From Oscarella lobularis (lineage: Eukaryota), in contig NC_089179.1 of NCBI RefSeq assembly GCF_947507565.1, positions 862,681 through 926,680 of the forward strand: a stretch of DNA of 64,000 nt, in the 5' to 3' direction. A program made the position numbers and the translations under genes. The notes under the pieces were generated by a model. It saw only the letters and a list, made by a program, of their open reading frames with translations, was not told where the DNA came from and made no database searches. Shown here piece after piece: positions 1 to 64,000 of the stretch; the first letter of the stretch is position 1; every line of letters starts with the position of its first letter.

Positions 1-1344
1 ATGAGGCTCGTCACAAACCTACACGTCTCAAGATGGTACTATATCAACGAATTGTGTATTTCGGTAAAACCAACCTTGAAAACATTCTCGCTATTTATAA
101 GACCGAAACCGGCGTACGTCGACTGCAAGTTATTGAGTGCCTACAAAGAATAAGAAAACTTTGGGGAGTAGCAGTTTGGTTCTCACCTGTCTCATATCTC
201 CTTGGGAAGTGAAAATAATTGCTTCAAGTCCGTCGTCAGTTTTTGACACCTTAGCAAGAGACGCCAAAGTTCTCAAACAAAGGCTTGTGATGAGAGAAGT
301 ACAGTAAAAACCTCTTCCTTTTCACAGACATCAAGAAGTCGCGACAGCACTTCGGCATCAGTCAATCGCACAAATCGTATAACAGCACAACGCGATTGAA
401 TGGGTTCTGGAGAAGGTTGTAGCAAAATCTACGGTCAGAACTCAGTGTGACGCTCACCGATGATCTTCTCGGATTGATTGCAAGCTAACGCAAATCTTGT
501 CGTACTAGAATATATCTCCATGGTCCTTCTTAGAGCCTGCTGAGCACCTTCAGTCATGCTATAAAGACGTCAACGGACAGATAAGGCAGATACACATCTT
601 GTACCTGTCAGCCTCATCCAGAACAACGATCTTATGACGACCCTTAGGTAACGTGACCTTCTGTTGAGCAAACATTTTAATTTTGTTGCGTACAACGTCG
701 ATTCCCCTTCATCACGTCGTTGAGTGTCAAGGAAATGTAGGTTTTAGTCATAACCTGTCATTTGATGCATTTAATTCCAAGACGGCGTCTTTGAACGCTG
801 CTCCCAAGAGCGTTCTAGCTAAGCATAATATGCTCGTCGTTTTTCCCGTACCGGGAGGTCCCTGATTAATTAATTAATTAATTAATTAATTAATTGTGAT
901 TTTTGTACAGCAATTATTATGTTGGGCACATTTCCGTGTTCTGCAAACACCTGCAAATGGAGAAAGTCTTTTGGGGCGTCTCTTCGAGTTGACAACGGAC
1001 CTCAAGCCTTTTCACTGTTTCCTCGTTGCCAACTACATCGCGTAGTCGAGTGGGACGATATTTCTCCACCCTGAATCAAAGATTTAACGAGTCGGCGTCA
1101 GTTCTGGAGGCAATGCGAACCATGGAAGTTCGTAGGTCTTTTTCGCCCGTTTTGAGCCTGCGATCACGCCTTTTGTTTCTTCTACTTCCGTGACGTCCCT
1201 TTGGGATTTCTGATCGTCTTTTTCGTCACGAATTGGCTCGTCAACGGCCATTTCTTCGACGTCGCTCATTATGTCTCGTGTGTTTCCATGTCCCGGACAT
1301 TCTAACGGCGCTTTGAATTTCTCTCCGCAATGGCGAGGACGCAA
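1..1344 (-). CDS. RFC2: Replication factor C subunit 2 (RFC2 / yeast Rfc4 type), multi-exon; the 3' end runs off the window start
   Basis: Minus-strand exons translate to ELPW|[57 protein letters not shown] (Walker A), [97 protein letters not shown] and [22 protein letters not shown]. This is near-identical to RFC2 over these blocks. GT-AG introns of 45-80 nt. The start is M at 1344 or the internal M near 1272. The final exon is cut at position 1. Confidence 0.88.
866..894. repeat. (TTAA)7 microsatellite inside an RFC2 intron
   Basis: Direct read: ttaattaattaattaattaattaattaatt between the exon ending ...IIIA and the exon starting GPPGTGKTT. Confidence 0.9.
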
Positions 1345-1486
1345 ACTGGTCCGAACGCGGCAAAGAAGAAACGAAGGGCATTAGTGAGGCGTATTGTTCT
1401 CGAGACTTACTTCCTCTAACGACGAACACAGGCCCAGTCTCCAAAGCGACAAGGGAAGAGAGCCAAGCGAGCCAAAAAAGAAAGGA

Positions 1487-2165
1487 ATGGAGGCAAACGC
1501 GAGCGAAAAATTTATCCGTCTAAAACGACGACTTCAAGATGGCGTCAACTTGGCAAAAGAACGCTCGAGACGATGGAATCTGCTCTGAAACAAGCATCGC
1601 AGTAGGCGGCAATATCTCGCGCCTGCAAAATTGATGTTTTTGCTAGACTTTGTCTTGAAGATGTAGGCGTAGGAGCAAAGGAAATTGTGAGCAGAGTTCA
1701 AGAGAGGTCAGTGACTTGCACGTATCTAAGCAACCTAAGCCATTTGATCAACTGAAGGCTCTTGGAACGGCTAAAGGCAACCAAAGGTCCCGCGTCTATT
1801 CGACAAAAGTCTTCTCGGATTCAAGGAGTACACATTTATTTGAGTAACGGTCTGCAGCAGCTTATAGTGTTTTGTAGTTGAATGTAGCTGAGCTGGTGGA
1901 AATTGGTGAAGAGGAGATAGAACGTTTGGACGAACACGTTGAGAATAAGAGACTGTGGGTGGCATTGCACGAAATCTATTATTCGATGTAAAAAAGACCG
2001 GATTTCTTAGACATTTGAATGAAAGACAAGAAACTGATGATGATGCAAGACTGCAAAGGCTGGAACAGATCGTTCTCAAGGTAATTGAATTGCCGCAACT
2101 CGAGTTTTGTGCAAGGATTTCATTGTAGACACGCTTACCAGTTGCTTCAGCAGAAGATAACCTGA
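1487..2165 (+). CDS. Hypothetical multi-exon gene divergent from RFC2; function unknown
   Basis: ATG at 1487 (MEANASEKFIRLKRRLQDGVNLAKERSRRWNLL). Downstream protein-like exon pieces are flanked by GT donors: ...EIVSRVQER|gt, ...LNVAELVEIGEEEIERLDEHVENKRLWVALHEIYY, ...NERQETDDDARLQRLEQIVLK|gtaatt. No family recognised. Confidence 0.2.
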
Positions 2166-2287
2166 AAGACATACTTGTCAATGCACTACCGGCTAATTAG
2201 GCTATGTACCCCTCACATGACAATGCAACAAAATATCACGTGATCGCAGTGGCTGTACCGCTAGGGTGTGGCACCGATTTGTGCTCA

Positions 2288-4792
2288 ATGGAGAAGCTTT
2301 TCGTCGTCCTGGTGGCGTCGTCGGTATTCGGTGCATCGATTTTATCAGCGCCACTTGACGGCGACTGCGTTCGAGCGTTCAAAAGAGAATCTGGACCGTC
2401 GCTTCGCGACGGCGCTTGTTTCGAGCTTCTCGCCGACGTCGTCGTAGCACGAAACGCGCGAATGCGAGCGTGCGAGACGATTCGTCGCGACGGATTGTGC
2501 GCGCTGCTGCAAAACGCATCGCTGTGCGAGAAACTAAGCGGTAAGCGATCCCCTCCCCTCTCCGCCCCCATTTCATTCGTCGAACGCTTCGAAAACCGCG
2601 TTCTTTTCCAACTCCGCCGCAACAACGATCCCATTCAGCCCGAGAACCGGCGATGTTGTGACGTATTTTCGTTTTGCATCTTTGGGCGTAGGTGGTGGTG
2701 GCGTGACATCCGATGCCGTCGTCGCCGAATTCCTAATGGAATGCCCCGCGTCGTGTCTTCGCGGTCGATTTCGTCTGTGCCCCGAAGACGGTGCGAGTAC
2801 GTGAAATTCCGCTCGCCTTTGTACAAACTGTATGCATGCCTTTGTGCGACAGAGCCCGCCTCCGCCGTCTCCGCTTCCCGGAAGCCGCACTACGTCACAC
2901 TTCAGAATCCGGCACCGGGTACAAGTCTCCTTTCGCGCACGCGTTGACCACGCCCATAATTAAGATTCTTGATTTTTCTCAGGAATCGCTCTCGCCGAAC
3001 CGTTCATACCAGAGCTGACGCTGGCACCTAGGACACCAACCAGCAGCAGTCCGCCGCCAACCGCTCTGACAACAAACGCTTCGACGTCAACGACGTCGAT
3101 TTCAGAACGGAACCAAGGACGGAACAACGAGCAGATGCTGATAGGCGTTGGGGTTGGCATAGGAGGTTTTATTGTGATTGCCGGTGCTGGTCTCGTGGTG
3201 ATGCTTCGCTGGCGAAGACGCGTGGCGATGTCGACTCGGTCGAAGGAGCTAGATGATCCTACGGGGATGGTGGAACTGCCCGAGGATCCTGTTGCCGTTG
3301 TTGGCACGCTTCGACCTCGTCACGGGGATCACAAATCCAATGCGTCTATCACTCGCGTTCATATTGGTAATAGGTCCTCGGGGTAGCCGAATTTTTTTCT
3401 TGGATTTCTTTTTTTAGTTTCAATTGGCGTTCATTCCGCTGGACATCATCCCATCACAGACGACGACGTGTACAGCGAACAAGTGTGCCCTCAGCCGTTT
3501 GTGGTGCCAGGATGGACCATGGATTCGCTGCAGCAGCAGCTCTTAGCGGGAAAATTCACGACTCCCGAAGTGCTGAGGGAGAGCCTGCAGTCAGCTGGAA
3601 TGAAGTTGAAAGGAAGGTGAGGAGACACGTGTGTATAACGAGATAATAGAAGATAAAAAGGGAATGTTAGTGGTTCGTCTGGTGAAGGAACTCCTAATTG
3701 CAATGTATATGCCGCACGCTACAGAGGAGAAGCCGTCGATTTGAAGATGCTCTCCAACAAGCATTCTCAAGAGAATAAGTACGTAAAATTTTTCGTTTTT
3801 TGACGCTGCGCTGACTATGTACGATTCTAAGGCTCCAGTTTTTGCAAGAGGCATTTATTCACGCTCAGTTTTTCCATCCAAATGTCGTACAATTGGTTGG
3901 GATGGTAACCGTCGACGATCCTCTAATGATGGTAATGGAATGCATGGAAAACGGCACCCTTCAGCAGTACATTCAAAAGCAGTAAGAGAGAACTCGTCAA
4001 ATCTTCTCTCCGCGTGATTCCACTTCTTAGCAATGGAAGTCGAGTACCTATCCGGCTTCATCCGGCGTTCCCACCGGGAACAAGCAGTCTCTTTGCCATG
4101 GCACACGACATTGCGTCCGGGATGACGTATCTCGAGGCGAAGAACTTTGTGCACGGGGTAGGGAAGAAAGAAAACAATGCTGGGGCCTTTGTTTGAGACT
4201 CTCTTCCTGTAGGCGTTGACCAGCTCCAGTATCTTCGTGAGCGTTTCCGGCGCGTGCAAGATTAGCAACTTCGGCGCCAGTCTCAAGCACTACATGCGCA
4301 AAGAAAAGGACGCGCCCTTTCGGCTCATTCATTTGCCCGTTCGATGGTCGGCACCCGAGGTTCATACCATATTGAACACGTGGGGTAAACATTTTATGCA
4401 ATTCTTTTTTGCAGGTCTTGGAAAATAGCCACTTTTCCATTGCCAGCGATGTGTGGAGCTATGGAATAGTTCTCTATGAGCTTTGGACTCTTGGTGCCAA
4501 GCCCTATGAATACCTTTCAAATATCAAGGTACACACACACAATTTCAGTAATTTTCCGTCATTTTTTGTTTCTCTGTTTAGGTTTCTGAGCAGGTGCGGT
4601 CTGGCTATAGACTGCCTTGTCCGTCAAACTGTCCAGCCCATGTTCACGAGACTATGTTGGACTGTTGGTATGGAACAGAGCAATTTTCTCTGTTTTTTTT
4701 ATTTGAATTTTTGCAGGAATTCGAATCCGACAGATCGGCCTAGTTTCCGCCACATCTTATCTAATCTTCCGGCCATAGCAGAAATGTGCTAG
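2288..4792 (+). CDS. Single-pass receptor tyrosine-kinase-like protein with a degenerate (pseudokinase) catalytic core
   Basis: Signal peptide MEKLFVVLVASSVFGASILSA at 2288. Cys-containing ectodomain. TM helix IGVGVGIGGFIVIAGAGLVVML followed by basic RWRRR (about 3140-3230). Kinase subdomains lie in exons 3480-4790: GSSGEGTPNCNVYAARYRGEAVDLKML (Gly loop plus Lys), FLQEAFIHAQFFHPNVVQLVGMVTVDDPLMMVMECMENGTLQQYIQK, LFAMAHDIASGMTYLEAKNFVHG, ...IFVSVSGACKISNFGASLKHYMRKEKDAPFRLIHLPVRWSAPEV, LENSHFSIASDVWSYGIVLYELWTLGAKPYEYLSNIK, VSEQVRSGYRLPCPSNCPAHVHETMLDCW, NSNPTDRPSFRHILSNLPAIAEMC, then stop at 4790-4792. The HRD-Asp is missing and DFG reads NFG (4267-4275). Confidence 0.72.
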
Positions 4793-5307
4793 CAGGTGGT
4801 CTGTTCTACATATCATCAGCGCTATAATTACACGTGTACAGCGATAAGATGGCTCAAGTTTATTATTGTTCTTATACCTAATTAAAAAGCCCACTTTGTT
4901 TCCATTGTCATACTTTTCATTTTGTCTGCTAGATCATTTTCCTTAGTACCAGGACTTCCTAAAGATCAGAAAGTTCTGCATGTCTGAGTAGGTATCTCTA
5001 AAATTAGCCTTTGCCTTGCTTGTGCGCGACTTTGCTTGGATCCATTGGCAGGACAGGATAAAGCAAATCGACAATCATACTCTGAGGACTCTCGCGTGAA
5101 GACTGTTGCCTTCTAACCTAAAAACGAGCGCTCGTGCAAAAGCTGCTGAGAAATTGTTTTCGTGCCTGTCGGAAGAAAGGATGACTCAGGAGTTTTGCTG
5201 CCGTTGGTCTTGAAAGAAAAGTTCTTAGAATCATAGCAATGGATTTCTGTCTTTTCATTCATCATACCTTTCTGATGGATCAGTTCTAAGGCACGCATCA
5301 ACAAACT

Positions 5308-6281
5308 TAATAATAGAACGTTGTTTGTAAGAACCTCTCAAAGTTGTTGCAGTACGCTAGTACCTGCTTAAACGGTGTTGAAAACGGTGGGTGGTCATCG
5401 GGAGTGTAGTCATCCGACAGAGGAGGCGGATCAGCTGTCAATTTCAACAGCATTACCTACACATACACAACAATACTAGCTGGAAAAGGCCTTTCGTTAC
5501 GTCAGCTTGAACCTGAGTTGCAGTCAAATCGCCGTATGGCACTCTACCGTAAGCCATTTCTAGAGCGGTTATTCCCAGTGAATAGATGTCTGACTTTTGA
5601 TTGTACCCAGCCAAATTCTATAGCAACAGGTGAAGCAAATAAAACAACCGCAGTTTCATTGCAAACTTGTTGAAAAATCTCGCCAGCGAGCCACGGATAC
5701 GTGACTGCATGAGCAGGAAAATGATGCGCAGCTCGCTCGCGAGTTCCGTCTTTGATTGTTGCATAGACGTTTCGGAGGCCAGCAAGTCGAACGCCGCCAT
5801 ACCGATCGATCATAATGTGCCGGGCTGTCACACTTCGATGGATGTATCCCAACCCGTGCAGATAGTCCAAAGCGGAGACGACGTCTCGCAGAATAGCGGC
5901 AATAAGAAGTTCGGGCAAGCCGTCCTTGAAGCCAGCGTTTATGACGTCAGAACAAGATCCAAATTCCATGAACGGGAGCACGACCCACAGTTGATGACTG
6001 ACGACGAAGTTGACGTAATACGGCATGATGCATTCGTGTCTCAGCAGCCCGGACACAAGCAGTTCATTCTGAGATACGATGAGACACAGTAGAACAACAT
6101 CTCTATAGAAGATGTGGCATGACTTCTCTACCTGCAGCTCTTCCAGGTTCTCCGGAGAGAGAATCTCCAGGTTGGTACGCCGGACAATTAAGGGCAGCGA
6201 CGAGGACACATGATGGGCCAGATAGACGTCAGTCGCTCCATCATATCCAGTTGCTAAGAAACAGGAACTGTTGATGACCAA
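5308..6281 (-). CDS. STRADA: STE20-related kinase adaptor (STRAD) pseudokinase
   Basis: Minus-strand ORF 5544..6281 contains LHGLGYIHRSVTARHIMI (STRAD signature MGYVHRSVKASHILIS) and YPWLAGEIFQQ. A 51-nt GT-AG intron is then followed by NLAGYNQKSDIYSLGITALEMAYGRVPYGDLT (STRAD [24 protein letters not shown]...). The 3' end near 5308 and any 5' exons above 6281 are uncertain. Confidence 0.75.
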
Positions 6282-6579
6282 TTATGCCGAGACTTCTATT
6301 TCTTACCAATTTTGAGATCGCAGCAGTAGTCGTCTGCCCGAGGTAAGAAGGTTGCGTCCGCTTTTGCTGCTGAGCTCTCAGTCTGTGCTAAACTAGATCA
6401 GAAAAGTGGACGGCGTTTCTCTAGGAGCTTTACCATCGTTCGTTCGGTTAGAAGACGTTTATTTATCTTATCTGAACGTCTTCATGTTTCGGCAAAGTCG
6501 AATAGAGTCGAAACAGAGCTCAGTTTGCACTTTTCTAGCGCGCTTTCGTGTGTCTCGTGACGCGGGCTCGTGACTAAAA

Positions 6580-8319
6580 ATGAAACTCGTTGTCTTTCTG
6601 CTTCTCGGCGTCGCTCTGGGTTTCTGCGCCGGTAATGGCGTGAACGGTGGCGGAACTTGCGTCGGATGCACAGTTCTAGTCGGCTTAGTCGAGCAAATAG
6701 CCGAATATCACAATCGCACGGCTGTCAAAGCACTCGAAATGCTTTGCAACTATCTGCCCTCGGGAACCTTTCGCCTAGCATGCGACACGCTCGTCGAACA
6801 CTACGGTCCGATCGCGATCAAACTAATCGAAGAGCGCGAGTCTCCGGACGTCGTCTGTCTCGCACTGGGCCTCTGCACGAGAGAAAGCGGCGAAACGTGC
6901 CACCTATTTCCACTACCGAGCGACTATCGACGCCGCGTCGACGCGATAGCAACGCGACTCAATCTTCATCGGCAATCGAGCCTCCCGGCGATATGCAATC
7001 TGCCGGGAATCGACGAAATTTGCGCGTGGATCGAACGCTTCGCCGATCAGCACGATCCGCTCGACGACGTCGACGGCGATCGTTTTTCGCCTTTGGACAC
7101 GTTTCGCGGCGCTTCGTGGCGCGGACGCGATTGCGACGACGTCGATTCGCGCGTTCATCCCGGTCGTCGGACGACGGACGACGCGCTCGCCGATACGAAT
7201 TGCAACGGCGTCTACGGACGCGATTCCGTCACGGGACGAACGTACGAGGAACTTTGGTGCGCCGACGCGCAGTCGTACGGCACGTTGTTGCTAGGCGACA
7301 GCGTCGGCGCGCATTTTCATTTGCCGCCGGCTTGGCTCAACGTGACGCGTTTGACTAAAACGGCTTTTGATCATGTCGTTTTTATTGCCGGGAATGAGTT
7401 GGATTGGCCGCAATTCTCGTCGGTGACTGGTCACATGAATATCAGTTGGTTGGATGTTATCGAAGGTCCTGTCGATTCGCTTTATCTTCGTCTGCTTGAG
7501 CAGAATCGGTGCAATCATCGTGACTATCAGAATATAGGTGAGTACTGTAGAAGGAAAGAAGTACATTGTTTACGAAAGAGAGACTGTATCTCCCTACTTT
7601 TAGGTGTGAATGGAGCGAGAGCCAGTGCCATGGCAAGTCAAATTGTGAAATCGATCAGTCGAAATCCAGTTGACGATTATCCGCTATTTATTACATACGA
7701 AGTGGTGGGCAACGACGTTTGCAATGGGCATCCTGGAACGGAGCACATGACCACACCGGAGGAGTTCTATGCCGAGAATAAGAAGGCGTTTGAGTACTTG
7801 GATGCTCACATTCCAAAGGGATCAAAGATGATCATTTACGGGCTCGTCGATGGGCGCGTTTTGTATGACAACATGCACGATCGTATTTATCCTATTGGAG
7901 CCTTACACAACGACGTCACCTATGCTCAGTTCTATCATTATCTGAATTGTCTTGAAATTTCACCGTGCTTCGGTTGGATGAACGTGAATGAAACGTGGCG
8001 AAATAAGACTACGGAACGAGCTTTCGAATTGAACAAAGCTCTAAAGGATCTCGTGGATAATATTACGCTGACCAATATTGAACTGTTGTACTTCGACGAC
8101 GTTCTTACGCGGGTTATTGAGTACTGGAAGTCTCAGGGAGGCGAAACGTGGCAGCTGATCGAACCAAGTGATGGATTTCATCCGAATCAGTTGTCGAATT
8201 CTCTCACTGCCAAAATTGTTTGGGAAAGGCTGATGAAAGACTATCCTCATTGGATTCCGCCTGTGAATCCGCACAATCAGAATATAACGAATCGATTTGG
8301 GAATCAAGGTGGATACTAA
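6580..8319 (+). CDS. AOAH: Acyloxyacyl hydrolase (AOAH)-like secreted lipase: saposin-like domain plus SGNH/GDSL hydrolase
   Basis: A 579-aa ORF. Signal peptide MKLVVFLLLGVALGFCAG. Six-Cys saposin B-type domain CVGCTVLVGLVEQIAEYHNRTAVKALEMLCNYLPSGTFRLACDTLVEHYGPIAIKLIEERESPDVVCLALGLC. GDS catalytic motif LLLGDSVGAHFH (Ser codon about 7300). The length matches AOAH (about 575 aa). A 66-nt segment 7538-7603 (gtgagt...ttttag) is probably an in-frame intron. Confidence 0.85.
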   Translation: MKLVVFLLLGVALGFCAGNGVNGGGTCVGCTVLVGLVEQIAEYHNRTAVKALEMLCNYLPSGTFRLACDTLVEHYGPIAIKLIEERESPDVVCLALGLCTRESGETCHLFPLPSDYRRRVDAIATRLNLHRQSSLPAICNLPGIDEICAWIERFADQHDPLDDVDGDRFSPLDTFRGASWRGRDCDDVDSRVHPGRRTTDDALADTNCNGVYGRDSVTGRTYEELWCADAQSYGTLLLGDSVGAHFHLPPAWLNVTRLTKTAFDHVVFIAGNELDWPQFSSVTGHMNISWLDVIEGPVDSLYLRLLEQNRCNHRDYQNIGEYCRRKEVHCLRKRDCISLLLGVNGARASAMASQIVKSISRNPVDDYPLFITYEVVGNDVCNGHPGTEHMTTPEEFYAENKKAFEYLDAHIPKGSKMIIYGLVDGRVLYDNMHDRIYPIGALHNDVTYAQFYHYLNCLEISPCFGWMNVNETWRNKTTERAFELNKALKDLVDNITLTNIELLYFDDVLTRVIEYWKSQGGETWQLIEPSDGFHPNQLSNSLTAKIVWERLMKDYPHWIPPVNPHNQNITNRFGNQGGY

Positions 8320-8415
8320 AGTACAGTGCTTTTTTCCTTTTTGTAATTTCACTGCGTTAATCGTTAACTACACGTGGCCTCACGCCTCCAGTGCGCAAGC
8401 GTCAAGACTCGAAAT

Positions 8416-10050
8416 ATGTCGACGTTCACCGTGTTCGTTGGACGTTTGAGCCGCAGCACTCGCTCCAGAGATCTCGAAGACGCCTTTCGTCGCTACGGAC
8501 CAATGCGCCGTTGCGAATTAAAGACGGGTAAGAAGCGCGAGTTCACCTATCGAGTGCTAACGCTCGTTTTGTAGTCGGCAGAGGAATGGGTGAGCCTAAT
8601 CGACGCTCCACGACGTCCGCGACGCACTTCACGCACTTTATTTCTAGCTTACGGCTTCATAGACTACGAAGATCGACGCGACGCCGAGGTGAGGCCCCCT
8701 TTCTCCTTCCGCGATCGTCGACGCGTCTTCGCCCCTAAAACAATGATCGAATCGGCTGTAACGTGGATTGCTCTCTTAATTAAGCTTATTAGCCAGAGTC
8801 GACATTTCACAAAACCCGCGCACCACTCCGAGCCACTCCGCTGCCATGACTCTCAGTGACTCACTATAAAGTCCATATCAAAAACGACTGAAAAAAACGT
8901 GCCTTCTGCTCGCCTGCCCGCCTCCCGACTCGCTCACGAGCCAGCGACGTTAACCACGAAGATAATCTGGCGGCAGCGGCGTCGTCTTTCTTTCGCTTTC
9001 TCCTCTTTCTCCTCCTCTTTCTCCTCCTCTTTCTCCTCCTCCTTCTTCTCAGAGACCCTTTCTAAAGACGTCTCTGTCTTCTCTCAGGATGCCATCCGTC
9101 ACGAGCACGGTCGCGAATTACTTGGCTGCAACATCGTCGTCGAATGGGCCAAAGGAGAAGACTACGTACGTTCTTTTTTTTTTTAGAAAAAAAGTCTCTT
9201 CAGACGAGTAGAGGTGCGGAAACTTTTTCTGTCTTCTTTTTCTTTTTATTGTAGAGACGTCGCGGCGACTACTCGCGTCGAAGTAAGTCGGAATTCAATT
9301 CCCAATCCAAGATTTGACGTTTTTTCTCCCCTTTTCGTTGTTTCTAGGTCCCAGGTAATTTGACTTCTCGTTCATTTGTTTCCACCTGGCAAGTACCGTT
9401 TGATATGCAGGAGATCTCCTTCGCCACGCTATGGAAGGTAAGAGGATTCGACTGATTGATTGATTTATTGAATTCATTCATTCATTGATTGCGGTTGCCC
9501 TCATTCACGAATTATTCTCCCCGTTCCCTATTCATAACTGCTAATTGAGCTCATCCGCCTTTGCAATGATTTACTTTCTCTCTAAGTGGTCATTACCCAA
9601 GTAGATCTGAATGGGTCTGCGGTAGGCCTGTTTATTGCCCAACGCACACGCAGTCTTCCTCTTTAAGAAAGAATGTAATTTTGTGCGGGCCACCCGCGGG
9701 GCTCTCCGACTCTGTCGAATGAAGGAATGCGGTGTGCATGGACAATTTCTTCTCTCTTTAGCCGACGATCGCCTAGCTACGGTCGAGGCCGTCGCTCGCG
9801 TTCGCGAGACCGACGTAGGAGCCCAAGTCCGGATTACAGGCGTCATCGCAGTCGTTCGCGAAGTCGCGATCGACGTCGAAGCTATCGCTCGCGAAGTCGC
9901 TCGAGGGATCGACGTCGACGTCGGAGCTATAGTCGAGAGCCGGAAAGACGACGGAGTCCGAGTCCGGCTCGCGGTGATAGGAGAGGCGAGTCGCCGTCTC
10001 GCGAGCGACGACGAGATGATCGGAGTCCGGGGCGCGGCTCCGACAGGTGA
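8416..10050 (+). CDS. Serine/arginine-rich splicing factor (single RRM plus long RS domain), about 6 exons
   Basis: Exon 1 MSTFTVFVGRLSRSTRSRDLEDAFRRYGPMRRCELKTG|gtaag. Exon 2 (G)YGFIDYEDRRDAE. Exon 3 DAIRHEHGRELLGCNIVVEWAKGEDY (RRM RNP1/RNP2 pattern of SRSF-type proteins). Exon 4 RRRGDYSRR. Exon 5 (9409-9435) RSPSPRYGR. Exon 6 from 9761: SRRSPSYGRGRRSRSRDRRRSPSPDYRRHRSRSRSRDRRRSYRSRSRSRDRRRRR...SPGRGSDR, then stop at 10048. Frame is continuous across canonical GT-AG sites. Confidence 0.85.
8987..9050. repeat. CT-rich microsatellite (ttctcctc/ctttctcc)n in an SR-gene intron
   Basis: Direct read: tttctttcgctttctcctctttctcctcctctttctcctcctctttctcctcctccttcttctc. Confidence 0.8.
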
Positions 10051-10696
10051 GCGGATTTTGTGTAAGGCATGTTTGCTGACGGTGCAATCCGTACGCAGGT
10101 GTTCGTTAACGCCAACAGCGTTGTTGTAGATTCTGTGTTTTAACTAGCTTCGAGATTGTTCGTTATATCAACAGTTCGGGGCTGCCCCTCTGGCACGCCA
10201 AACCGGTTGGAGGATCCCACCCCTGATTTGTGTTCCATTTGTATTTTGTGGGTGGCATACCGTATTATCTCTTTTCTCCCTCCCCTCCTCTCCTCTCCTC
10301 TTCCTCCCCTATCCTCCCGACACTTAATTTCTCACGGAGACGGTTTTTCTCTAATTTCCGCTCCCGTTTAATGGAGTCGGTTTGACAAGATGGGGAGTGG
10401 GCTTGGAGTTTGTTCATCTGCCCCTCGTGGTATGTCGGTTGTACTGCATAATCGATGTTCTTTCTAATTGTGTTGTTCCTGTGCCCACCCACCGGCGCAC
10501 CACCTGACCCCGTCACATTTGTAGCTTAAAGTGTATATTGCGTTGTTTAGTGGAGGCGCGCACTAAAAGCAGTCAAACTTTGGGTATAGTAGAAAAAATC
10601 CATTATTGAATAATCAGTACTGAGATCTGCGAAACTTTTAGATATATAAAATCGGGGAGGGGGAGAGGGCATAAATTTGATGATTTAAACAGTAAG

Positions 10697-12555
10697 TTAG
10701 TGGTAGCTGCTATTGTATGAAACATGATGAGGCCAGCGAACTTGGTGTGCGGTACCCACTTGAGCGGTATCTCCGTAGCCACTTTGCCAAGCGTGCGTTG
10801 GCGGCGGCGTTGGAGGTGGCGGCGGGGATGAAGCGACGGGAGGCAGTATAGGCTGCTGCGATTCTGGAAACGGAAACGCTGTTCCCGTCGTGGGGGTTCC
10901 CATCGGTGTTTTACTACTCATTGGAGCGGCGTACTGCGACGGAGTAGGTGGCGGCGGCGGCGGCGGCGAAAATTGAGCGAACGATTTAGATAGCGGCGGT
11001 ATAAATCCGCCGCGGCCAGTACCGGAATTCCCTAATTGATTATCTGGCGTGTGAGGGTCGGGTAGTAGCGGCGGTCCTGAAGCATAACCAGGTGGAGTTT
11101 GTTTGTAGTAGATGCTCGGTGAGAGTCCTACAGGACGTAGTAGTTTCGGTACCAATTTCTGTGGGATTCGCTCCCTTTCCTTACCCGGCGTTGCTGGCGA
11201 TAGCATGTGCTGAAATAGTTGTCCTTCCTGGTACGGCGATGTCGCCGTTCCCGGCGGTTTGGCCAGCTCGTCGAGCTGCTTGAGTCGTCGCTCTTTCGAG
11301 CGACGATTCTGAAACCAAACCTGTATGACGCGCATCGTCAAACCGGTTGATTTCGCTAGTTTTTCTCGCGTCGGTCGCGACGGTTTGGGATTTTGATCGA
11401 ACGCCGTCTTGAGCATGTCCAACTGTTTGGCCTTGATCGTCGTTCGAGGTCCCCGTCGCCGTCCCTCCGACGACGGAGCCGACGTCGGCTCTTTCGTCGA
11501 CGTCGATCCGTCGTCGCAGTCTCGCTGCTCGTCACTTTTTTCGCTCGGTCCCGAATCGTCGACGACGGTCATTTCATCGTTCGGTGCCGTCGCGGTCTTT
11601 TCGTCGTCGGCTCCTTTCCCGTCGCCGCCGACGTCACCCCCCGCACCTAAAAGGAACACCGTTTTAGCTCTCGTCCACGTGCGCATAAGGCAGTTGGAAA
11701 TTTCGATGGCATTGTTTTATGCATTTGCTTATCGTAAATCAAATACACAAAGGAAGCTTTCTCCTCCTCTGCGGGTGGAACCCTGTTTACATAAGCCTCC
11801 GAATGGCTTGCCTACCTCAGAAAGGCAAGGTTGGCCACGTATTTCCCCATCAGGAAATCGATTGTTGGCGATGGGGAAAGTATGCGAAAACAATAGTGTA
11901 GGACGAAACGATATTGGCTTGCGGAGCGCGGCCTCTCTTTACTGTGTAAAGAGCTCGCGTGCGACTGTTAGCCCCCACGAAATATGCGCACACGTTGCGC
12001 TTCGATGTAAACGCGTGCACTCACCACCGGTGACGAACGTCGTGCTGCAGGAACAGAGCAGCTCGTAGTCGCCCAACGCCGCGTAGCGCTGACCGGTGTC
12101 GAGAAGGCGACCGCACGCCGTGCACTTGAAGCAGCCTACGTGGTACACACGCTTTCCGGCACGTCTCACGAGATCCTCCGGCGAAATGCCTTCGCGACAT
12201 CCAAAACACTTTGCACCGTACGTCCTACGAGACACAGAGTGACGAACGTCCATACACACACGTGGTTCGCATGTATAAAACGTTCAACAGGGGAAGCGAT
12301 GTTAGTGAGGGGCGACGGTCGATTAGACGGTGTAAACAAAACTTGGCCTTACACAAAGAACCGTCCCCTTAGAGACGCGTCGTCTAACCTGTAGAAATCG
12401 TTCTTGCAAAAGAACTTTCCGTCGCGCGAGAAGCAGCGCTCGGTGAGCGTCGCTCGGCACTGGACGCAGCGAATGCAAGTCCCGTGCCATACTTGCTCTT
12501 GTACGCGGTATACGAATCGGTCTGCGATGACCTGCGAGCATCCGGCACACTGCAT
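10697..12555 (-). CDS. LHX1: LIM-homeodomain transcription factor, Lhx1/Lim1 class (2 LIM domains plus homeodomain), 3 or more exons
   Basis: Exon 1 (12389-12555) [56 protein letters not shown] is LIM1. Exon 2 (about 12027-12224) [57 protein letters not shown] is LIM2. Exon 3 (10697-11647) contains [63 protein letters not shown], about 75% identical to the LHX1 homeodomain, then a Pro-rich tail and stop. Confidence 0.9.
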
Positions 12556-13261
12556 CGCCAGAGGCTATTTTCCAGATGTTTATTGATAAACGCCTTCGAC
12601 TACCCTCGTCGTATTTCACACCCAATTGAAGTACGTGGGGTGAGCTAACGATGCCACCGCCGACTGGACAGGCTACGACCCACCTGTGACCTTATATGGG
12701 GAGGTCAATGCCCACAAGTGGAGGGGGGACTGGATACGCCTCTTTGACATCATCTCTTATGACCAGTGGCTCTTCTGCATTGATTCATGCACATTTGCCT
12801 AATTTATATTTCCCTAATGACATTTCCTCTCGGGCTTGTTGCTAATATGCTCGGAGACAGATCGAAAAGTATCGCAATCATGACTGGCATTCTTCTACTA
12901 CAGACTAGTTGTCGTAGCAAATCGGTGCCAGATTTTTGCGGTCTAATAGTACTCGGCTTGATGAAGGAGAGAATTTAATATGAATCCGAACAAATATACA
13001 CGGAGACCCCAGCGCGGTTCTATCAGTGACCGCAATTGAATGTTGGGCCGGAATTTCAGGGTAGAAAATAATCTGCTCCTTTGTGAAGGGAAGAAATTTA
13101 ATCAAAACGAGACAAGACGGTTTGTTTTCCATAGGCACGCGAGCAGAAAAGTGCGGTCTGGTATGGCTAGCGGCCTAGCGCACGGTAATTCAATAACGAA
13201 GTGACCTGCAGGCAGCACTACTAGCTGCACTCGATGCGAAACTCGTCTCTTTGGAGGGGCT

Positions 13262-14456
13262 ATTTAGGTATTTATTGAAATGCTTTGTTCTTGAGCAAAC
13301 GTTTCTTCTACGTCTTTAGGAATCGTTACTTTGCGAAGATCGTCCATTCCCTTTTCAGGTTCATCAGAGATTAACAAATTGATCAGACTCTCGCACGTTC
13401 TGCTGACGCTGGCATCCTCTTCTTGTCGGTGCAGCTCTCTTATAATAACGTAAGTGTTCTTCTCCTTGACGAATAACCGACCTTTCTTGGTACTACACAG
13501 CTAGAACAAAATCATCACTCGGGAAGTGAAAAAAAGAGAAAGAAATTGCCTGCATTATGCTCTCGAGCAACATTTTTCTGATGTCGGCTTCCGGTTCTCT
13601 CGTCTTATCTTCGCCTAGGTACTGCAAATCATCTGGCAATGCTTTCATGTCCTCCTCATCAAACTCTTCAGGCCCAGCTAAAGGCAAGAGAAGATGAGGC
13701 AACAAGTCCACATGGTAACCAAGCAGCCAGTCATGATATTCTACGACAGAGTCAGAAAAAAAATTGCCAAGCTACAGTAGGAGGATTCAGACCTGTTTCA
13801 AAGCAACAATTTCTGATCATGCTGACAACACCTCGTCGCCTGCTATGACTTGAACGGGAAAAGTCAATAAAAGGTAACAAACGTTGAAGTATTTTTCTCG
13901 TCTTGTCGAGCACGAGTCGTCGTCCCTCGTCGATTTGAGTTACATTAGCCAATATCCAAACGAAATAATCCGTCGTAGAACTTTCGCGACTCGAACGACG
14001 ATCGTCGCAAAACTCGTCGACGACGTCGTGAAATTTTCTACCCTCGCGAAAGAGACGTACGAACTCGCGCGCGCCGTCCTCCGATCGCGTGAAATTCGAC
14101 GAACATCGACAGGCATCGAACGCCGAGTCGTTCGACGTCGTCAACGAATCGACGAGTCGTTCCGCGCAGTCGCACGTCGACATTATTGCTCGGGTTTCGT
14201 CTTCGGCGGCCAGATTGATGAGAGCGGCAAAGGCGTCGGTCGCCAGCGCGCGATCGCGCGTCAATTCGAGCAAGGCGTCGATGAGCGTCGGCCGAACGAC
14301 GAAAATTCGACGCCCGTCTCGACTCGCCGTTAGACCGAGTGCGTAGTCGAGAGCCACTCGCTTCGACGCTTCGTTCGCGTCGACGCGAAGAAAGTCGACG
14401 AGGTCGTTCATTCCACGACTCGGAGCGCGACCACTCCCCCGCGCGCGAATGCACAT
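13262..14456 (-). CDS. HGH1: HGH1 homolog (FAM203 / Brp16-like armadillo-type protein), 3 exons
   Basis: Exon 1 ends ...RRRGVVSMIRNCCFET (13709-14456). Exon 2 (13491-13708) EYHDWLLGYHVDLLPHLLLPLAGPEEFDEEDMKALPDDLQYLGEDKTREPEADIRKMLLESIMQ matches human HGH1 CCFEHRHHEWLLGPEVDILPFLLLPLAGPEDFSEEEMERLPVDLQYLPPDKQREPDADIRKMLVEAIM. Exon 3 LCSTKKGRLFVKEKNTYVIIRELHRQEEDASVSRTCESLINLLISDEPEKGMDDLRKVTIPKDVEE..., stop about 13262. Confidence 0.85.
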
Positions 14457-14564
14457 GTCAGGAGGACCGTTAGGACATGCGCACTCTTCATCTGTCGAAC
14501 GAACAGCTCGCCCGGCTCTTTCTTCGTTTTGTGCGGCCTAGTCGAATAGGCGGGTGGAAGCGAG
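14457..14564. promoter_or_regulatory. Putative bidirectional promoter between divergent HGH1 (-) and clathrin heavy chain (+)
   Basis: Only about 108 nt separate the two start codons (14456 minus strand, 14565 plus strand). Inferred from arrangement only. Confidence 0.3.
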
Positions 14565-21398
<6,834 letters not shown>

Positions 21399-21596
21399 AC
21401 TCTGTAACCGCCGCGTTGTATTGTTGTCAGTGGACTTGGTGAATTAACTTCTGTGGACGTCTTACGCGCTTTTTGCTTGTACTTCGTAGTTGCGTTCTGG
21501 TATACTACTGATTATGCATGTGACTGAGTTATGCTGCTAAGAAGTGCGCATGTCTTCTTAGTGTGTCTGTTTGTTTGTTTTTTGTATTGAACTAGG

Positions 21597-21602
21597 AATA
21601 AA
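21597..21602 (+). promoter_or_regulatory. Poly(A) signal AATAAA about 200 nt after the clathrin heavy chain stop
   Basis: Direct read: ctaggaataaaaaagtcg in the 3' UTR after the stop at 21398. Confidence 0.5.
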
Positions 21603-21639
21603 AAAGTCGTTTCTTATACGCGGCACGTGCGAATTTTAC

Positions 21640-22387
21640 CCATGCGCGTGTTAACTTTCCGTTTCCATTGGTGAATCTGCTTCATCTGGCAGGACGGACA
21701 CGTATCGTCCTCTATTGTGTGACCCTGTAGTGATTAACTTACCTTCGAGGAGCTTCTGCATTTCTTGTATAGAATACATCAGCACGTGAAATTGCTTACG
21801 ACGCATCTCAAGCTATTTGTGTCAAGTTAAAGACTCACAATCCACAGACAAAGGAGAGCATCTCACCTTTTGGTCAATTGCCTCTTTCTGCCCACGCAAG
21901 TCTGCAAGATCCGCCTCAAGAGTTTTCATTTGTCTAATAGAGATAATAGTCGTCACCAAACAAAGTTACACGCAGAAAGACCTACGCTATAGAGTCCTGT
22001 CGAACCGGATGCTCCCCTATGATCTTAGCCAAAGCATCATATTCTATATCACAACTTTCCAAGACCCCAACAGCCAAAGTACAAAGCACCACACTACCTT
22101 GCCTGTGTTTCCTTATTCTTCTCGCCTCTTTGAGCTCTTCTTGGCAATCGTTTATCTTCTTCTTAGCATCATTGATACCAGTCTCTACAGTGAAACCATT
22201 TCGTCAAACAGACACAAGGTTGCATCCCGCAGCACCAACCAATCTTCTTGTAAATCGTCTCGTATCGTTCCAACTCCTTTTCGTTCATCTCGCACACCAT
22301 ATCCGTCTTAGCCATGGCGAAGTCGCACTGGCTCAGAGTGACGAGCAGTCTTTGATACTGAGATGACCTGCCGATTCGAGCACTCAA
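21640..22387 (-). CDS. Hypothetical small coiled-coil protein, 3-4 short exons
   Basis: Minus-strand exon pieces: MAKTDMVCEMNEKELERYETIYKKIG (about 22240-22330), ETGINDAKKKINDCQEELKEARRIRKHRQ (about 22110-22200) with gt donors, then LEADLADLRGQKEAIDQK and QEMQKLLEGK further 3'. No family assigned. Confidence 0.3.
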
Positions 22388-22650
22388 AAATCTGCGACTT
22401 TAGTCGACCGACGCTCAACTGTTCTTCTGGAGACGCGTCCGAATTGCACCATTTGATGAACGTTCGAAGAAACGTCGTTAATCGGCGGTCGTCGCCGCTG
22501 CCGTCGCCGTCGTACAGTAAGCGTCTTCTTATAATCTCTTCTACGTGGAAAACTGCCTAGAAACGTCGTCAAGAGCGAGAGAAACAAGAACATGCCTTCC
22601 GCTGCTGCCATCAGACTTTCCCGTATCCTCGAAATTCGTTTTCGAACTTT

Positions 22651-23085
22651 TTGATGGCTGATTGGTTCGTCGCTGCGAGCGACGATGACGGGGAGGCGAG
22701 CGAAGGAGGCGAGACGACGCCGAAACGAAAAAAATCGCGTTGCGAGCCCTCATCCGAGCGAATAGCGGATCTCTATCAACGCGTCGCTCGCGACGGATTT
22801 ATCAAACTATCCAGCACGACCGATGAAGCAGAACGAACAGGAGAAAAGGTCGATGAAGACGATGAACGGAGTCGCATGGCCGAGACGTTGTTCGAGGATC
22901 CTGCGGTTGTGAAGGAACGGGAGAAGGCGAAGAAAGAAAAGGACCCGTTAGAAGAAGTTTCTGCACGACTTTTATTTATCCCACTTGTTTGCTTGAAGGT
23001 ATCTGACTGACAGCAGCGACAGCGATGCCAATGAGGCATTTCTTCTAAGGAAGAACAAAAGGCCAGTGGCTCGAGCTTCGACAAG
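22651..23085 (+). CDS. Hypothetical acidic nuclear-type protein (first exons only resolved)
   Basis: ATG at 22651: MADWFVAASDDDGEASEGGETTPKRKKSRCEPSSERIADLYQRVARDGFIKLSSTTDEAERTGEKVDEDDERSRMAETLFEDPAVVKEREKAKKEKDPLEEVSA. A later exon SDSDANEAFLLRKNKRPVARASTSK|gtaagg. Downstream exons unresolved. Confidence 0.3.
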
Positions 23086-24291
23086 TAAGGTTCTTTGGAG
23101 ATCTGATGCATGATTGATTTATGGCACTCTATAGGCAAAAGAGGGAAGCATAAGGTTGTAGGAAAGATTTCGAACGTGATGAAGCATCTTCCAGCTTTCG
23201 ATGTGAGATGGACAATTGAACCAATGCCTGTCACTCTAATCCGTTTGGCATAGCCTGAAATGAGCAGTTCTTCATCGCCACGACATAATATGTCTTTTCT
23301 TTCCCCGTCTGAAAGCAGGTAAGACCTTGCTGCATATCGAATGAAAAAACGTATGGTTAATTATATGTTTCTTAGCAGAACGGACACGTGTGCTAAGCAA
23401 GCAGGTGCGTTCACACATCTCTCTCTCTTTCCTCTCGGTTACCTTTTCCTTTAGGAACTGTGTTTCAGTCTCAGAAGGAAATATAATGTTGTTGCTGCTA
23501 TTTGCAGTCTCGTATAGATGCAAGGAACTGGTTTTACGGTTGTTAGGTAATGTTTTATTAGCAAAACCAAATCTACGATATTCAAGGGTTTGGTAGGGTA
23601 AGGAGTTGTTTATTATAATTAAATGGAGGGGTGTTTTGCCCTGGTACATTTTGATTACTGGAATTGGATTTTCCCAATCCGCCAATGTCAGAAATAACCT
23701 AAACAGCACAAGTAACAAACGCGACTGTAAGGCTTCTTACGACCTGAATATCATCAAATTGTGCGGATGGGCGGCGTGCGTCGACGGCATTTAAAAATTC
23801 ACGAGACTTTCTTGAGTTGCACGTGAGAGCCGTGAATAAATTTACAGGCACGATTTCGCACTTCCTTACATGGTCTGTCTTTGTTCCACGTGGCACGAGA
23901 CCTCGCACCTCCTTTGTTGATCCGCGTCGACGTCTGTCGGTGCGACACGTAGCGACGAAAGCGGGGTTCTGAAGCGTTCTCTACGCGCGCGGGGCGCGAT
24001 CTGAATGCACTGCGACAAGCGATCGCAAAGTAGTGATCACTGATCGCGCGGAGGCCGCGACCGCGAGCTCGCGAGCTGATTAGTTTTCACACGTCGAATG
24101 TTCACACGGTCTCAAATTGTGATGCGTGCGCCTGCGATCTCGTCTGGGCTCGAGAACCGACGAAACGCAGTCTCGCGGCTCGAGAATCGACGATAGCGAA
24201 CTCTCTATCGACGAACGCTGTCCGATTGCAGCGGATGCAGACCGGGGACGACGAATTCGCCATCACGTGAGTGGTTCACACTCCGGAAGAG

Positions 24292-25480
24292 ATGCTGTGC
24301 ATGCGAATTCGCACCATCTCCGATTCGCTCATAAACGTCGACCACTCAATCTGTGCGTCATTCTCGGCTGAGGCGCAGAACGGAACGGACGGTCTGGTCC
24401 GCTCTCTCGCAACGGCGCCACGCTGCTACTTCCTTCGCGGGGCATCCTTCGCGGGGCAGCCGAGAAGAGGCTTACCGCCGCGAGGCGGGCCTCCAAAGCC
24501 AACGAACGACGGAGGGGACAGCGGAGCCACCGGTAAGTGAAGCTAGATTACGCGATTGTAATTATCCGAGCTAATTGTGCGCTTTCTCTCTTGCAGCGAA
24601 TCCCGTGCAGTCCTTTGCGAAGGACTGCGCCCTGACGAAGGAAGGAGGGCGCCGCGTGGCACGCGCGTCGGTAAGTCGCGTCGCGTCGCGTTTAGATCCA
24701 ATGGACTAATCGTGCTTTTTTTGTGCGTATAGGTCGTAGCGCTGTGCGGACGATCGACGCGCCACGGACACCGCTTCGAATTCGAAGACGAATGCGAATT
24801 CGAATTCGAATTCGAAGGCCAACGCGAATTCGAATTCGAAGACGAATGCGAATTCGAATTCGAATTCGAATGCGAATTCGAATTCGAATACGAATTCGAA
24901 TCCTTCGAATTCGATTCGAATTCGAAGGCGAATTCGAATTCGAAGGCGAATGCCAATTCGAAAGCGAATTCGAATTCGAAGGCGAATGCGAATTCGAATT
25001 CGAAGGCAAATGCCAATTCGAATTCGAAGGCGAATGCGAATTCGAATTCGAAGGCGAATGCCAATTCGAAGGCGAATGCCAATTCGAATCCGAATGCGAA
25101 TTCGAATTCGAAGGCGAATGCGAATTCGAATTGGAAGACGAATGCGAATTCGAATTCGAATTCGAAGGCGAATTCGAATTCGAATACAAATTCGAATCCT
25201 TCGAATTCAATTCGAATTCGAAGGCGAATTCGAATTCGAAGGCGAATGCCAATTCGAAAGCGAATTCGAATTCGAATTCGAAGGCGAATGCGAATTCAAA
25301 GGCAAACGCGAATTCGAAGGCGAATGCGAATTCGACAGTGAATACGAATTCGAATCCTTCGAATTCGATTAGAATTCGAAGGCGAATGCCAATTCGAATT
25401 CGAATGCGAATTCGAATTCGAATTCGAAGGCTAATGCCAATTCGAAGGCGAAATCGAATTCGAATTCGAAGGCGAATGTA
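24292..25480 (+). CDS. Candidate 3-exon transcript whose terminal exon is the GAATTC-hexamer array; predicted Phe/Glu-rich and Asn/Ser/Lys-rich repeat protein or a spliced satellite RNA
   Basis: Exon 1 about 24292-24532 (MLCMRIRTISDS...PPKPTNDGGDSGAT) ends at a strong donor cac cg|gtaagtga. Intron 24533-24596 ends ctctcttgcag. Exon 2 24597-24670 continues the same frame (A)NPVQSFAKDCALTKEGGRRVARAS, then donor tcg|gtaagtcg. Intron 24671-24732 ends gtatag. Exon 3 from 24733: VVALCGRSTRHGHRFEFEDECEFEFEFEGQREFEFEDECEFEFEFECEFEFEYEFESFEFDSNSKANSNSKANANSK..., which runs into the repeat. Confidence 0.3.
24772..25478. repeat. GAATTC-hexamer satellite (EcoRI-site repeat; degenerate 24-36 nt higher-order units gaattc-gaattc-gaaggc-gaatgc)
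   Basis: Direct read: about 115 tandem hexamers, mostly gaattc with gaaggc, gaatgc, gaatcc, caattc variants. An internal about 320-bp duplication is present (24890-24990 is similar to 25190-25290). Confidence 0.9.
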
Positions 25481-25494
25481 AGTAGTAGATAGTC

Positions 25495-28400
25495 AGAACA
25501 GTTGGCCAGCCCCTTGTAATTTCACTGTAATTTATTACACTAGAGAACAGTTGGCCAGTCCCTTGTAATTTTTCTGTAATTTATTACACGAGAGAACAGT
25601 TGGCCAGTTCCTTGTAATTTCATTGTAATTTATTACACTAGAGAACAGTTGGCCAGTCCCTTGTAATTTCACTGTAATTTATTACAGGAAAGAACAGTTG
25701 GCCAGTCCCTTGTAATTTCACTGTAATTTATTACAGGAGAGAACAGTTGGCCGGTCCCTAGTAATTTTCCTGTATTGTATTACAGAAAAGAACAGTTGGC
25801 CAGTCTCTTGTAATTTCACTGTAATTTATTACAGGAGAGAACAGTTGGCCAGTCCCTTGTAAATTCCTGTAATTTATTACAGGAGAGAACAGTGGGCCAG
25901 TCCCTTGTAATTTCACTGTAATTTATTAGAGGAAAGAACAGTTGGCCATTACTTTGTAATTACACTGTAATTTATTACAGGAGAGAACAGTTGGCCAGTT
26001 CCTAGTAATTTTCGTACAGGAAAGAACAATTGGCTAGTCCCTTGTAATTTCACTGTAATCTATTACAGGAAAGAACAGTTGGCCAGTCCCTTGTAATTTC
26101 ACTGTAATTTATTACACTAGAGAACAGTTGGCCAGTCCCTTGTAGTTTTCCTGTAATTTATTAAGAGAACAGTTGGCCAGTCCTTTGTAATTTTTCTGTA
26201 ATTTATTACAGGAGAGAACAGTTGGCCAGTCTCTTGTAATTTCCTGTAATTTATTACAGGAGAGAACAGTTGGCCAGTCCCTTGTAATTTTCCTGTAATT
26301 TATTACAGGAGAGAACAGTTGGCCAGTCCCTTGTAATTTCCTGTAATTTATTACAGGAGAGAACAGTTGGCCAGTCCCTTGTAATTTTCCTGTAATTTAT
26401 TACAGGAGAGAACAGTGGGCCAGTCCCTTGTAATTTTCCTGTAATTTATTACAGGAGAGAACAGTGGGCCAGTCCCTTGTAATTTTCCTGTAATTTATTA
26501 CAGGAGAGAACTGTTGGCCAGTCCCTTGTAATTTTTCCTTAATTTATTACAGGAGAGAACAGTTTGCCAATCTCTTTTAATTTCCTGTAATTTATTACAG
26601 GAGAGAACAGTTGGCCAGTTCCTTGTAATTTTTCTTTAATTTACTACAGGAAAGAACAATTGGCCAGTCCCTTGTAATTTTTCTGTAATTTATTACAGGA
26701 AAGAACAGTTGGCCAGTCCCTTGTAATTTCATTGTAATTTATTACACTAGAGAACAGTTGGCCAGTCCCTTGTAATTTCACTGTAATTTATTACAAGAGA
26801 GAACAGTGGGCCAGTCCCTTGTAATTTTCCTGTAATTTATTACAGGAGAGAACAGTGGGCCAGTTCCTTGTAATTTCACTGTAATTTATTACAGGAAAGA
26901 ACAGTTTGCCATTCCTTTGTAATTTCACTGTAATTTATTACACGAGAGAACAGTTGGCCAGTCCCTAGTAATTTTCGTACAGGAAAGAACAATTGGCTAG
27001 TCCCTTGTAATTTCACTGTAATTTATTACACTAGTGAACAGTTGGCCAGTTCCTTGTAATTTTTTGTAATTTATTACAAGAGAGAACAGTGGGCCAGTCC
27101 CTTGTAATTTTCCTGTAATTTATTACAGGAGAGAACAGTTGGCCAGTCCCTTGTAATTTTTCTGTAATTTATTACAGGAAAGAACAGTTGGCCAGTCCTT
27201 TGTAATTTCATTGTAATTTATTACACTAGAGAACAGTTGGCCAGTCCCTTGTAATTTCACTGTAATTTATTACAGGAAAGAACAGTTGGCCATTCCCTTG
27301 TAATTTCACTGTAATTTATTACAGGAGAGAACAGTTGGCCAGTCCCTTTTAATTTCCTGTAATTTATTACAGGAGAGAACAGTGGGCCAGTCCCTTGTAA
27401 TTTTCCTGTAATTTATTACAGGAGAGAACAGTGGGCCAGTCCCTTGTAATTTTTCTGTAATTTATTACAGGAAAGAACAGTTGGCCAGTCCCTTGTAATT
27501 TCACTGTAATTTATTACACTAGAGAACAGTTGGCCAGTCCCTTTTAATTTCCTGTAATTTATTACAGGAGAGAACAGTTGGCCAGTCCCTTGTAATTTTC
27601 CTGTAATTTATTACAGGAGAGAACAGTTGGCCATTCTTTTGTAATTTCACTGTAATTTATTACACTAGAGAACAATTCGCCAGTTCCTTGTAATTTTCGT
27701 ACAGGAAAGAACAATTGGCCAGTTCCTTGTAATTTCACTGTAATTTATTACAGGAAAGAACAGTTGGCCAGTCCCTTGTAATTTCACTGTAATTTATTAC
27801 ACTAGAGAACAGTTGGCCAGTCCCTTGTAGTTTTCCTGTAATTTATTAAGAGAACAGTTGGCCAGTCCTTTGTAATTTTTCTGTAATTTATTACAGGAGA
27901 GAACAGTTGGCCAGTCTCTTGTAATTTCCTGTAATTTATTACAGGAGAGAACAGTTGGCCAGTCCCTTGTAATTTTCCTGTAATTTATTACAGGAGAGAA
28001 CAGTTGGCCAGTCCCTTGTAATTTCCTGTAATTTATTACAGGAGAGAACAGTTGGCCAGTCCCTTGTAATTTTCCTGTAATTTATTACAGGAGAGAACAG
28101 TGGGCCAGTCCCTTGTAATTTTCCTGTAATTTATTACAGGAGAGAACAGTGGGCCAGTCCCTTGTAATTTTCCTGTAATTTATTACAGGAGAGAACTGTT
28201 GGCCAGTCCCTTGTAATTTTTCCTTAATTTATTACAGGAGAGAACAGTTTGCCAATCTCTTTTAATTTCCTGTAATTTATTACAGGAGAGAACAGTTGGC
28301 CAGTTCCTTGTAATTTTTCTTTAATTTACTACAGGAAAGAACAATTGGCCAGTCCCTTGTAATTTTTCTGTAATTTATTACAGGAAAGAACAGTTGGCCA

Positions 28401-31400
28401 GTCCCTTGTAATTTCATTGTAATTTATTACACTAGAGAACAGTTGGCCAGTCCCTTGTAATTTCACTGTAATTTATTACAAGAGAGAACAGTGGGCCAGT
28501 CCCTTGTAATTTTCCTGTAATTTATTACAGGAGAGAACAGTGGGCCAGTTCCTTGTAATTTCACTGTAATTTATTACAGGAAAGAACAGTTTGCCATTCC
28601 TTTGTAATTTCACTGTAATTTATTACACGAGAGAACAGTTGGCCAGTCCCTAGTAATTTTCGTACAGGAAAGAACAATTGGCTAGTCCCTTGTAATTTCA
28701 CTGTAATTTATTACACTAGTGAACAGTTGGCCAGTTCCTTGTAATTTTTTGTAATTTATTACAAGAGAGAACAGTGGGCCAGTCCCTTGTAATTTTCCTG
28801 TAATTTATTACAGGAGAGAACTGTTGGCCAGTCCCTTGTAATTTTTCCTTAATTTATTACAGGAGAGAACAGTTTGCCAATCTCTTTTAATTTCCTGTAA
28901 TTTATTACAGGAGAGAACAGTTGGCCAGTTCCTTGTAATTTTTCTTTAATTTACTACAGGAAAGAACAATTGGCCAGTCCCTTGTAATTTTTCTGTAATT
29001 TATTACAGGAAAGAACAGTTGGCCAGTCCCTTGTAATTTCATTGTAATTTATTACACTAGAGAACAGTTGGCCAGTCCCTTGTAATTTCACTGTAATTTA
29101 TTACAAGAGAGAACAGTGGGCCAGTCCCTTGTAATTTTCCTGTAATTTATTACAGGAGAGAACAGTGGGCCAGTTCCTTGTAATTTCACTGTAATTTATT
29201 ACAGGAAAGAACAGTTTGCCATTCCTTTGTAATTTCACTGTAATTTATTACACGAGAGAACAGTTGGCCAGTCCCTAGTAATTTTCGTACAGGAAAGAAC
29301 AATTGGCTAGTCCCTTGTAATTTCACTGTAATTTATTACACTAGTGAACAGTTGGCCAGTTCCTTGTAATTTTTTGTAATTTATTACAAGAGAGAACAGT
29401 GGGCCAGTCCCTTGTAATTTTCCTGTAATTTATTACAGGAGAGAACAGTTGGCCAGTCCCTTGTAATTTTTCTGTAATTTATTACAGGAAAGAACAGTTG
29501 GCCAGTCCTTTGTAATTTCATTGTAATTTATTACACTAGAGAACAGTTGGCCAGTCCCTTGTAATTTCACTGTAATTTATTACAGGAAAGAACAGTTGGC
29601 CATTCCCTTGTAATTTCACTGTAATTTATTACAGGAGAGAACAGTTGGCCAGTCCCTTGTAATTTCACTGTAATTTATTACAGGAGAGAACAGTTGGCCA
29701 GTCCCTTTTAATTTCCTGTAATTTATTACAGGAGAGAACAGTGGGCCAGTCCCTTGTAATTTTCCTGTAATTTATTACAGGAGAGAACAGTTGGCCAGTC
29801 CCTTGTAATTTTTCTGTAATTTATTACAGGAAAGAACAGTTGGCCAGTCCTTTGTAATTTCATTGTAATTTATTACACTAGAGAACAGTTGGCCAGTCCC
29901 TTGTAATTTCACTGTAATTTATTACACTAGAGAACAGTTGGCCAGTCCCTTTTAATTTCCTGTAATTTATTACAGGAGAGAACAGTTGGCCAGTCCCTTG
30001 TAATTTTCCTGTAATTTATTACAGGAGAGAACAGTTGGCCATTCTTTTGTAATTTCACTGTAATTTATTACACTAGAGAACAATTCGCCAGTTCCTTGTA
30101 ATTTTCGTACAGGAAAGAACAATTGGCCAGTTCCTTGTAATTTCACTGTAATTTATTACAGGAAAGAACAGTTGGCCAGTCCCTTGTAATTTCACTGTAA
30201 TTTATTACACTAGAGAACAGTTGGCCAGTCCCTTGTAATTTTCCTGTAATTTATTAAGAGAACAGTTGGCCAGTCCTTTGTAATTTTTGTGTAATTTATT
30301 ACAGGAAAGAACAGTTGGCCATTCCCTTGTAATTTCACTGTAATTTATTACAGGAGAGAACAGTTGGCCATTCTTTTGTAATTTCACTGTAATTTATTAC
30401 AGGAGAGAACAGTTGGCCAGTCCCTAGTAATTTTCCTGTATTGTATTACAGAAAAGAACAGTTGGCCAGTCTCTTGTAATTTCACTGTAATTTATTACAG
30501 GAGAGAACAGTTGGCCAGTCCCTTGTAAATTCCTGTACTTTATTACAGGAGAGAACAGTTGGCCAGTCCCTTGTTATTTCACTGTAATTTATTACGCTAG
30601 AGAACAGTTGGCCAGTCCTTTGTAATTTTTCGGTAATTTATTACAGGAGAGAACAGTTGGCCAATTCCTTTTAATTTCCTGTAATTTATTACAGGAGAGA
30701 ACAGTTGGCCAGTTTCTTGTAATTTTCCTGTAATTTTTACAGGAGAGAACAGTTGGCCAGTCCCTTGTAATTTCACTGTAATTCATTACAGGAGAGAACA
30801 GTTGGCCAGTCCCTTGTAATTTTTCTGTAGTTTATTACAGGAAAGAACAATTGGCCAGTCCGTTGTAATTTGACTGTAATTTATTACAGGAAAGAACAGT
30901 TGGCCAGTCCCTTGTAATTTTACTGTAATTTATTACACTAGTGAACAGTTGGCTAGTTCCTTATAATTTTCCTGTGATTTATTAAAGGAGAGAACAGTGG
31001 GCCAGTCCCTTGTAGTTTTCCTGTAATTTATTACAGGAGAGAACAGTGGGCCAGTCCCTTGTAATTTTCCTGTAATTTATTACAGGAGAGAACTGTTGGC
31101 CAGTCCCTTGTAATTTTTCCTTAATTTATTACAGGAGAGAACAGTTGGCCAATTTCTTTTAATTTCTTGTAATTTATTACAGGAGAGAACAGTTGGCCAG
31201 TTCGTTGTAATTTTTCTTTAATTTACTACAGGAAAGAACAATTGGCCAGTCCCTTGTAATTTTTCTGTAATTTATTACAGGAAAGAACAGTTGGCCAGTC
31301 CCTTGTAATTTCATTGTAATTTATTACACTAGAGAACAGTTGGCCAGTCCCTTGTAATTTCACTGTAATTTATTACAAGAGAGAACAGTGGGCCAGTCCC

Positions 31401-31748
31401 TTGTAATTTTCCTGTAATTTATTACAGGAGAGAACAGTTGGCCAATCCTTTTTAATTTCCTGTAATTTATTACAGGAGAGAACAGTTGGCCAGTTCCTTG
31501 TAATTTTCCTGTAATTTATTACAGGAGAGAACAGTTAGCCTGTCCCTTCTAATTTCACTGTAATTTATTACACTAGAGAACAGTTGGCCAGTCCCTTGTA
31601 ATTTTCCTGTAATTTATTAAGAGAACAGTTGGCCAGTCCTTTGTAATTTTTCTGTGATTTATTACAGGAGAGAACAGTTGGCCAGTCTCTTGTAGTTTCC
31701 TGTAATTTATTACAGGAGAGAACAGTTGGCCAGTCCCTTGTAATTGTT
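25495..31748. repeat. Sat A: 49-bp AT-rich tandem satellite, about 128 monomers, with an about 1.69 kb higher-order repeat
   Basis: Monomer ACAGTTGGCCAGTCCCTTGTAATTTCACTGTAATTTATTACAGGAGAGA. Variants are cactg, cattg, ttcctg, tttctg, and caggag, caggaa, cactag, cacgag. Diagnostic variant monomers (cagtttgccaatctcttttaatttcctg; ccctagtaattttcgtacaggaaagaacaattgg) recur at 26560/28250/28870 and 26960/28650/29280. This indicates a higher-order period of about 1690 bp plus a partial duplication of about 620 bp. Confidence 0.92.
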
Positions 31749-32050
31749 CTGTATGATTGAGGAATAAAAGAATACTTGATCATCGATGATAATATTCATC
31801 GTCATCACCATCAAGTACCCTTCTCTTTTTTCCTTCACGTTGCACTCTGCTTTATATTTTACTGTGACACCTGCAATTTCATGGAAGACAAACCGAGACA
31901 TTTTTCCAAACTAAAACTTGTTACTTGTGTGCCGATTTTATTGCTGCATGCATAATTTTTTATAGGCTAGTATCCGTGTGTAAATGTTTTTTAGTGTATC
32001 TATGGAAACGTCCATCGCCTGGTAAATAGTAGATAGTATAGTAAATGGTA
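31749..32050. repeat. Junction sequence J, copy 1: about 300-bp unique segment immediately distal to a Sat A array, duplicated at 44036-44336
   Basis: tgtatgattgaggaataaaagaatacttgatcatcgatgataatattcatcgtcatcaccatcaagtaccc...gtaaatggta is about 99% identical to 44036-44336 (2-3 mismatches). Both copies directly follow a terminal Sat A monomer ending cc(c/t)ttgtaatt(g/a)ttctgtatgattgagg. Confidence 0.9.
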
Positions 32051-32488
32051 ATAATTTTTAGATTGCAATCACGTTGAAAATGCATACGGGATTGCTATTT
32101 GTTGCTTTTCTTTTCTGTACAGTAGCGTTAGGCTCGTGGAAAACGACGAATGCAAGAGCTAGCGTTGCTTGTGGATCGAAGAGTTATCCTAAACTCTACT
32201 GAAAGTGGCTGGAAGCGCGCTACAGCGGACGTCGTTTGTTTTTGACGAACGAATATGCCCAACTGACGCTCGCACGACACCGAGAAGAGCGAAACGAGGA
32301 CCTCGACGACTGGATGGTGGCAAAAAGCGAGTGAAAGCGAACGTACGTTAGATTTGAGGTTCGAATGAAAAAAAATCGCTTTGCACTCACATGCAATCAC
32401 GAAACGAACGTCCCAAATACCATGCAGTGTTCCTCTACGACCATAGGCCTACCTTACCACTGGCCATCCTTTTCTCGCGTCAGCGTAT

Positions 32489-32690
32489 GAAAAAAAAACG
32501 CTGACGCTGTTCGATCGCGAGATCGACGCTTTTTCTCGAAAGATTAGCGTAAAAACAAGAAAAAAGCGTCGACGCTGCTCGATCGCGAGATATCGACGCT
32601 TTTTCTTGAACGAAGTACCTAAAAAACGAGAAAAAACGCTGTGCTCTTCGATTCCGCGATCGGCGCTTTTCTACCTAAAAAAATCAAAAG
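32489..32690. repeat. Three tandem copies of an about 65-70-nt element, each an A-run / GC-rich hairpin / T-run
   Basis: Copy 2 is aaaaagcgtcga-cgctgctcgatcgcgagata-tcgacgcttttt, a perfect 12-nt inverted repeat with a 19-20-nt loop. Copies 1 and 3 are diverged. Each is followed by cttgaacgaagtacctaaaaaacga-like tails. The function (foldback repeat, MITE end, or small-RNA or terminator-like hairpins) is unknown. Confidence 0.6.
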
Positions 32691-32924
32691 ATTAGTCTCT
32701 GTTCAATCTGTCCGCGTACGTACCTTGTAGTCCTGCGTTCGTATTGGCGTAATCCAGGCTACACCGCGTGGAGGTTCGAACGCATGGTACCCGAAAAATT
32801 TTTGAGAGCGAGCCGTGGCATCATAGGCTCAACCACGACGGTGCGGCCTAGGATCAGAACGGCTCTCCCACACCGTCCCCCCGACCTCGTTGCACCGCGA
32901 CCCATGGGGCCATAGTCCTTCGCT

Positions 32925-35900
32925 TGCCGGCGGAGTACGTACACCGCTTGCCGGAATATATACACCGTCTGCCGGCGGAGTACGTACACCGCTTGCCGGA
33001 ATATATACACCGCCTGCCGGCGGAGTACGTACACCGCTTACCGAAATATATACACCGCCTGCCGGCGGAGTACGTACACCGCCTGCCGGAATATATACAC
33101 CGCCTGCCGGAATATATACACCGCCTGCCGGCGGAGTACGTACACCGCTTACCGGAATATATACACCGCCTGCCGGCGGAGTACGTACACCGCTTGCCGG
33201 AATATATACACCGCCTGCCGGCGGAGTACGTACACCGCTTGCCGGAATATATACACCGCCTGCCGGCGGAGTACGTACACCGCCTGCCGGAATATATACA
33301 CCGCCTGCCGGCGGAGTACGTACACCGCTTACCGAAATATATACACCGCCTGCCGGCGGAGTACGTACACCGCTTGCCGGAATATATACACCGCCTGCCG
33401 GCGGAATACGTACACCGCTTGCCGGAATATATACACCGCCTACCGGCGGAGTACGTACACCGCCTGCCGAAATATATACACCGCCTGCCGGAATATATAC
33501 ACCGCCTACCTGCGGAGTACGTACACCGCTTACCGGAATATATACACCGCCTGCCGGCGGAGTACGTACACCGCTTGCCGGAATATATACACCGCCTGCC
33601 GGCGGGGTACGTACACCGCTTGCCGGAATATATACACCGCCTGCCGGCGGAGTACGTACACCGCTTACCGAAACATATACACCGCCTGCCGGCGGAGTAC
33701 GTACACCGCTTGCCGGAATATATACACCGCCTGCCGGCGGAGTACGTACACCGCTTACCGAAATATATACACCGCCTGCCGGCGGAGTACGTACACCGCT
33801 TGCCGAAATATATACACCGCCTGCCGGCGGAGTACGTACACCGCTTACCGAAACATATACACCGCCTGCCGGCGGAGTACGTACACCGCTTGCCGGAATA
33901 TATACACCGCCTGCCGGCGGAGTACGTACACCGCTTGCCGGAATATATACACCGCCTGCCGGCGGAGTACGTACACCGCTTACCGAAATATATACACCGC
34001 CTGCCGGCGGAGTACGTACACCGCTTGCCGGAATATATACACCGCCTGCCGGCGGAGTACGTACACCGCTTACCGAAATATATACACCGCCTGCCGGCGG
34101 AGTACGTACACCGCTTGCCGGAATATATACACCGCCTGCCGGCGGAGTACGTACACCGCTTACCGAAATATATACACCGCCTGCCGGCGGAGTACGTACA
34201 CCGCTTGCCGGAATATATACACCGCCTGCCGGCGGAGTACGTACACCGCTTACCGAAATATATACACCGCTGGCCGGCGGAGTACGTACACCGCTTGCCG
34301 GAATATATACACCGCCTGCCGGCGGAGTACGTACACCGCCTACCGAAATATATACACCGCCTGCCGGCGGAGTACGTACACCGCTTGCCGGAATATATAC
34401 ACCGCCTGCCGGCGGAGTACGTACACCGCTTGCCGGAATATATACACCGCCTGCAGGCGGAGTACGTACACCGCTTACCGAAATATATACACCGCCTGCC
34501 GGCGGAGTACGTACACCGCCAGCCGAAATATATACACCGTCTGCCGGCGGAGTACGTACACCGCTTGCCGAAATATATACACCGCCGGCCGGCGGAGTAC
34601 GTACACCGCCAGCCGAAATATATACACCGCCGGCCGGCGGAGTACGTACACCGCCTGCCGAAATATATACACCGTCTGCCGGCGGAGTACGTACACCGCT
34701 TACCGGAATATATACACCGCCTGCCGGCGGAGTACGTACACCGCTTACCGAAATATATACACCGCCTGCCGGCGGAGTACGTACACCGCTTGCCGGAATA
34801 TATACACCGCCTGCCGGTGGAGTACGTACACCGCTTACCGAAATATATACACCGCCTGCCGGCGGAGTACGTACACCGCTTGCCGGAATATATACACCGC
34901 CTGCAGGCGGAGTACGTACACCGCTTACCGAAATATATACACCGCCGGCCGGCGGAGTACGTACACCGCTTACCGAAATATATACACCGCCGGCCGGCGG
35001 AGTACGTACGCCGCCTGCCGAAATATATACACCGTCTGCCGGCGGAGTACGTACACCGCTTGCCGGAATATATACACCGCCTGCCGGCGGAGTACGTACA
35101 CCGCTTGCCGGAATATATACACCGCCTGCCGGCGGGGTACGTACACCGCTTGCCGGAATATATACACCGCCTGCCGGCGGAGTGCGTACACCGCTTACCG
35201 AAATATATACACCGCCCTCCGGCGGAGTACGTACACCGCTTGCCGGAATATATACACCGCCCTCCGGCGGAGTACGTACACCGCTTGCCGGAATATATAC
35301 ACCGCCTGCCGGTGGAGTACGTACACCGCTTACCGAAATATATACACCGCCTGCCGGCGGAGTACGTACACCGCTTGCCGGAATATATACACCGCCTGCC
35401 GGCGGAGTGCGTACACCGCTTACCGAAATATATACACCGCCCTCCGGCGGAGTACGTACACCGCTTGCCGGAATATATACACCGCCTGCCGGCGGAGTAC
35501 GTACACCGCTTGCCGAAATATATACACCGCCTGCCGGCGGAGTACGTACACCGCTTGCCGGAATATATACACCGCCTGCCGGCGCAGTACGTACACCGCT
35601 TGCCGGAATATATACACCGCCTGCCGGCGGAGTACGTACACCGCTTGCCGGAATATATACACCGCCTGCCGGAATAAATACACCGCCTGCCGGAATATAT
35701 ACACCGCCTGCCGGCGGAGTACGTACACCGCTTGCCGGAATATATACACCGCCTGCCGGCGGAGTACGTACACCGCCTGCCGGAATATATACACCGCCTG
35801 CCGGAATATATACACCGCCTGCCTGCGGAGTACGTACACCGCTTACCGGAATATATACACCGCCTGCCGGCGGAGTACGTACACCGCATGCCGGAATATA

Positions 35901-36959
35901 TACACCGCCTGCCGGCGGAGTACGTACACCGCTTGCCGGAATATATACACCGCCTGCCGGCGGAGTACGTACACCGCTTGCTGGAATATATACACCGCCT
36001 GCCGGCGGAGTACGTACACCGCTTACCGAAATATATACACCGCCTGCCGGCGGAGTACGTACACCGCTTGCCGGAATATATACACCGCCTGCCGGCGGAG
36101 TACGTACACCGCTTGCCGGAATATATACACCGCCTGCCGGCGGAGTACGTACACCGCTTACCGAAATATACACACCGCCTGCCGGCGGAGTACGTACACC
36201 GCTTACCGAAATATATACACCGCCTGCCGGCGGAGTACGTACACCGCTTGCCGGAATATATACACCGCCTGCCGGCGGAGTACGTACACCGCTTGCCGGA
36301 ATATATACACCGCCTGCCGGAATATATACACCGCCTGCCGGAATATATACACCGCCTGCCGGAATATATACACCGCCTGCCGGCGGAGTACGTACACCGC
36401 TTACCGAAATATATACACCGCCTGCCGGAATATATACACCGCCTGCCGGAATATATACACTGCCTGCCGGAATATATACACCGCCTGCCGGCGGAGTACG
36501 TACACCGCCTGCCGGAATATATACACCGCCTGCCGGCGGAGTACGTACACCGCTTACCGGAATATATACACCGCCTGCCGGAATATATACACCGCCTGCC
36601 GGCGGAGTACGTACACCGCCTGCCGGAATATATACACCGCCTGCCGGAATATATACACCGCCTGCCTGCGGAGTACGTACACCGCTTACCGGAATATATA
36701 CACCGCCTGCCGGCGGAGTACGTACACCGCCTGCCGAAATATATACACCGTCTGCCGGCGGAGTACGTACACCGCTTACCGGAATATATACACCGCCTGC
36801 CGGTGGAGTACGTACACCGCTTACCGGAATATATACACCGCCTGCCGGCGGAGTACGTACACCGCTTGCCGGAATATATACACCGCCTGCCGGCGGAGTA
36901 CGTACACCGCTTACCGAAATATATACACCGCCTGCCGGAATATATACACCGCCTGCTCT
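32925..36959. repeat. Sat B array 1: 45-bp CpG-rich tandem satellite, about 90 units, built from alternating 24-nt and 21-nt sub-repeats
   Basis: Unit GCCGGCGGAGTACGTACACCGCTT + GCCGGAATATATACACCGCCT. Embedded palindromes GTACGTAC, ATATAT, GCCGGC. Runs of the 21-nt sub-repeat alone, for example 36301-36380. Recurrent variants: cttgccggaatat / cttaccgaaatat, cctgcc / ccggcc / ccctcc, gcgcag, ggggta. Confidence 0.93.
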
Positions 36960-37309
36960 AATTTATTACACTAGTGAACAGTTCGCCAGTCCCTTGTAAT
37001 TTTCCTGTAATTTATTACAGGAGAGAACAGTGGGCCAGTCTCTTGTAATTTTCCTGTAATTTATTACAGGAGAGAACAGTTGGCCAGTCCCTTGTAATTT
37101 TCCTGTAATTTATTACAGGAGAGAACAGTTGGCCAGTTCCTTGTAATTTTTCTTTAATTTACTACAGGAAAGAACAATTGGCCATTCCCTTGTAATTTTT
37201 CTTTAATTTATTACAGGAAAGAACAGTTGGCCAGTCCCTTGTAATTTCATTGTAATTTATTACACTAGAGAACAGTTGGCCAGTCCCTTGTAATTTCACC
37301 GCTTGTAAT
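36960..37309. repeat. Sat A block (about 7 monomers) inserted between Sat B arrays
   Basis: Begins ...caccgcctgctc|taatttattacactagtgaacagttcgccagtccc and ends ...cccttgtaatttcaccgcttgtaatttcaccgctt|gccggaatat. The same pair of junctions recurs at 41880 and 42235. Confidence 0.9.
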
Positions 37310-40300
37310 TTCACCGCTTGCCGGAATATATACACCGCCTGCTGGCGGAGTACGTACACCGCCTGCCGGAATATATACACCGCCTGCCGGAATATATACA
37401 CCGCCTGCCGGCGGAGTACGTACACCGCTTGCCGGAATATATACACCGCCGGCCGGCGGAGTACGTACACCGCCTGCCGAAATATATACACCGCCTGCCG
37501 GCGGAGTACGTACACCGCTTGCCGGAATATATACACCGCCTGCCGGCGGAGAACGTACACCGCTTACCGAAATATATACACCGCCTGCCGGCGGAGTACG
37601 TACACCGCTTGCCGGAATATATACACCGCCGGCCGGCGGAGTACGTACACCGCCTGCCGGAATATATACACCGCCTGCCGGAATATATACACCGCCTGCC
37701 GGCGGAGTACGTACACCGCTTACCGAAATATATACACCGCCTGCCGGAATATATACACCGCCTGCCGGAATATATACACCGCCTGCCGGAATATATACAC
37801 CGCCTGCCGGAATATATACACCGCCTGCCGGCGGAGTACGTACACCGCTTGCCGGAATATATACACCGCCTGCCGGCGGGGTACGTACACCGCTTGCCGG
37901 AATATATACACCGCCTGCCGGCGGAGTGCGTACACCGCTTACCGAAATATATACACCGCCCTCCGGCGGAGTACGTACACCGCTTGCCGGAATATATACA
38001 CCGCCGGCCGGCGGAGTACGTACACCGCTTACCGAAATATATACACCGCCGGCCGGCGGAGTACGTACACCGCCTGCCGAAATATATACACCGCCTGCCG
38101 GCGGAGTACGTACACCGCTTGCCGGAATATATACACCGCCTGCCGGCGGAGAACGTACACCGCTTACCGAAATATATACACCGCCTGCCGGCGGAGTACG
38201 TACACCGCTTGCCGGAATATATACACCGCCGGCCGGCGGAGTACGTACACCGCCTGCCGGAATATATACACCGCCTGCCGGAATATATACACCGCCTGCC
38301 GGCGGAGTACGTACACCGCTTACCGAAATATATACACCGCCTGCCGGAATATATACACCGCCTGCCGGAATATATACACCGCCTGCCGGAATATATACAC
38401 CGCCTGCCGGAATATATACACCGCCTGCCGGCGGAGTACGTACACCGCTTACCGAAATATATACACCGCCTGCCGGCGGAGTACGTACACCGCTTGCCGG
38501 AATATATACACCGCCTGCCGGCGGAGTACGTACACCGCTTGCCGGAATATATACACCGCCTGCCGGCGGAGTACGTACACCGCTTGCCGGAATATATACA
38601 CCGCCTGCCGGCGGAGTACGTACACCGCTTGCCGGAATATATACACCGCCTGCCGGCGGAGTACGTACACCGCTTGCCGGAATATATACACCGCCTGCCG
38701 GCGGAGTACGTACACCGCTTGCCGGAATATATACACCGCCTGCCGGCGGAGTACGTACACCGCTTGCCGGAATATATACACCGCCTGCCGGCGGAGTACG
38801 TACACCGCTTACCGAAATATATACACCGCCTGCCGGCGGAGTACGTACACCGCTTGCCGGAATATATACACCGCCGGCCGGCGGAGTACGTACACCGCCC
38901 TCCGGAATATATACACCGCCTGCCGGAATATATACACCGCCTGCCGGCGGAGTACGTACACCGCTTACCGAAATATATACACCGCCTGCCGGAATATATA
39001 CACCGCCTGCCGGAATATATACACCGCCTGCCGGAATATATACACCGCCTGCCGGAATATATACACCGCCTGCCGGAATATATACACCGCCTGCCGGCGG
39101 AGTACGTACACCGCTTACCGAAATATATACACCGCCTGCCGGCGGAGTACGTACACCGCTTGCCGGAATATATACACCGCCTGCCGGCGGAGTACGTACA
39201 CCGCTTGCCGGAATATATACACCGCCTGCCGGCGGAGTACGTACACCGCTTGCCGGAATATATACACCGCCTGCCGGCGGAGTACGTACACCGCTTGCCG
39301 GAATATATACACCGCCTGCCGGCGGAGTACGTACACCGCTTGCCGGAATATATACACCGCCTGCCGGCGGAGTACGTACACCGCTTGCCGGAATATATAC
39401 ACCGCCTGCCGGCGGAGTACGTACACCGCTTGCCGGAATATATACACCGCCTGCCGGCGGAGTACGTACACCGCTTGCCGGAATATATACACCGCCGGCC
39501 GGCGGAGTACGTACACCGCCCTCCGGAATATATACACCGCCTGCCGGAATATATACACCGCCTGCCGGCGGAGTACGTACACCGCTTACCGAAATATATA
39601 CACCGCCTGCCGGAATATATACACCGCCTGCCGGAATATATACACCGCCTGCCGGAATATATACACCGCCTGCCGGCGGAGTACGTACACCGCCTGCCGG
39701 AATATATACACCGCCTGCCGGCGGAGTACGTACACCGCTTACCGGAATATATACACCGCCTGCCGGAATATATACACCGCCTGCCGGAATGTATACACCG
39801 CCTGCCGGCGGAGTACGTACACCGCCTGCCGGAATATATACACCGCCTGCCGGAATATATACACCGCCTGCCTGCGGAGTACGTACACCGCTTACCGGAA
39901 TATATACACCGCCTGCCGGCGGAGTACGTACACCGCTTGCCGGAATATATACACCGCCTGCAGGCGGAGTACGTACACCGCTTACCGAAATATATACACC
40001 GCCTGCCGGCGGAGTACGTACACCGCTTGCCGGAATATATACACCGCCTGCAGGCGGAGTACGTACACCGCTTACCGAAATATATACACCGCCGGCCGGC
40101 GGAGTACGTACACCGCTTACCGAAATATATACACCGCCGGCCGGCGGAGTACGTACACCGCCTGCCGAAATATATACACCGTCTGCCGGCGGAGTACGTA
40201 CACCGCTTGCCGGAATATATACACCGCCTGCCGGCGGGGTACGTACACCGCTTGCCGGAATATATACACCGCCTGCCGGCGGAGTGCGTACACCGCTTAC

Positions 40301-41879
40301 CGAAATATATACACCGCCCTCCGGCGGAGTACGTACACCGCTTGCCGGAATATATACACCGCCGGCCGGCGGAGTACGTACACCGCTTACCGAAATATAT
40401 ACACCGCCGGCCGGCGGAGTACGTACACCGCTTGCCGGAATATATACACCGCCTGCCGGCGGGGTACGTACACCGCTTGCCGGAATATATACACCGCCTG
40501 CCGGCGGAGTGCGTACACCGCTTACCGAAATATATACACCGCCCTCCGGCGGAGTACGTACACCGCTTGCCGGAATATATACACCGCCTGCCGGAATATA
40601 TACACCGCCTGCCGGCGGAGTACGTACACCGCTTGCCGGAATATATACACCGCCTGCCGGCGGAGTACGTACACCGCTTACCGAAATATATACACCGCCG
40701 GCCGGCGGAGTACGTACACCGCTTACCGAAATATATACACCGCCTGCCGGCGGAGTACGTACACCGCTTGCCGGAATATATACACCGCCTGCCGGCGGGG
40801 TACGTACACCGCTTGCCGGAATATATACACCGCCGGCCGGCGGAGTACGTACACCGCCTGCCGGAATATATACACCGCCTGCCGGAATATATACACCGCC
40901 TGCCGGCGGAGTACGTACACCGCTTACCGAAATATATACACCGCCTGCCGGAATATATACACCGCCTGCCGGAATATATACACCGCCTGCCGGAATATAT
41001 ACACCGCCTGCCGGCGGAGTACGTACACCGCTTGCCGGAATATATACACCGCCTGCCGGCGGAGTACGTACACCGCCTGCCGGAATATATACACCGCCTG
41101 CCGGAATATATACACCGCCTGCCTGCGGAGTACGTACACCGCTTACCGGAATATATACACCGCCTGCCGGCGGAGTACGTACACCGCTTGCCGGAATATA
41201 TACACCGCCTGCAGGCGGAGTACGTACACCGCTTGCCGGAATATATACACCGCCTGCCGGCGGAGTACGTACACCGCTTACCGAAATATATACACCGCCG
41301 GCCGGCGGAGTACGTACACCGCTTACCGAAATATATACACCGCCTGCCGGCGGAGTACGTACACCGCTTGCCGGAATATATACACCGCCTGCCGGCGGGG
41401 TACGTACACCGCTTGCCGGAATATATACACCGCCGGCCGGCGGAGTACGTACACCGCCTGCCGGAATATATACACCGCCTGCCGGAATATATACACCGCC
41501 TGCCGGCGGAGTACGTACACCGCTTACCGAAATATATACACCGCCTGCCGGAATATATACACCGCCTGCCGGAATATATACAGCGCCTGCCGGAATATAT
41601 ACACCGCCTGCCGGCGGAGTACGTACACCGCTTGCCGGAATATATACACCGCCTGCCGGCGGAGTACGTACACCGCCTGCCGGAATATATACACCGCCTG
41701 CCGGAATATATACACCGCCTGCCTGCGGAGTACGTACACCGCTTACCGGAATATATACACCGCCTGCCGGCGGAGTACGTACACCGCATGCCGGAATATA
41801 TACGCCGCCGGCCGGCGGAGTACGTACACCGCTTACCGAAATATATACACCGCCTGCCGGAATATATACACCGCCTGCT
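37310..41879. repeat. Sat B array 2 (about 101 units)
   Basis: Same 45-bp unit as 32925-36959. It contains internally duplicated sub-blocks: 40660-41270 is nearly identical to 41260-41870, and 37330-37700 to 38030-38400. 21-nt sub-repeat runs at 37741-37840, 38961-39100, 39590-39660, 40940-41010 and 41540-41610. Confidence 0.93.
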
Positions 41880-42234
41880 CTAATTTATTACACTAGTGAA
41901 CAGTTCGCCAGTCCCTTGTAATTTTCCTGTAATTTATTACAGGAGAGAACAGTGGGCCAGTCCCTTGTAATTTTCCTGTAATTTATTACAGGAGAGAACA
42001 GTTGGCCAGTCCCTTGTAATTTTCCTGTAATTTATTACAGGAGAGAACGGTTGGCCAGTTCCTTGTAATTTTTCTTTAATTTACTACAGGAAAGAACAAT
42101 TGGCCATTCCCTTGTAATTTTTCTTTAATTTATTACAGGAAAGAACAGTTGGCCAGTCCCTTGTAATTTCATTGTAATTTATTACACTAGAGAACAGTTG
42201 GCCAGTCCCTTGTAATTTCACCGCTTGTAATTTC
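41880..42234. repeat. Sat A block (about 7 monomers), second copy of the 36960-37309 block
   Basis: Near-identical to 36960-37309, including both Sat B junction sequences. Confidence 0.9.
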
Positions 42235-42439
42235 ACCGCTTGCCGGAATATATACACCGCCTGCCGGCGGAGTACGTACACCGCCTGCCGGAATATATAC
42301 ACCGCCTGCCGGAATATATACACCGCCTGCCGGCGGAGTACGTACACCGCTTGCCGGAATATATACACCGCCTGCCGGTGGAGTACGTACACCGCTTACC
42401 GAAATATATACACCGCCTGCCGGAATATATACACCGCCT
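42235..42439. repeat. Sat B mini-array (about 4.5 units)
   Basis: gccggaatatatacaccgcctgccggcggagtacgtacaccgc... ends with caccgcctactc|taatttattacactagtgaacagttcgcc. Confidence 0.9.
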
Positions 42440-44035
42440 ACTCTAATTTATTACACTAGTGAACAGTTCGCCAGTCCCTTGTAATTTTCCTGTAATTTAT
42501 TACAGGAGAGAACAGTGGGCCAGTCCCTTGTAATTTTCCTGTAATTTATTACAGGAGTGAACAGTTGGCCAGTCCCTTGTAATTTTCCTGTAATTTATTA
42601 CAGGAGAGAACAGTTGGCCAGTCCCTTGTAATTTTTCCTTAATTTATTACAGGAGAGAACAGTTGGCCAGTCCTTTTTAATTTCCTGTAATTTATTACAG
42701 GAGAGAACAGTTGGCCAGTTCCTTGTAATTTTTCTTTAGTTTACTACAGGAAAGAACAATTGGTCATTCCCTTGTAATTTTTCTTTAATTTATTACAGGA
42801 AAGAACAGTTGGCCAGTCCCTTGTAATTTCATTGTAATTTATTACACTAGAGAACAGTTGGCCAGTCCCTTGTAATTTCACTGTAATTTATTACAGGAAA
42901 GAACAGTTGGCCATTTCCTTGTAATTTCACTGTAATTTATTACAGGAGAGAACAGTTGTCCATTCTTTTGTAATTTCACTGTAATTTATTACAGGAGAGA
43001 ACAGTTGGCCAGTCCCTTGTAATTTTCGTACAGGAAAGAACAATTGGCCAGTCCCTTGTAATTTCACTGTAATTTATTACACTAGTGAACAGTTGGCCAG
43101 TCCCTTGCAATTTTCCTGTAATTTATTACAGGAGAGAACAGTGGGCCAGTCCCTTGTAAGTTTCCTGTAATTTATTACAGGAGAGAACAGTTGGCCAGTC
43201 TCTTGTAATTTCATTGTAATTTATTACACTAGAGAACAGTTGGCCAGTCCCTTGTAATTTCCTGTAATTTATTACAGGAGAGAACAGTTGGCCAGTCCCT
43301 TGTAATTTTTCTGTAATTTATTACAGGAGAGAACAGTTGGCCAATCCCTTTTAATTTCCTGTAATTTATTACAGGAGAGAACAGTTGGCCAGTTCCTTGT
43401 AATTTCACTGTAATTTATTATACTAGAGAACAGTTGGCCAGTCCCTTGTAATTTTCCTGTAATTTATTAAGAGAACAGTTGGCCAGTCCTTTGTAATTTT
43501 TCTGTAATTTGTTACAGGAGAGAACAGTTGGCCAGTCCCTTGTAATTTCCTGTAATTTATTACAGGAGAGAACAGTTGGCCAGTCTTTTGTAATTTTCCT
43601 GTAATTTATTACAGGAGAGAACAGTTGGCCAGTCCCTTGTTATTTCACTGTAATTTTTTACACTAGAGAACAGTTGGCCAGTCCTTTGTAATTTTTCTGT
43701 AATTTATTACAGGAGAGAACAGTTGGCCAATCCCTTTTAATTTCCTGTAATTTATTACAGGAGAGAACAGTTGGCCAGTTCCTTGTAATTTTCCTGTAAT
43801 TTATTACAGGAGAGAACAGTTAGCCTGTCCCTTGTAATTTCACTGTAATTTATTACACTAGAGAACAGTTGGCCGGTCCCTTCTAATTTTCCTGTAATTT
43901 ATTAAGAGAACAGTTGGCCAGTCCTTTGTAATTTTTCTGTGATTTATTACAGGAGAGAACAGTTGGCCAGTCCCTTGTAATTTCCTGTAATTTATTACAG
44001 GAGAGAACAGTTGGCCAGTCCTTTGTAATTATTCT
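42440..44035. repeat. Sat A array (about 33 monomers) ending at junction copy J'
   Basis: Same 49-bp monomer family. The terminal monomer is cctttgtaattattctgtatgattgagg, as at 31730-31750. Confidence 0.92.
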
Positions 44036-44336
44036 GTATGATTGAGGAATAGAAGAATACTTGATCATCGATGATAATATTCATCGTCATCACCATCAAG
44101 TACCCTTCTCTTTTTTCCTTCACGTTGCACCCTGCTTTATATTTTACTGTGACACCTGCAATTTCATGGAAGACAAACCGAGACATTTTTCCAAACTAAA
44201 ACTTGTTACTTGTGTGCCGATTTTATTGCTGCATGCATAATTTTTTATAGGCTAGTATCCGTGTGTAAATGTTTTTTAGTGTATCTATGGAAACGTCCAT
44301 CGCCTGGTAAATAGTAGATAGTATAGTAAATGGTAA
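44036..44336. repeat. Junction sequence J', copy 2 (duplicate of 31749-32050), directly upstream of the purple acid phosphatase gene
   Basis: See 31749-32050. Divergence from copy 1 begins after gtaaatggtaa (44327). Confidence 0.9.
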
Positions 44337-44380
44337 ATACGCATCTCTCAGTCACGTGTCTGCCACTGGTCAGGGGAGCC

Positions 44381-46629
44381 ATGGCCAGCTTTCTTCTTGC
44401 CTTTTTCGTGCTCGCGATCTCTCCTTCGCTTCTCCTCGCCAATCGATCGCACGCAACCCACTGGAAAGGCGGCGTCGGCGTGTGGCATCCAAACGAAGAG
44501 AAGCCTCCGAACAGCTCATCGTCAGTCCGTGACGTTGTGAAGAACGCCACCTTGATGGCGAGTTCCGAGACGATTTCCCAAGGAGATATGGTCGTTGTGA
44601 GCTGGTCGGGCTATCTCCCGATTCCCCAGCGCAGCTGGATCGGCGTCTATTGCCCTCACACGGCCCAGTCGAGCGATTACCTCGACTACATTTGGCTCAA
44701 CAATACGTCGATCACTGGATCCGTTCGACTCGGACCCATCGTCAACATGCGATGCCTTTTCGAATTTCGACTGTTCGACGAGAACGAAGAAGTGGTTGCA
44801 ATCAGCAATCTCGTCCAGTTCGAAAAAGGCGAGATGGCGCCGTTGCAAGGACGACTTTCCCTCGTGAGAATGTTTATGCATACCTGCGAGATATCGAACT
44901 ATTTATTTTTTTTTCAGACTCACAATACTGATGAAATGAGGGTCATGTGGGTGTCCAACACGGACGGACGCGCTGTTGTTCAGGTTTGCTCTGATGACGA
45001 ATGTTTGCCTGCTACTCACATACATGACTTTAGTATGGTCCGTCTGATGATGACTTGTCTTCCCCGTCGACCGCTATTGGAACGTCTCACACGTACCAGG
45101 CCAGCGATATGTGCGGGCCTCCGGCAACGGTAGTTAGTGCAATGTGCTTTCGACATCCTGGCTACATGCATGATGCACTGATGACCGGCTTGAAACCAAG
45201 ACAGAAATACAAGTTCGTATTTGAGAGACTTTCTTTCCTTGTATTTTGACACTTCACATCCAGATACCGTTTTGGTGATGGAGAAAACTGGTCTGAGTGG
45301 TTTTGGTTTCGGTCGGCTCGTCCTTCTGGGGATCCCAACTCACAAGGTTAGGTGAATCGTACTGTTGGGATTCAGTAAGAGTTGCTTTTGTATATAGTCA
45401 ATATGTTTGCTTTTGGTGACTTGGGTGAATGGAAGACTATGCTGGAAGCTGAACCTTATGACAGATCCTACTCGACAATGTGGAGAATAGAAAATGATTT
45501 GGCTGCTGATAATGCTGACTATGATCTCCTATTACACGTTGGTGACATCTCGTGTAAGAGAAGCGCTTTTGTAATAAGCCCATTGATTCGAGTGCAATAG
45601 ATGCTCGAGGCCTTGGATATCAGTGGGAAATGTTTGGTCGGCTGATAGAACCGACTGCCACGCGCATTCCCTATCACGTTGGCATTGGAAATCACGAGTA
45701 CGATCACGTCGTCGGCGGAGAGAAAGACCCGAGCAAGGCGCCAGGTCAAGGATGGCACCCGGCGTGGGGTAATTACGGGGACGATTCTGGCGGAGAGTGC
45801 GCTGTACCCATGGTCAACCGTTTTCACATGTACCAATAGTCTTTCTTTGGTTGAAGTTTAGTAGCTTTTGTTCTAGGCCAGATGGGAATGGCAATGGGCT
45901 ATTTTGGTACAGTCACGAATATGCCAATATTCACTTCACTTGGATTTCAACGGAGCATGATCCTTCCGCTGGCTCGCCCATGTACGAGTGGCTTGCCAAC
46001 GACCTTGCTTCGGTCAATCGCAGCAGGACGCCCTGGCTGTTTTTGATGGGTCACAGACCCATTTACTCGTCCATGATCGAGATGGACCAAGACAGCCCCA
46101 TCGATTGGTTAGAAGAAAAACGAGTCGTCATCCGCTCTCGACTTCCTTTTGACAGGAATAGAAACATACAATTCAGTCAGCGCGAGGCACTCGAAGATCT
46201 TCTGTTTAAGCATGGTGTGGATGTTACCTTGACCGGTCACTATCATTCATGTGAGCCTTAGATCAAAGACCGTGCCACAATCATGATACCCTGTGTTCCC
46301 AGATGAAAGAACGTGCCCAGTTTATAATGGAACGTGCCTTGGAGACCTCACCGATCCCCAAGCAACGATACACCTTATAATCGGAATGGCAGGAGCCATT
46401 CAAGACGACGGCAAGGTAAGGGAGATTAGTTAGGAAATGGATCCCTGATTGCCCTTCCTACAGCATTACGACGTGCCGTGGAGTCGCATAAGTTCCCTTG
46501 AATACGGCTACACGCGCTTATCGGTGGCCAATGCTACGCATCTGCACGTCGAGTACGTTCAGAATCACGCGGGAAATGTCTACGACGACGTTTGGATCGT
46601 CTCTAATCACGCGTGGCATCAGAAATAGA
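44381..46629 (+). CDS. Secreted purple acid phosphatase (binuclear metallophosphoesterase, PAPL/ACP7-like), about 12 exons
   Basis: ATG at 44381. Signal peptide MASFLLAFFVLAISPSLLLA. The five metallophosphoesterase blocks lie in successive exons: VNMFAFGDLGEW (GDLG), DLLLHVGDISY (GDxxY, split across an intron), GNHEYD, WLFLMGHRPIYSS (GHRP), VDVTLTGHYHSCE (GHxH). The N-terminal fibronectin-like PAP domain is also present (YRFGDGENWSEWFWFRSARP). Stop at 46627-46629. Confidence 0.9.
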
Positions 46630-46690
46630 GGGCAGACACAGTGTGTTCCTCTATCAATCTGTGTGGATTCTGTATGTCATTAGAGCGCTA

Positions 46691-47425
46691 CTAGAACTGA
46701 TTGTTCTTCTTCTGCTGCTGTTTCTCTCTCAAAAAAGGTGTCCATGTTCCTTGTATGCTAGGCTTGTCCGTGTGCCACCATTTGTTTAGTTTCACCGATT
46801 TCTCGCCGGACATATCGCGCAGAGCGTTCACCTGCTTTCGTATTTGTTTCGCGTCGAAGTTTCTTGTTGAAACCACCCGACTGTTGCCGTTGACTAAGTG
46901 AGAAAGAGACTACTAGGCCTATCTTCCTGTTTTCCCTAGCGCGACAAACTTACGGAACTCTCCTACGAGTCTGGGGTGTCTTCCCGGTCTTTCTCGTACG
47001 TATACGGCTACTTCAGGACTGCTCGCAATAAATTCGTTCACTTCTTTTTCCAGATATTTCCTGCGGCCGCAGCCCTTCGCGTTCGCTTACTCGAGAAGAG
47101 ACTTTTTGCTTTTTCCTACCTCATTCCTCGACTGCTCCCACCGTGCTCGCAGTACTGCAATGTTAGTCGCTTCAGCTGCCGAACGTAACGACCGAAGCCG
47201 TTTTTTACCGAAACGAAACGCGACATAGCAAAGCTGAGATAGGCGCGTGCGCAATGACACAATTCGTGCAGTTGGCACGGCAACAGGATATGGCTGTTGT
47301 GTTGAACTACGAAGACCTTCTCCGGCATTGCGTCGACGTTTTAGAATCGTTCGATGCTGATAGAGCGAGTGTTGACACTCATACAGCCGAGTATTTGAAG
47401 TCTCACTGTTGCCTGGTGCGCTCAC
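46691..47425 (-). CDS. Possible small minus-strand gene (MVSTRNFDAKQIRKQVNALRDMSGEKSVKLNKWWHTDKPSIQ...); unassigned
   Basis: ORFs 46691..46876 and 47087..47425 on the minus strand. No recognisable family or splice structure. Could instead be UTRs of the flanking genes. Confidence 0.15.
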
Positions 47426-50095
47426 AGCCCAAATGAAGTCTCACGCGCGTTTACGGCTGCTTTTGCAGGGTTGCGATGAAAGTTCGGCGACATTCGTACG
47501 CGAAGTCTTCTCTGGATGCGTTCAATTTCGGAAAATAACGAAAGTGAGGCTTCGTTTCAGTTGCTTTGAGCGACGCCGTTAGATCGAAGTCTTCAGGTCG
47601 TTACCGACAACTTCTATTTGAAACAAGGGAAAAATTTCAAACGAACTGATGTGAATTTACTCAGAGGTGCAATACCGTGTGCGTAGGGAAACGAAAATAG
47701 TGTACTGTACCGTCATTTTCACAGTGTTTGCCTATTTGGCCCTGTTTCGATTGGAAGAGCTTGGAATTGAACACTTCAAAAAATTTGTCAATACCCAACT
47801 ACCACAGAAAATGCATAAAGTAAATAAGCTTGGCACCGGCAGTGGCTTTTTAAATTTTAATAAGCCTTTTTTTTAGTTTTTTTCTTTTCTATTTGATGAA
47901 ACGTCTTTGAAGTCATGGCTAGCTACTGAAGTACGATAAAAATTGAATTATTCAGTTCACTTTATTGGCCTTCTGTAAACAGTGGTGCAAAGTATATGAT
48001 GAGAAATTCGTTCAGGCTAATCTTGTATTGCCGTTACTTCGGTACAGTAATAGCACTCTCACTGCCCTCTTGTCAATTTTTTTCACGCAGGTGGCATTCT
48101 GAAATGCAGCAAGTACTTAGGCAACTGAAGGACAAGCTTGACAATGTCAAGAAACCACGACAGGTTCAAACAGCCACAGGTGATATACTTTCAATTTAGA
48201 TTGTTTGGTTCTTACGGGTTTAGTGTAGAGCCAAAGCCGTTCAACTTGACTAAGCCAAGACCTCGGACTCTTCCCCTCCCTGAGAAAGTAAGGATCATCT
48301 CTTCAGCTATATAACGTTTATATTGTCTTATCTAATACAAGATTCCAAAATTGAAACCACATCGTCCAGTGAGCAAACGACCGATTGTTTACGGAATATG
48401 GAAGAGTGTTTTCTTTGCCTATAGGTTCCGGCCAGTACATACACTGCTCCATTTGAGATGGACTCTCTTGCTAAAACTAAGGAGTATAACAAGAAGAAGG
48501 CTGCTGTTAGTTACATACTGGAAGTGTATTTTAGAGCATCCACCGCTATTTCTGTTCTTAGGAATTACTTGACAAAATGGCAAAGAGTTCGCCAGCTTGT
48601 GCTGCTGCAGGAAAGTCAGAAAAAACTCTTCGGTTGATGGAAAAAATTAAAGAAGAGGAAGACGCCAAGTGAGCTTGGATATTTTTGTACGCTTGAAATT
48701 CAATAAATTGGCTATTCTAGACTCGACTTCAATTCTGCCAAAGCTCTTCCTGTACCTCCAGCAATTGTAAGACGCGGACTGCATATCCTTGTCTTGACCA
48801 AACACGTGTTTGCGTCATCAGAGTGACAACGTTCCAATTAAACTCAACACTGCTGCAATCTTGAGAGAGGGCGCTTTGTTCCATCGCAGGGAGAAAGAAG
48901 AAAAACAAAAGTTCTTGCTAGTGAAATATCGGCTTGGTGTGAAATAATCGTTTTATTTTTTAGACTGGCTGAACTTATTGCTGGAGGCAAAGATGCTTCG
49001 GAATTTTTGCAGTGGCAAGAGGAGAATAGACGGAAGGAATTGGAGGATGATATGGCCGAGATTGAGCGTCGTCATTTGATTGGTCAACTGAGTCACGAGG
49101 ATGCAATATTGGCGAGACGACAATTGGACGTCGAGAATAGACAGAAAGTGTTGAAAATGAAAGAGGAATCAAGTCAGTTGATGCAGCTGTATTTGCAACG
49201 GAGACTAGAGGAGGAACAGGGAATGAGGTCAGCTCTTTTGTAGGTACATTCGCCTTTGTAAACGTCTTTTTTTAGGAAACTAGTCGAGGAAGTGATGAGC
49301 GGTCATCAGAACGCAAAAGAATCGGTAGCCAAAATGCGAGATATAAAGCAAAAGATTGGTAAAGTGACGTCGAGCGAATAAATGGATAAATCGTCTAAGA
49401 TTTGATTGCAGTTAGAGAAGTCTCTAAAGAGAGTCAGGAGCTTCTAAAGAGAGCTTTAGAAGAGGCGAGTTTTGTTTGACATTTTCAAAATTGAGCTAAA
49501 CGTTCAACTAGGCGGAGGAGGAGATGAAACGGAAAGTGGAACTGATTGGACTGATCAAAGCCTTTGAAAGCAAACCAATAATAAGGACTCAATTTGTCGA
49601 CTTGACGTCGACAGCCGGTCAAGGTCTACTTTGTGAAATGTCCATAGCAGAGGTAGAGTAAACTGATGCAACTAACTCACTGTACAGACCGCGTGTCGTC
49701 GTCTCTAGTTGAGAGAGAGATTAGCTTGGCTAAAATCGGCTGAAGAGGAGGAGGAAGAGACGCGACGAGAGGAAATCGTTGCCGGAAAGCGAGCCAAAGA
49801 GCGAATGATTATTAGCACCCTTGGATCGATAGCGCGCCATAGAGCGGAACAAAGTCGAGCGGCAGCTGTCAAACAAGAACAGTTGAAGAGGGAGTCGCAG
49901 ACTCGACTCGAAGTCGTCACTTCGAAGGTGCTTGGTCTGCAGCGACGTTTGGAAGCAAAGCGAGCGGAGCGACAGAGAATAATGACCGAATTGCAGACAC
50001 CCCCGAAAACAAACAGTACTAGGAAGAGCGCTAGTGCAAAGGTTCAACTCAAGCTGTCCCCATCCGTTGAAATAATTAATAACGAACGATTTTAG
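47254..50095 (+). CDS. Hypothetical long coiled-coil protein (Glu/Arg/Lys-rich, ciliary-type coiled-coil flavour), about 12 or more exons
   Basis: Exon pieces are in frame with GT-AG junctions: MTQFVQLARQQDMAVVLNYEDLLRHCVDVLESFDADRASVDTHTAEY..., MQQVLRQLKDKLDNVKKPRQVQTATG, (V)EPKPFNLTKPRPRTLPLPEK|gtaagg, IPKLKPHRPV..., LAELIAGGKDASEFLQWQEENRRKELEDDMAEIERRHLIGQLSHEDAILARRQLDVENRQKVLKMKEESSQLMQLYLQRRLEEEQGMR, AEEEMKRKVELIGLIKAFESKP..., LAWLKSAEEEEEETRREEIVAGKRAKERMIISTLGSIARHRAEQSRAAAVKQEQLKRESQTRLEVVTSKVLGLQRRLEAKRAERQRIMTELQTPPK... Stop about 50095. Family not identified. Confidence 0.45.
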
Positions 50096-50390
50096 CGACA
50101 AGCTGAGGAGAGGCGATGGAAGGACGTTGAGATCACGCGAGAGAAGTCCGCTGCGAGCAGAGCAAGAGGATTGGGTAATAATCAACGACCACGTGGTACG
50201 TGCATCCAGGCCCAGTGTGTTGCATACTCGAAATATAATTATATCTTATCTTTAGAAACTAGTGAACTGGCAAGCTAGCTCTCTGAAATGTAAATACAGT
50301 ACCGTAGGCACAATTACAAATGTTTCACTAGCAGGGCTAAAATAACTCGCGCCACAGCCGGCTTGTTTACATACCACTAGCGCGCGCCGA

Positions 50391-51300
50391 ATGGAGGCGG
50401 ACGAAGTCGACTGGCTTTTCTCTGAGTACGTTCCGCCTGTTCTCCAGCAGCTAGAGGACTCGCTGAAGGTAATTGATGCGTGCGCGTTTGCTCGCACCAA
50501 TTCTCACGACAATGCAAAAAGGACTGCGTCACTATTTTTGACCGAGCCGTTTCCTATAAACGATCGGGAGAACTCAAACCATTCGTACTCAAATCGAAAG
50601 AGTACTCATATAAATGATGCGTTCGCTCATTTGTTTGATATGCTGATTGACTCCAGTGTCGAAGGCCTGACGGGAGTCATCGTCCTCCACGGAGATAAAA
50701 TCACGAAAGCCGTAAGACGAAGACCTCGACTCTGTTCTCATTTCTACTCTAATTTTAGACCATAAAATTGAGCCGGGCTCGAAGCGGTCGTCAGGAAACG
50801 AAACACGAGCTTTCCAGTAAAACTCCTTGGCATCTGAGCCAAGTTAGTGACAACTTTTATTTGAAAGAGAACTCTACGTTGTTTTCTCTTCCTAGATCTT
50901 GGACGCATCTAGCAATGTCAAGGCGGCGTTGGGAATTCTTGAAACGAGACGAAAACATTTGCAAACTATCAATGACGTCATTCAAGTATAGTTTGCTTAA
51001 TTTTTGACAGGGTTTTGATGCTTCTCTTCAAGCTTGTTGAACTGCTGGCCGGGTATTTGTGTCAGGCTCACAAATGCATGACGGTTCCCTCTGCGAAGTT
51101 GAAATCGATATATCACATGAAATCTGAGGTTGCATTGTTTAATATCGAATAGAAATCATTTTATCTATCCTTTAGATTAATTTTCGACCTCCTTTACCTA
51201 ATGATGTCTTGGTAAATTTTTTTATCTCGGCAAACAAGTTGGTTATGTCATTCTACATGCTGCAGGCATCATCGTCGTCATCTGGTGTATGATTTGAATG
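50391..51300 (+). CDS. Hypothetical gene upstream of Sec5 (MEADEVDWLFSEYVPPVLQQLEDSLK...); unassigned
   Basis: ATG at 50391, donor ...DSLK|gtaattg. Later candidate exons GLTGVIVLHGDKITKA, ILDASSNVKAALGILETRRKHLQTINDVIQ, LLAGYLCQAHKCMTVPSAKLKSIYHM. Structure unresolved. Confidence 0.2.
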
Positions 51301-51791
51301 TATAGTACAGTAGAAGCAGAAGGTGAAATTTTATTTTAGAAATCGTCTGATGGAAAGACAAAGACGATGTCAGTGGAATAGCAATTTGGAATGCTATATA
51401 TGTGTGTGTGCTACTTTAGAGAAATAAGGTCCCAACTGATGGAGGTTCTTCATCATTATGAAGTAAATATCTTAACTGTGCCGCAACAACCTTAGAGAAT
51501 CATTTTTTAGGTTGATTCTCTTGTTCCCTGGCTGGACGAAGTACTTGATATCGTGCCCATGACGCTAGCGTCTTGCCAGCAACTTTTGCAAAAGGTAAAC
51601 CAGTCATGGACCTCAAGTATGTCAAATCAACGATCATTCACAGATATCGTTGACATCGTAATTGAAATGGCTCTAACAGCCAAGCTGCATGCATTTATGA
51701 GAGTATTACGATATACACTTAGTGGGTGTAGTCTGGTGTAGTGTCATCTACCGGTAAATAAAACGCAGGTGCGCGCGCTCTCTCACTGTAA

Positions 51792-54700
51792 ATGGCCGAA
51801 CCGCCGAAAGTGACGGGCCTGTCTCCTAACTCTGCAACTCCCGGCACTCGCATAACGATCCGCGGTCAGAATCTTGGCCTGAACGCCAAAGATGTCATCG
51901 GTAAGAACTCGGGGAGAAGCGAAGAGTACGACGCAAGACCTCCCCCATCCCCACAGGTCTAACAGTCTGCAAGTTCGACTGCCTCGCGTGGGCCGAATGG
52001 AAATCGTCGAGCAAAATCGTCTGCCGAACGGGAGCGGGCGAGGGTCGCGGCGAAGTGATCGTGACGACGAGATCGGGCGGCGTCGGAACGTGCACGGTCA
52101 CCTTCCGCGGCTACATCGAAAACATAGGCAAGGGGGGAGGGGGGAGAATACGCGCGTCCTTCGACGTCGAATCCTCGTGTAGGACCCCTACAAGAATCCG
52201 CTGTGTGGATCGACGAACCGGACGTTACGGACGGCAACGACAAGGCGCAAATGGTGAAGCGAAGGGATCCGCTCGGCTTCGATCACGTTCTCGACTTGCC
52301 GTCGACCGAAGACGAATTAGAGGAAATTTATCCGGAGGGAAGCGGCGAAATTACGGCCGATAATTTCGTTCCCGCCTGGTATCTGCTCGAGTATCATCGA
52401 AATACGTCGTGAGGAGGAGACTCTCGATCTGCTCGCGTCGGTGACGTCACTTTTTGACGTCACTTTTTTCTAGTTTCGAAGACATCAAAATGGGATTGAA
52501 GCATCTTTCGGCACAAGTTGCCAAGCGCAAACGCGGTCCCATTGAGTTTGTGAAGCGTAATATAAACACGTTTTTGCGATGCTACGACACGCTGAATGGT
52601 TGGAATTTACGTCCAGGCGTTTTCTTTTTTTTTTCTAATTGGACGTCTTACTAGACGTGAATCAGATGCTACTTCGCAGCGAGAGCAAATGCGAAGGCGG
52701 CACGATGACCGACAAAATGGAACGACTCGTAAAGGGTGCGAGGATAGGCCGATGCAGTGACGACTTCCGTCTACTGTATCTGTCTGTCTAGAGGCCAGCA
52801 AGACTGCGGACGAATTGTTCGCCGACGTTCTACAGCGCAAAGAGAAGGCGGATGCTACTCGAAATGCGCTGAGTGTGCTGCAACGATATCGATTTCTCTT
52901 CAGTTTGCCGAGAACTCTCGAGCGCAATATTCGCAACGTGAGAGAGAGACAGAGAGAATGACGCCTTTTTGTTCCGTAGAGACGATAGACTCTAGGAAGA
53001 ATACGATGCAGTCATTAATGGATATGAAAGTGCAAAGTCGTTGTTTGCCGGTACTGACGTCCAGGCGTTTAAAAGAGGTAAACTGACTGAATTGAACGTG
53101 TACGGAGCTTGAACCGCGGCTTTGTCGCTTTTAGTTATGGTGGAAGTTGAGAGTTTGGTTGAAAAGGGCAGGGAAAAATTGAGATTGAAGCTGCAAGAAA
53201 ATCCCGCCAAGTTCGACGACAGAAAGAGATTGATTCGGTTTGTTTTTTTTTTCTTATACCACTGCTACCGCGTCCTTTACGTTCGATGCTCTCTCATTTT
53301 GTAGGTATCTTGTTCAGCTGAACGCGGAAGAGGATCCTGCGTGGAGTTGTCTCACGGGCCAATACCATTGGATTATCAGACGAATGGAAAAATGCAAGAA
53401 CGACTATCAAACAGGCACAGAAGACCTTTCCCACAATTCAACGAAGAATGTTAAAAAATTGAAATTTCAGGACCAGACGGTCTTCCCCTTGTCACCACCA
53501 CAGCAACTGACGGCGAAATTCAAACGCACGCGTATCCTAGAAAGTTCTCCGTCACCAGCTCGGGTGGTTCAGGATCCGAGTCGCACAGTCCTCAACGTAT
53601 GCTCAGCTTTCAAGGCGCCGGCTCGTCAAGTCAGCTCATAATTAGGACATTATTTTATCGAAAAAAAGAAAACGCGATGCGTAGATATTTGGTCGCGATT
53701 CGAGACGACAGCTCCCAAAGCGGTTCGATTTGTCGAAGAACTGTGCGATCTCATACTAGCTCAGGAGAACGTGCCCGACCTGTGGCAACTGGCCCAAGCT
53801 TACTTTTCGGGACAGCTAGTTCAGTGGCAACGCGAACAGGACGACGAATCGGTGCGATCGAAACGAGAAGAAGAATTTCAGGTTTTTCTTTTCATAGTCT
53901 CTCTCTCTTATACCTATTTCATTGTAAAGGGATTTGTTTGCCTATAGAATATGCTTGCTTCTATGCTGGATTTATTCTCAGACCTACTTGGGCTGACGTT
54001 CTTTCCTGATGAGTACGGATTGATGAACGAGGCTCGAAAGGCTCAAATTGGATCGTGGGTTCCGTTTGAGACGATCAAACAAGGCGTTGGCGACGCGTGG
54101 CTTCCGTTCTGTCTTCGCTTGGTTAGGTAAGAGATTTATTTATTTATCTTGTTGGAGGAGCAAAAAGACGTTGGGGTCTAGATCATCCTATAGCTCGCTG
54201 TCTCAGCTTCAGCTTTCATTGGGAACGCTAAAGAACGTTGAAAGTGTTGCGTTCAAGTTGAGACTTCATTGCGTGGGTCGTATGTTTGATAAGGCAAAGC
54301 GAGGTAGGGAACGTTTACTGTAGTTTTCCGCTATAGTGATGTCGGGGTTTTTTTTAGACATTCAGAGTCTGAAAGCTCGCGAAGATTGGAAGACGGAGAC
54401 GGATGAGTGCGGCTGCGTTACTAGTTTGGTACGGCGAATATCTTCTTTCTGTATGCTCAATGGCACGAAATTCTCTAGCCGGTGTTGTTTGAAAACATAT
54501 GCGTGGAGTCTCTTTTGTCGGTTAGGGAAATAGTCACGGAAGCGAAACCGGGAGAAAGTTATGTAAGGAGAGACGATGTTGCGTTTCGGTTCTCCTGTAT
54601 TCGTTTTTAGCACGCGTCGTACTTGGAACCTCTTCGAACGACGACAGCAGATCTTTTGTCGGAATGTTTTCAAGTAAATGAAACGAATCGAGTACGCTAG

Positions 54701-55815
54701 GAAGGACACACGATGTTTTTTTTGCTTAGGTTTTTGCAGACGTCTTGGATACGTTGGCTCTGTATCAAGAGGTCGGATCATCTACGAAAAAAGGGTACGT
54801 AGGTGATAATTTAGTAGTCTTCATGACAATAGCAATTTGCAGGAGCCTTGGACCAACTTCGTACTATGTGTTCCGGAGTGTGGAATCTCTGAACGATTTA
54901 GACGAAGATGACTACATGCCTACCAGAGTAATTCATGATATTGCCTGTTGCAGGTCTGGTGGTAGTTTTGGATGCCTATGCGTTTGCAGGAAAAGCAATT
55001 GCTCATTGTCATGAGTAATGGAATTTACACTCATAGTCGGGTCATTCCGAAGATTATTGACTATTATCGAAGTCACGGCTATCCGGATTGGAAGAACGTT
55101 CGTCAAGTATGATCCATATCTTGCTGTGTTGGATATATGGGCAGAATTAGGCTCCTCTAGACCGCTCACGAAATATTAGAAAGGGTGGATTCTAAGTTAT
55201 ACGAAGTGTACATTGAGTGCAAAGAACTTCCTATTGTTGGAGCCCTAGAGCCTGGTTTTGTAGCAGGAGATTGGGACTGGGAAGAGTGTCATGCTCCGAA
55301 AGGTGAGAACATGCGCAGCATACCGTTGCGCATTAATGAACATATCTGTATAGATGTAAGAGGCTATCTAAAGGAAATTCTTTTGAAAATGGTCAAAGTT
55401 CATGCTGAGGTTAGAATCAATTTTTATTTTTAATGATTAGGTCATGTGGTTGCGCAGGTCTATTCTGTTGCACCGTCACTTTTGGCTCGCATTTTTGGTC
55501 GGTTGATTAGTGGCGTTGTCGACGAAATGTGCCGGCTTTTCGAGTGTATTGAAGGATTCAGCGAGAACGGAATTGCTCAGGTCTGCTTGTAGTAAAGCCT
55601 ACTTACTAGCCGTTGGTCTACAGATTGTCTATGAAGGCTCAATTGGAATTGACTGTTCTGGAAAATTTCCTCACGAAATACATTAGTGCAGAAGCAAAGT
55701 ATGCATTCCTTATTTTATTTCATAACAATTAATTAATTAGACATCTGTTCACAGAGACAAACTAGACGTCGTGTTCAATTCTGTGAGCCATCTTGACCCT
55801 CAAATGCAGACGTGA
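51792..55815 (+). CDS. EXOC2: Exocyst complex component 2 (Sec5/EXOC2), more than 15 exons
   Basis: The N-terminal IPT/TIG domain in exons 1-3 reads [37 protein letters not shown] | [58 protein letters not shown] | ESAVWIDE.... It aligns with human EXOC2 residues 1-115. ...[61 protein letters not shown] matches the EXOC2 motif [28 protein letters not shown]... Also [44 protein letters not shown]. The C-terminus [70 protein letters not shown]|[41 protein letters not shown] matches EXOC2 [21 protein letters not shown]...AVHAEVFTISKELVPRVLSKV.... Final exon ...[18 protein letters not shown], stop 55813-55815. Confidence 0.9.
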
Positions 55816-55965
55816 GCTAATGCCGTGACAGACAATAGTAACTATATCTGCATTCTGTTCTAGAGTCGTCGATGCGTTGGTTCGTAACTTCAGACAACGA
55901 ACGAAATTTCAATTTGCAGCTCTTCTTCCATCTACCCAGGACCTTTTATTGTAGAAGAATTATGC

Positions 55966-56823
55966 ATGTCATGTACGCCCAGGAGAAACTATCGATTCAC
56001 GCATGGTATGCTTAGCTCACGCTACCCGACTTACAAACGAAAGAATTCCATGGCTTCTACCGTGCCTACAGGCGGCGATTTAATTCTCGACGGCGACGAT
56101 CTAAGTTTCGAAAGCGAAGAAGTCGACGGCGAGCGTCTTAGCGTGATAGTCGTTTATCCCCAACGCGCCTCCGTCATCTCAGTGAGCGAAATTCTTCAGA
56201 AACTCTTCCCCGACGTCCAACGCTCCCAGCTCTACAATCGCCTGTCGCGCAGCAACATCAAGCAAAAGGCGCTGAGCGCTCGCTTGGTCTCCCAACTCCG
56301 AGACGCCGGCGCCATTCCTGCGTCGACGCATCGCCCGAGTGTCGTCAGTCGCGACGACGCTCTCAAAATCATTGCCAATCTGAAAAAATCCCCAATCGTT
56401 CCGCGACCGAGACGACCCAAGGACGAAACGGATTGGAGTGGAAGAGCGGAGACGCGCGACGGAGAGGCGATAGGCGACGCCGACGCGAATCACGCCGACG
56501 ACGTCGAAGACGACGACGAGGAAGCGATCGGGGACGACGACGACGACGATTTCTTTCTTCCCGGCACCGCACCGCCGAAAGAGAAACGGAGGGGAGGAAA
56601 GAGCCGGATGATGACTGAGAAGGTTAGCGGCGTCTTGACGACGACGACGACGTCATCCAAATGTGGACGCGGTCGCAAGCAGTGTCCTCATTGTCAGAGA
56701 AAAGTGGCTACGTGTCGTACGAAGTGTCCGGATTGTTCCTATCAGTTTGTCGTCACTCCGCCTAAGGTGAATGACGGAGACGGTGGCGGAGCCCTTTCGT
56801 CTGCTTCTCCGGCGGTGACAAAG

Positions 56824-56857
<34 letters not shown>

Positions 56858-57293
56858 CATCGTCGAGGCAAGAAACGGCAAAGAGACAGGGAAACGGGAA
56901 GAGGAGGCGGAATAGAAAGAAAGGTATGAGTACTAGGGACCCCTTTGATTGTCTCATCAGACGTTCTTTCGCGTAGACACCGCTGAAGGCCCGTCGAGCA
57001 AAACGAGTCGTTCTAACGGCGGTGGAAGCGAAAGCGAGAGTGAAATGAATCAGCGCAGCAATGGTGCGGCTCCCGAGGCAAAGAAATCCGCTGCGGCTAT
57101 GAACGACTTGGAGTCTCGCACTGTTAGCGGCGGTCCCGTTGGCAAGGGCTACAAACGATGCCCCAAATGCGGAAAAGTGCAAAATGCTAGCTGCGTGAAG
57201 TGTGCTAAATGCAGTTTCGTTTTCGTTCACAAATCGCGTATGTCTGACACTATACAAGGCAAACGTTCTGGTTCATCTTTTATTGTGATTTAG
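55966..57293 (+). CDS. Hypothetical nuclear protein with two C-x2-C...C-x2-C zinc-ribbon motifs, an acidic stretch and a poly-Pro tract
   Basis: ORF 55966..56976 with internal M at MASTVPTGGDLILDGDDLSFESEEVDGERLSVIVVYPQRASVISVSEILQKLFPDVQRSQLYNRL.... An acidic run DDVEDDDEEAIGDDDDDD. Zinc ribbon 1 CGRGRKQCPHCQRKVATCRTKCPDCSYQF, PPPPPPPPPPP, then a second ribbon KRCPKCGKVQNASCVKCAKCSFVF in ORF 56949..57293 after a short intron. Family not identified. Confidence 0.4.
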
Positions 57294-57699
57294 CAAATGG
57301 CTCGAAAGTCACTAGCAGACACCGATACACGGGAAGGCCTGTGATGGGCTACAAGTCCAGATCAACGTCAGCAGCCAAGCTCAGTAGCTCTCCCAAGAAT
57401 CAGGGTAAGCAATAAAATATTTCTCTGCCAATATATCAGCAAACGTCTTTCATCTCCTCTTCCTCTCAAGATAAATCATCTAATGGTGGGGGTGGCAGTG
57501 GCGTAATTAAGAATCGGATCGTACGCGAACAGAGTGGAAATTTGGTAGACGTAGCAGGTCTGTATTATCGAAGTCGCGAAGCCAAGAGACGAGCAACGGT
57601 TGAACCATACATTCAACAACGTTCAGACCAAGGTAGAAGAGATTGGGATAGTGGATAAGGTTTTATTTTCTTACTGCAGGAGAAAGCCCCGTTCTAAAA

Positions 57700-58340
57700 C
57701 AGGGCTACTCGTCAGTGGGAGAGCAGTGCATGGCCGACATGATAGAATGCCTGTCTAATGACGGAATTATCAGTGCTCTTCGATCCGTGTATGATAAACA
57801 GATGGAAGACTTTCAAGCCATCGAAAAGGCCTATAAGAGTATGCAAGCCAGCAAGCAAGCATCAGTTTTGAAAAAATGGGGGTTTTCTTCTAGACACGGT
57901 TACTTCGTACGACGAGGCTGTGTCATTGCAAGAGGAATCTGAACGAGAAATTCTGACAGCTAGTCAGGCAGCAGGTGAATTGACCGTACAACTGGCAGCT
58001 AGTCAACAGGAATTGCGTCAGTTAGAGGAGGATCTGAATGTGGCACTTGAGACAAAAGAGAAGGCAAAGAGGGATTTCGAAAAGCGATGCTTAGAGCAAG
58101 AGCTTCTACGAATAAAACTGAAGGAGGTACTTGGAGATGACTATACGCCAACTATATATTAGAATAGCAAGTAAATGCAGAGTTTTTTCGTGGTTGATCG
58201 AGTTAATTTTGTGTTAGAAATTGATAATTAATGACATCCGGGAGGCGTGCCGACAGGGTCCCGTGTGATGTTGGACAAGATCGCCGAGGAGCTGTTCTCC
58301 GAAGTCAGAAAGGAGAAGGAGTCGAACGAGAACGGTACGT
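57700..58340 (+). CDS. Coiled-coil exons (possibly 3' part of the zinc-ribbon gene or a separate gene)
   Basis: EQCMADMIECLSNDGIISALRSVYDKQMEDFQAIEKAYKSMQASKQ and ...SLQEESEREILTASQAAGELTVQLAASQQELRQLEEDLNVALETKEKAKRDFEKRCLEQELLRIKLKE (57715..58162), then ...GSRVMLDKIAEELFSEVRKEKESNENG. Unassigned. Confidence 0.25.
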
Positions 58341-58949
58341 AGTAATCCGATCAAAGGCTAAGACGTTTACGACTACAATAGGCCTAAGCGACAGCTTGCT
58401 TTCTGCGTAAGGAATAAACAAGCGTTTTCGTCAACGCTCGAGGCATTTTTTCTATTGAGAAGTTTGAACTGCATATTCGGACAGTCCCTCGTATACGCCT
58501 TGGACCTCGTAGACAAGAAATCCGTGACCAAATATACGTGTCCCAGTGGCAGATCGACATTCAAAGTACATACAGTAGATACCATTCATTAGAAGGTATT
58601 TAGAATTCAGCCTCCAGGTAGTCGGAAGTAGCGGAGACGTCTATACTTGTCTCTTGAACAGCAACTACTGTACCTGCCCATCATATGTCTATACAGGCAA
58701 GCAGCTGAAGTACCTCCTCCTTCTCATGTGATGATAACTTCCCCTAATGTAGTTCTAGTGAAGAGAGACGTTCTAATGGTATGTTGGAGCGACAAAGATT
58801 TATTTATTAATGGAATTTGCTTTTAGTGTAAACATGTATTGGCAATGCACTTGAGCGTAGCTTTGGATGCCTGCACGGCTCGTGAGATATCTGACAGCGA
58901 TATGGAATCTCTTCTTACTGAAAGTCTAGCGTGAAGTTAAGCTATAAAC

Positions 58950-60301
58950 GCATCAAGGTTCATCTTTGATTTCTTCGGACTCCGCCTTTAATTTAACTGC
59001 TGCATTTCGTGCTACTTGAAACGCCGCAACCAGTGAGCTCAGCTGAATTTTCTCGTCTGTATTCGCTGCAAGGCGATGCTCCACTTCAGCCATTTTGTCC
59101 AAGAGGTAGATAATGACCGATTGAGGTAAGTCAACTGAAAAAAAAAACATTCCTAGTTTAATTAAAAAAGGGGATTGAAGTTGTACTTTTGATCACAAAC
59201 GCATGAACTTCTGTCAGGATGTCATTCAATGCCAAGCCCTTCATCGTTTTCAGTTCAACTATTCGCCTATAAGCCATTGAGAAATTCTCATTCAGGAGCC
59301 ACGTGATTATATTGACAATATCGCCCGACAGAGGATGCCCCGCGCAAAGATGTACGTTGTCTTCGTTCACTATCTCGTAAGCCATAGAAGTACTCTAGAA
59401 ACGCGAAAAGGCAAATGAAACGAGCGAATATCAGTAAATTCTAAGAAAACCTGAAGAACGTTGATAGATCGTCTCATATCTCCCTTGGCTAATGTAAGAA
59501 GAGCTTTCACGCCATCGTCAGTGACTGTGACTCTACGTATAGGAAGAAGTCAAACCAAAAAAAAAAGTCGTAAACAGGGGAAAAAGAACTTCTACTTTTC
59601 TTCTCTAATAATGTGCTCTAGTCTGGGCTTCATCTGCTCCACGGTCAGCGGTCCAAATCGAAATCGCGTACAACGAGACTGCAGCGCGGGTATGATTTTT
59701 GACAGGTAATTGCATATGAAGCAGAAGCGAGTGTTTTCCGTGTATTTCTCGACAACTAAGCAAAAGAGACATTTCCCCCAAAATGGTGAAATTTTCTTCT
59801 TTGAAGACTTTTCTACTTCGTCTAAGCGCATTCTGCGCGTCGCGCGTCATCGCATCCGCTTCGTCGAGAATCACCAATTTGAATCCGGACCGAAATATTG
59901 TCTTCGTGCTGGCAAAACTCAATATGGGACCGCGAACAATTCCAATGCCTCGGTCATCTGACGCATTCAACTAAAGGGAATAGTCATAATCTCGCAGGGG
60001 AGAAGTGCCTGTCACCTCCAGAACCATCGAACCGAATTGCTTGTCCGAATAGAGTTTTCTTGCACATGCAAGTATCGTCGACGTCTTTCCCGTGCCGGGA
60101 GGACCGTAGAATAGGAGATGCGGCAATTTGTCGCCTTCGATGAACCTTTCGACTGCACGCAATAATTTTCAAGCGTATCGACGTGTTATTGCATCGTTTA
60201 CTCGTTCCCAGAATTTCCTGATGCGAGATAAGATCTCCAAGACTGCGCGGTCGATACTTTTCAACCCACGGAAGGTTCACTGGAGCCGTCCGAGCTGCCA
60301 T
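58950..60301 (-). CDS. RFC5: Replication factor C subunit 5 (RFC5 / yeast Rfc3 type), about 6 exons
   Basis: Minus-strand exons: [33 protein letters not shown]; [45 protein letters not shown]; [51 protein letters not shown]; [54 protein letters not shown]; ...[54 protein letters not shown]; [46 protein letters not shown]. About 75% identical to human RFC5 throughout. Confidence 0.92.
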
Positions 60302-60348
60302 GCTACTCTAGTAACCGGGGTAAAAGTCACGTGCGTTAGCACGTAAAC
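60302..60348. promoter_or_regulatory. Putative bidirectional promoter: RFC5 (-) and alpha/beta-hydrolase gene (+) start codons are only about 47 nt apart
   Basis: RFC5 ATG (rc) at 60299-60301. The plus-strand ATG (MFVGYLGVVLALLLASVCSKT) is at 60349. Inference from arrangement. Confidence 0.3.
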
Positions 60349-63300
60349 ATGTTCGTTGGCTATTTGGGAGTTGTTTTGGCGCTGCTGCTGGCCTCTGTTT
60401 GCAGCAAAACTGTGAGCTAGGGAAGGGTGCCTACGGAGAACTGCTCTGTACTTTGGGGTTCCCCATGGTGTACAGTAGAGGGGAGATGCTATCGTTGACC
60501 GTTCATTCTCTCCGATTGATGCGTTTTTACAGAATGTGTTGAAGAAAGTCGAGGAAAAATTTTGCGGGGATGCAAAGACCAAGCATTGTCCTCGTGACCT
60601 AAAGATATTGAGATACAGCCAGAAGGTAACTCGTATTGCAAAAACGTTGACCGTTTGTCTGATAAATTGCTGCTGTAGTACAAAGATTTGATATGTTGTC
60701 TTACAAACCGGCTAACGTCAAACAGAAAAGATTACGGCTCCTGGTAGTCTGATGACGCTGGAGTGTGCTGATGAATGATATTCTTCTATAGGGCTTATCT
60801 TGCCGAATCTATTGAGATTCTTGAGCCGAGCTCATCATTAGGCAGCTCATGTTACTCAGAAGCAAAGTCTCTTGCTGGTATGCGCCAGTCCTACTATTAG
60901 ACCATACTTGCTGAATACTATTTAGGAATTGTTAGTCCTGTTATAAAAGAATGGGATTTTATCGGTATTAACGCGCGTAAATATGTTGGCACAAATTGAA
61001 ATTTCTTTGTAATTGGAAATAGGGCCATTTTGCATCGGAAAATTAGAAGTTGATGGTGACCCGTTGGCTACCTACGGAGGAATACACGCAGCACATAGGC
61101 GCTTCATTCTGGAGAAACCAAAATACCTCTCGGAACTTTCACCAGATGGTATTGTGAAGTGGAAAAGAATTTCGGCGGTACAGTTTTGCACTGTAACGAC
61201 GATTGTGCCTTCATATCATTGTTAGGATGAAAACGGCGCTGTTATCATATCTCCGAAGATTGATTGGAATGACTTGGTGACCGCATTGGGCTCTCTTGGT
61301 ATTATGGAGTGGCAAGTAAGTGCCCATACTTTAATTTGACTATGAATTCTTTTTTCTCTAAAGGGTTGGATAGTAGGAGAATTCTCGGTGCATAGAACCG
61401 GACAGATTTTAATTCAATGTCCCGGTACGTATACCGCTAGCGGACTTACGTGCACTTCAGATGGCATTCTAAAAAAATTGCAGGCTTTCATACAGTCTAC
61501 GTGGACGGTCAGATACTGGCGTCAGACATATACAGACGACCCCAATTTTGGTACTATGCGAGCAAACTAAGACACTTATAACAGAAGCCTAATAGGTTTT
61601 CAGTGGAACTTAGCTCTGGCATTCACAACTTGACAGTTCACGTTAGAGCTAAAGTCCAAATGGTTGGTTGGTCAATCGATTTGACCGTGGTCGTTTTTCT
61701 ACGGCGCTCATACGTATCGTACATATAGTCTATGCGTTGTCAGTTTAAATCTGGCAGCTCCTTGCGCTACGAATTGCTCACGCCGAGCTTTGTTCCTGAT
61801 CTGGTGCAAGGCCGGTTAGCCGGTCGTCACATACCGTTGCCTATCGTAAACCACATGAGCGGCAAATGGATAAAAGACATACGGTGAATTAATTATGGGC
61901 AGCGTTTTATGTATCGCATGACTTACGATTGTGTAGTGCTCGGTTTTTGGGACAGTCGCATGGACTTTCCGCTAAAATCGACGGTACTCTTCGTGTGGCT
62001 CCCGGTCAGGTAAAAAACAGATAGTGTAGTTTTGCATGCAGTAGCTGAGTCTAGTTCTACATTAGATTTCAACCATTCCAATATTATTATCAGACACCAA
62101 TGAAGGTTCAGCTAAACGAAGATGCAGTCAGGGTCTTGAGTGAGGAGAGGCTAGCACGTCTGTCGCGTTCTATTCTATTGAGTTCTACGTTTTAGCTATG
62201 AAATTGAGATTTCTGCTTCTGGTCTCACTTCAAAGTCGATTGGAATTCAATTGCGATGTCGTGAGAAACACGAATCGTTTATTTTTACATTTTCAGATCA
62301 CGATGGCTCAGTAATCCAAAGAAAAGAACGACGTTTTTAGCACAGCGGTTAAGAAGAGATTGTATCTTACAGATTCAACACGCTGCTGCTATATCTCCAA
62401 GAAGCAAACAGTGTCCTTCAAGTGGTTGTCCAGTAAGACATGTTACAGGGGGTCTTTGCGTACAAAAACGATTCGTAGGTTCTTATAAGTCTACATGGAA
62501 CAGGTTTGTACGCTCTCCTCTGCAGCAATTTCTTTCATTCTCGAATAGGAGTCCCCGCACAGAATCAAGCTGACAGCTACAAGCAGATGAAGAACAAGAA
62601 GTGGCTATTTGGTTACGACTCTGCATGGGTATTGGCTCCTACCCGGTTAGTCCAAAGCAATAATAGCATACAAGACGCGTGACTGGCTTTGTAGCCACGG
62701 AGCTCATAACTGGGAAGGTCCAGGCATGCTGACAGCCTTAGAGAGCCTTGAAGCGCTGAGACGCGTAAAAAGCAAAAAGGGGTAGTGAAGCAGCTAGTGC
62801 CGAACGCTTTTCTCATAGATGTCCAAAGTGACTAGTTGGCTTCCATTAGCAGACATTAGTCGCGTAGTGTTTGCCGGACATTCGATGGGAGGCCATGGTG
62901 CATGGTATTGCCTGAAACAGCAGCAAAGTGCACGCAGTGAAATCTTAATTAACGTAGGCAATTGGCTACGCATTTTCCGGATCAGGCTTTGGGCCTTATC
63001 GTTGGGGCTGGCTGGATAAGTAAGGAAGAGTACGGAGACTCTAACCTGTTTTTTGAGTGAGCTAGAGATCCACGTACGTAGAAATCTTTGTAAAAATTTT
63101 CTTATTAGACATGATGTAGCCGCTAGCTTCACTGATCCGAGTGTCAAAGGAATTTTAGAGGTCAGATAGTGAAGCACTTCGGTCTGATCACCGTATCTGT
63201 TTCTTAGGCCAGCGTTGCGGAAAATAGAGCCGACTTTCACGTGAAAAATCTCGAAGTAAACAGTAGTTGTTGCTCGCGATTAGCGCTTAGACTAGCTGTC

Positions 63301-63990
63301 TATTAGAACGTACCAGTCTTAGCCAGAATTGGTGCTGCAGACAGAACAGTTCATCCGTTCTTTATGAGGTTGTTCGATGGCTTTTGACAACACGCTGATA
63401 AACCTGCTCTTTTTTTTTCTTGGCTACCGTAGAAGAATGTACAGGCTTCTCAATGAATCGGGGGCGAATATAACCTACGCAGAATTGCCTGGCAAAGAGC
63501 ACTGGTGGTGGGATACGCTGTACGTTACATAATTTCGCTATTATCGAGACCTCTGCAGCTCACTGTCGTATAGAGCTGAAAACGACGGGGGCGTTAATAA
63601 CGACAGGGCTGTGAGAGACTTCGTTGCGCGCGTACTACAGCGGAACGACGACGAATCATCAAAGGCGAGTCATTGTCATTCTAAAGACTGTGGTAATGAC
63701 AGCGACGAGTCGTCGGCGGATATGTGGGGTCGTAAGCTTCGTTCTTATACACTGGTTGTTGTCAATCCTGCGTCGTATGGAAGCCTAAGGGGATTGAAGG
63801 TCTTGGCGCAAGACGTTCCGATGAGAATGTCGAGAGTGGAGATGGGAATTGGAGTTGGTGAGGCTATCATTTCCACGTGGAACGTGAGGATGCTTAGCGT
63901 GGAAGGCACGAGCTGGGTTGCTTTGAAAATAGACGTACGATCAATTCTAGCAATGCTATCTGGTTTTAACGTTTGTACAGATTGACGGAT
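60349..63990 (+). CDS. Alpha/beta-hydrolase fold protein (lipase/esterase-like, GHSMGG nucleophile elbow), many short exons; 3' end may continue past the window
   Basis: Signal-peptide-like first exon MFVGYLGVVLALLLASVCSKT|gtgagc. Exon pieces MEIGPFCIGKLEVDGDPLATYGGIHAAHRRFILEKPKYLSELSPDGIVKWKRISA, DENGAVIISPKIDWNDLVTALGSLGIMEWQ|gtaagt, VYVDGQILASDIYRRPQF. ...VVFAGHSMGGHGAWYCLKQQ (62870-62930, Ser nucleophile motif G-H-S-M-G-G). ...NESGANITYAELPGKEHWWWDTL (about 63450-63530). Exact family not assigned. Confidence 0.45.
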
Positions 63991-64000
63991 TCGTATTTGA

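Follow-up and report, generated by a model that had tools for sequence, protein, structure and literature searches.

The window, i.e., the whole 64-kb stretch of DNA that was analysed, appears to carry a real, non-coding and hypervariable compound minisatellite/satellite cluster in the spacer between two same-strand sponge genes, a reading to which we assign a probability of about two in three. Positions 24775-44038 are filled by three unrelated tandem repeats lying back to back, as assessed with TRF: a GAATTC hexamer; Sat A, a 49-bp AT-rich repeat; and Sat B, a 45-bp GC-rich repeat of alternating 24- and 21-bp subunits, called across 32921-41860 and broken by islands of Sat A. A preliminary description of the DNA had given this three-family layout and the order of the blocks, and both were borne out almost to the base by TRF and string searches (Table 1); its interpretation as a whole was partly supported. 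The cluster forms a spacer of about 19.6 kb between two ordinary genes. The upstream gene ends in the hexamer tract, which continues the reading frame of the spliced upstream exons and lies within a called ORF of 245 aa (24744-25481, + strand; frame translation and gene table) that ends at most about 15 bp from Sat A. The downstream gene is purple-acid-phosphatase-like, and its ATG (44381) lies 45 bp past the end of J2.

Table 1. Features of the repeat cluster, with positions in the window.
Feature	Position	Strand	Remarks
Hexamer (GAATTC/TTCGAA)n, imperfect	24775-25470		115 copies, 76% match (TRF)
16-bp motif GTAAGTAGTAGATAGT, copy 1	25478-25493	+	directly adjoins first Sat A base
Sat A array 1	25495-31745		129.6 copies, 6.25 kb, 87% match (TRF)
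641-bp duplication, left copy (last 7 Sat A monomers + J1)	31411-32051	+	in-register identity
J1	31749-32051	+	contains motif copy 2 at 32022-32037
U, unique non-repeat spacer, 869 bp	32052-32920		no second copy in window
Sat B block 1, ~4.0 kb, alternating 24-/21-bp subunits	32921-36958		TRF, subunit map
Sat A island 1, 7 monomers	36959-37299		exact string search; TRF 36959-37296
Sat B block 2, ~4.6 kb	37312-41880		subunit map
Sat A island 2	41881-42221		exact string search; TRF 41881-42218
Sat B block 3, ~0.2 kb, 8 subunits	42234-42443		TRF 42234-42439; ends in third Sat B to Sat A junction
Sat A array 4, 33 copies, 1.6 kb	42444-44038		TRF
641-bp duplication, right copy (7 monomers + J2)	43696-44336	+	in-register identity
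J2	44036-44336	+	contains motif copy 3 at 44307-44322

The arrays consist of head-to-tail copies of defined units (about 130, 7, 7 and 33 monomers of Sat A, and 393 subunits of Sat B) and received TRF scores of 651-9,158. Tandem arrays in the 44 kb of flanking DNA do not exceed about 60 bp, so the block lies far outside what chance would produce. Within the 64 kb, no other tandem-repeat block is sizeable and no other gene-free interval is as large: 18.9 kb are devoid of a credible gene, and genes adjoin the arrays at distances of 5-45 bp. No Rfam family or tRNA was found, and the gene caller left Sat A, J1 and U free of genes. Extra copies of Sat A or Sat B were found neither in the 44-kb flanks nor in the JGI metagenomes or IMG/VR, collections that do not include this genome. 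The window lies on primary contig ptg000012l (ENA ERZ18545485) of a sponge whose nearest named relative is the homoscleromorph Corticium. We compared it with contigs atg000551l, atg002321l and ptg000390l of the same assembly, each of which covers part of the locus.

A map of monomer types resolved Sat A array 1 into irregular blocks of 12-33 monomers each, and the array contains perfect internal repeats of 1,076, 894 and 682 bp. No regular higher-order repeat was found in Sat A, as the mean identity was 0.887-0.901 over the 14 monomer lags tested (1 to 34); identity within an array was the same as between arrays (0.89). The 147-, 195- and 244-bp periods reported by TRF were rejected as a regular higher-order repeat, because identity rises at no monomer lag tested. 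The Sat B unit is heterodimeric, pairing a 24-bp subunit (CACCGCCTGCCGGCGGAGTACGTA) with a 21-bp one (CACCGC[C/T]TGCCGGAATATATA), and runs of 21-mers also occur. Blocks 1 and 2 of Sat B are not copies of one another: the order of subunits in block 2 is unlike that in block 1, block 2 holds the longest perfect internal repeats of Sat B (484 bp at offset 666), and the shared part is confined to about 1 kb round each island (36500-37501 and 41404-42423, 94.9% identical). Thus, with a flat lag identity, irregular monomer blocks and non-collinear Sat B blocks, the cluster does not have the organisation of a higher-order-repeat satellite. The composite higher-order unit of Sat A and Sat B that was first proposed is not present in regular form; there are just two or three copies of a module of about 1 kb within independently scrambled Sat B. 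Array growth is by irregular, recent block duplications, perfect over as much as 1,076 bp.

Exact string searches placed the junction from Sat B to Sat A at three sites (36947, 41869 and 42432, with a G/A difference at one site) and that from Sat A to Sat B at two (37285 and 42207, extending over 37285-37324 and 42207-42246). These numbers, and the 15-nt microduplication, agree with the preliminary description; TRF located the 15-nt stutter at 37287-37320 (2.3 copies, 100%). Bar the one G/A site, all three Sat B to Sat A junctions share 45 bp upstream and 70 bp downstream, islands 1 and 2 are 99.4% identical, and Sat A array 4 opens with the same junction-variant monomer as the islands. The proposal that interleaving involved the duplication of a junction-bearing module is upheld by the identity of the islands and by the shared junction flanks, in islands seen in the primary contig. 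The joint from Sat B to Sat A has at most 4 nt of microhomology and three extra bases. The junction from Sat A to Sat B combines serial microhomologies of 3-4 nt (CAC, CTTG and CAC) with a templated 15-nt re-copy, and looks like the product of serial microhomology template switching. Unequal exchange, invoked earlier for the composite unit, accounts for the later amplification of the junctions, but the new junctions themselves appear to be microhomology/template-switch joints.

Two copies of J (31740-32051 and 44025-44336) are 99.0% identical, as expected from the duplicated flank of about 300 bp and 99% identity described before, and no further match to J or to the 0.87-kb U was found in the window. 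The in-register identity leaps at 31411 from a background of about 0.82-0.92 to 0.97-1.0; the recent duplication spans about 641 bp (the last seven Sat A monomers and J) and its copies are 98.3% identical. Hence a segment of Sat A and flank was duplicated, as had been suggested, but one of 0.64 kb and not an array. U contains three palindrome-bearing units of 68-70 bp (32492-32660) and a signal-peptide-like ORF of 40 aa (32080-32202); it is identical in atg000551l, and a comparison with Rfam gave nothing near the gathering score of any family.

We propose the following order of events, which is an argument from parsimony. Sat B and Sat A would first have been brought together by the non-homologous joint with its short microhomology. 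A replication template switch from the seventh Sat A monomer back into Sat B, via CAC, CTTG and CAC, may then have produced the 15-nt stutter, a small tandem duplication, and with it the Sat A to Sat B junction. A single unequal homologous exchange within Sat B would have recopied the junction-island module, giving the three junctions of one kind and the two of the other. Continuing unequal exchange between sister chromatids or alleles, together with slippage, could have expanded and scrambled the arrays, and the 641-bp piece would have been duplicated, or held similar by gene conversion. Sat B is self-complementary (fold z = -4.4) and the hexamer strongly so (DNA fold z = -7.0), and these hairpin-forming repeats probably promote fork stalling and rearrangements. 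We think that no cellular function need be assumed, and that none is likely beyond incidental effects on J2 as a putative phosphatase promoter.

The 16-bp motif GTAARTAGTAGATAGT has exactly three matches in the window, against 0.05 expected. One marks the left edge of Sat A array 1, and each J has one that stops 14 bp short of its end, so that the Sat A-J modules are bracketed by a direct repeat of 16 bp. Slippage and unequal exchange leave this repeat unexplained, and it hints at an insertion-type origin. Possibly, a mobile or extrachromosomal module of a Sat A array and J entered a once-short spacer, with the 16-bp repeat as a target-site-like duplication and the second copy formed by re-insertion or recombination. 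We regard such an origin, which is compatible with later local expansion, as rather unlikely. It agrees with the number of motif copies, with the retention of the left copy at the same place in a diverged haplotig, and with the common flank in which both large Sat A arrays end; moreover, the 12.3-kb interval 32052-44336 is flanked by the 641-bp direct repeats, as a circle integrating by homology would leave. However, the edges showed neither a terminal inverted repeat nor a poly-A tail, no hairpin terminus or transposon protein was found, and no Pfam-domain gene was called inside. Nor was an empty allele found; the joint of hexamer, motif and Sat A is present in three of three contigs, and the left edge of Sat A array 4 is a Sat B junction and not the motif.

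It has also been suggested that the block is a regional centromere or a heterochromatin-nucleating site, that is, a short satellite island that binds CenH3 in a compact, gene-dense genome. Its standing as the one sizeable repeat block and largest gene-free interval, its position inside a 3.8-Mb contig, the dyad symmetry in which the repeats are rich and the fast turnover of the satellites all fit this idea, and a literature search gave no sponge centromere sequence that could contradict it; for the same reason, a centromere placed here would matter much more. Yet three unrelated short arrays make up the block in place of a single homogenised family, and a regular higher-order repeat is lacking. 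An apparently intact gene starts 45 bp from J2, and on the other side the called ORF ends within about 15 bp of Sat A. The CpG observed/expected ratio is 1.2-1.6 in Sat B and in the flanks, i.e., CpG is not depleted, and there is thus no mutational footprint of methylated heterochromatin. In addition, no more copies of Sat A or Sat B were present in the collections scanned (this genome not among them), and the assembler crossed the block in one haplotype, which argues against a repeat common to many chromosomes. We find it improbable that the block nucleates a centromere or heterochromatin, and just as improbable that a sponge chromosome of about 4 Mb or more has its sequence-defined regional centromere in this 20-kb mosaic of short, dyad-rich, hyper-turnover satellites between active genes.

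Comparison of the contigs revealed extensive variation in length. Sat A array 1 measures 4.03 kb in atg000551l, 6.25 kb in the window and at least 7.77 kb in ptg000390l; the length of the hexamer is unchanged across three contigs. Over about 9.8 kb (3.0 kb of flank, 4.4 kb of Sat A-J-U and 2.3 kb of Sat B), atg000551l and the window differ by two base mismatches, both within the 4.4 kb of Sat A-J-U, and the 3-kb flank is 100% identical. In the same comparison, 625 bp and 1,598 bp of Sat A are absent from atg000551l. The window has a perfect tandem duplication of 625 bp, and the missing 625 bp are exactly one of its copies. The first 2.3 kb of Sat B in atg000551l has one extra 45-bp unit and no substitutions. 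Thus, both Sat A array 1 and Sat B vary in whole-unit steps, as in a length polymorphism, and the copy number of Sat A and Sat B changes in whole-block steps far faster than bases change. The contigs compared come from one read set and one assembler, so that part of the length variation could reflect alternative assemblies and not alleles or somatic variants.

We likewise consider it improbable that a mis-join or duplication induced by repeats in the primary contig has produced the interleaved islands 1 and 2, or the lengths of the arrays, as artefacts. The locus is the assembly trouble spot that the preliminary description foresaw: Sat A array 1 has a different length in each of three contigs, atg002321l starts within Sat A, and Sat A reaches the end of the compared part of ptg000390l. 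An artefact would also fit the perfect repeats of 0.7-1.1 kb inside the window, and of the contig parts compared only the primary contig spans the islands. A duplicated assembly path, however, would give identical copies. Here, 2 of 341 bases distinguish the two islands, the Sat B on their flanks is not the same, and a G to A change marks the third junction. Each array is at most 6.3 kb, below the typical length of HiFi reads (assumed from the hifiasm-style contig names). Both contexts of J recur on separate contigs, SatA-J1-U-SatB on atg000551l and SatA-J2-phosphatase on haplotig atg002321l. The two J copies are therefore not an artefact, and the locus does not reduce to just one Sat A array, one Sat B array and one J.

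That Sat B is a giant repetitive coding exon (e.g., ...PPAGGVRTPPAGIYT...), driven by J1 as a duplicated promoter and with a signal-peptide exon in U, is hardly credible, even though each of the 393 subunits has a length of exactly 21 or 24 bp, both multiples of 3, ORFs of 900-1,500 aa are open in Sat B, and the 40-aa ORF, whose N-terminus is hydrophobic, begins 29 bp past J1, as the phosphatase signal peptide does 45 bp past J2. The openness of all six frames is mechanical, as the Sat B consensus lacks stop trinucleotides on both strands; just 1-4% of possible mutations make a stop. No coding constraint was detected in six frames over 33 variant sites (minimum p = 0.08): the non-synonymous fraction was 18-26/33 in each frame, against 0.68-0.72 expected, so that amino-acid-changing variants are in deficit, and purifying selection is evident, in no frame. 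Moreover, the 40-aa ORF closes in a stop with no evident splice donor ahead of it, and the Sat B arrays are broken by Sat A islands; Sat A has stops in every frame and no ORF of 200 aa or more. A homologue of a Sat B protein was not found, in a search that is uninformative. By these sequence measures the cluster is probably non-coding.

The cluster has counterparts among known systems. It is like the hypervariable minisatellites (VNTRs) such as human MS32 and CEB1 in its 45-49-bp units, its 0.2-8-kb arrays, one GC-rich family, its location in gene-rich DNA and its wide length changes of whole or multiple units between chromosome copies with identical flanks. Unlike them, it fuses and interleaves three unrelated families, and its variation is mostly in block indels of 0.6-1.6 kb. 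Short arrays among active genes, conserved junctions and rapid copy-number turnover are shared with euchromatic gene-adjacent satellites, such as Drosophila 1.688 and Tribolium Cast; such families occupy hundreds of scattered sites and often build pericentromeric blocks as well, whereas Sat A and Sat B are known here from one locus only. As in primate alpha-satellite higher-order repeats, monomers are about 87-89% alike and growth would be by multi-monomer duplication and unequal exchange, but the sponge arrays measure kilobases rather than megabases, have no regular higher-order period, mix three families and adjoin genes. The Sat A to Sat B junction, with its serial microhomologies and templated re-copy, resembles the products of FoSTeS/MMBIR, a mechanism suggested here by sequence alone; in the sponge, the switches would link two adjoining satellite arrays, with later amplification of the product through homologous exchange. 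Finally, the Helitron/MITE-associated satellites of bivalves form modules of an array and a conserved flank, much as the arrays here run each time into the same non-repeat flank J, with a short direct repeat bracketing the module, but here no transposon termini or hairpins were seen, and the two local copies of J are explicable by local duplication.

The cluster is an ordinary kind of genome feature that is unusually well resolved. Its junctions appear to record how two unrelated satellites became interleaved, by template switching first and unequal exchange next. Because the gene caller made 'proteins' of 1,100-1,300 aa from Sat B, the locus is also a warning spot for assembly and annotation. 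Several contigs of one sample show changes of repeat blocks with essentially no base substitutions, and the locus may thus be a convenient marker of clonality, chimerism and somatic mosaicism in the sponge.

The repeat block fills the spacer between two genes of the plus strand and is a hypervariable compound minisatellite; loci of this kind are already known, and the present one is a fresh example. Tandem Repeats Finder reproduced the map of three families lying back to back, a TTCGAA/GAATTC hexamer, the AT-rich Sat A and the GC-rich Sat B, which an earlier reading of the sequence had given. The three junctions leading from Sat B to Sat A (B-to-A) and the two leading from Sat A to Sat B (A-to-B), the latter with a 15-nt stutter, were located by exact string search. 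The non-repeat flank J, of about 300 bp, was present twice, as J1 after the large left Sat A array (array 1) and as J2 after the large right one (array 4), and no third copy was found in the window. Outside the block, the other 44 kb contained no tandem array longer than about 60 bp, and no stray copy of Sat A, Sat B, J or U, the 0.87-kb unique piece between J1 and Sat B. The preliminary description was accurate, and its structural inference proved broadly right after three corrections.

Positions of the repeat families, their junctions, the J copies and a 16-bp motif (window coordinates unless stated)
Feature	Position	Size or copies	Properties	Method
Hexamer TTCGAA/GAATTC	24775-25470	115 copies	imperfect	Tandem Repeats Finder
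Sat A array 1	25495-31745	about 130 copies	49 bp, 36% GC	Tandem Repeats Finder
Sat B	32921-41860		45 bp, 58% GC; broken by two Sat A islands	Tandem Repeats Finder
Sat A islands 1, 2	start 36959, 41881	338 bp each		Tandem Repeats Finder
Sat B remnant (block 3)	42234-42439	0.2 kb		Tandem Repeats Finder
Sat A array 4	42444-44038			Tandem Repeats Finder
B-to-A junction	36947, 41869, 42432			exact string search
A-to-B junction	37285, 42207		15-nt stutter	exact string search
J1, J2	31740-32051, 44025-44336		99.0% identity between copies	
16-mer	25478-25493, 32022-32037, 44307-44322; L012 (ptg000390l) 12355-12370			

Monomer clustering of array 1 gave the type string C.CBQREF.K[BCGEAEAAAJMDHBCAFNKOADBCBIADBCALS][BCGEAEAAAJMDHBCAFNKO][AJMDHBCAFNKO]..., that is, irregular blocks of 12-33 monomers each, with perfect direct repeats of 1,076 bp (offset 1,685), 894 bp (offset 2,310) and 682 bp (offset 625). 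Sat A monomer identity remained at 0.887-0.901 at all 14 lags tested in the range 1-34, with an equal value (0.89) for comparisons inside an array and across arrays. There is no regular higher-order repeat, nor a regular higher-order unit of the kind that had been proposed, and arrays 1 and 4 draw on a common variant pool. The 393 subunits of Sat B are all exactly 21 or 24 bp long, in 24/21 alternation, with stretches of 21-mers, patchy local duplications and perfect repeats of up to 484 bp. Collinearity between Sat B blocks 1 and 2 is limited to roughly 1 kb surrounding each island, so they do not form a simple 4.9-kb tandem duplicate. As single strands, Sat B (z = -4.4) and the hexamer (z = -7.0) are strongly self-complementary; Sat A is not (z = -1.7).

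Array 4 with J2 was aligned in register with the end of array 1 and J1. Identity stayed at a background of 0.82-0.92 until position 31410 and rose to 0.97-1.0 from there to 32051, which delimits a recent duplicate of about 641 bp, made of 7 Sat A monomers and J, with 98.3% identity. The segmental duplication of Sat A plus flank suggested before is therefore real over this length, but the background identity beyond it rules out a duplication of the whole array. J1 and J2 differ at three positions, about as many as separate the two haplotig versions of J2. The 64 kb contain exactly three copies of the 16-mer GTAA(G/A)TAGTAGATAGT, against 0.05 expected. The left copy, also present in the diverged haplotig ptg000390l, adjoins the first base of Sat A; a second copy sits 14 bp from the end of J1, and a third at the same distance from the end of J2. 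The Sat A-J modules are therefore bracketed by a direct repeat, in the manner of a target-site duplication. This bracketing makes the locus compatible with an origin by insertion, in which mobile or circular DNA entered a once-short spacer, although the analysis turned up no empty allele and no element termini. On that reading, with the 16-mer as the duplicated target, an empty site would read ...GAAT-GTAARTAGTAGATAGT-ATAGTAAATGGTAA....

All three B-to-A junctions share 45 bp upstream and 70 bp downstream, one G/A site excepted, and the joint itself (...CACCGCCTG-CTC-TAATTT...) has a possible microhomology of at most 4 nt and 3 extra bases. The A-to-B junction reads ...CTTGTAATTTCAC/CG CTTG/TAATTTCAC/CGCTTGCCGG..., and its path runs from Sat A to Sat B at CAC, to Sat A again at CTTG and to Sat B again at CAC. 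On its sequence, the A-to-B junction is best read as the footprint of serial template switching in replication and not of homologous exchange; an origin of the junctions by template switching is one of the three corrections to the earlier reading. We propose that a single Sat B/Sat A joint arose first. Replication would next have switched template at the 7th Sat A monomer and returned to Sat B about 0.2 kb upstream, which would have produced a small tandem duplication together with the A-to-B junction. One unequal homologous exchange inside Sat B would have doubled the module of junction and island; this would account for the resemblance of block 2 to the 0.2-kb block 3 at its start (a-A-b-b-A-a) and to block 1 at its end (...AbbHdA...cb). 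Unequal exchange or slippage of whole blocks, still ongoing, would have changed the size of both satellites and, lastly, the 641-bp segment of seven Sat A monomers and J would have been duplicated or converted.

The primary contig covering the window (ptg000012l, a 3.81-Mb hifiasm-style contig with the window at about 2.852-2.916 Mb) was compared with three further contigs of the same assembly, ENA ERZ18545485, each of them partial over the locus. At least one haplotig, atg002321l (19.7 kb), ends inside Sat A: it starts within the repeat and runs through about 640 bp of Sat A into J2 and the phosphatase gene, and, compared by eye, it departs from the window at a few bases, of which 3 fall inside J2. 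Contig atg000551l (46.6 kb) matches 3 kb of the window's left flank at 100% identity and continues, as the window does, through the hexamer and Sat A to J1, U and Sat B, but its Sat A array measures 4.03 kb. Global alignment left exactly two clean gaps, at window positions 28140-28764 (625 bp) and 29793-31390 (1,598 bp), with 2 mismatches in 4.4 kb; the missing 625-bp segment is exactly one copy of a perfect tandem duplication in the window. The first 2.3 kb of its Sat B has one extra 45-bp unit and 0 mismatches. The diverged haplotig (58.6 kb), with 99.66% identity to the window across 18.3 kb, has an unchanged hexamer and left joint, and at least 7.77 kb of Sat A. Sat A array lengths are unstable or polymorphic, and the finding of the two J contexts on separate contigs bears out the presence of two copies, against the single J that would have refuted the earlier reading. 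On the left side of the locus, this one assembly holds three versions (the primary, a near-identical one with indels in the repeat block only, and the 0.34%-diverged haplotig), more than expected of a simple diploid, which points to somatic mosaicism, to chimerism or to a sample pooled from several sponge individuals.

That the interleaved part is an assembly artefact seems very unlikely. Among the contigs compared, the islands were seen only in the primary one, and look-ups with genes from beyond the block did not lead to atg000551l. The two islands, however, differ from each other at 2 of 341 bases and are set in unlike stretches of Sat B, as would not be expected if the assembler had duplicated a path. 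We regard it as similarly improbable, judging by sequence features, that the block is a centromere or heterochromatin site. It is the sole large repeat and gene-free block within the window, is rich in dyads and turns over fast; however, it consists of three short unrelated families and not of one homogenised family, has no higher-order repeat, and its arrays come to within 5-45 bp of genes. Observed/expected CpG is 1.2-1.3 for the genic flanks and 1.6 for Sat B; with no depletion in the region, the CpG decay of methylated heterochromatin is not seen. Sat A is nearly devoid of CpG by composition (0.06-0.08). Exact scans of JGI metagenomes and IMG/VR, collections without this genome, gave 0 matches to the Sat A and Sat B cores; literature searches returned only an unrelated primer for the monomer strings and nothing specific on sponge satellites or centromere sequence. 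A coding role for Sat B is unsupported, since its frames of 900-1,500 aa, open in several registers, come from a consensus free of stop trinucleotides on both strands, in which just 1-4% of mutations create a stop, and amino-acid-changing variants are not under-represented in any frame (18-26 of 33, against an expected proportion of 0.68-0.72). In a protein collection that does not include these ORFs, neither the 1,331-aa Sat B frame nor a chimeric 1,258-aa query joined from 14 ORFs near the satellite had a match.

The flanks of the minisatellite are gene-dense, with homeobox, clathrin heavy chain, Sec5/EXOC2 and Metallophos/fn3_PAP phosphatase genes; the phosphatase ATG, 45 bp past the end of J2, opens a signal peptide. 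The window also contains a single-exon acyloxyacyl hydrolase gene (579 aa), for which the homoscleromorph sponge Corticium candelabrum supplies the closest named relative (59% identity). A 2.2-kb Logan contig (SRR25569769) carries an identical 89-aa clathrin exon with different, shorter introns; it is genomic DNA and not a transcript, probably from a related sponge species, and its source could serve for a comparison of the orthologous locus. No tRNA was found in the window, and Rfam gave no match over its whole length at gathering thresholds; permissive thresholds on J and U yielded only a chance snoRNA-like match (21 bits, 50 needed).

The hexamer keeps the reading frame of spliced upstream exons, falls within a called 245-aa ORF, and may be a coding low-complexity tail. 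In the region 24736-25489, a good splice acceptor precedes the array, in frame with two upstream exons (peptides ...FEFEDECEFEFE..., NSNSKAN..., RIRRR...), and GTAAGT directly follows the array on the 3' side. All three contigs with the left side of the locus (the primary, atg000551l and the diverged one) have 115 copies and the called ORF; with this identical length, the hexamer is far more stable than Sat A. In U, a 40-aa ORF (32080-32202, MHTGLLFVAFLFCTVALGSW...) starts 29 bp past the end of J1, with a hydrophobic beginning that is signal-peptide-like as judged by eye only, and ends at a stop with no evident splice donor; it parallels the phosphatase signal peptide MASFLLAFFVLAISPSLLLA after J2 (44381 onward). 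J may be a promoter, the duplicate of which now faces U and Sat B. Further along U (32492-32660), three units of 68-70 bp resemble degenerate elements able to form hairpins; each has a palindrome of the form A-run / GCGTCGACGC...TCGACGC / T-run.

The locus is a caveat for annotation and assembly. Public gene calls of 1,114 aa (32829-36173, minus strand), 1,331 aa (37926-41921, plus strand) and 132 aa (37162-37560, minus strand) are spurious, being mere open frames across Sat B and a Sat A island, and repeat-aware filtering should discard such Sat B "proteins". Along with this caveat, the main value of the locus lies in the clean record of mechanism that it preserves and in its use as a marker of clonality or mosaicism.
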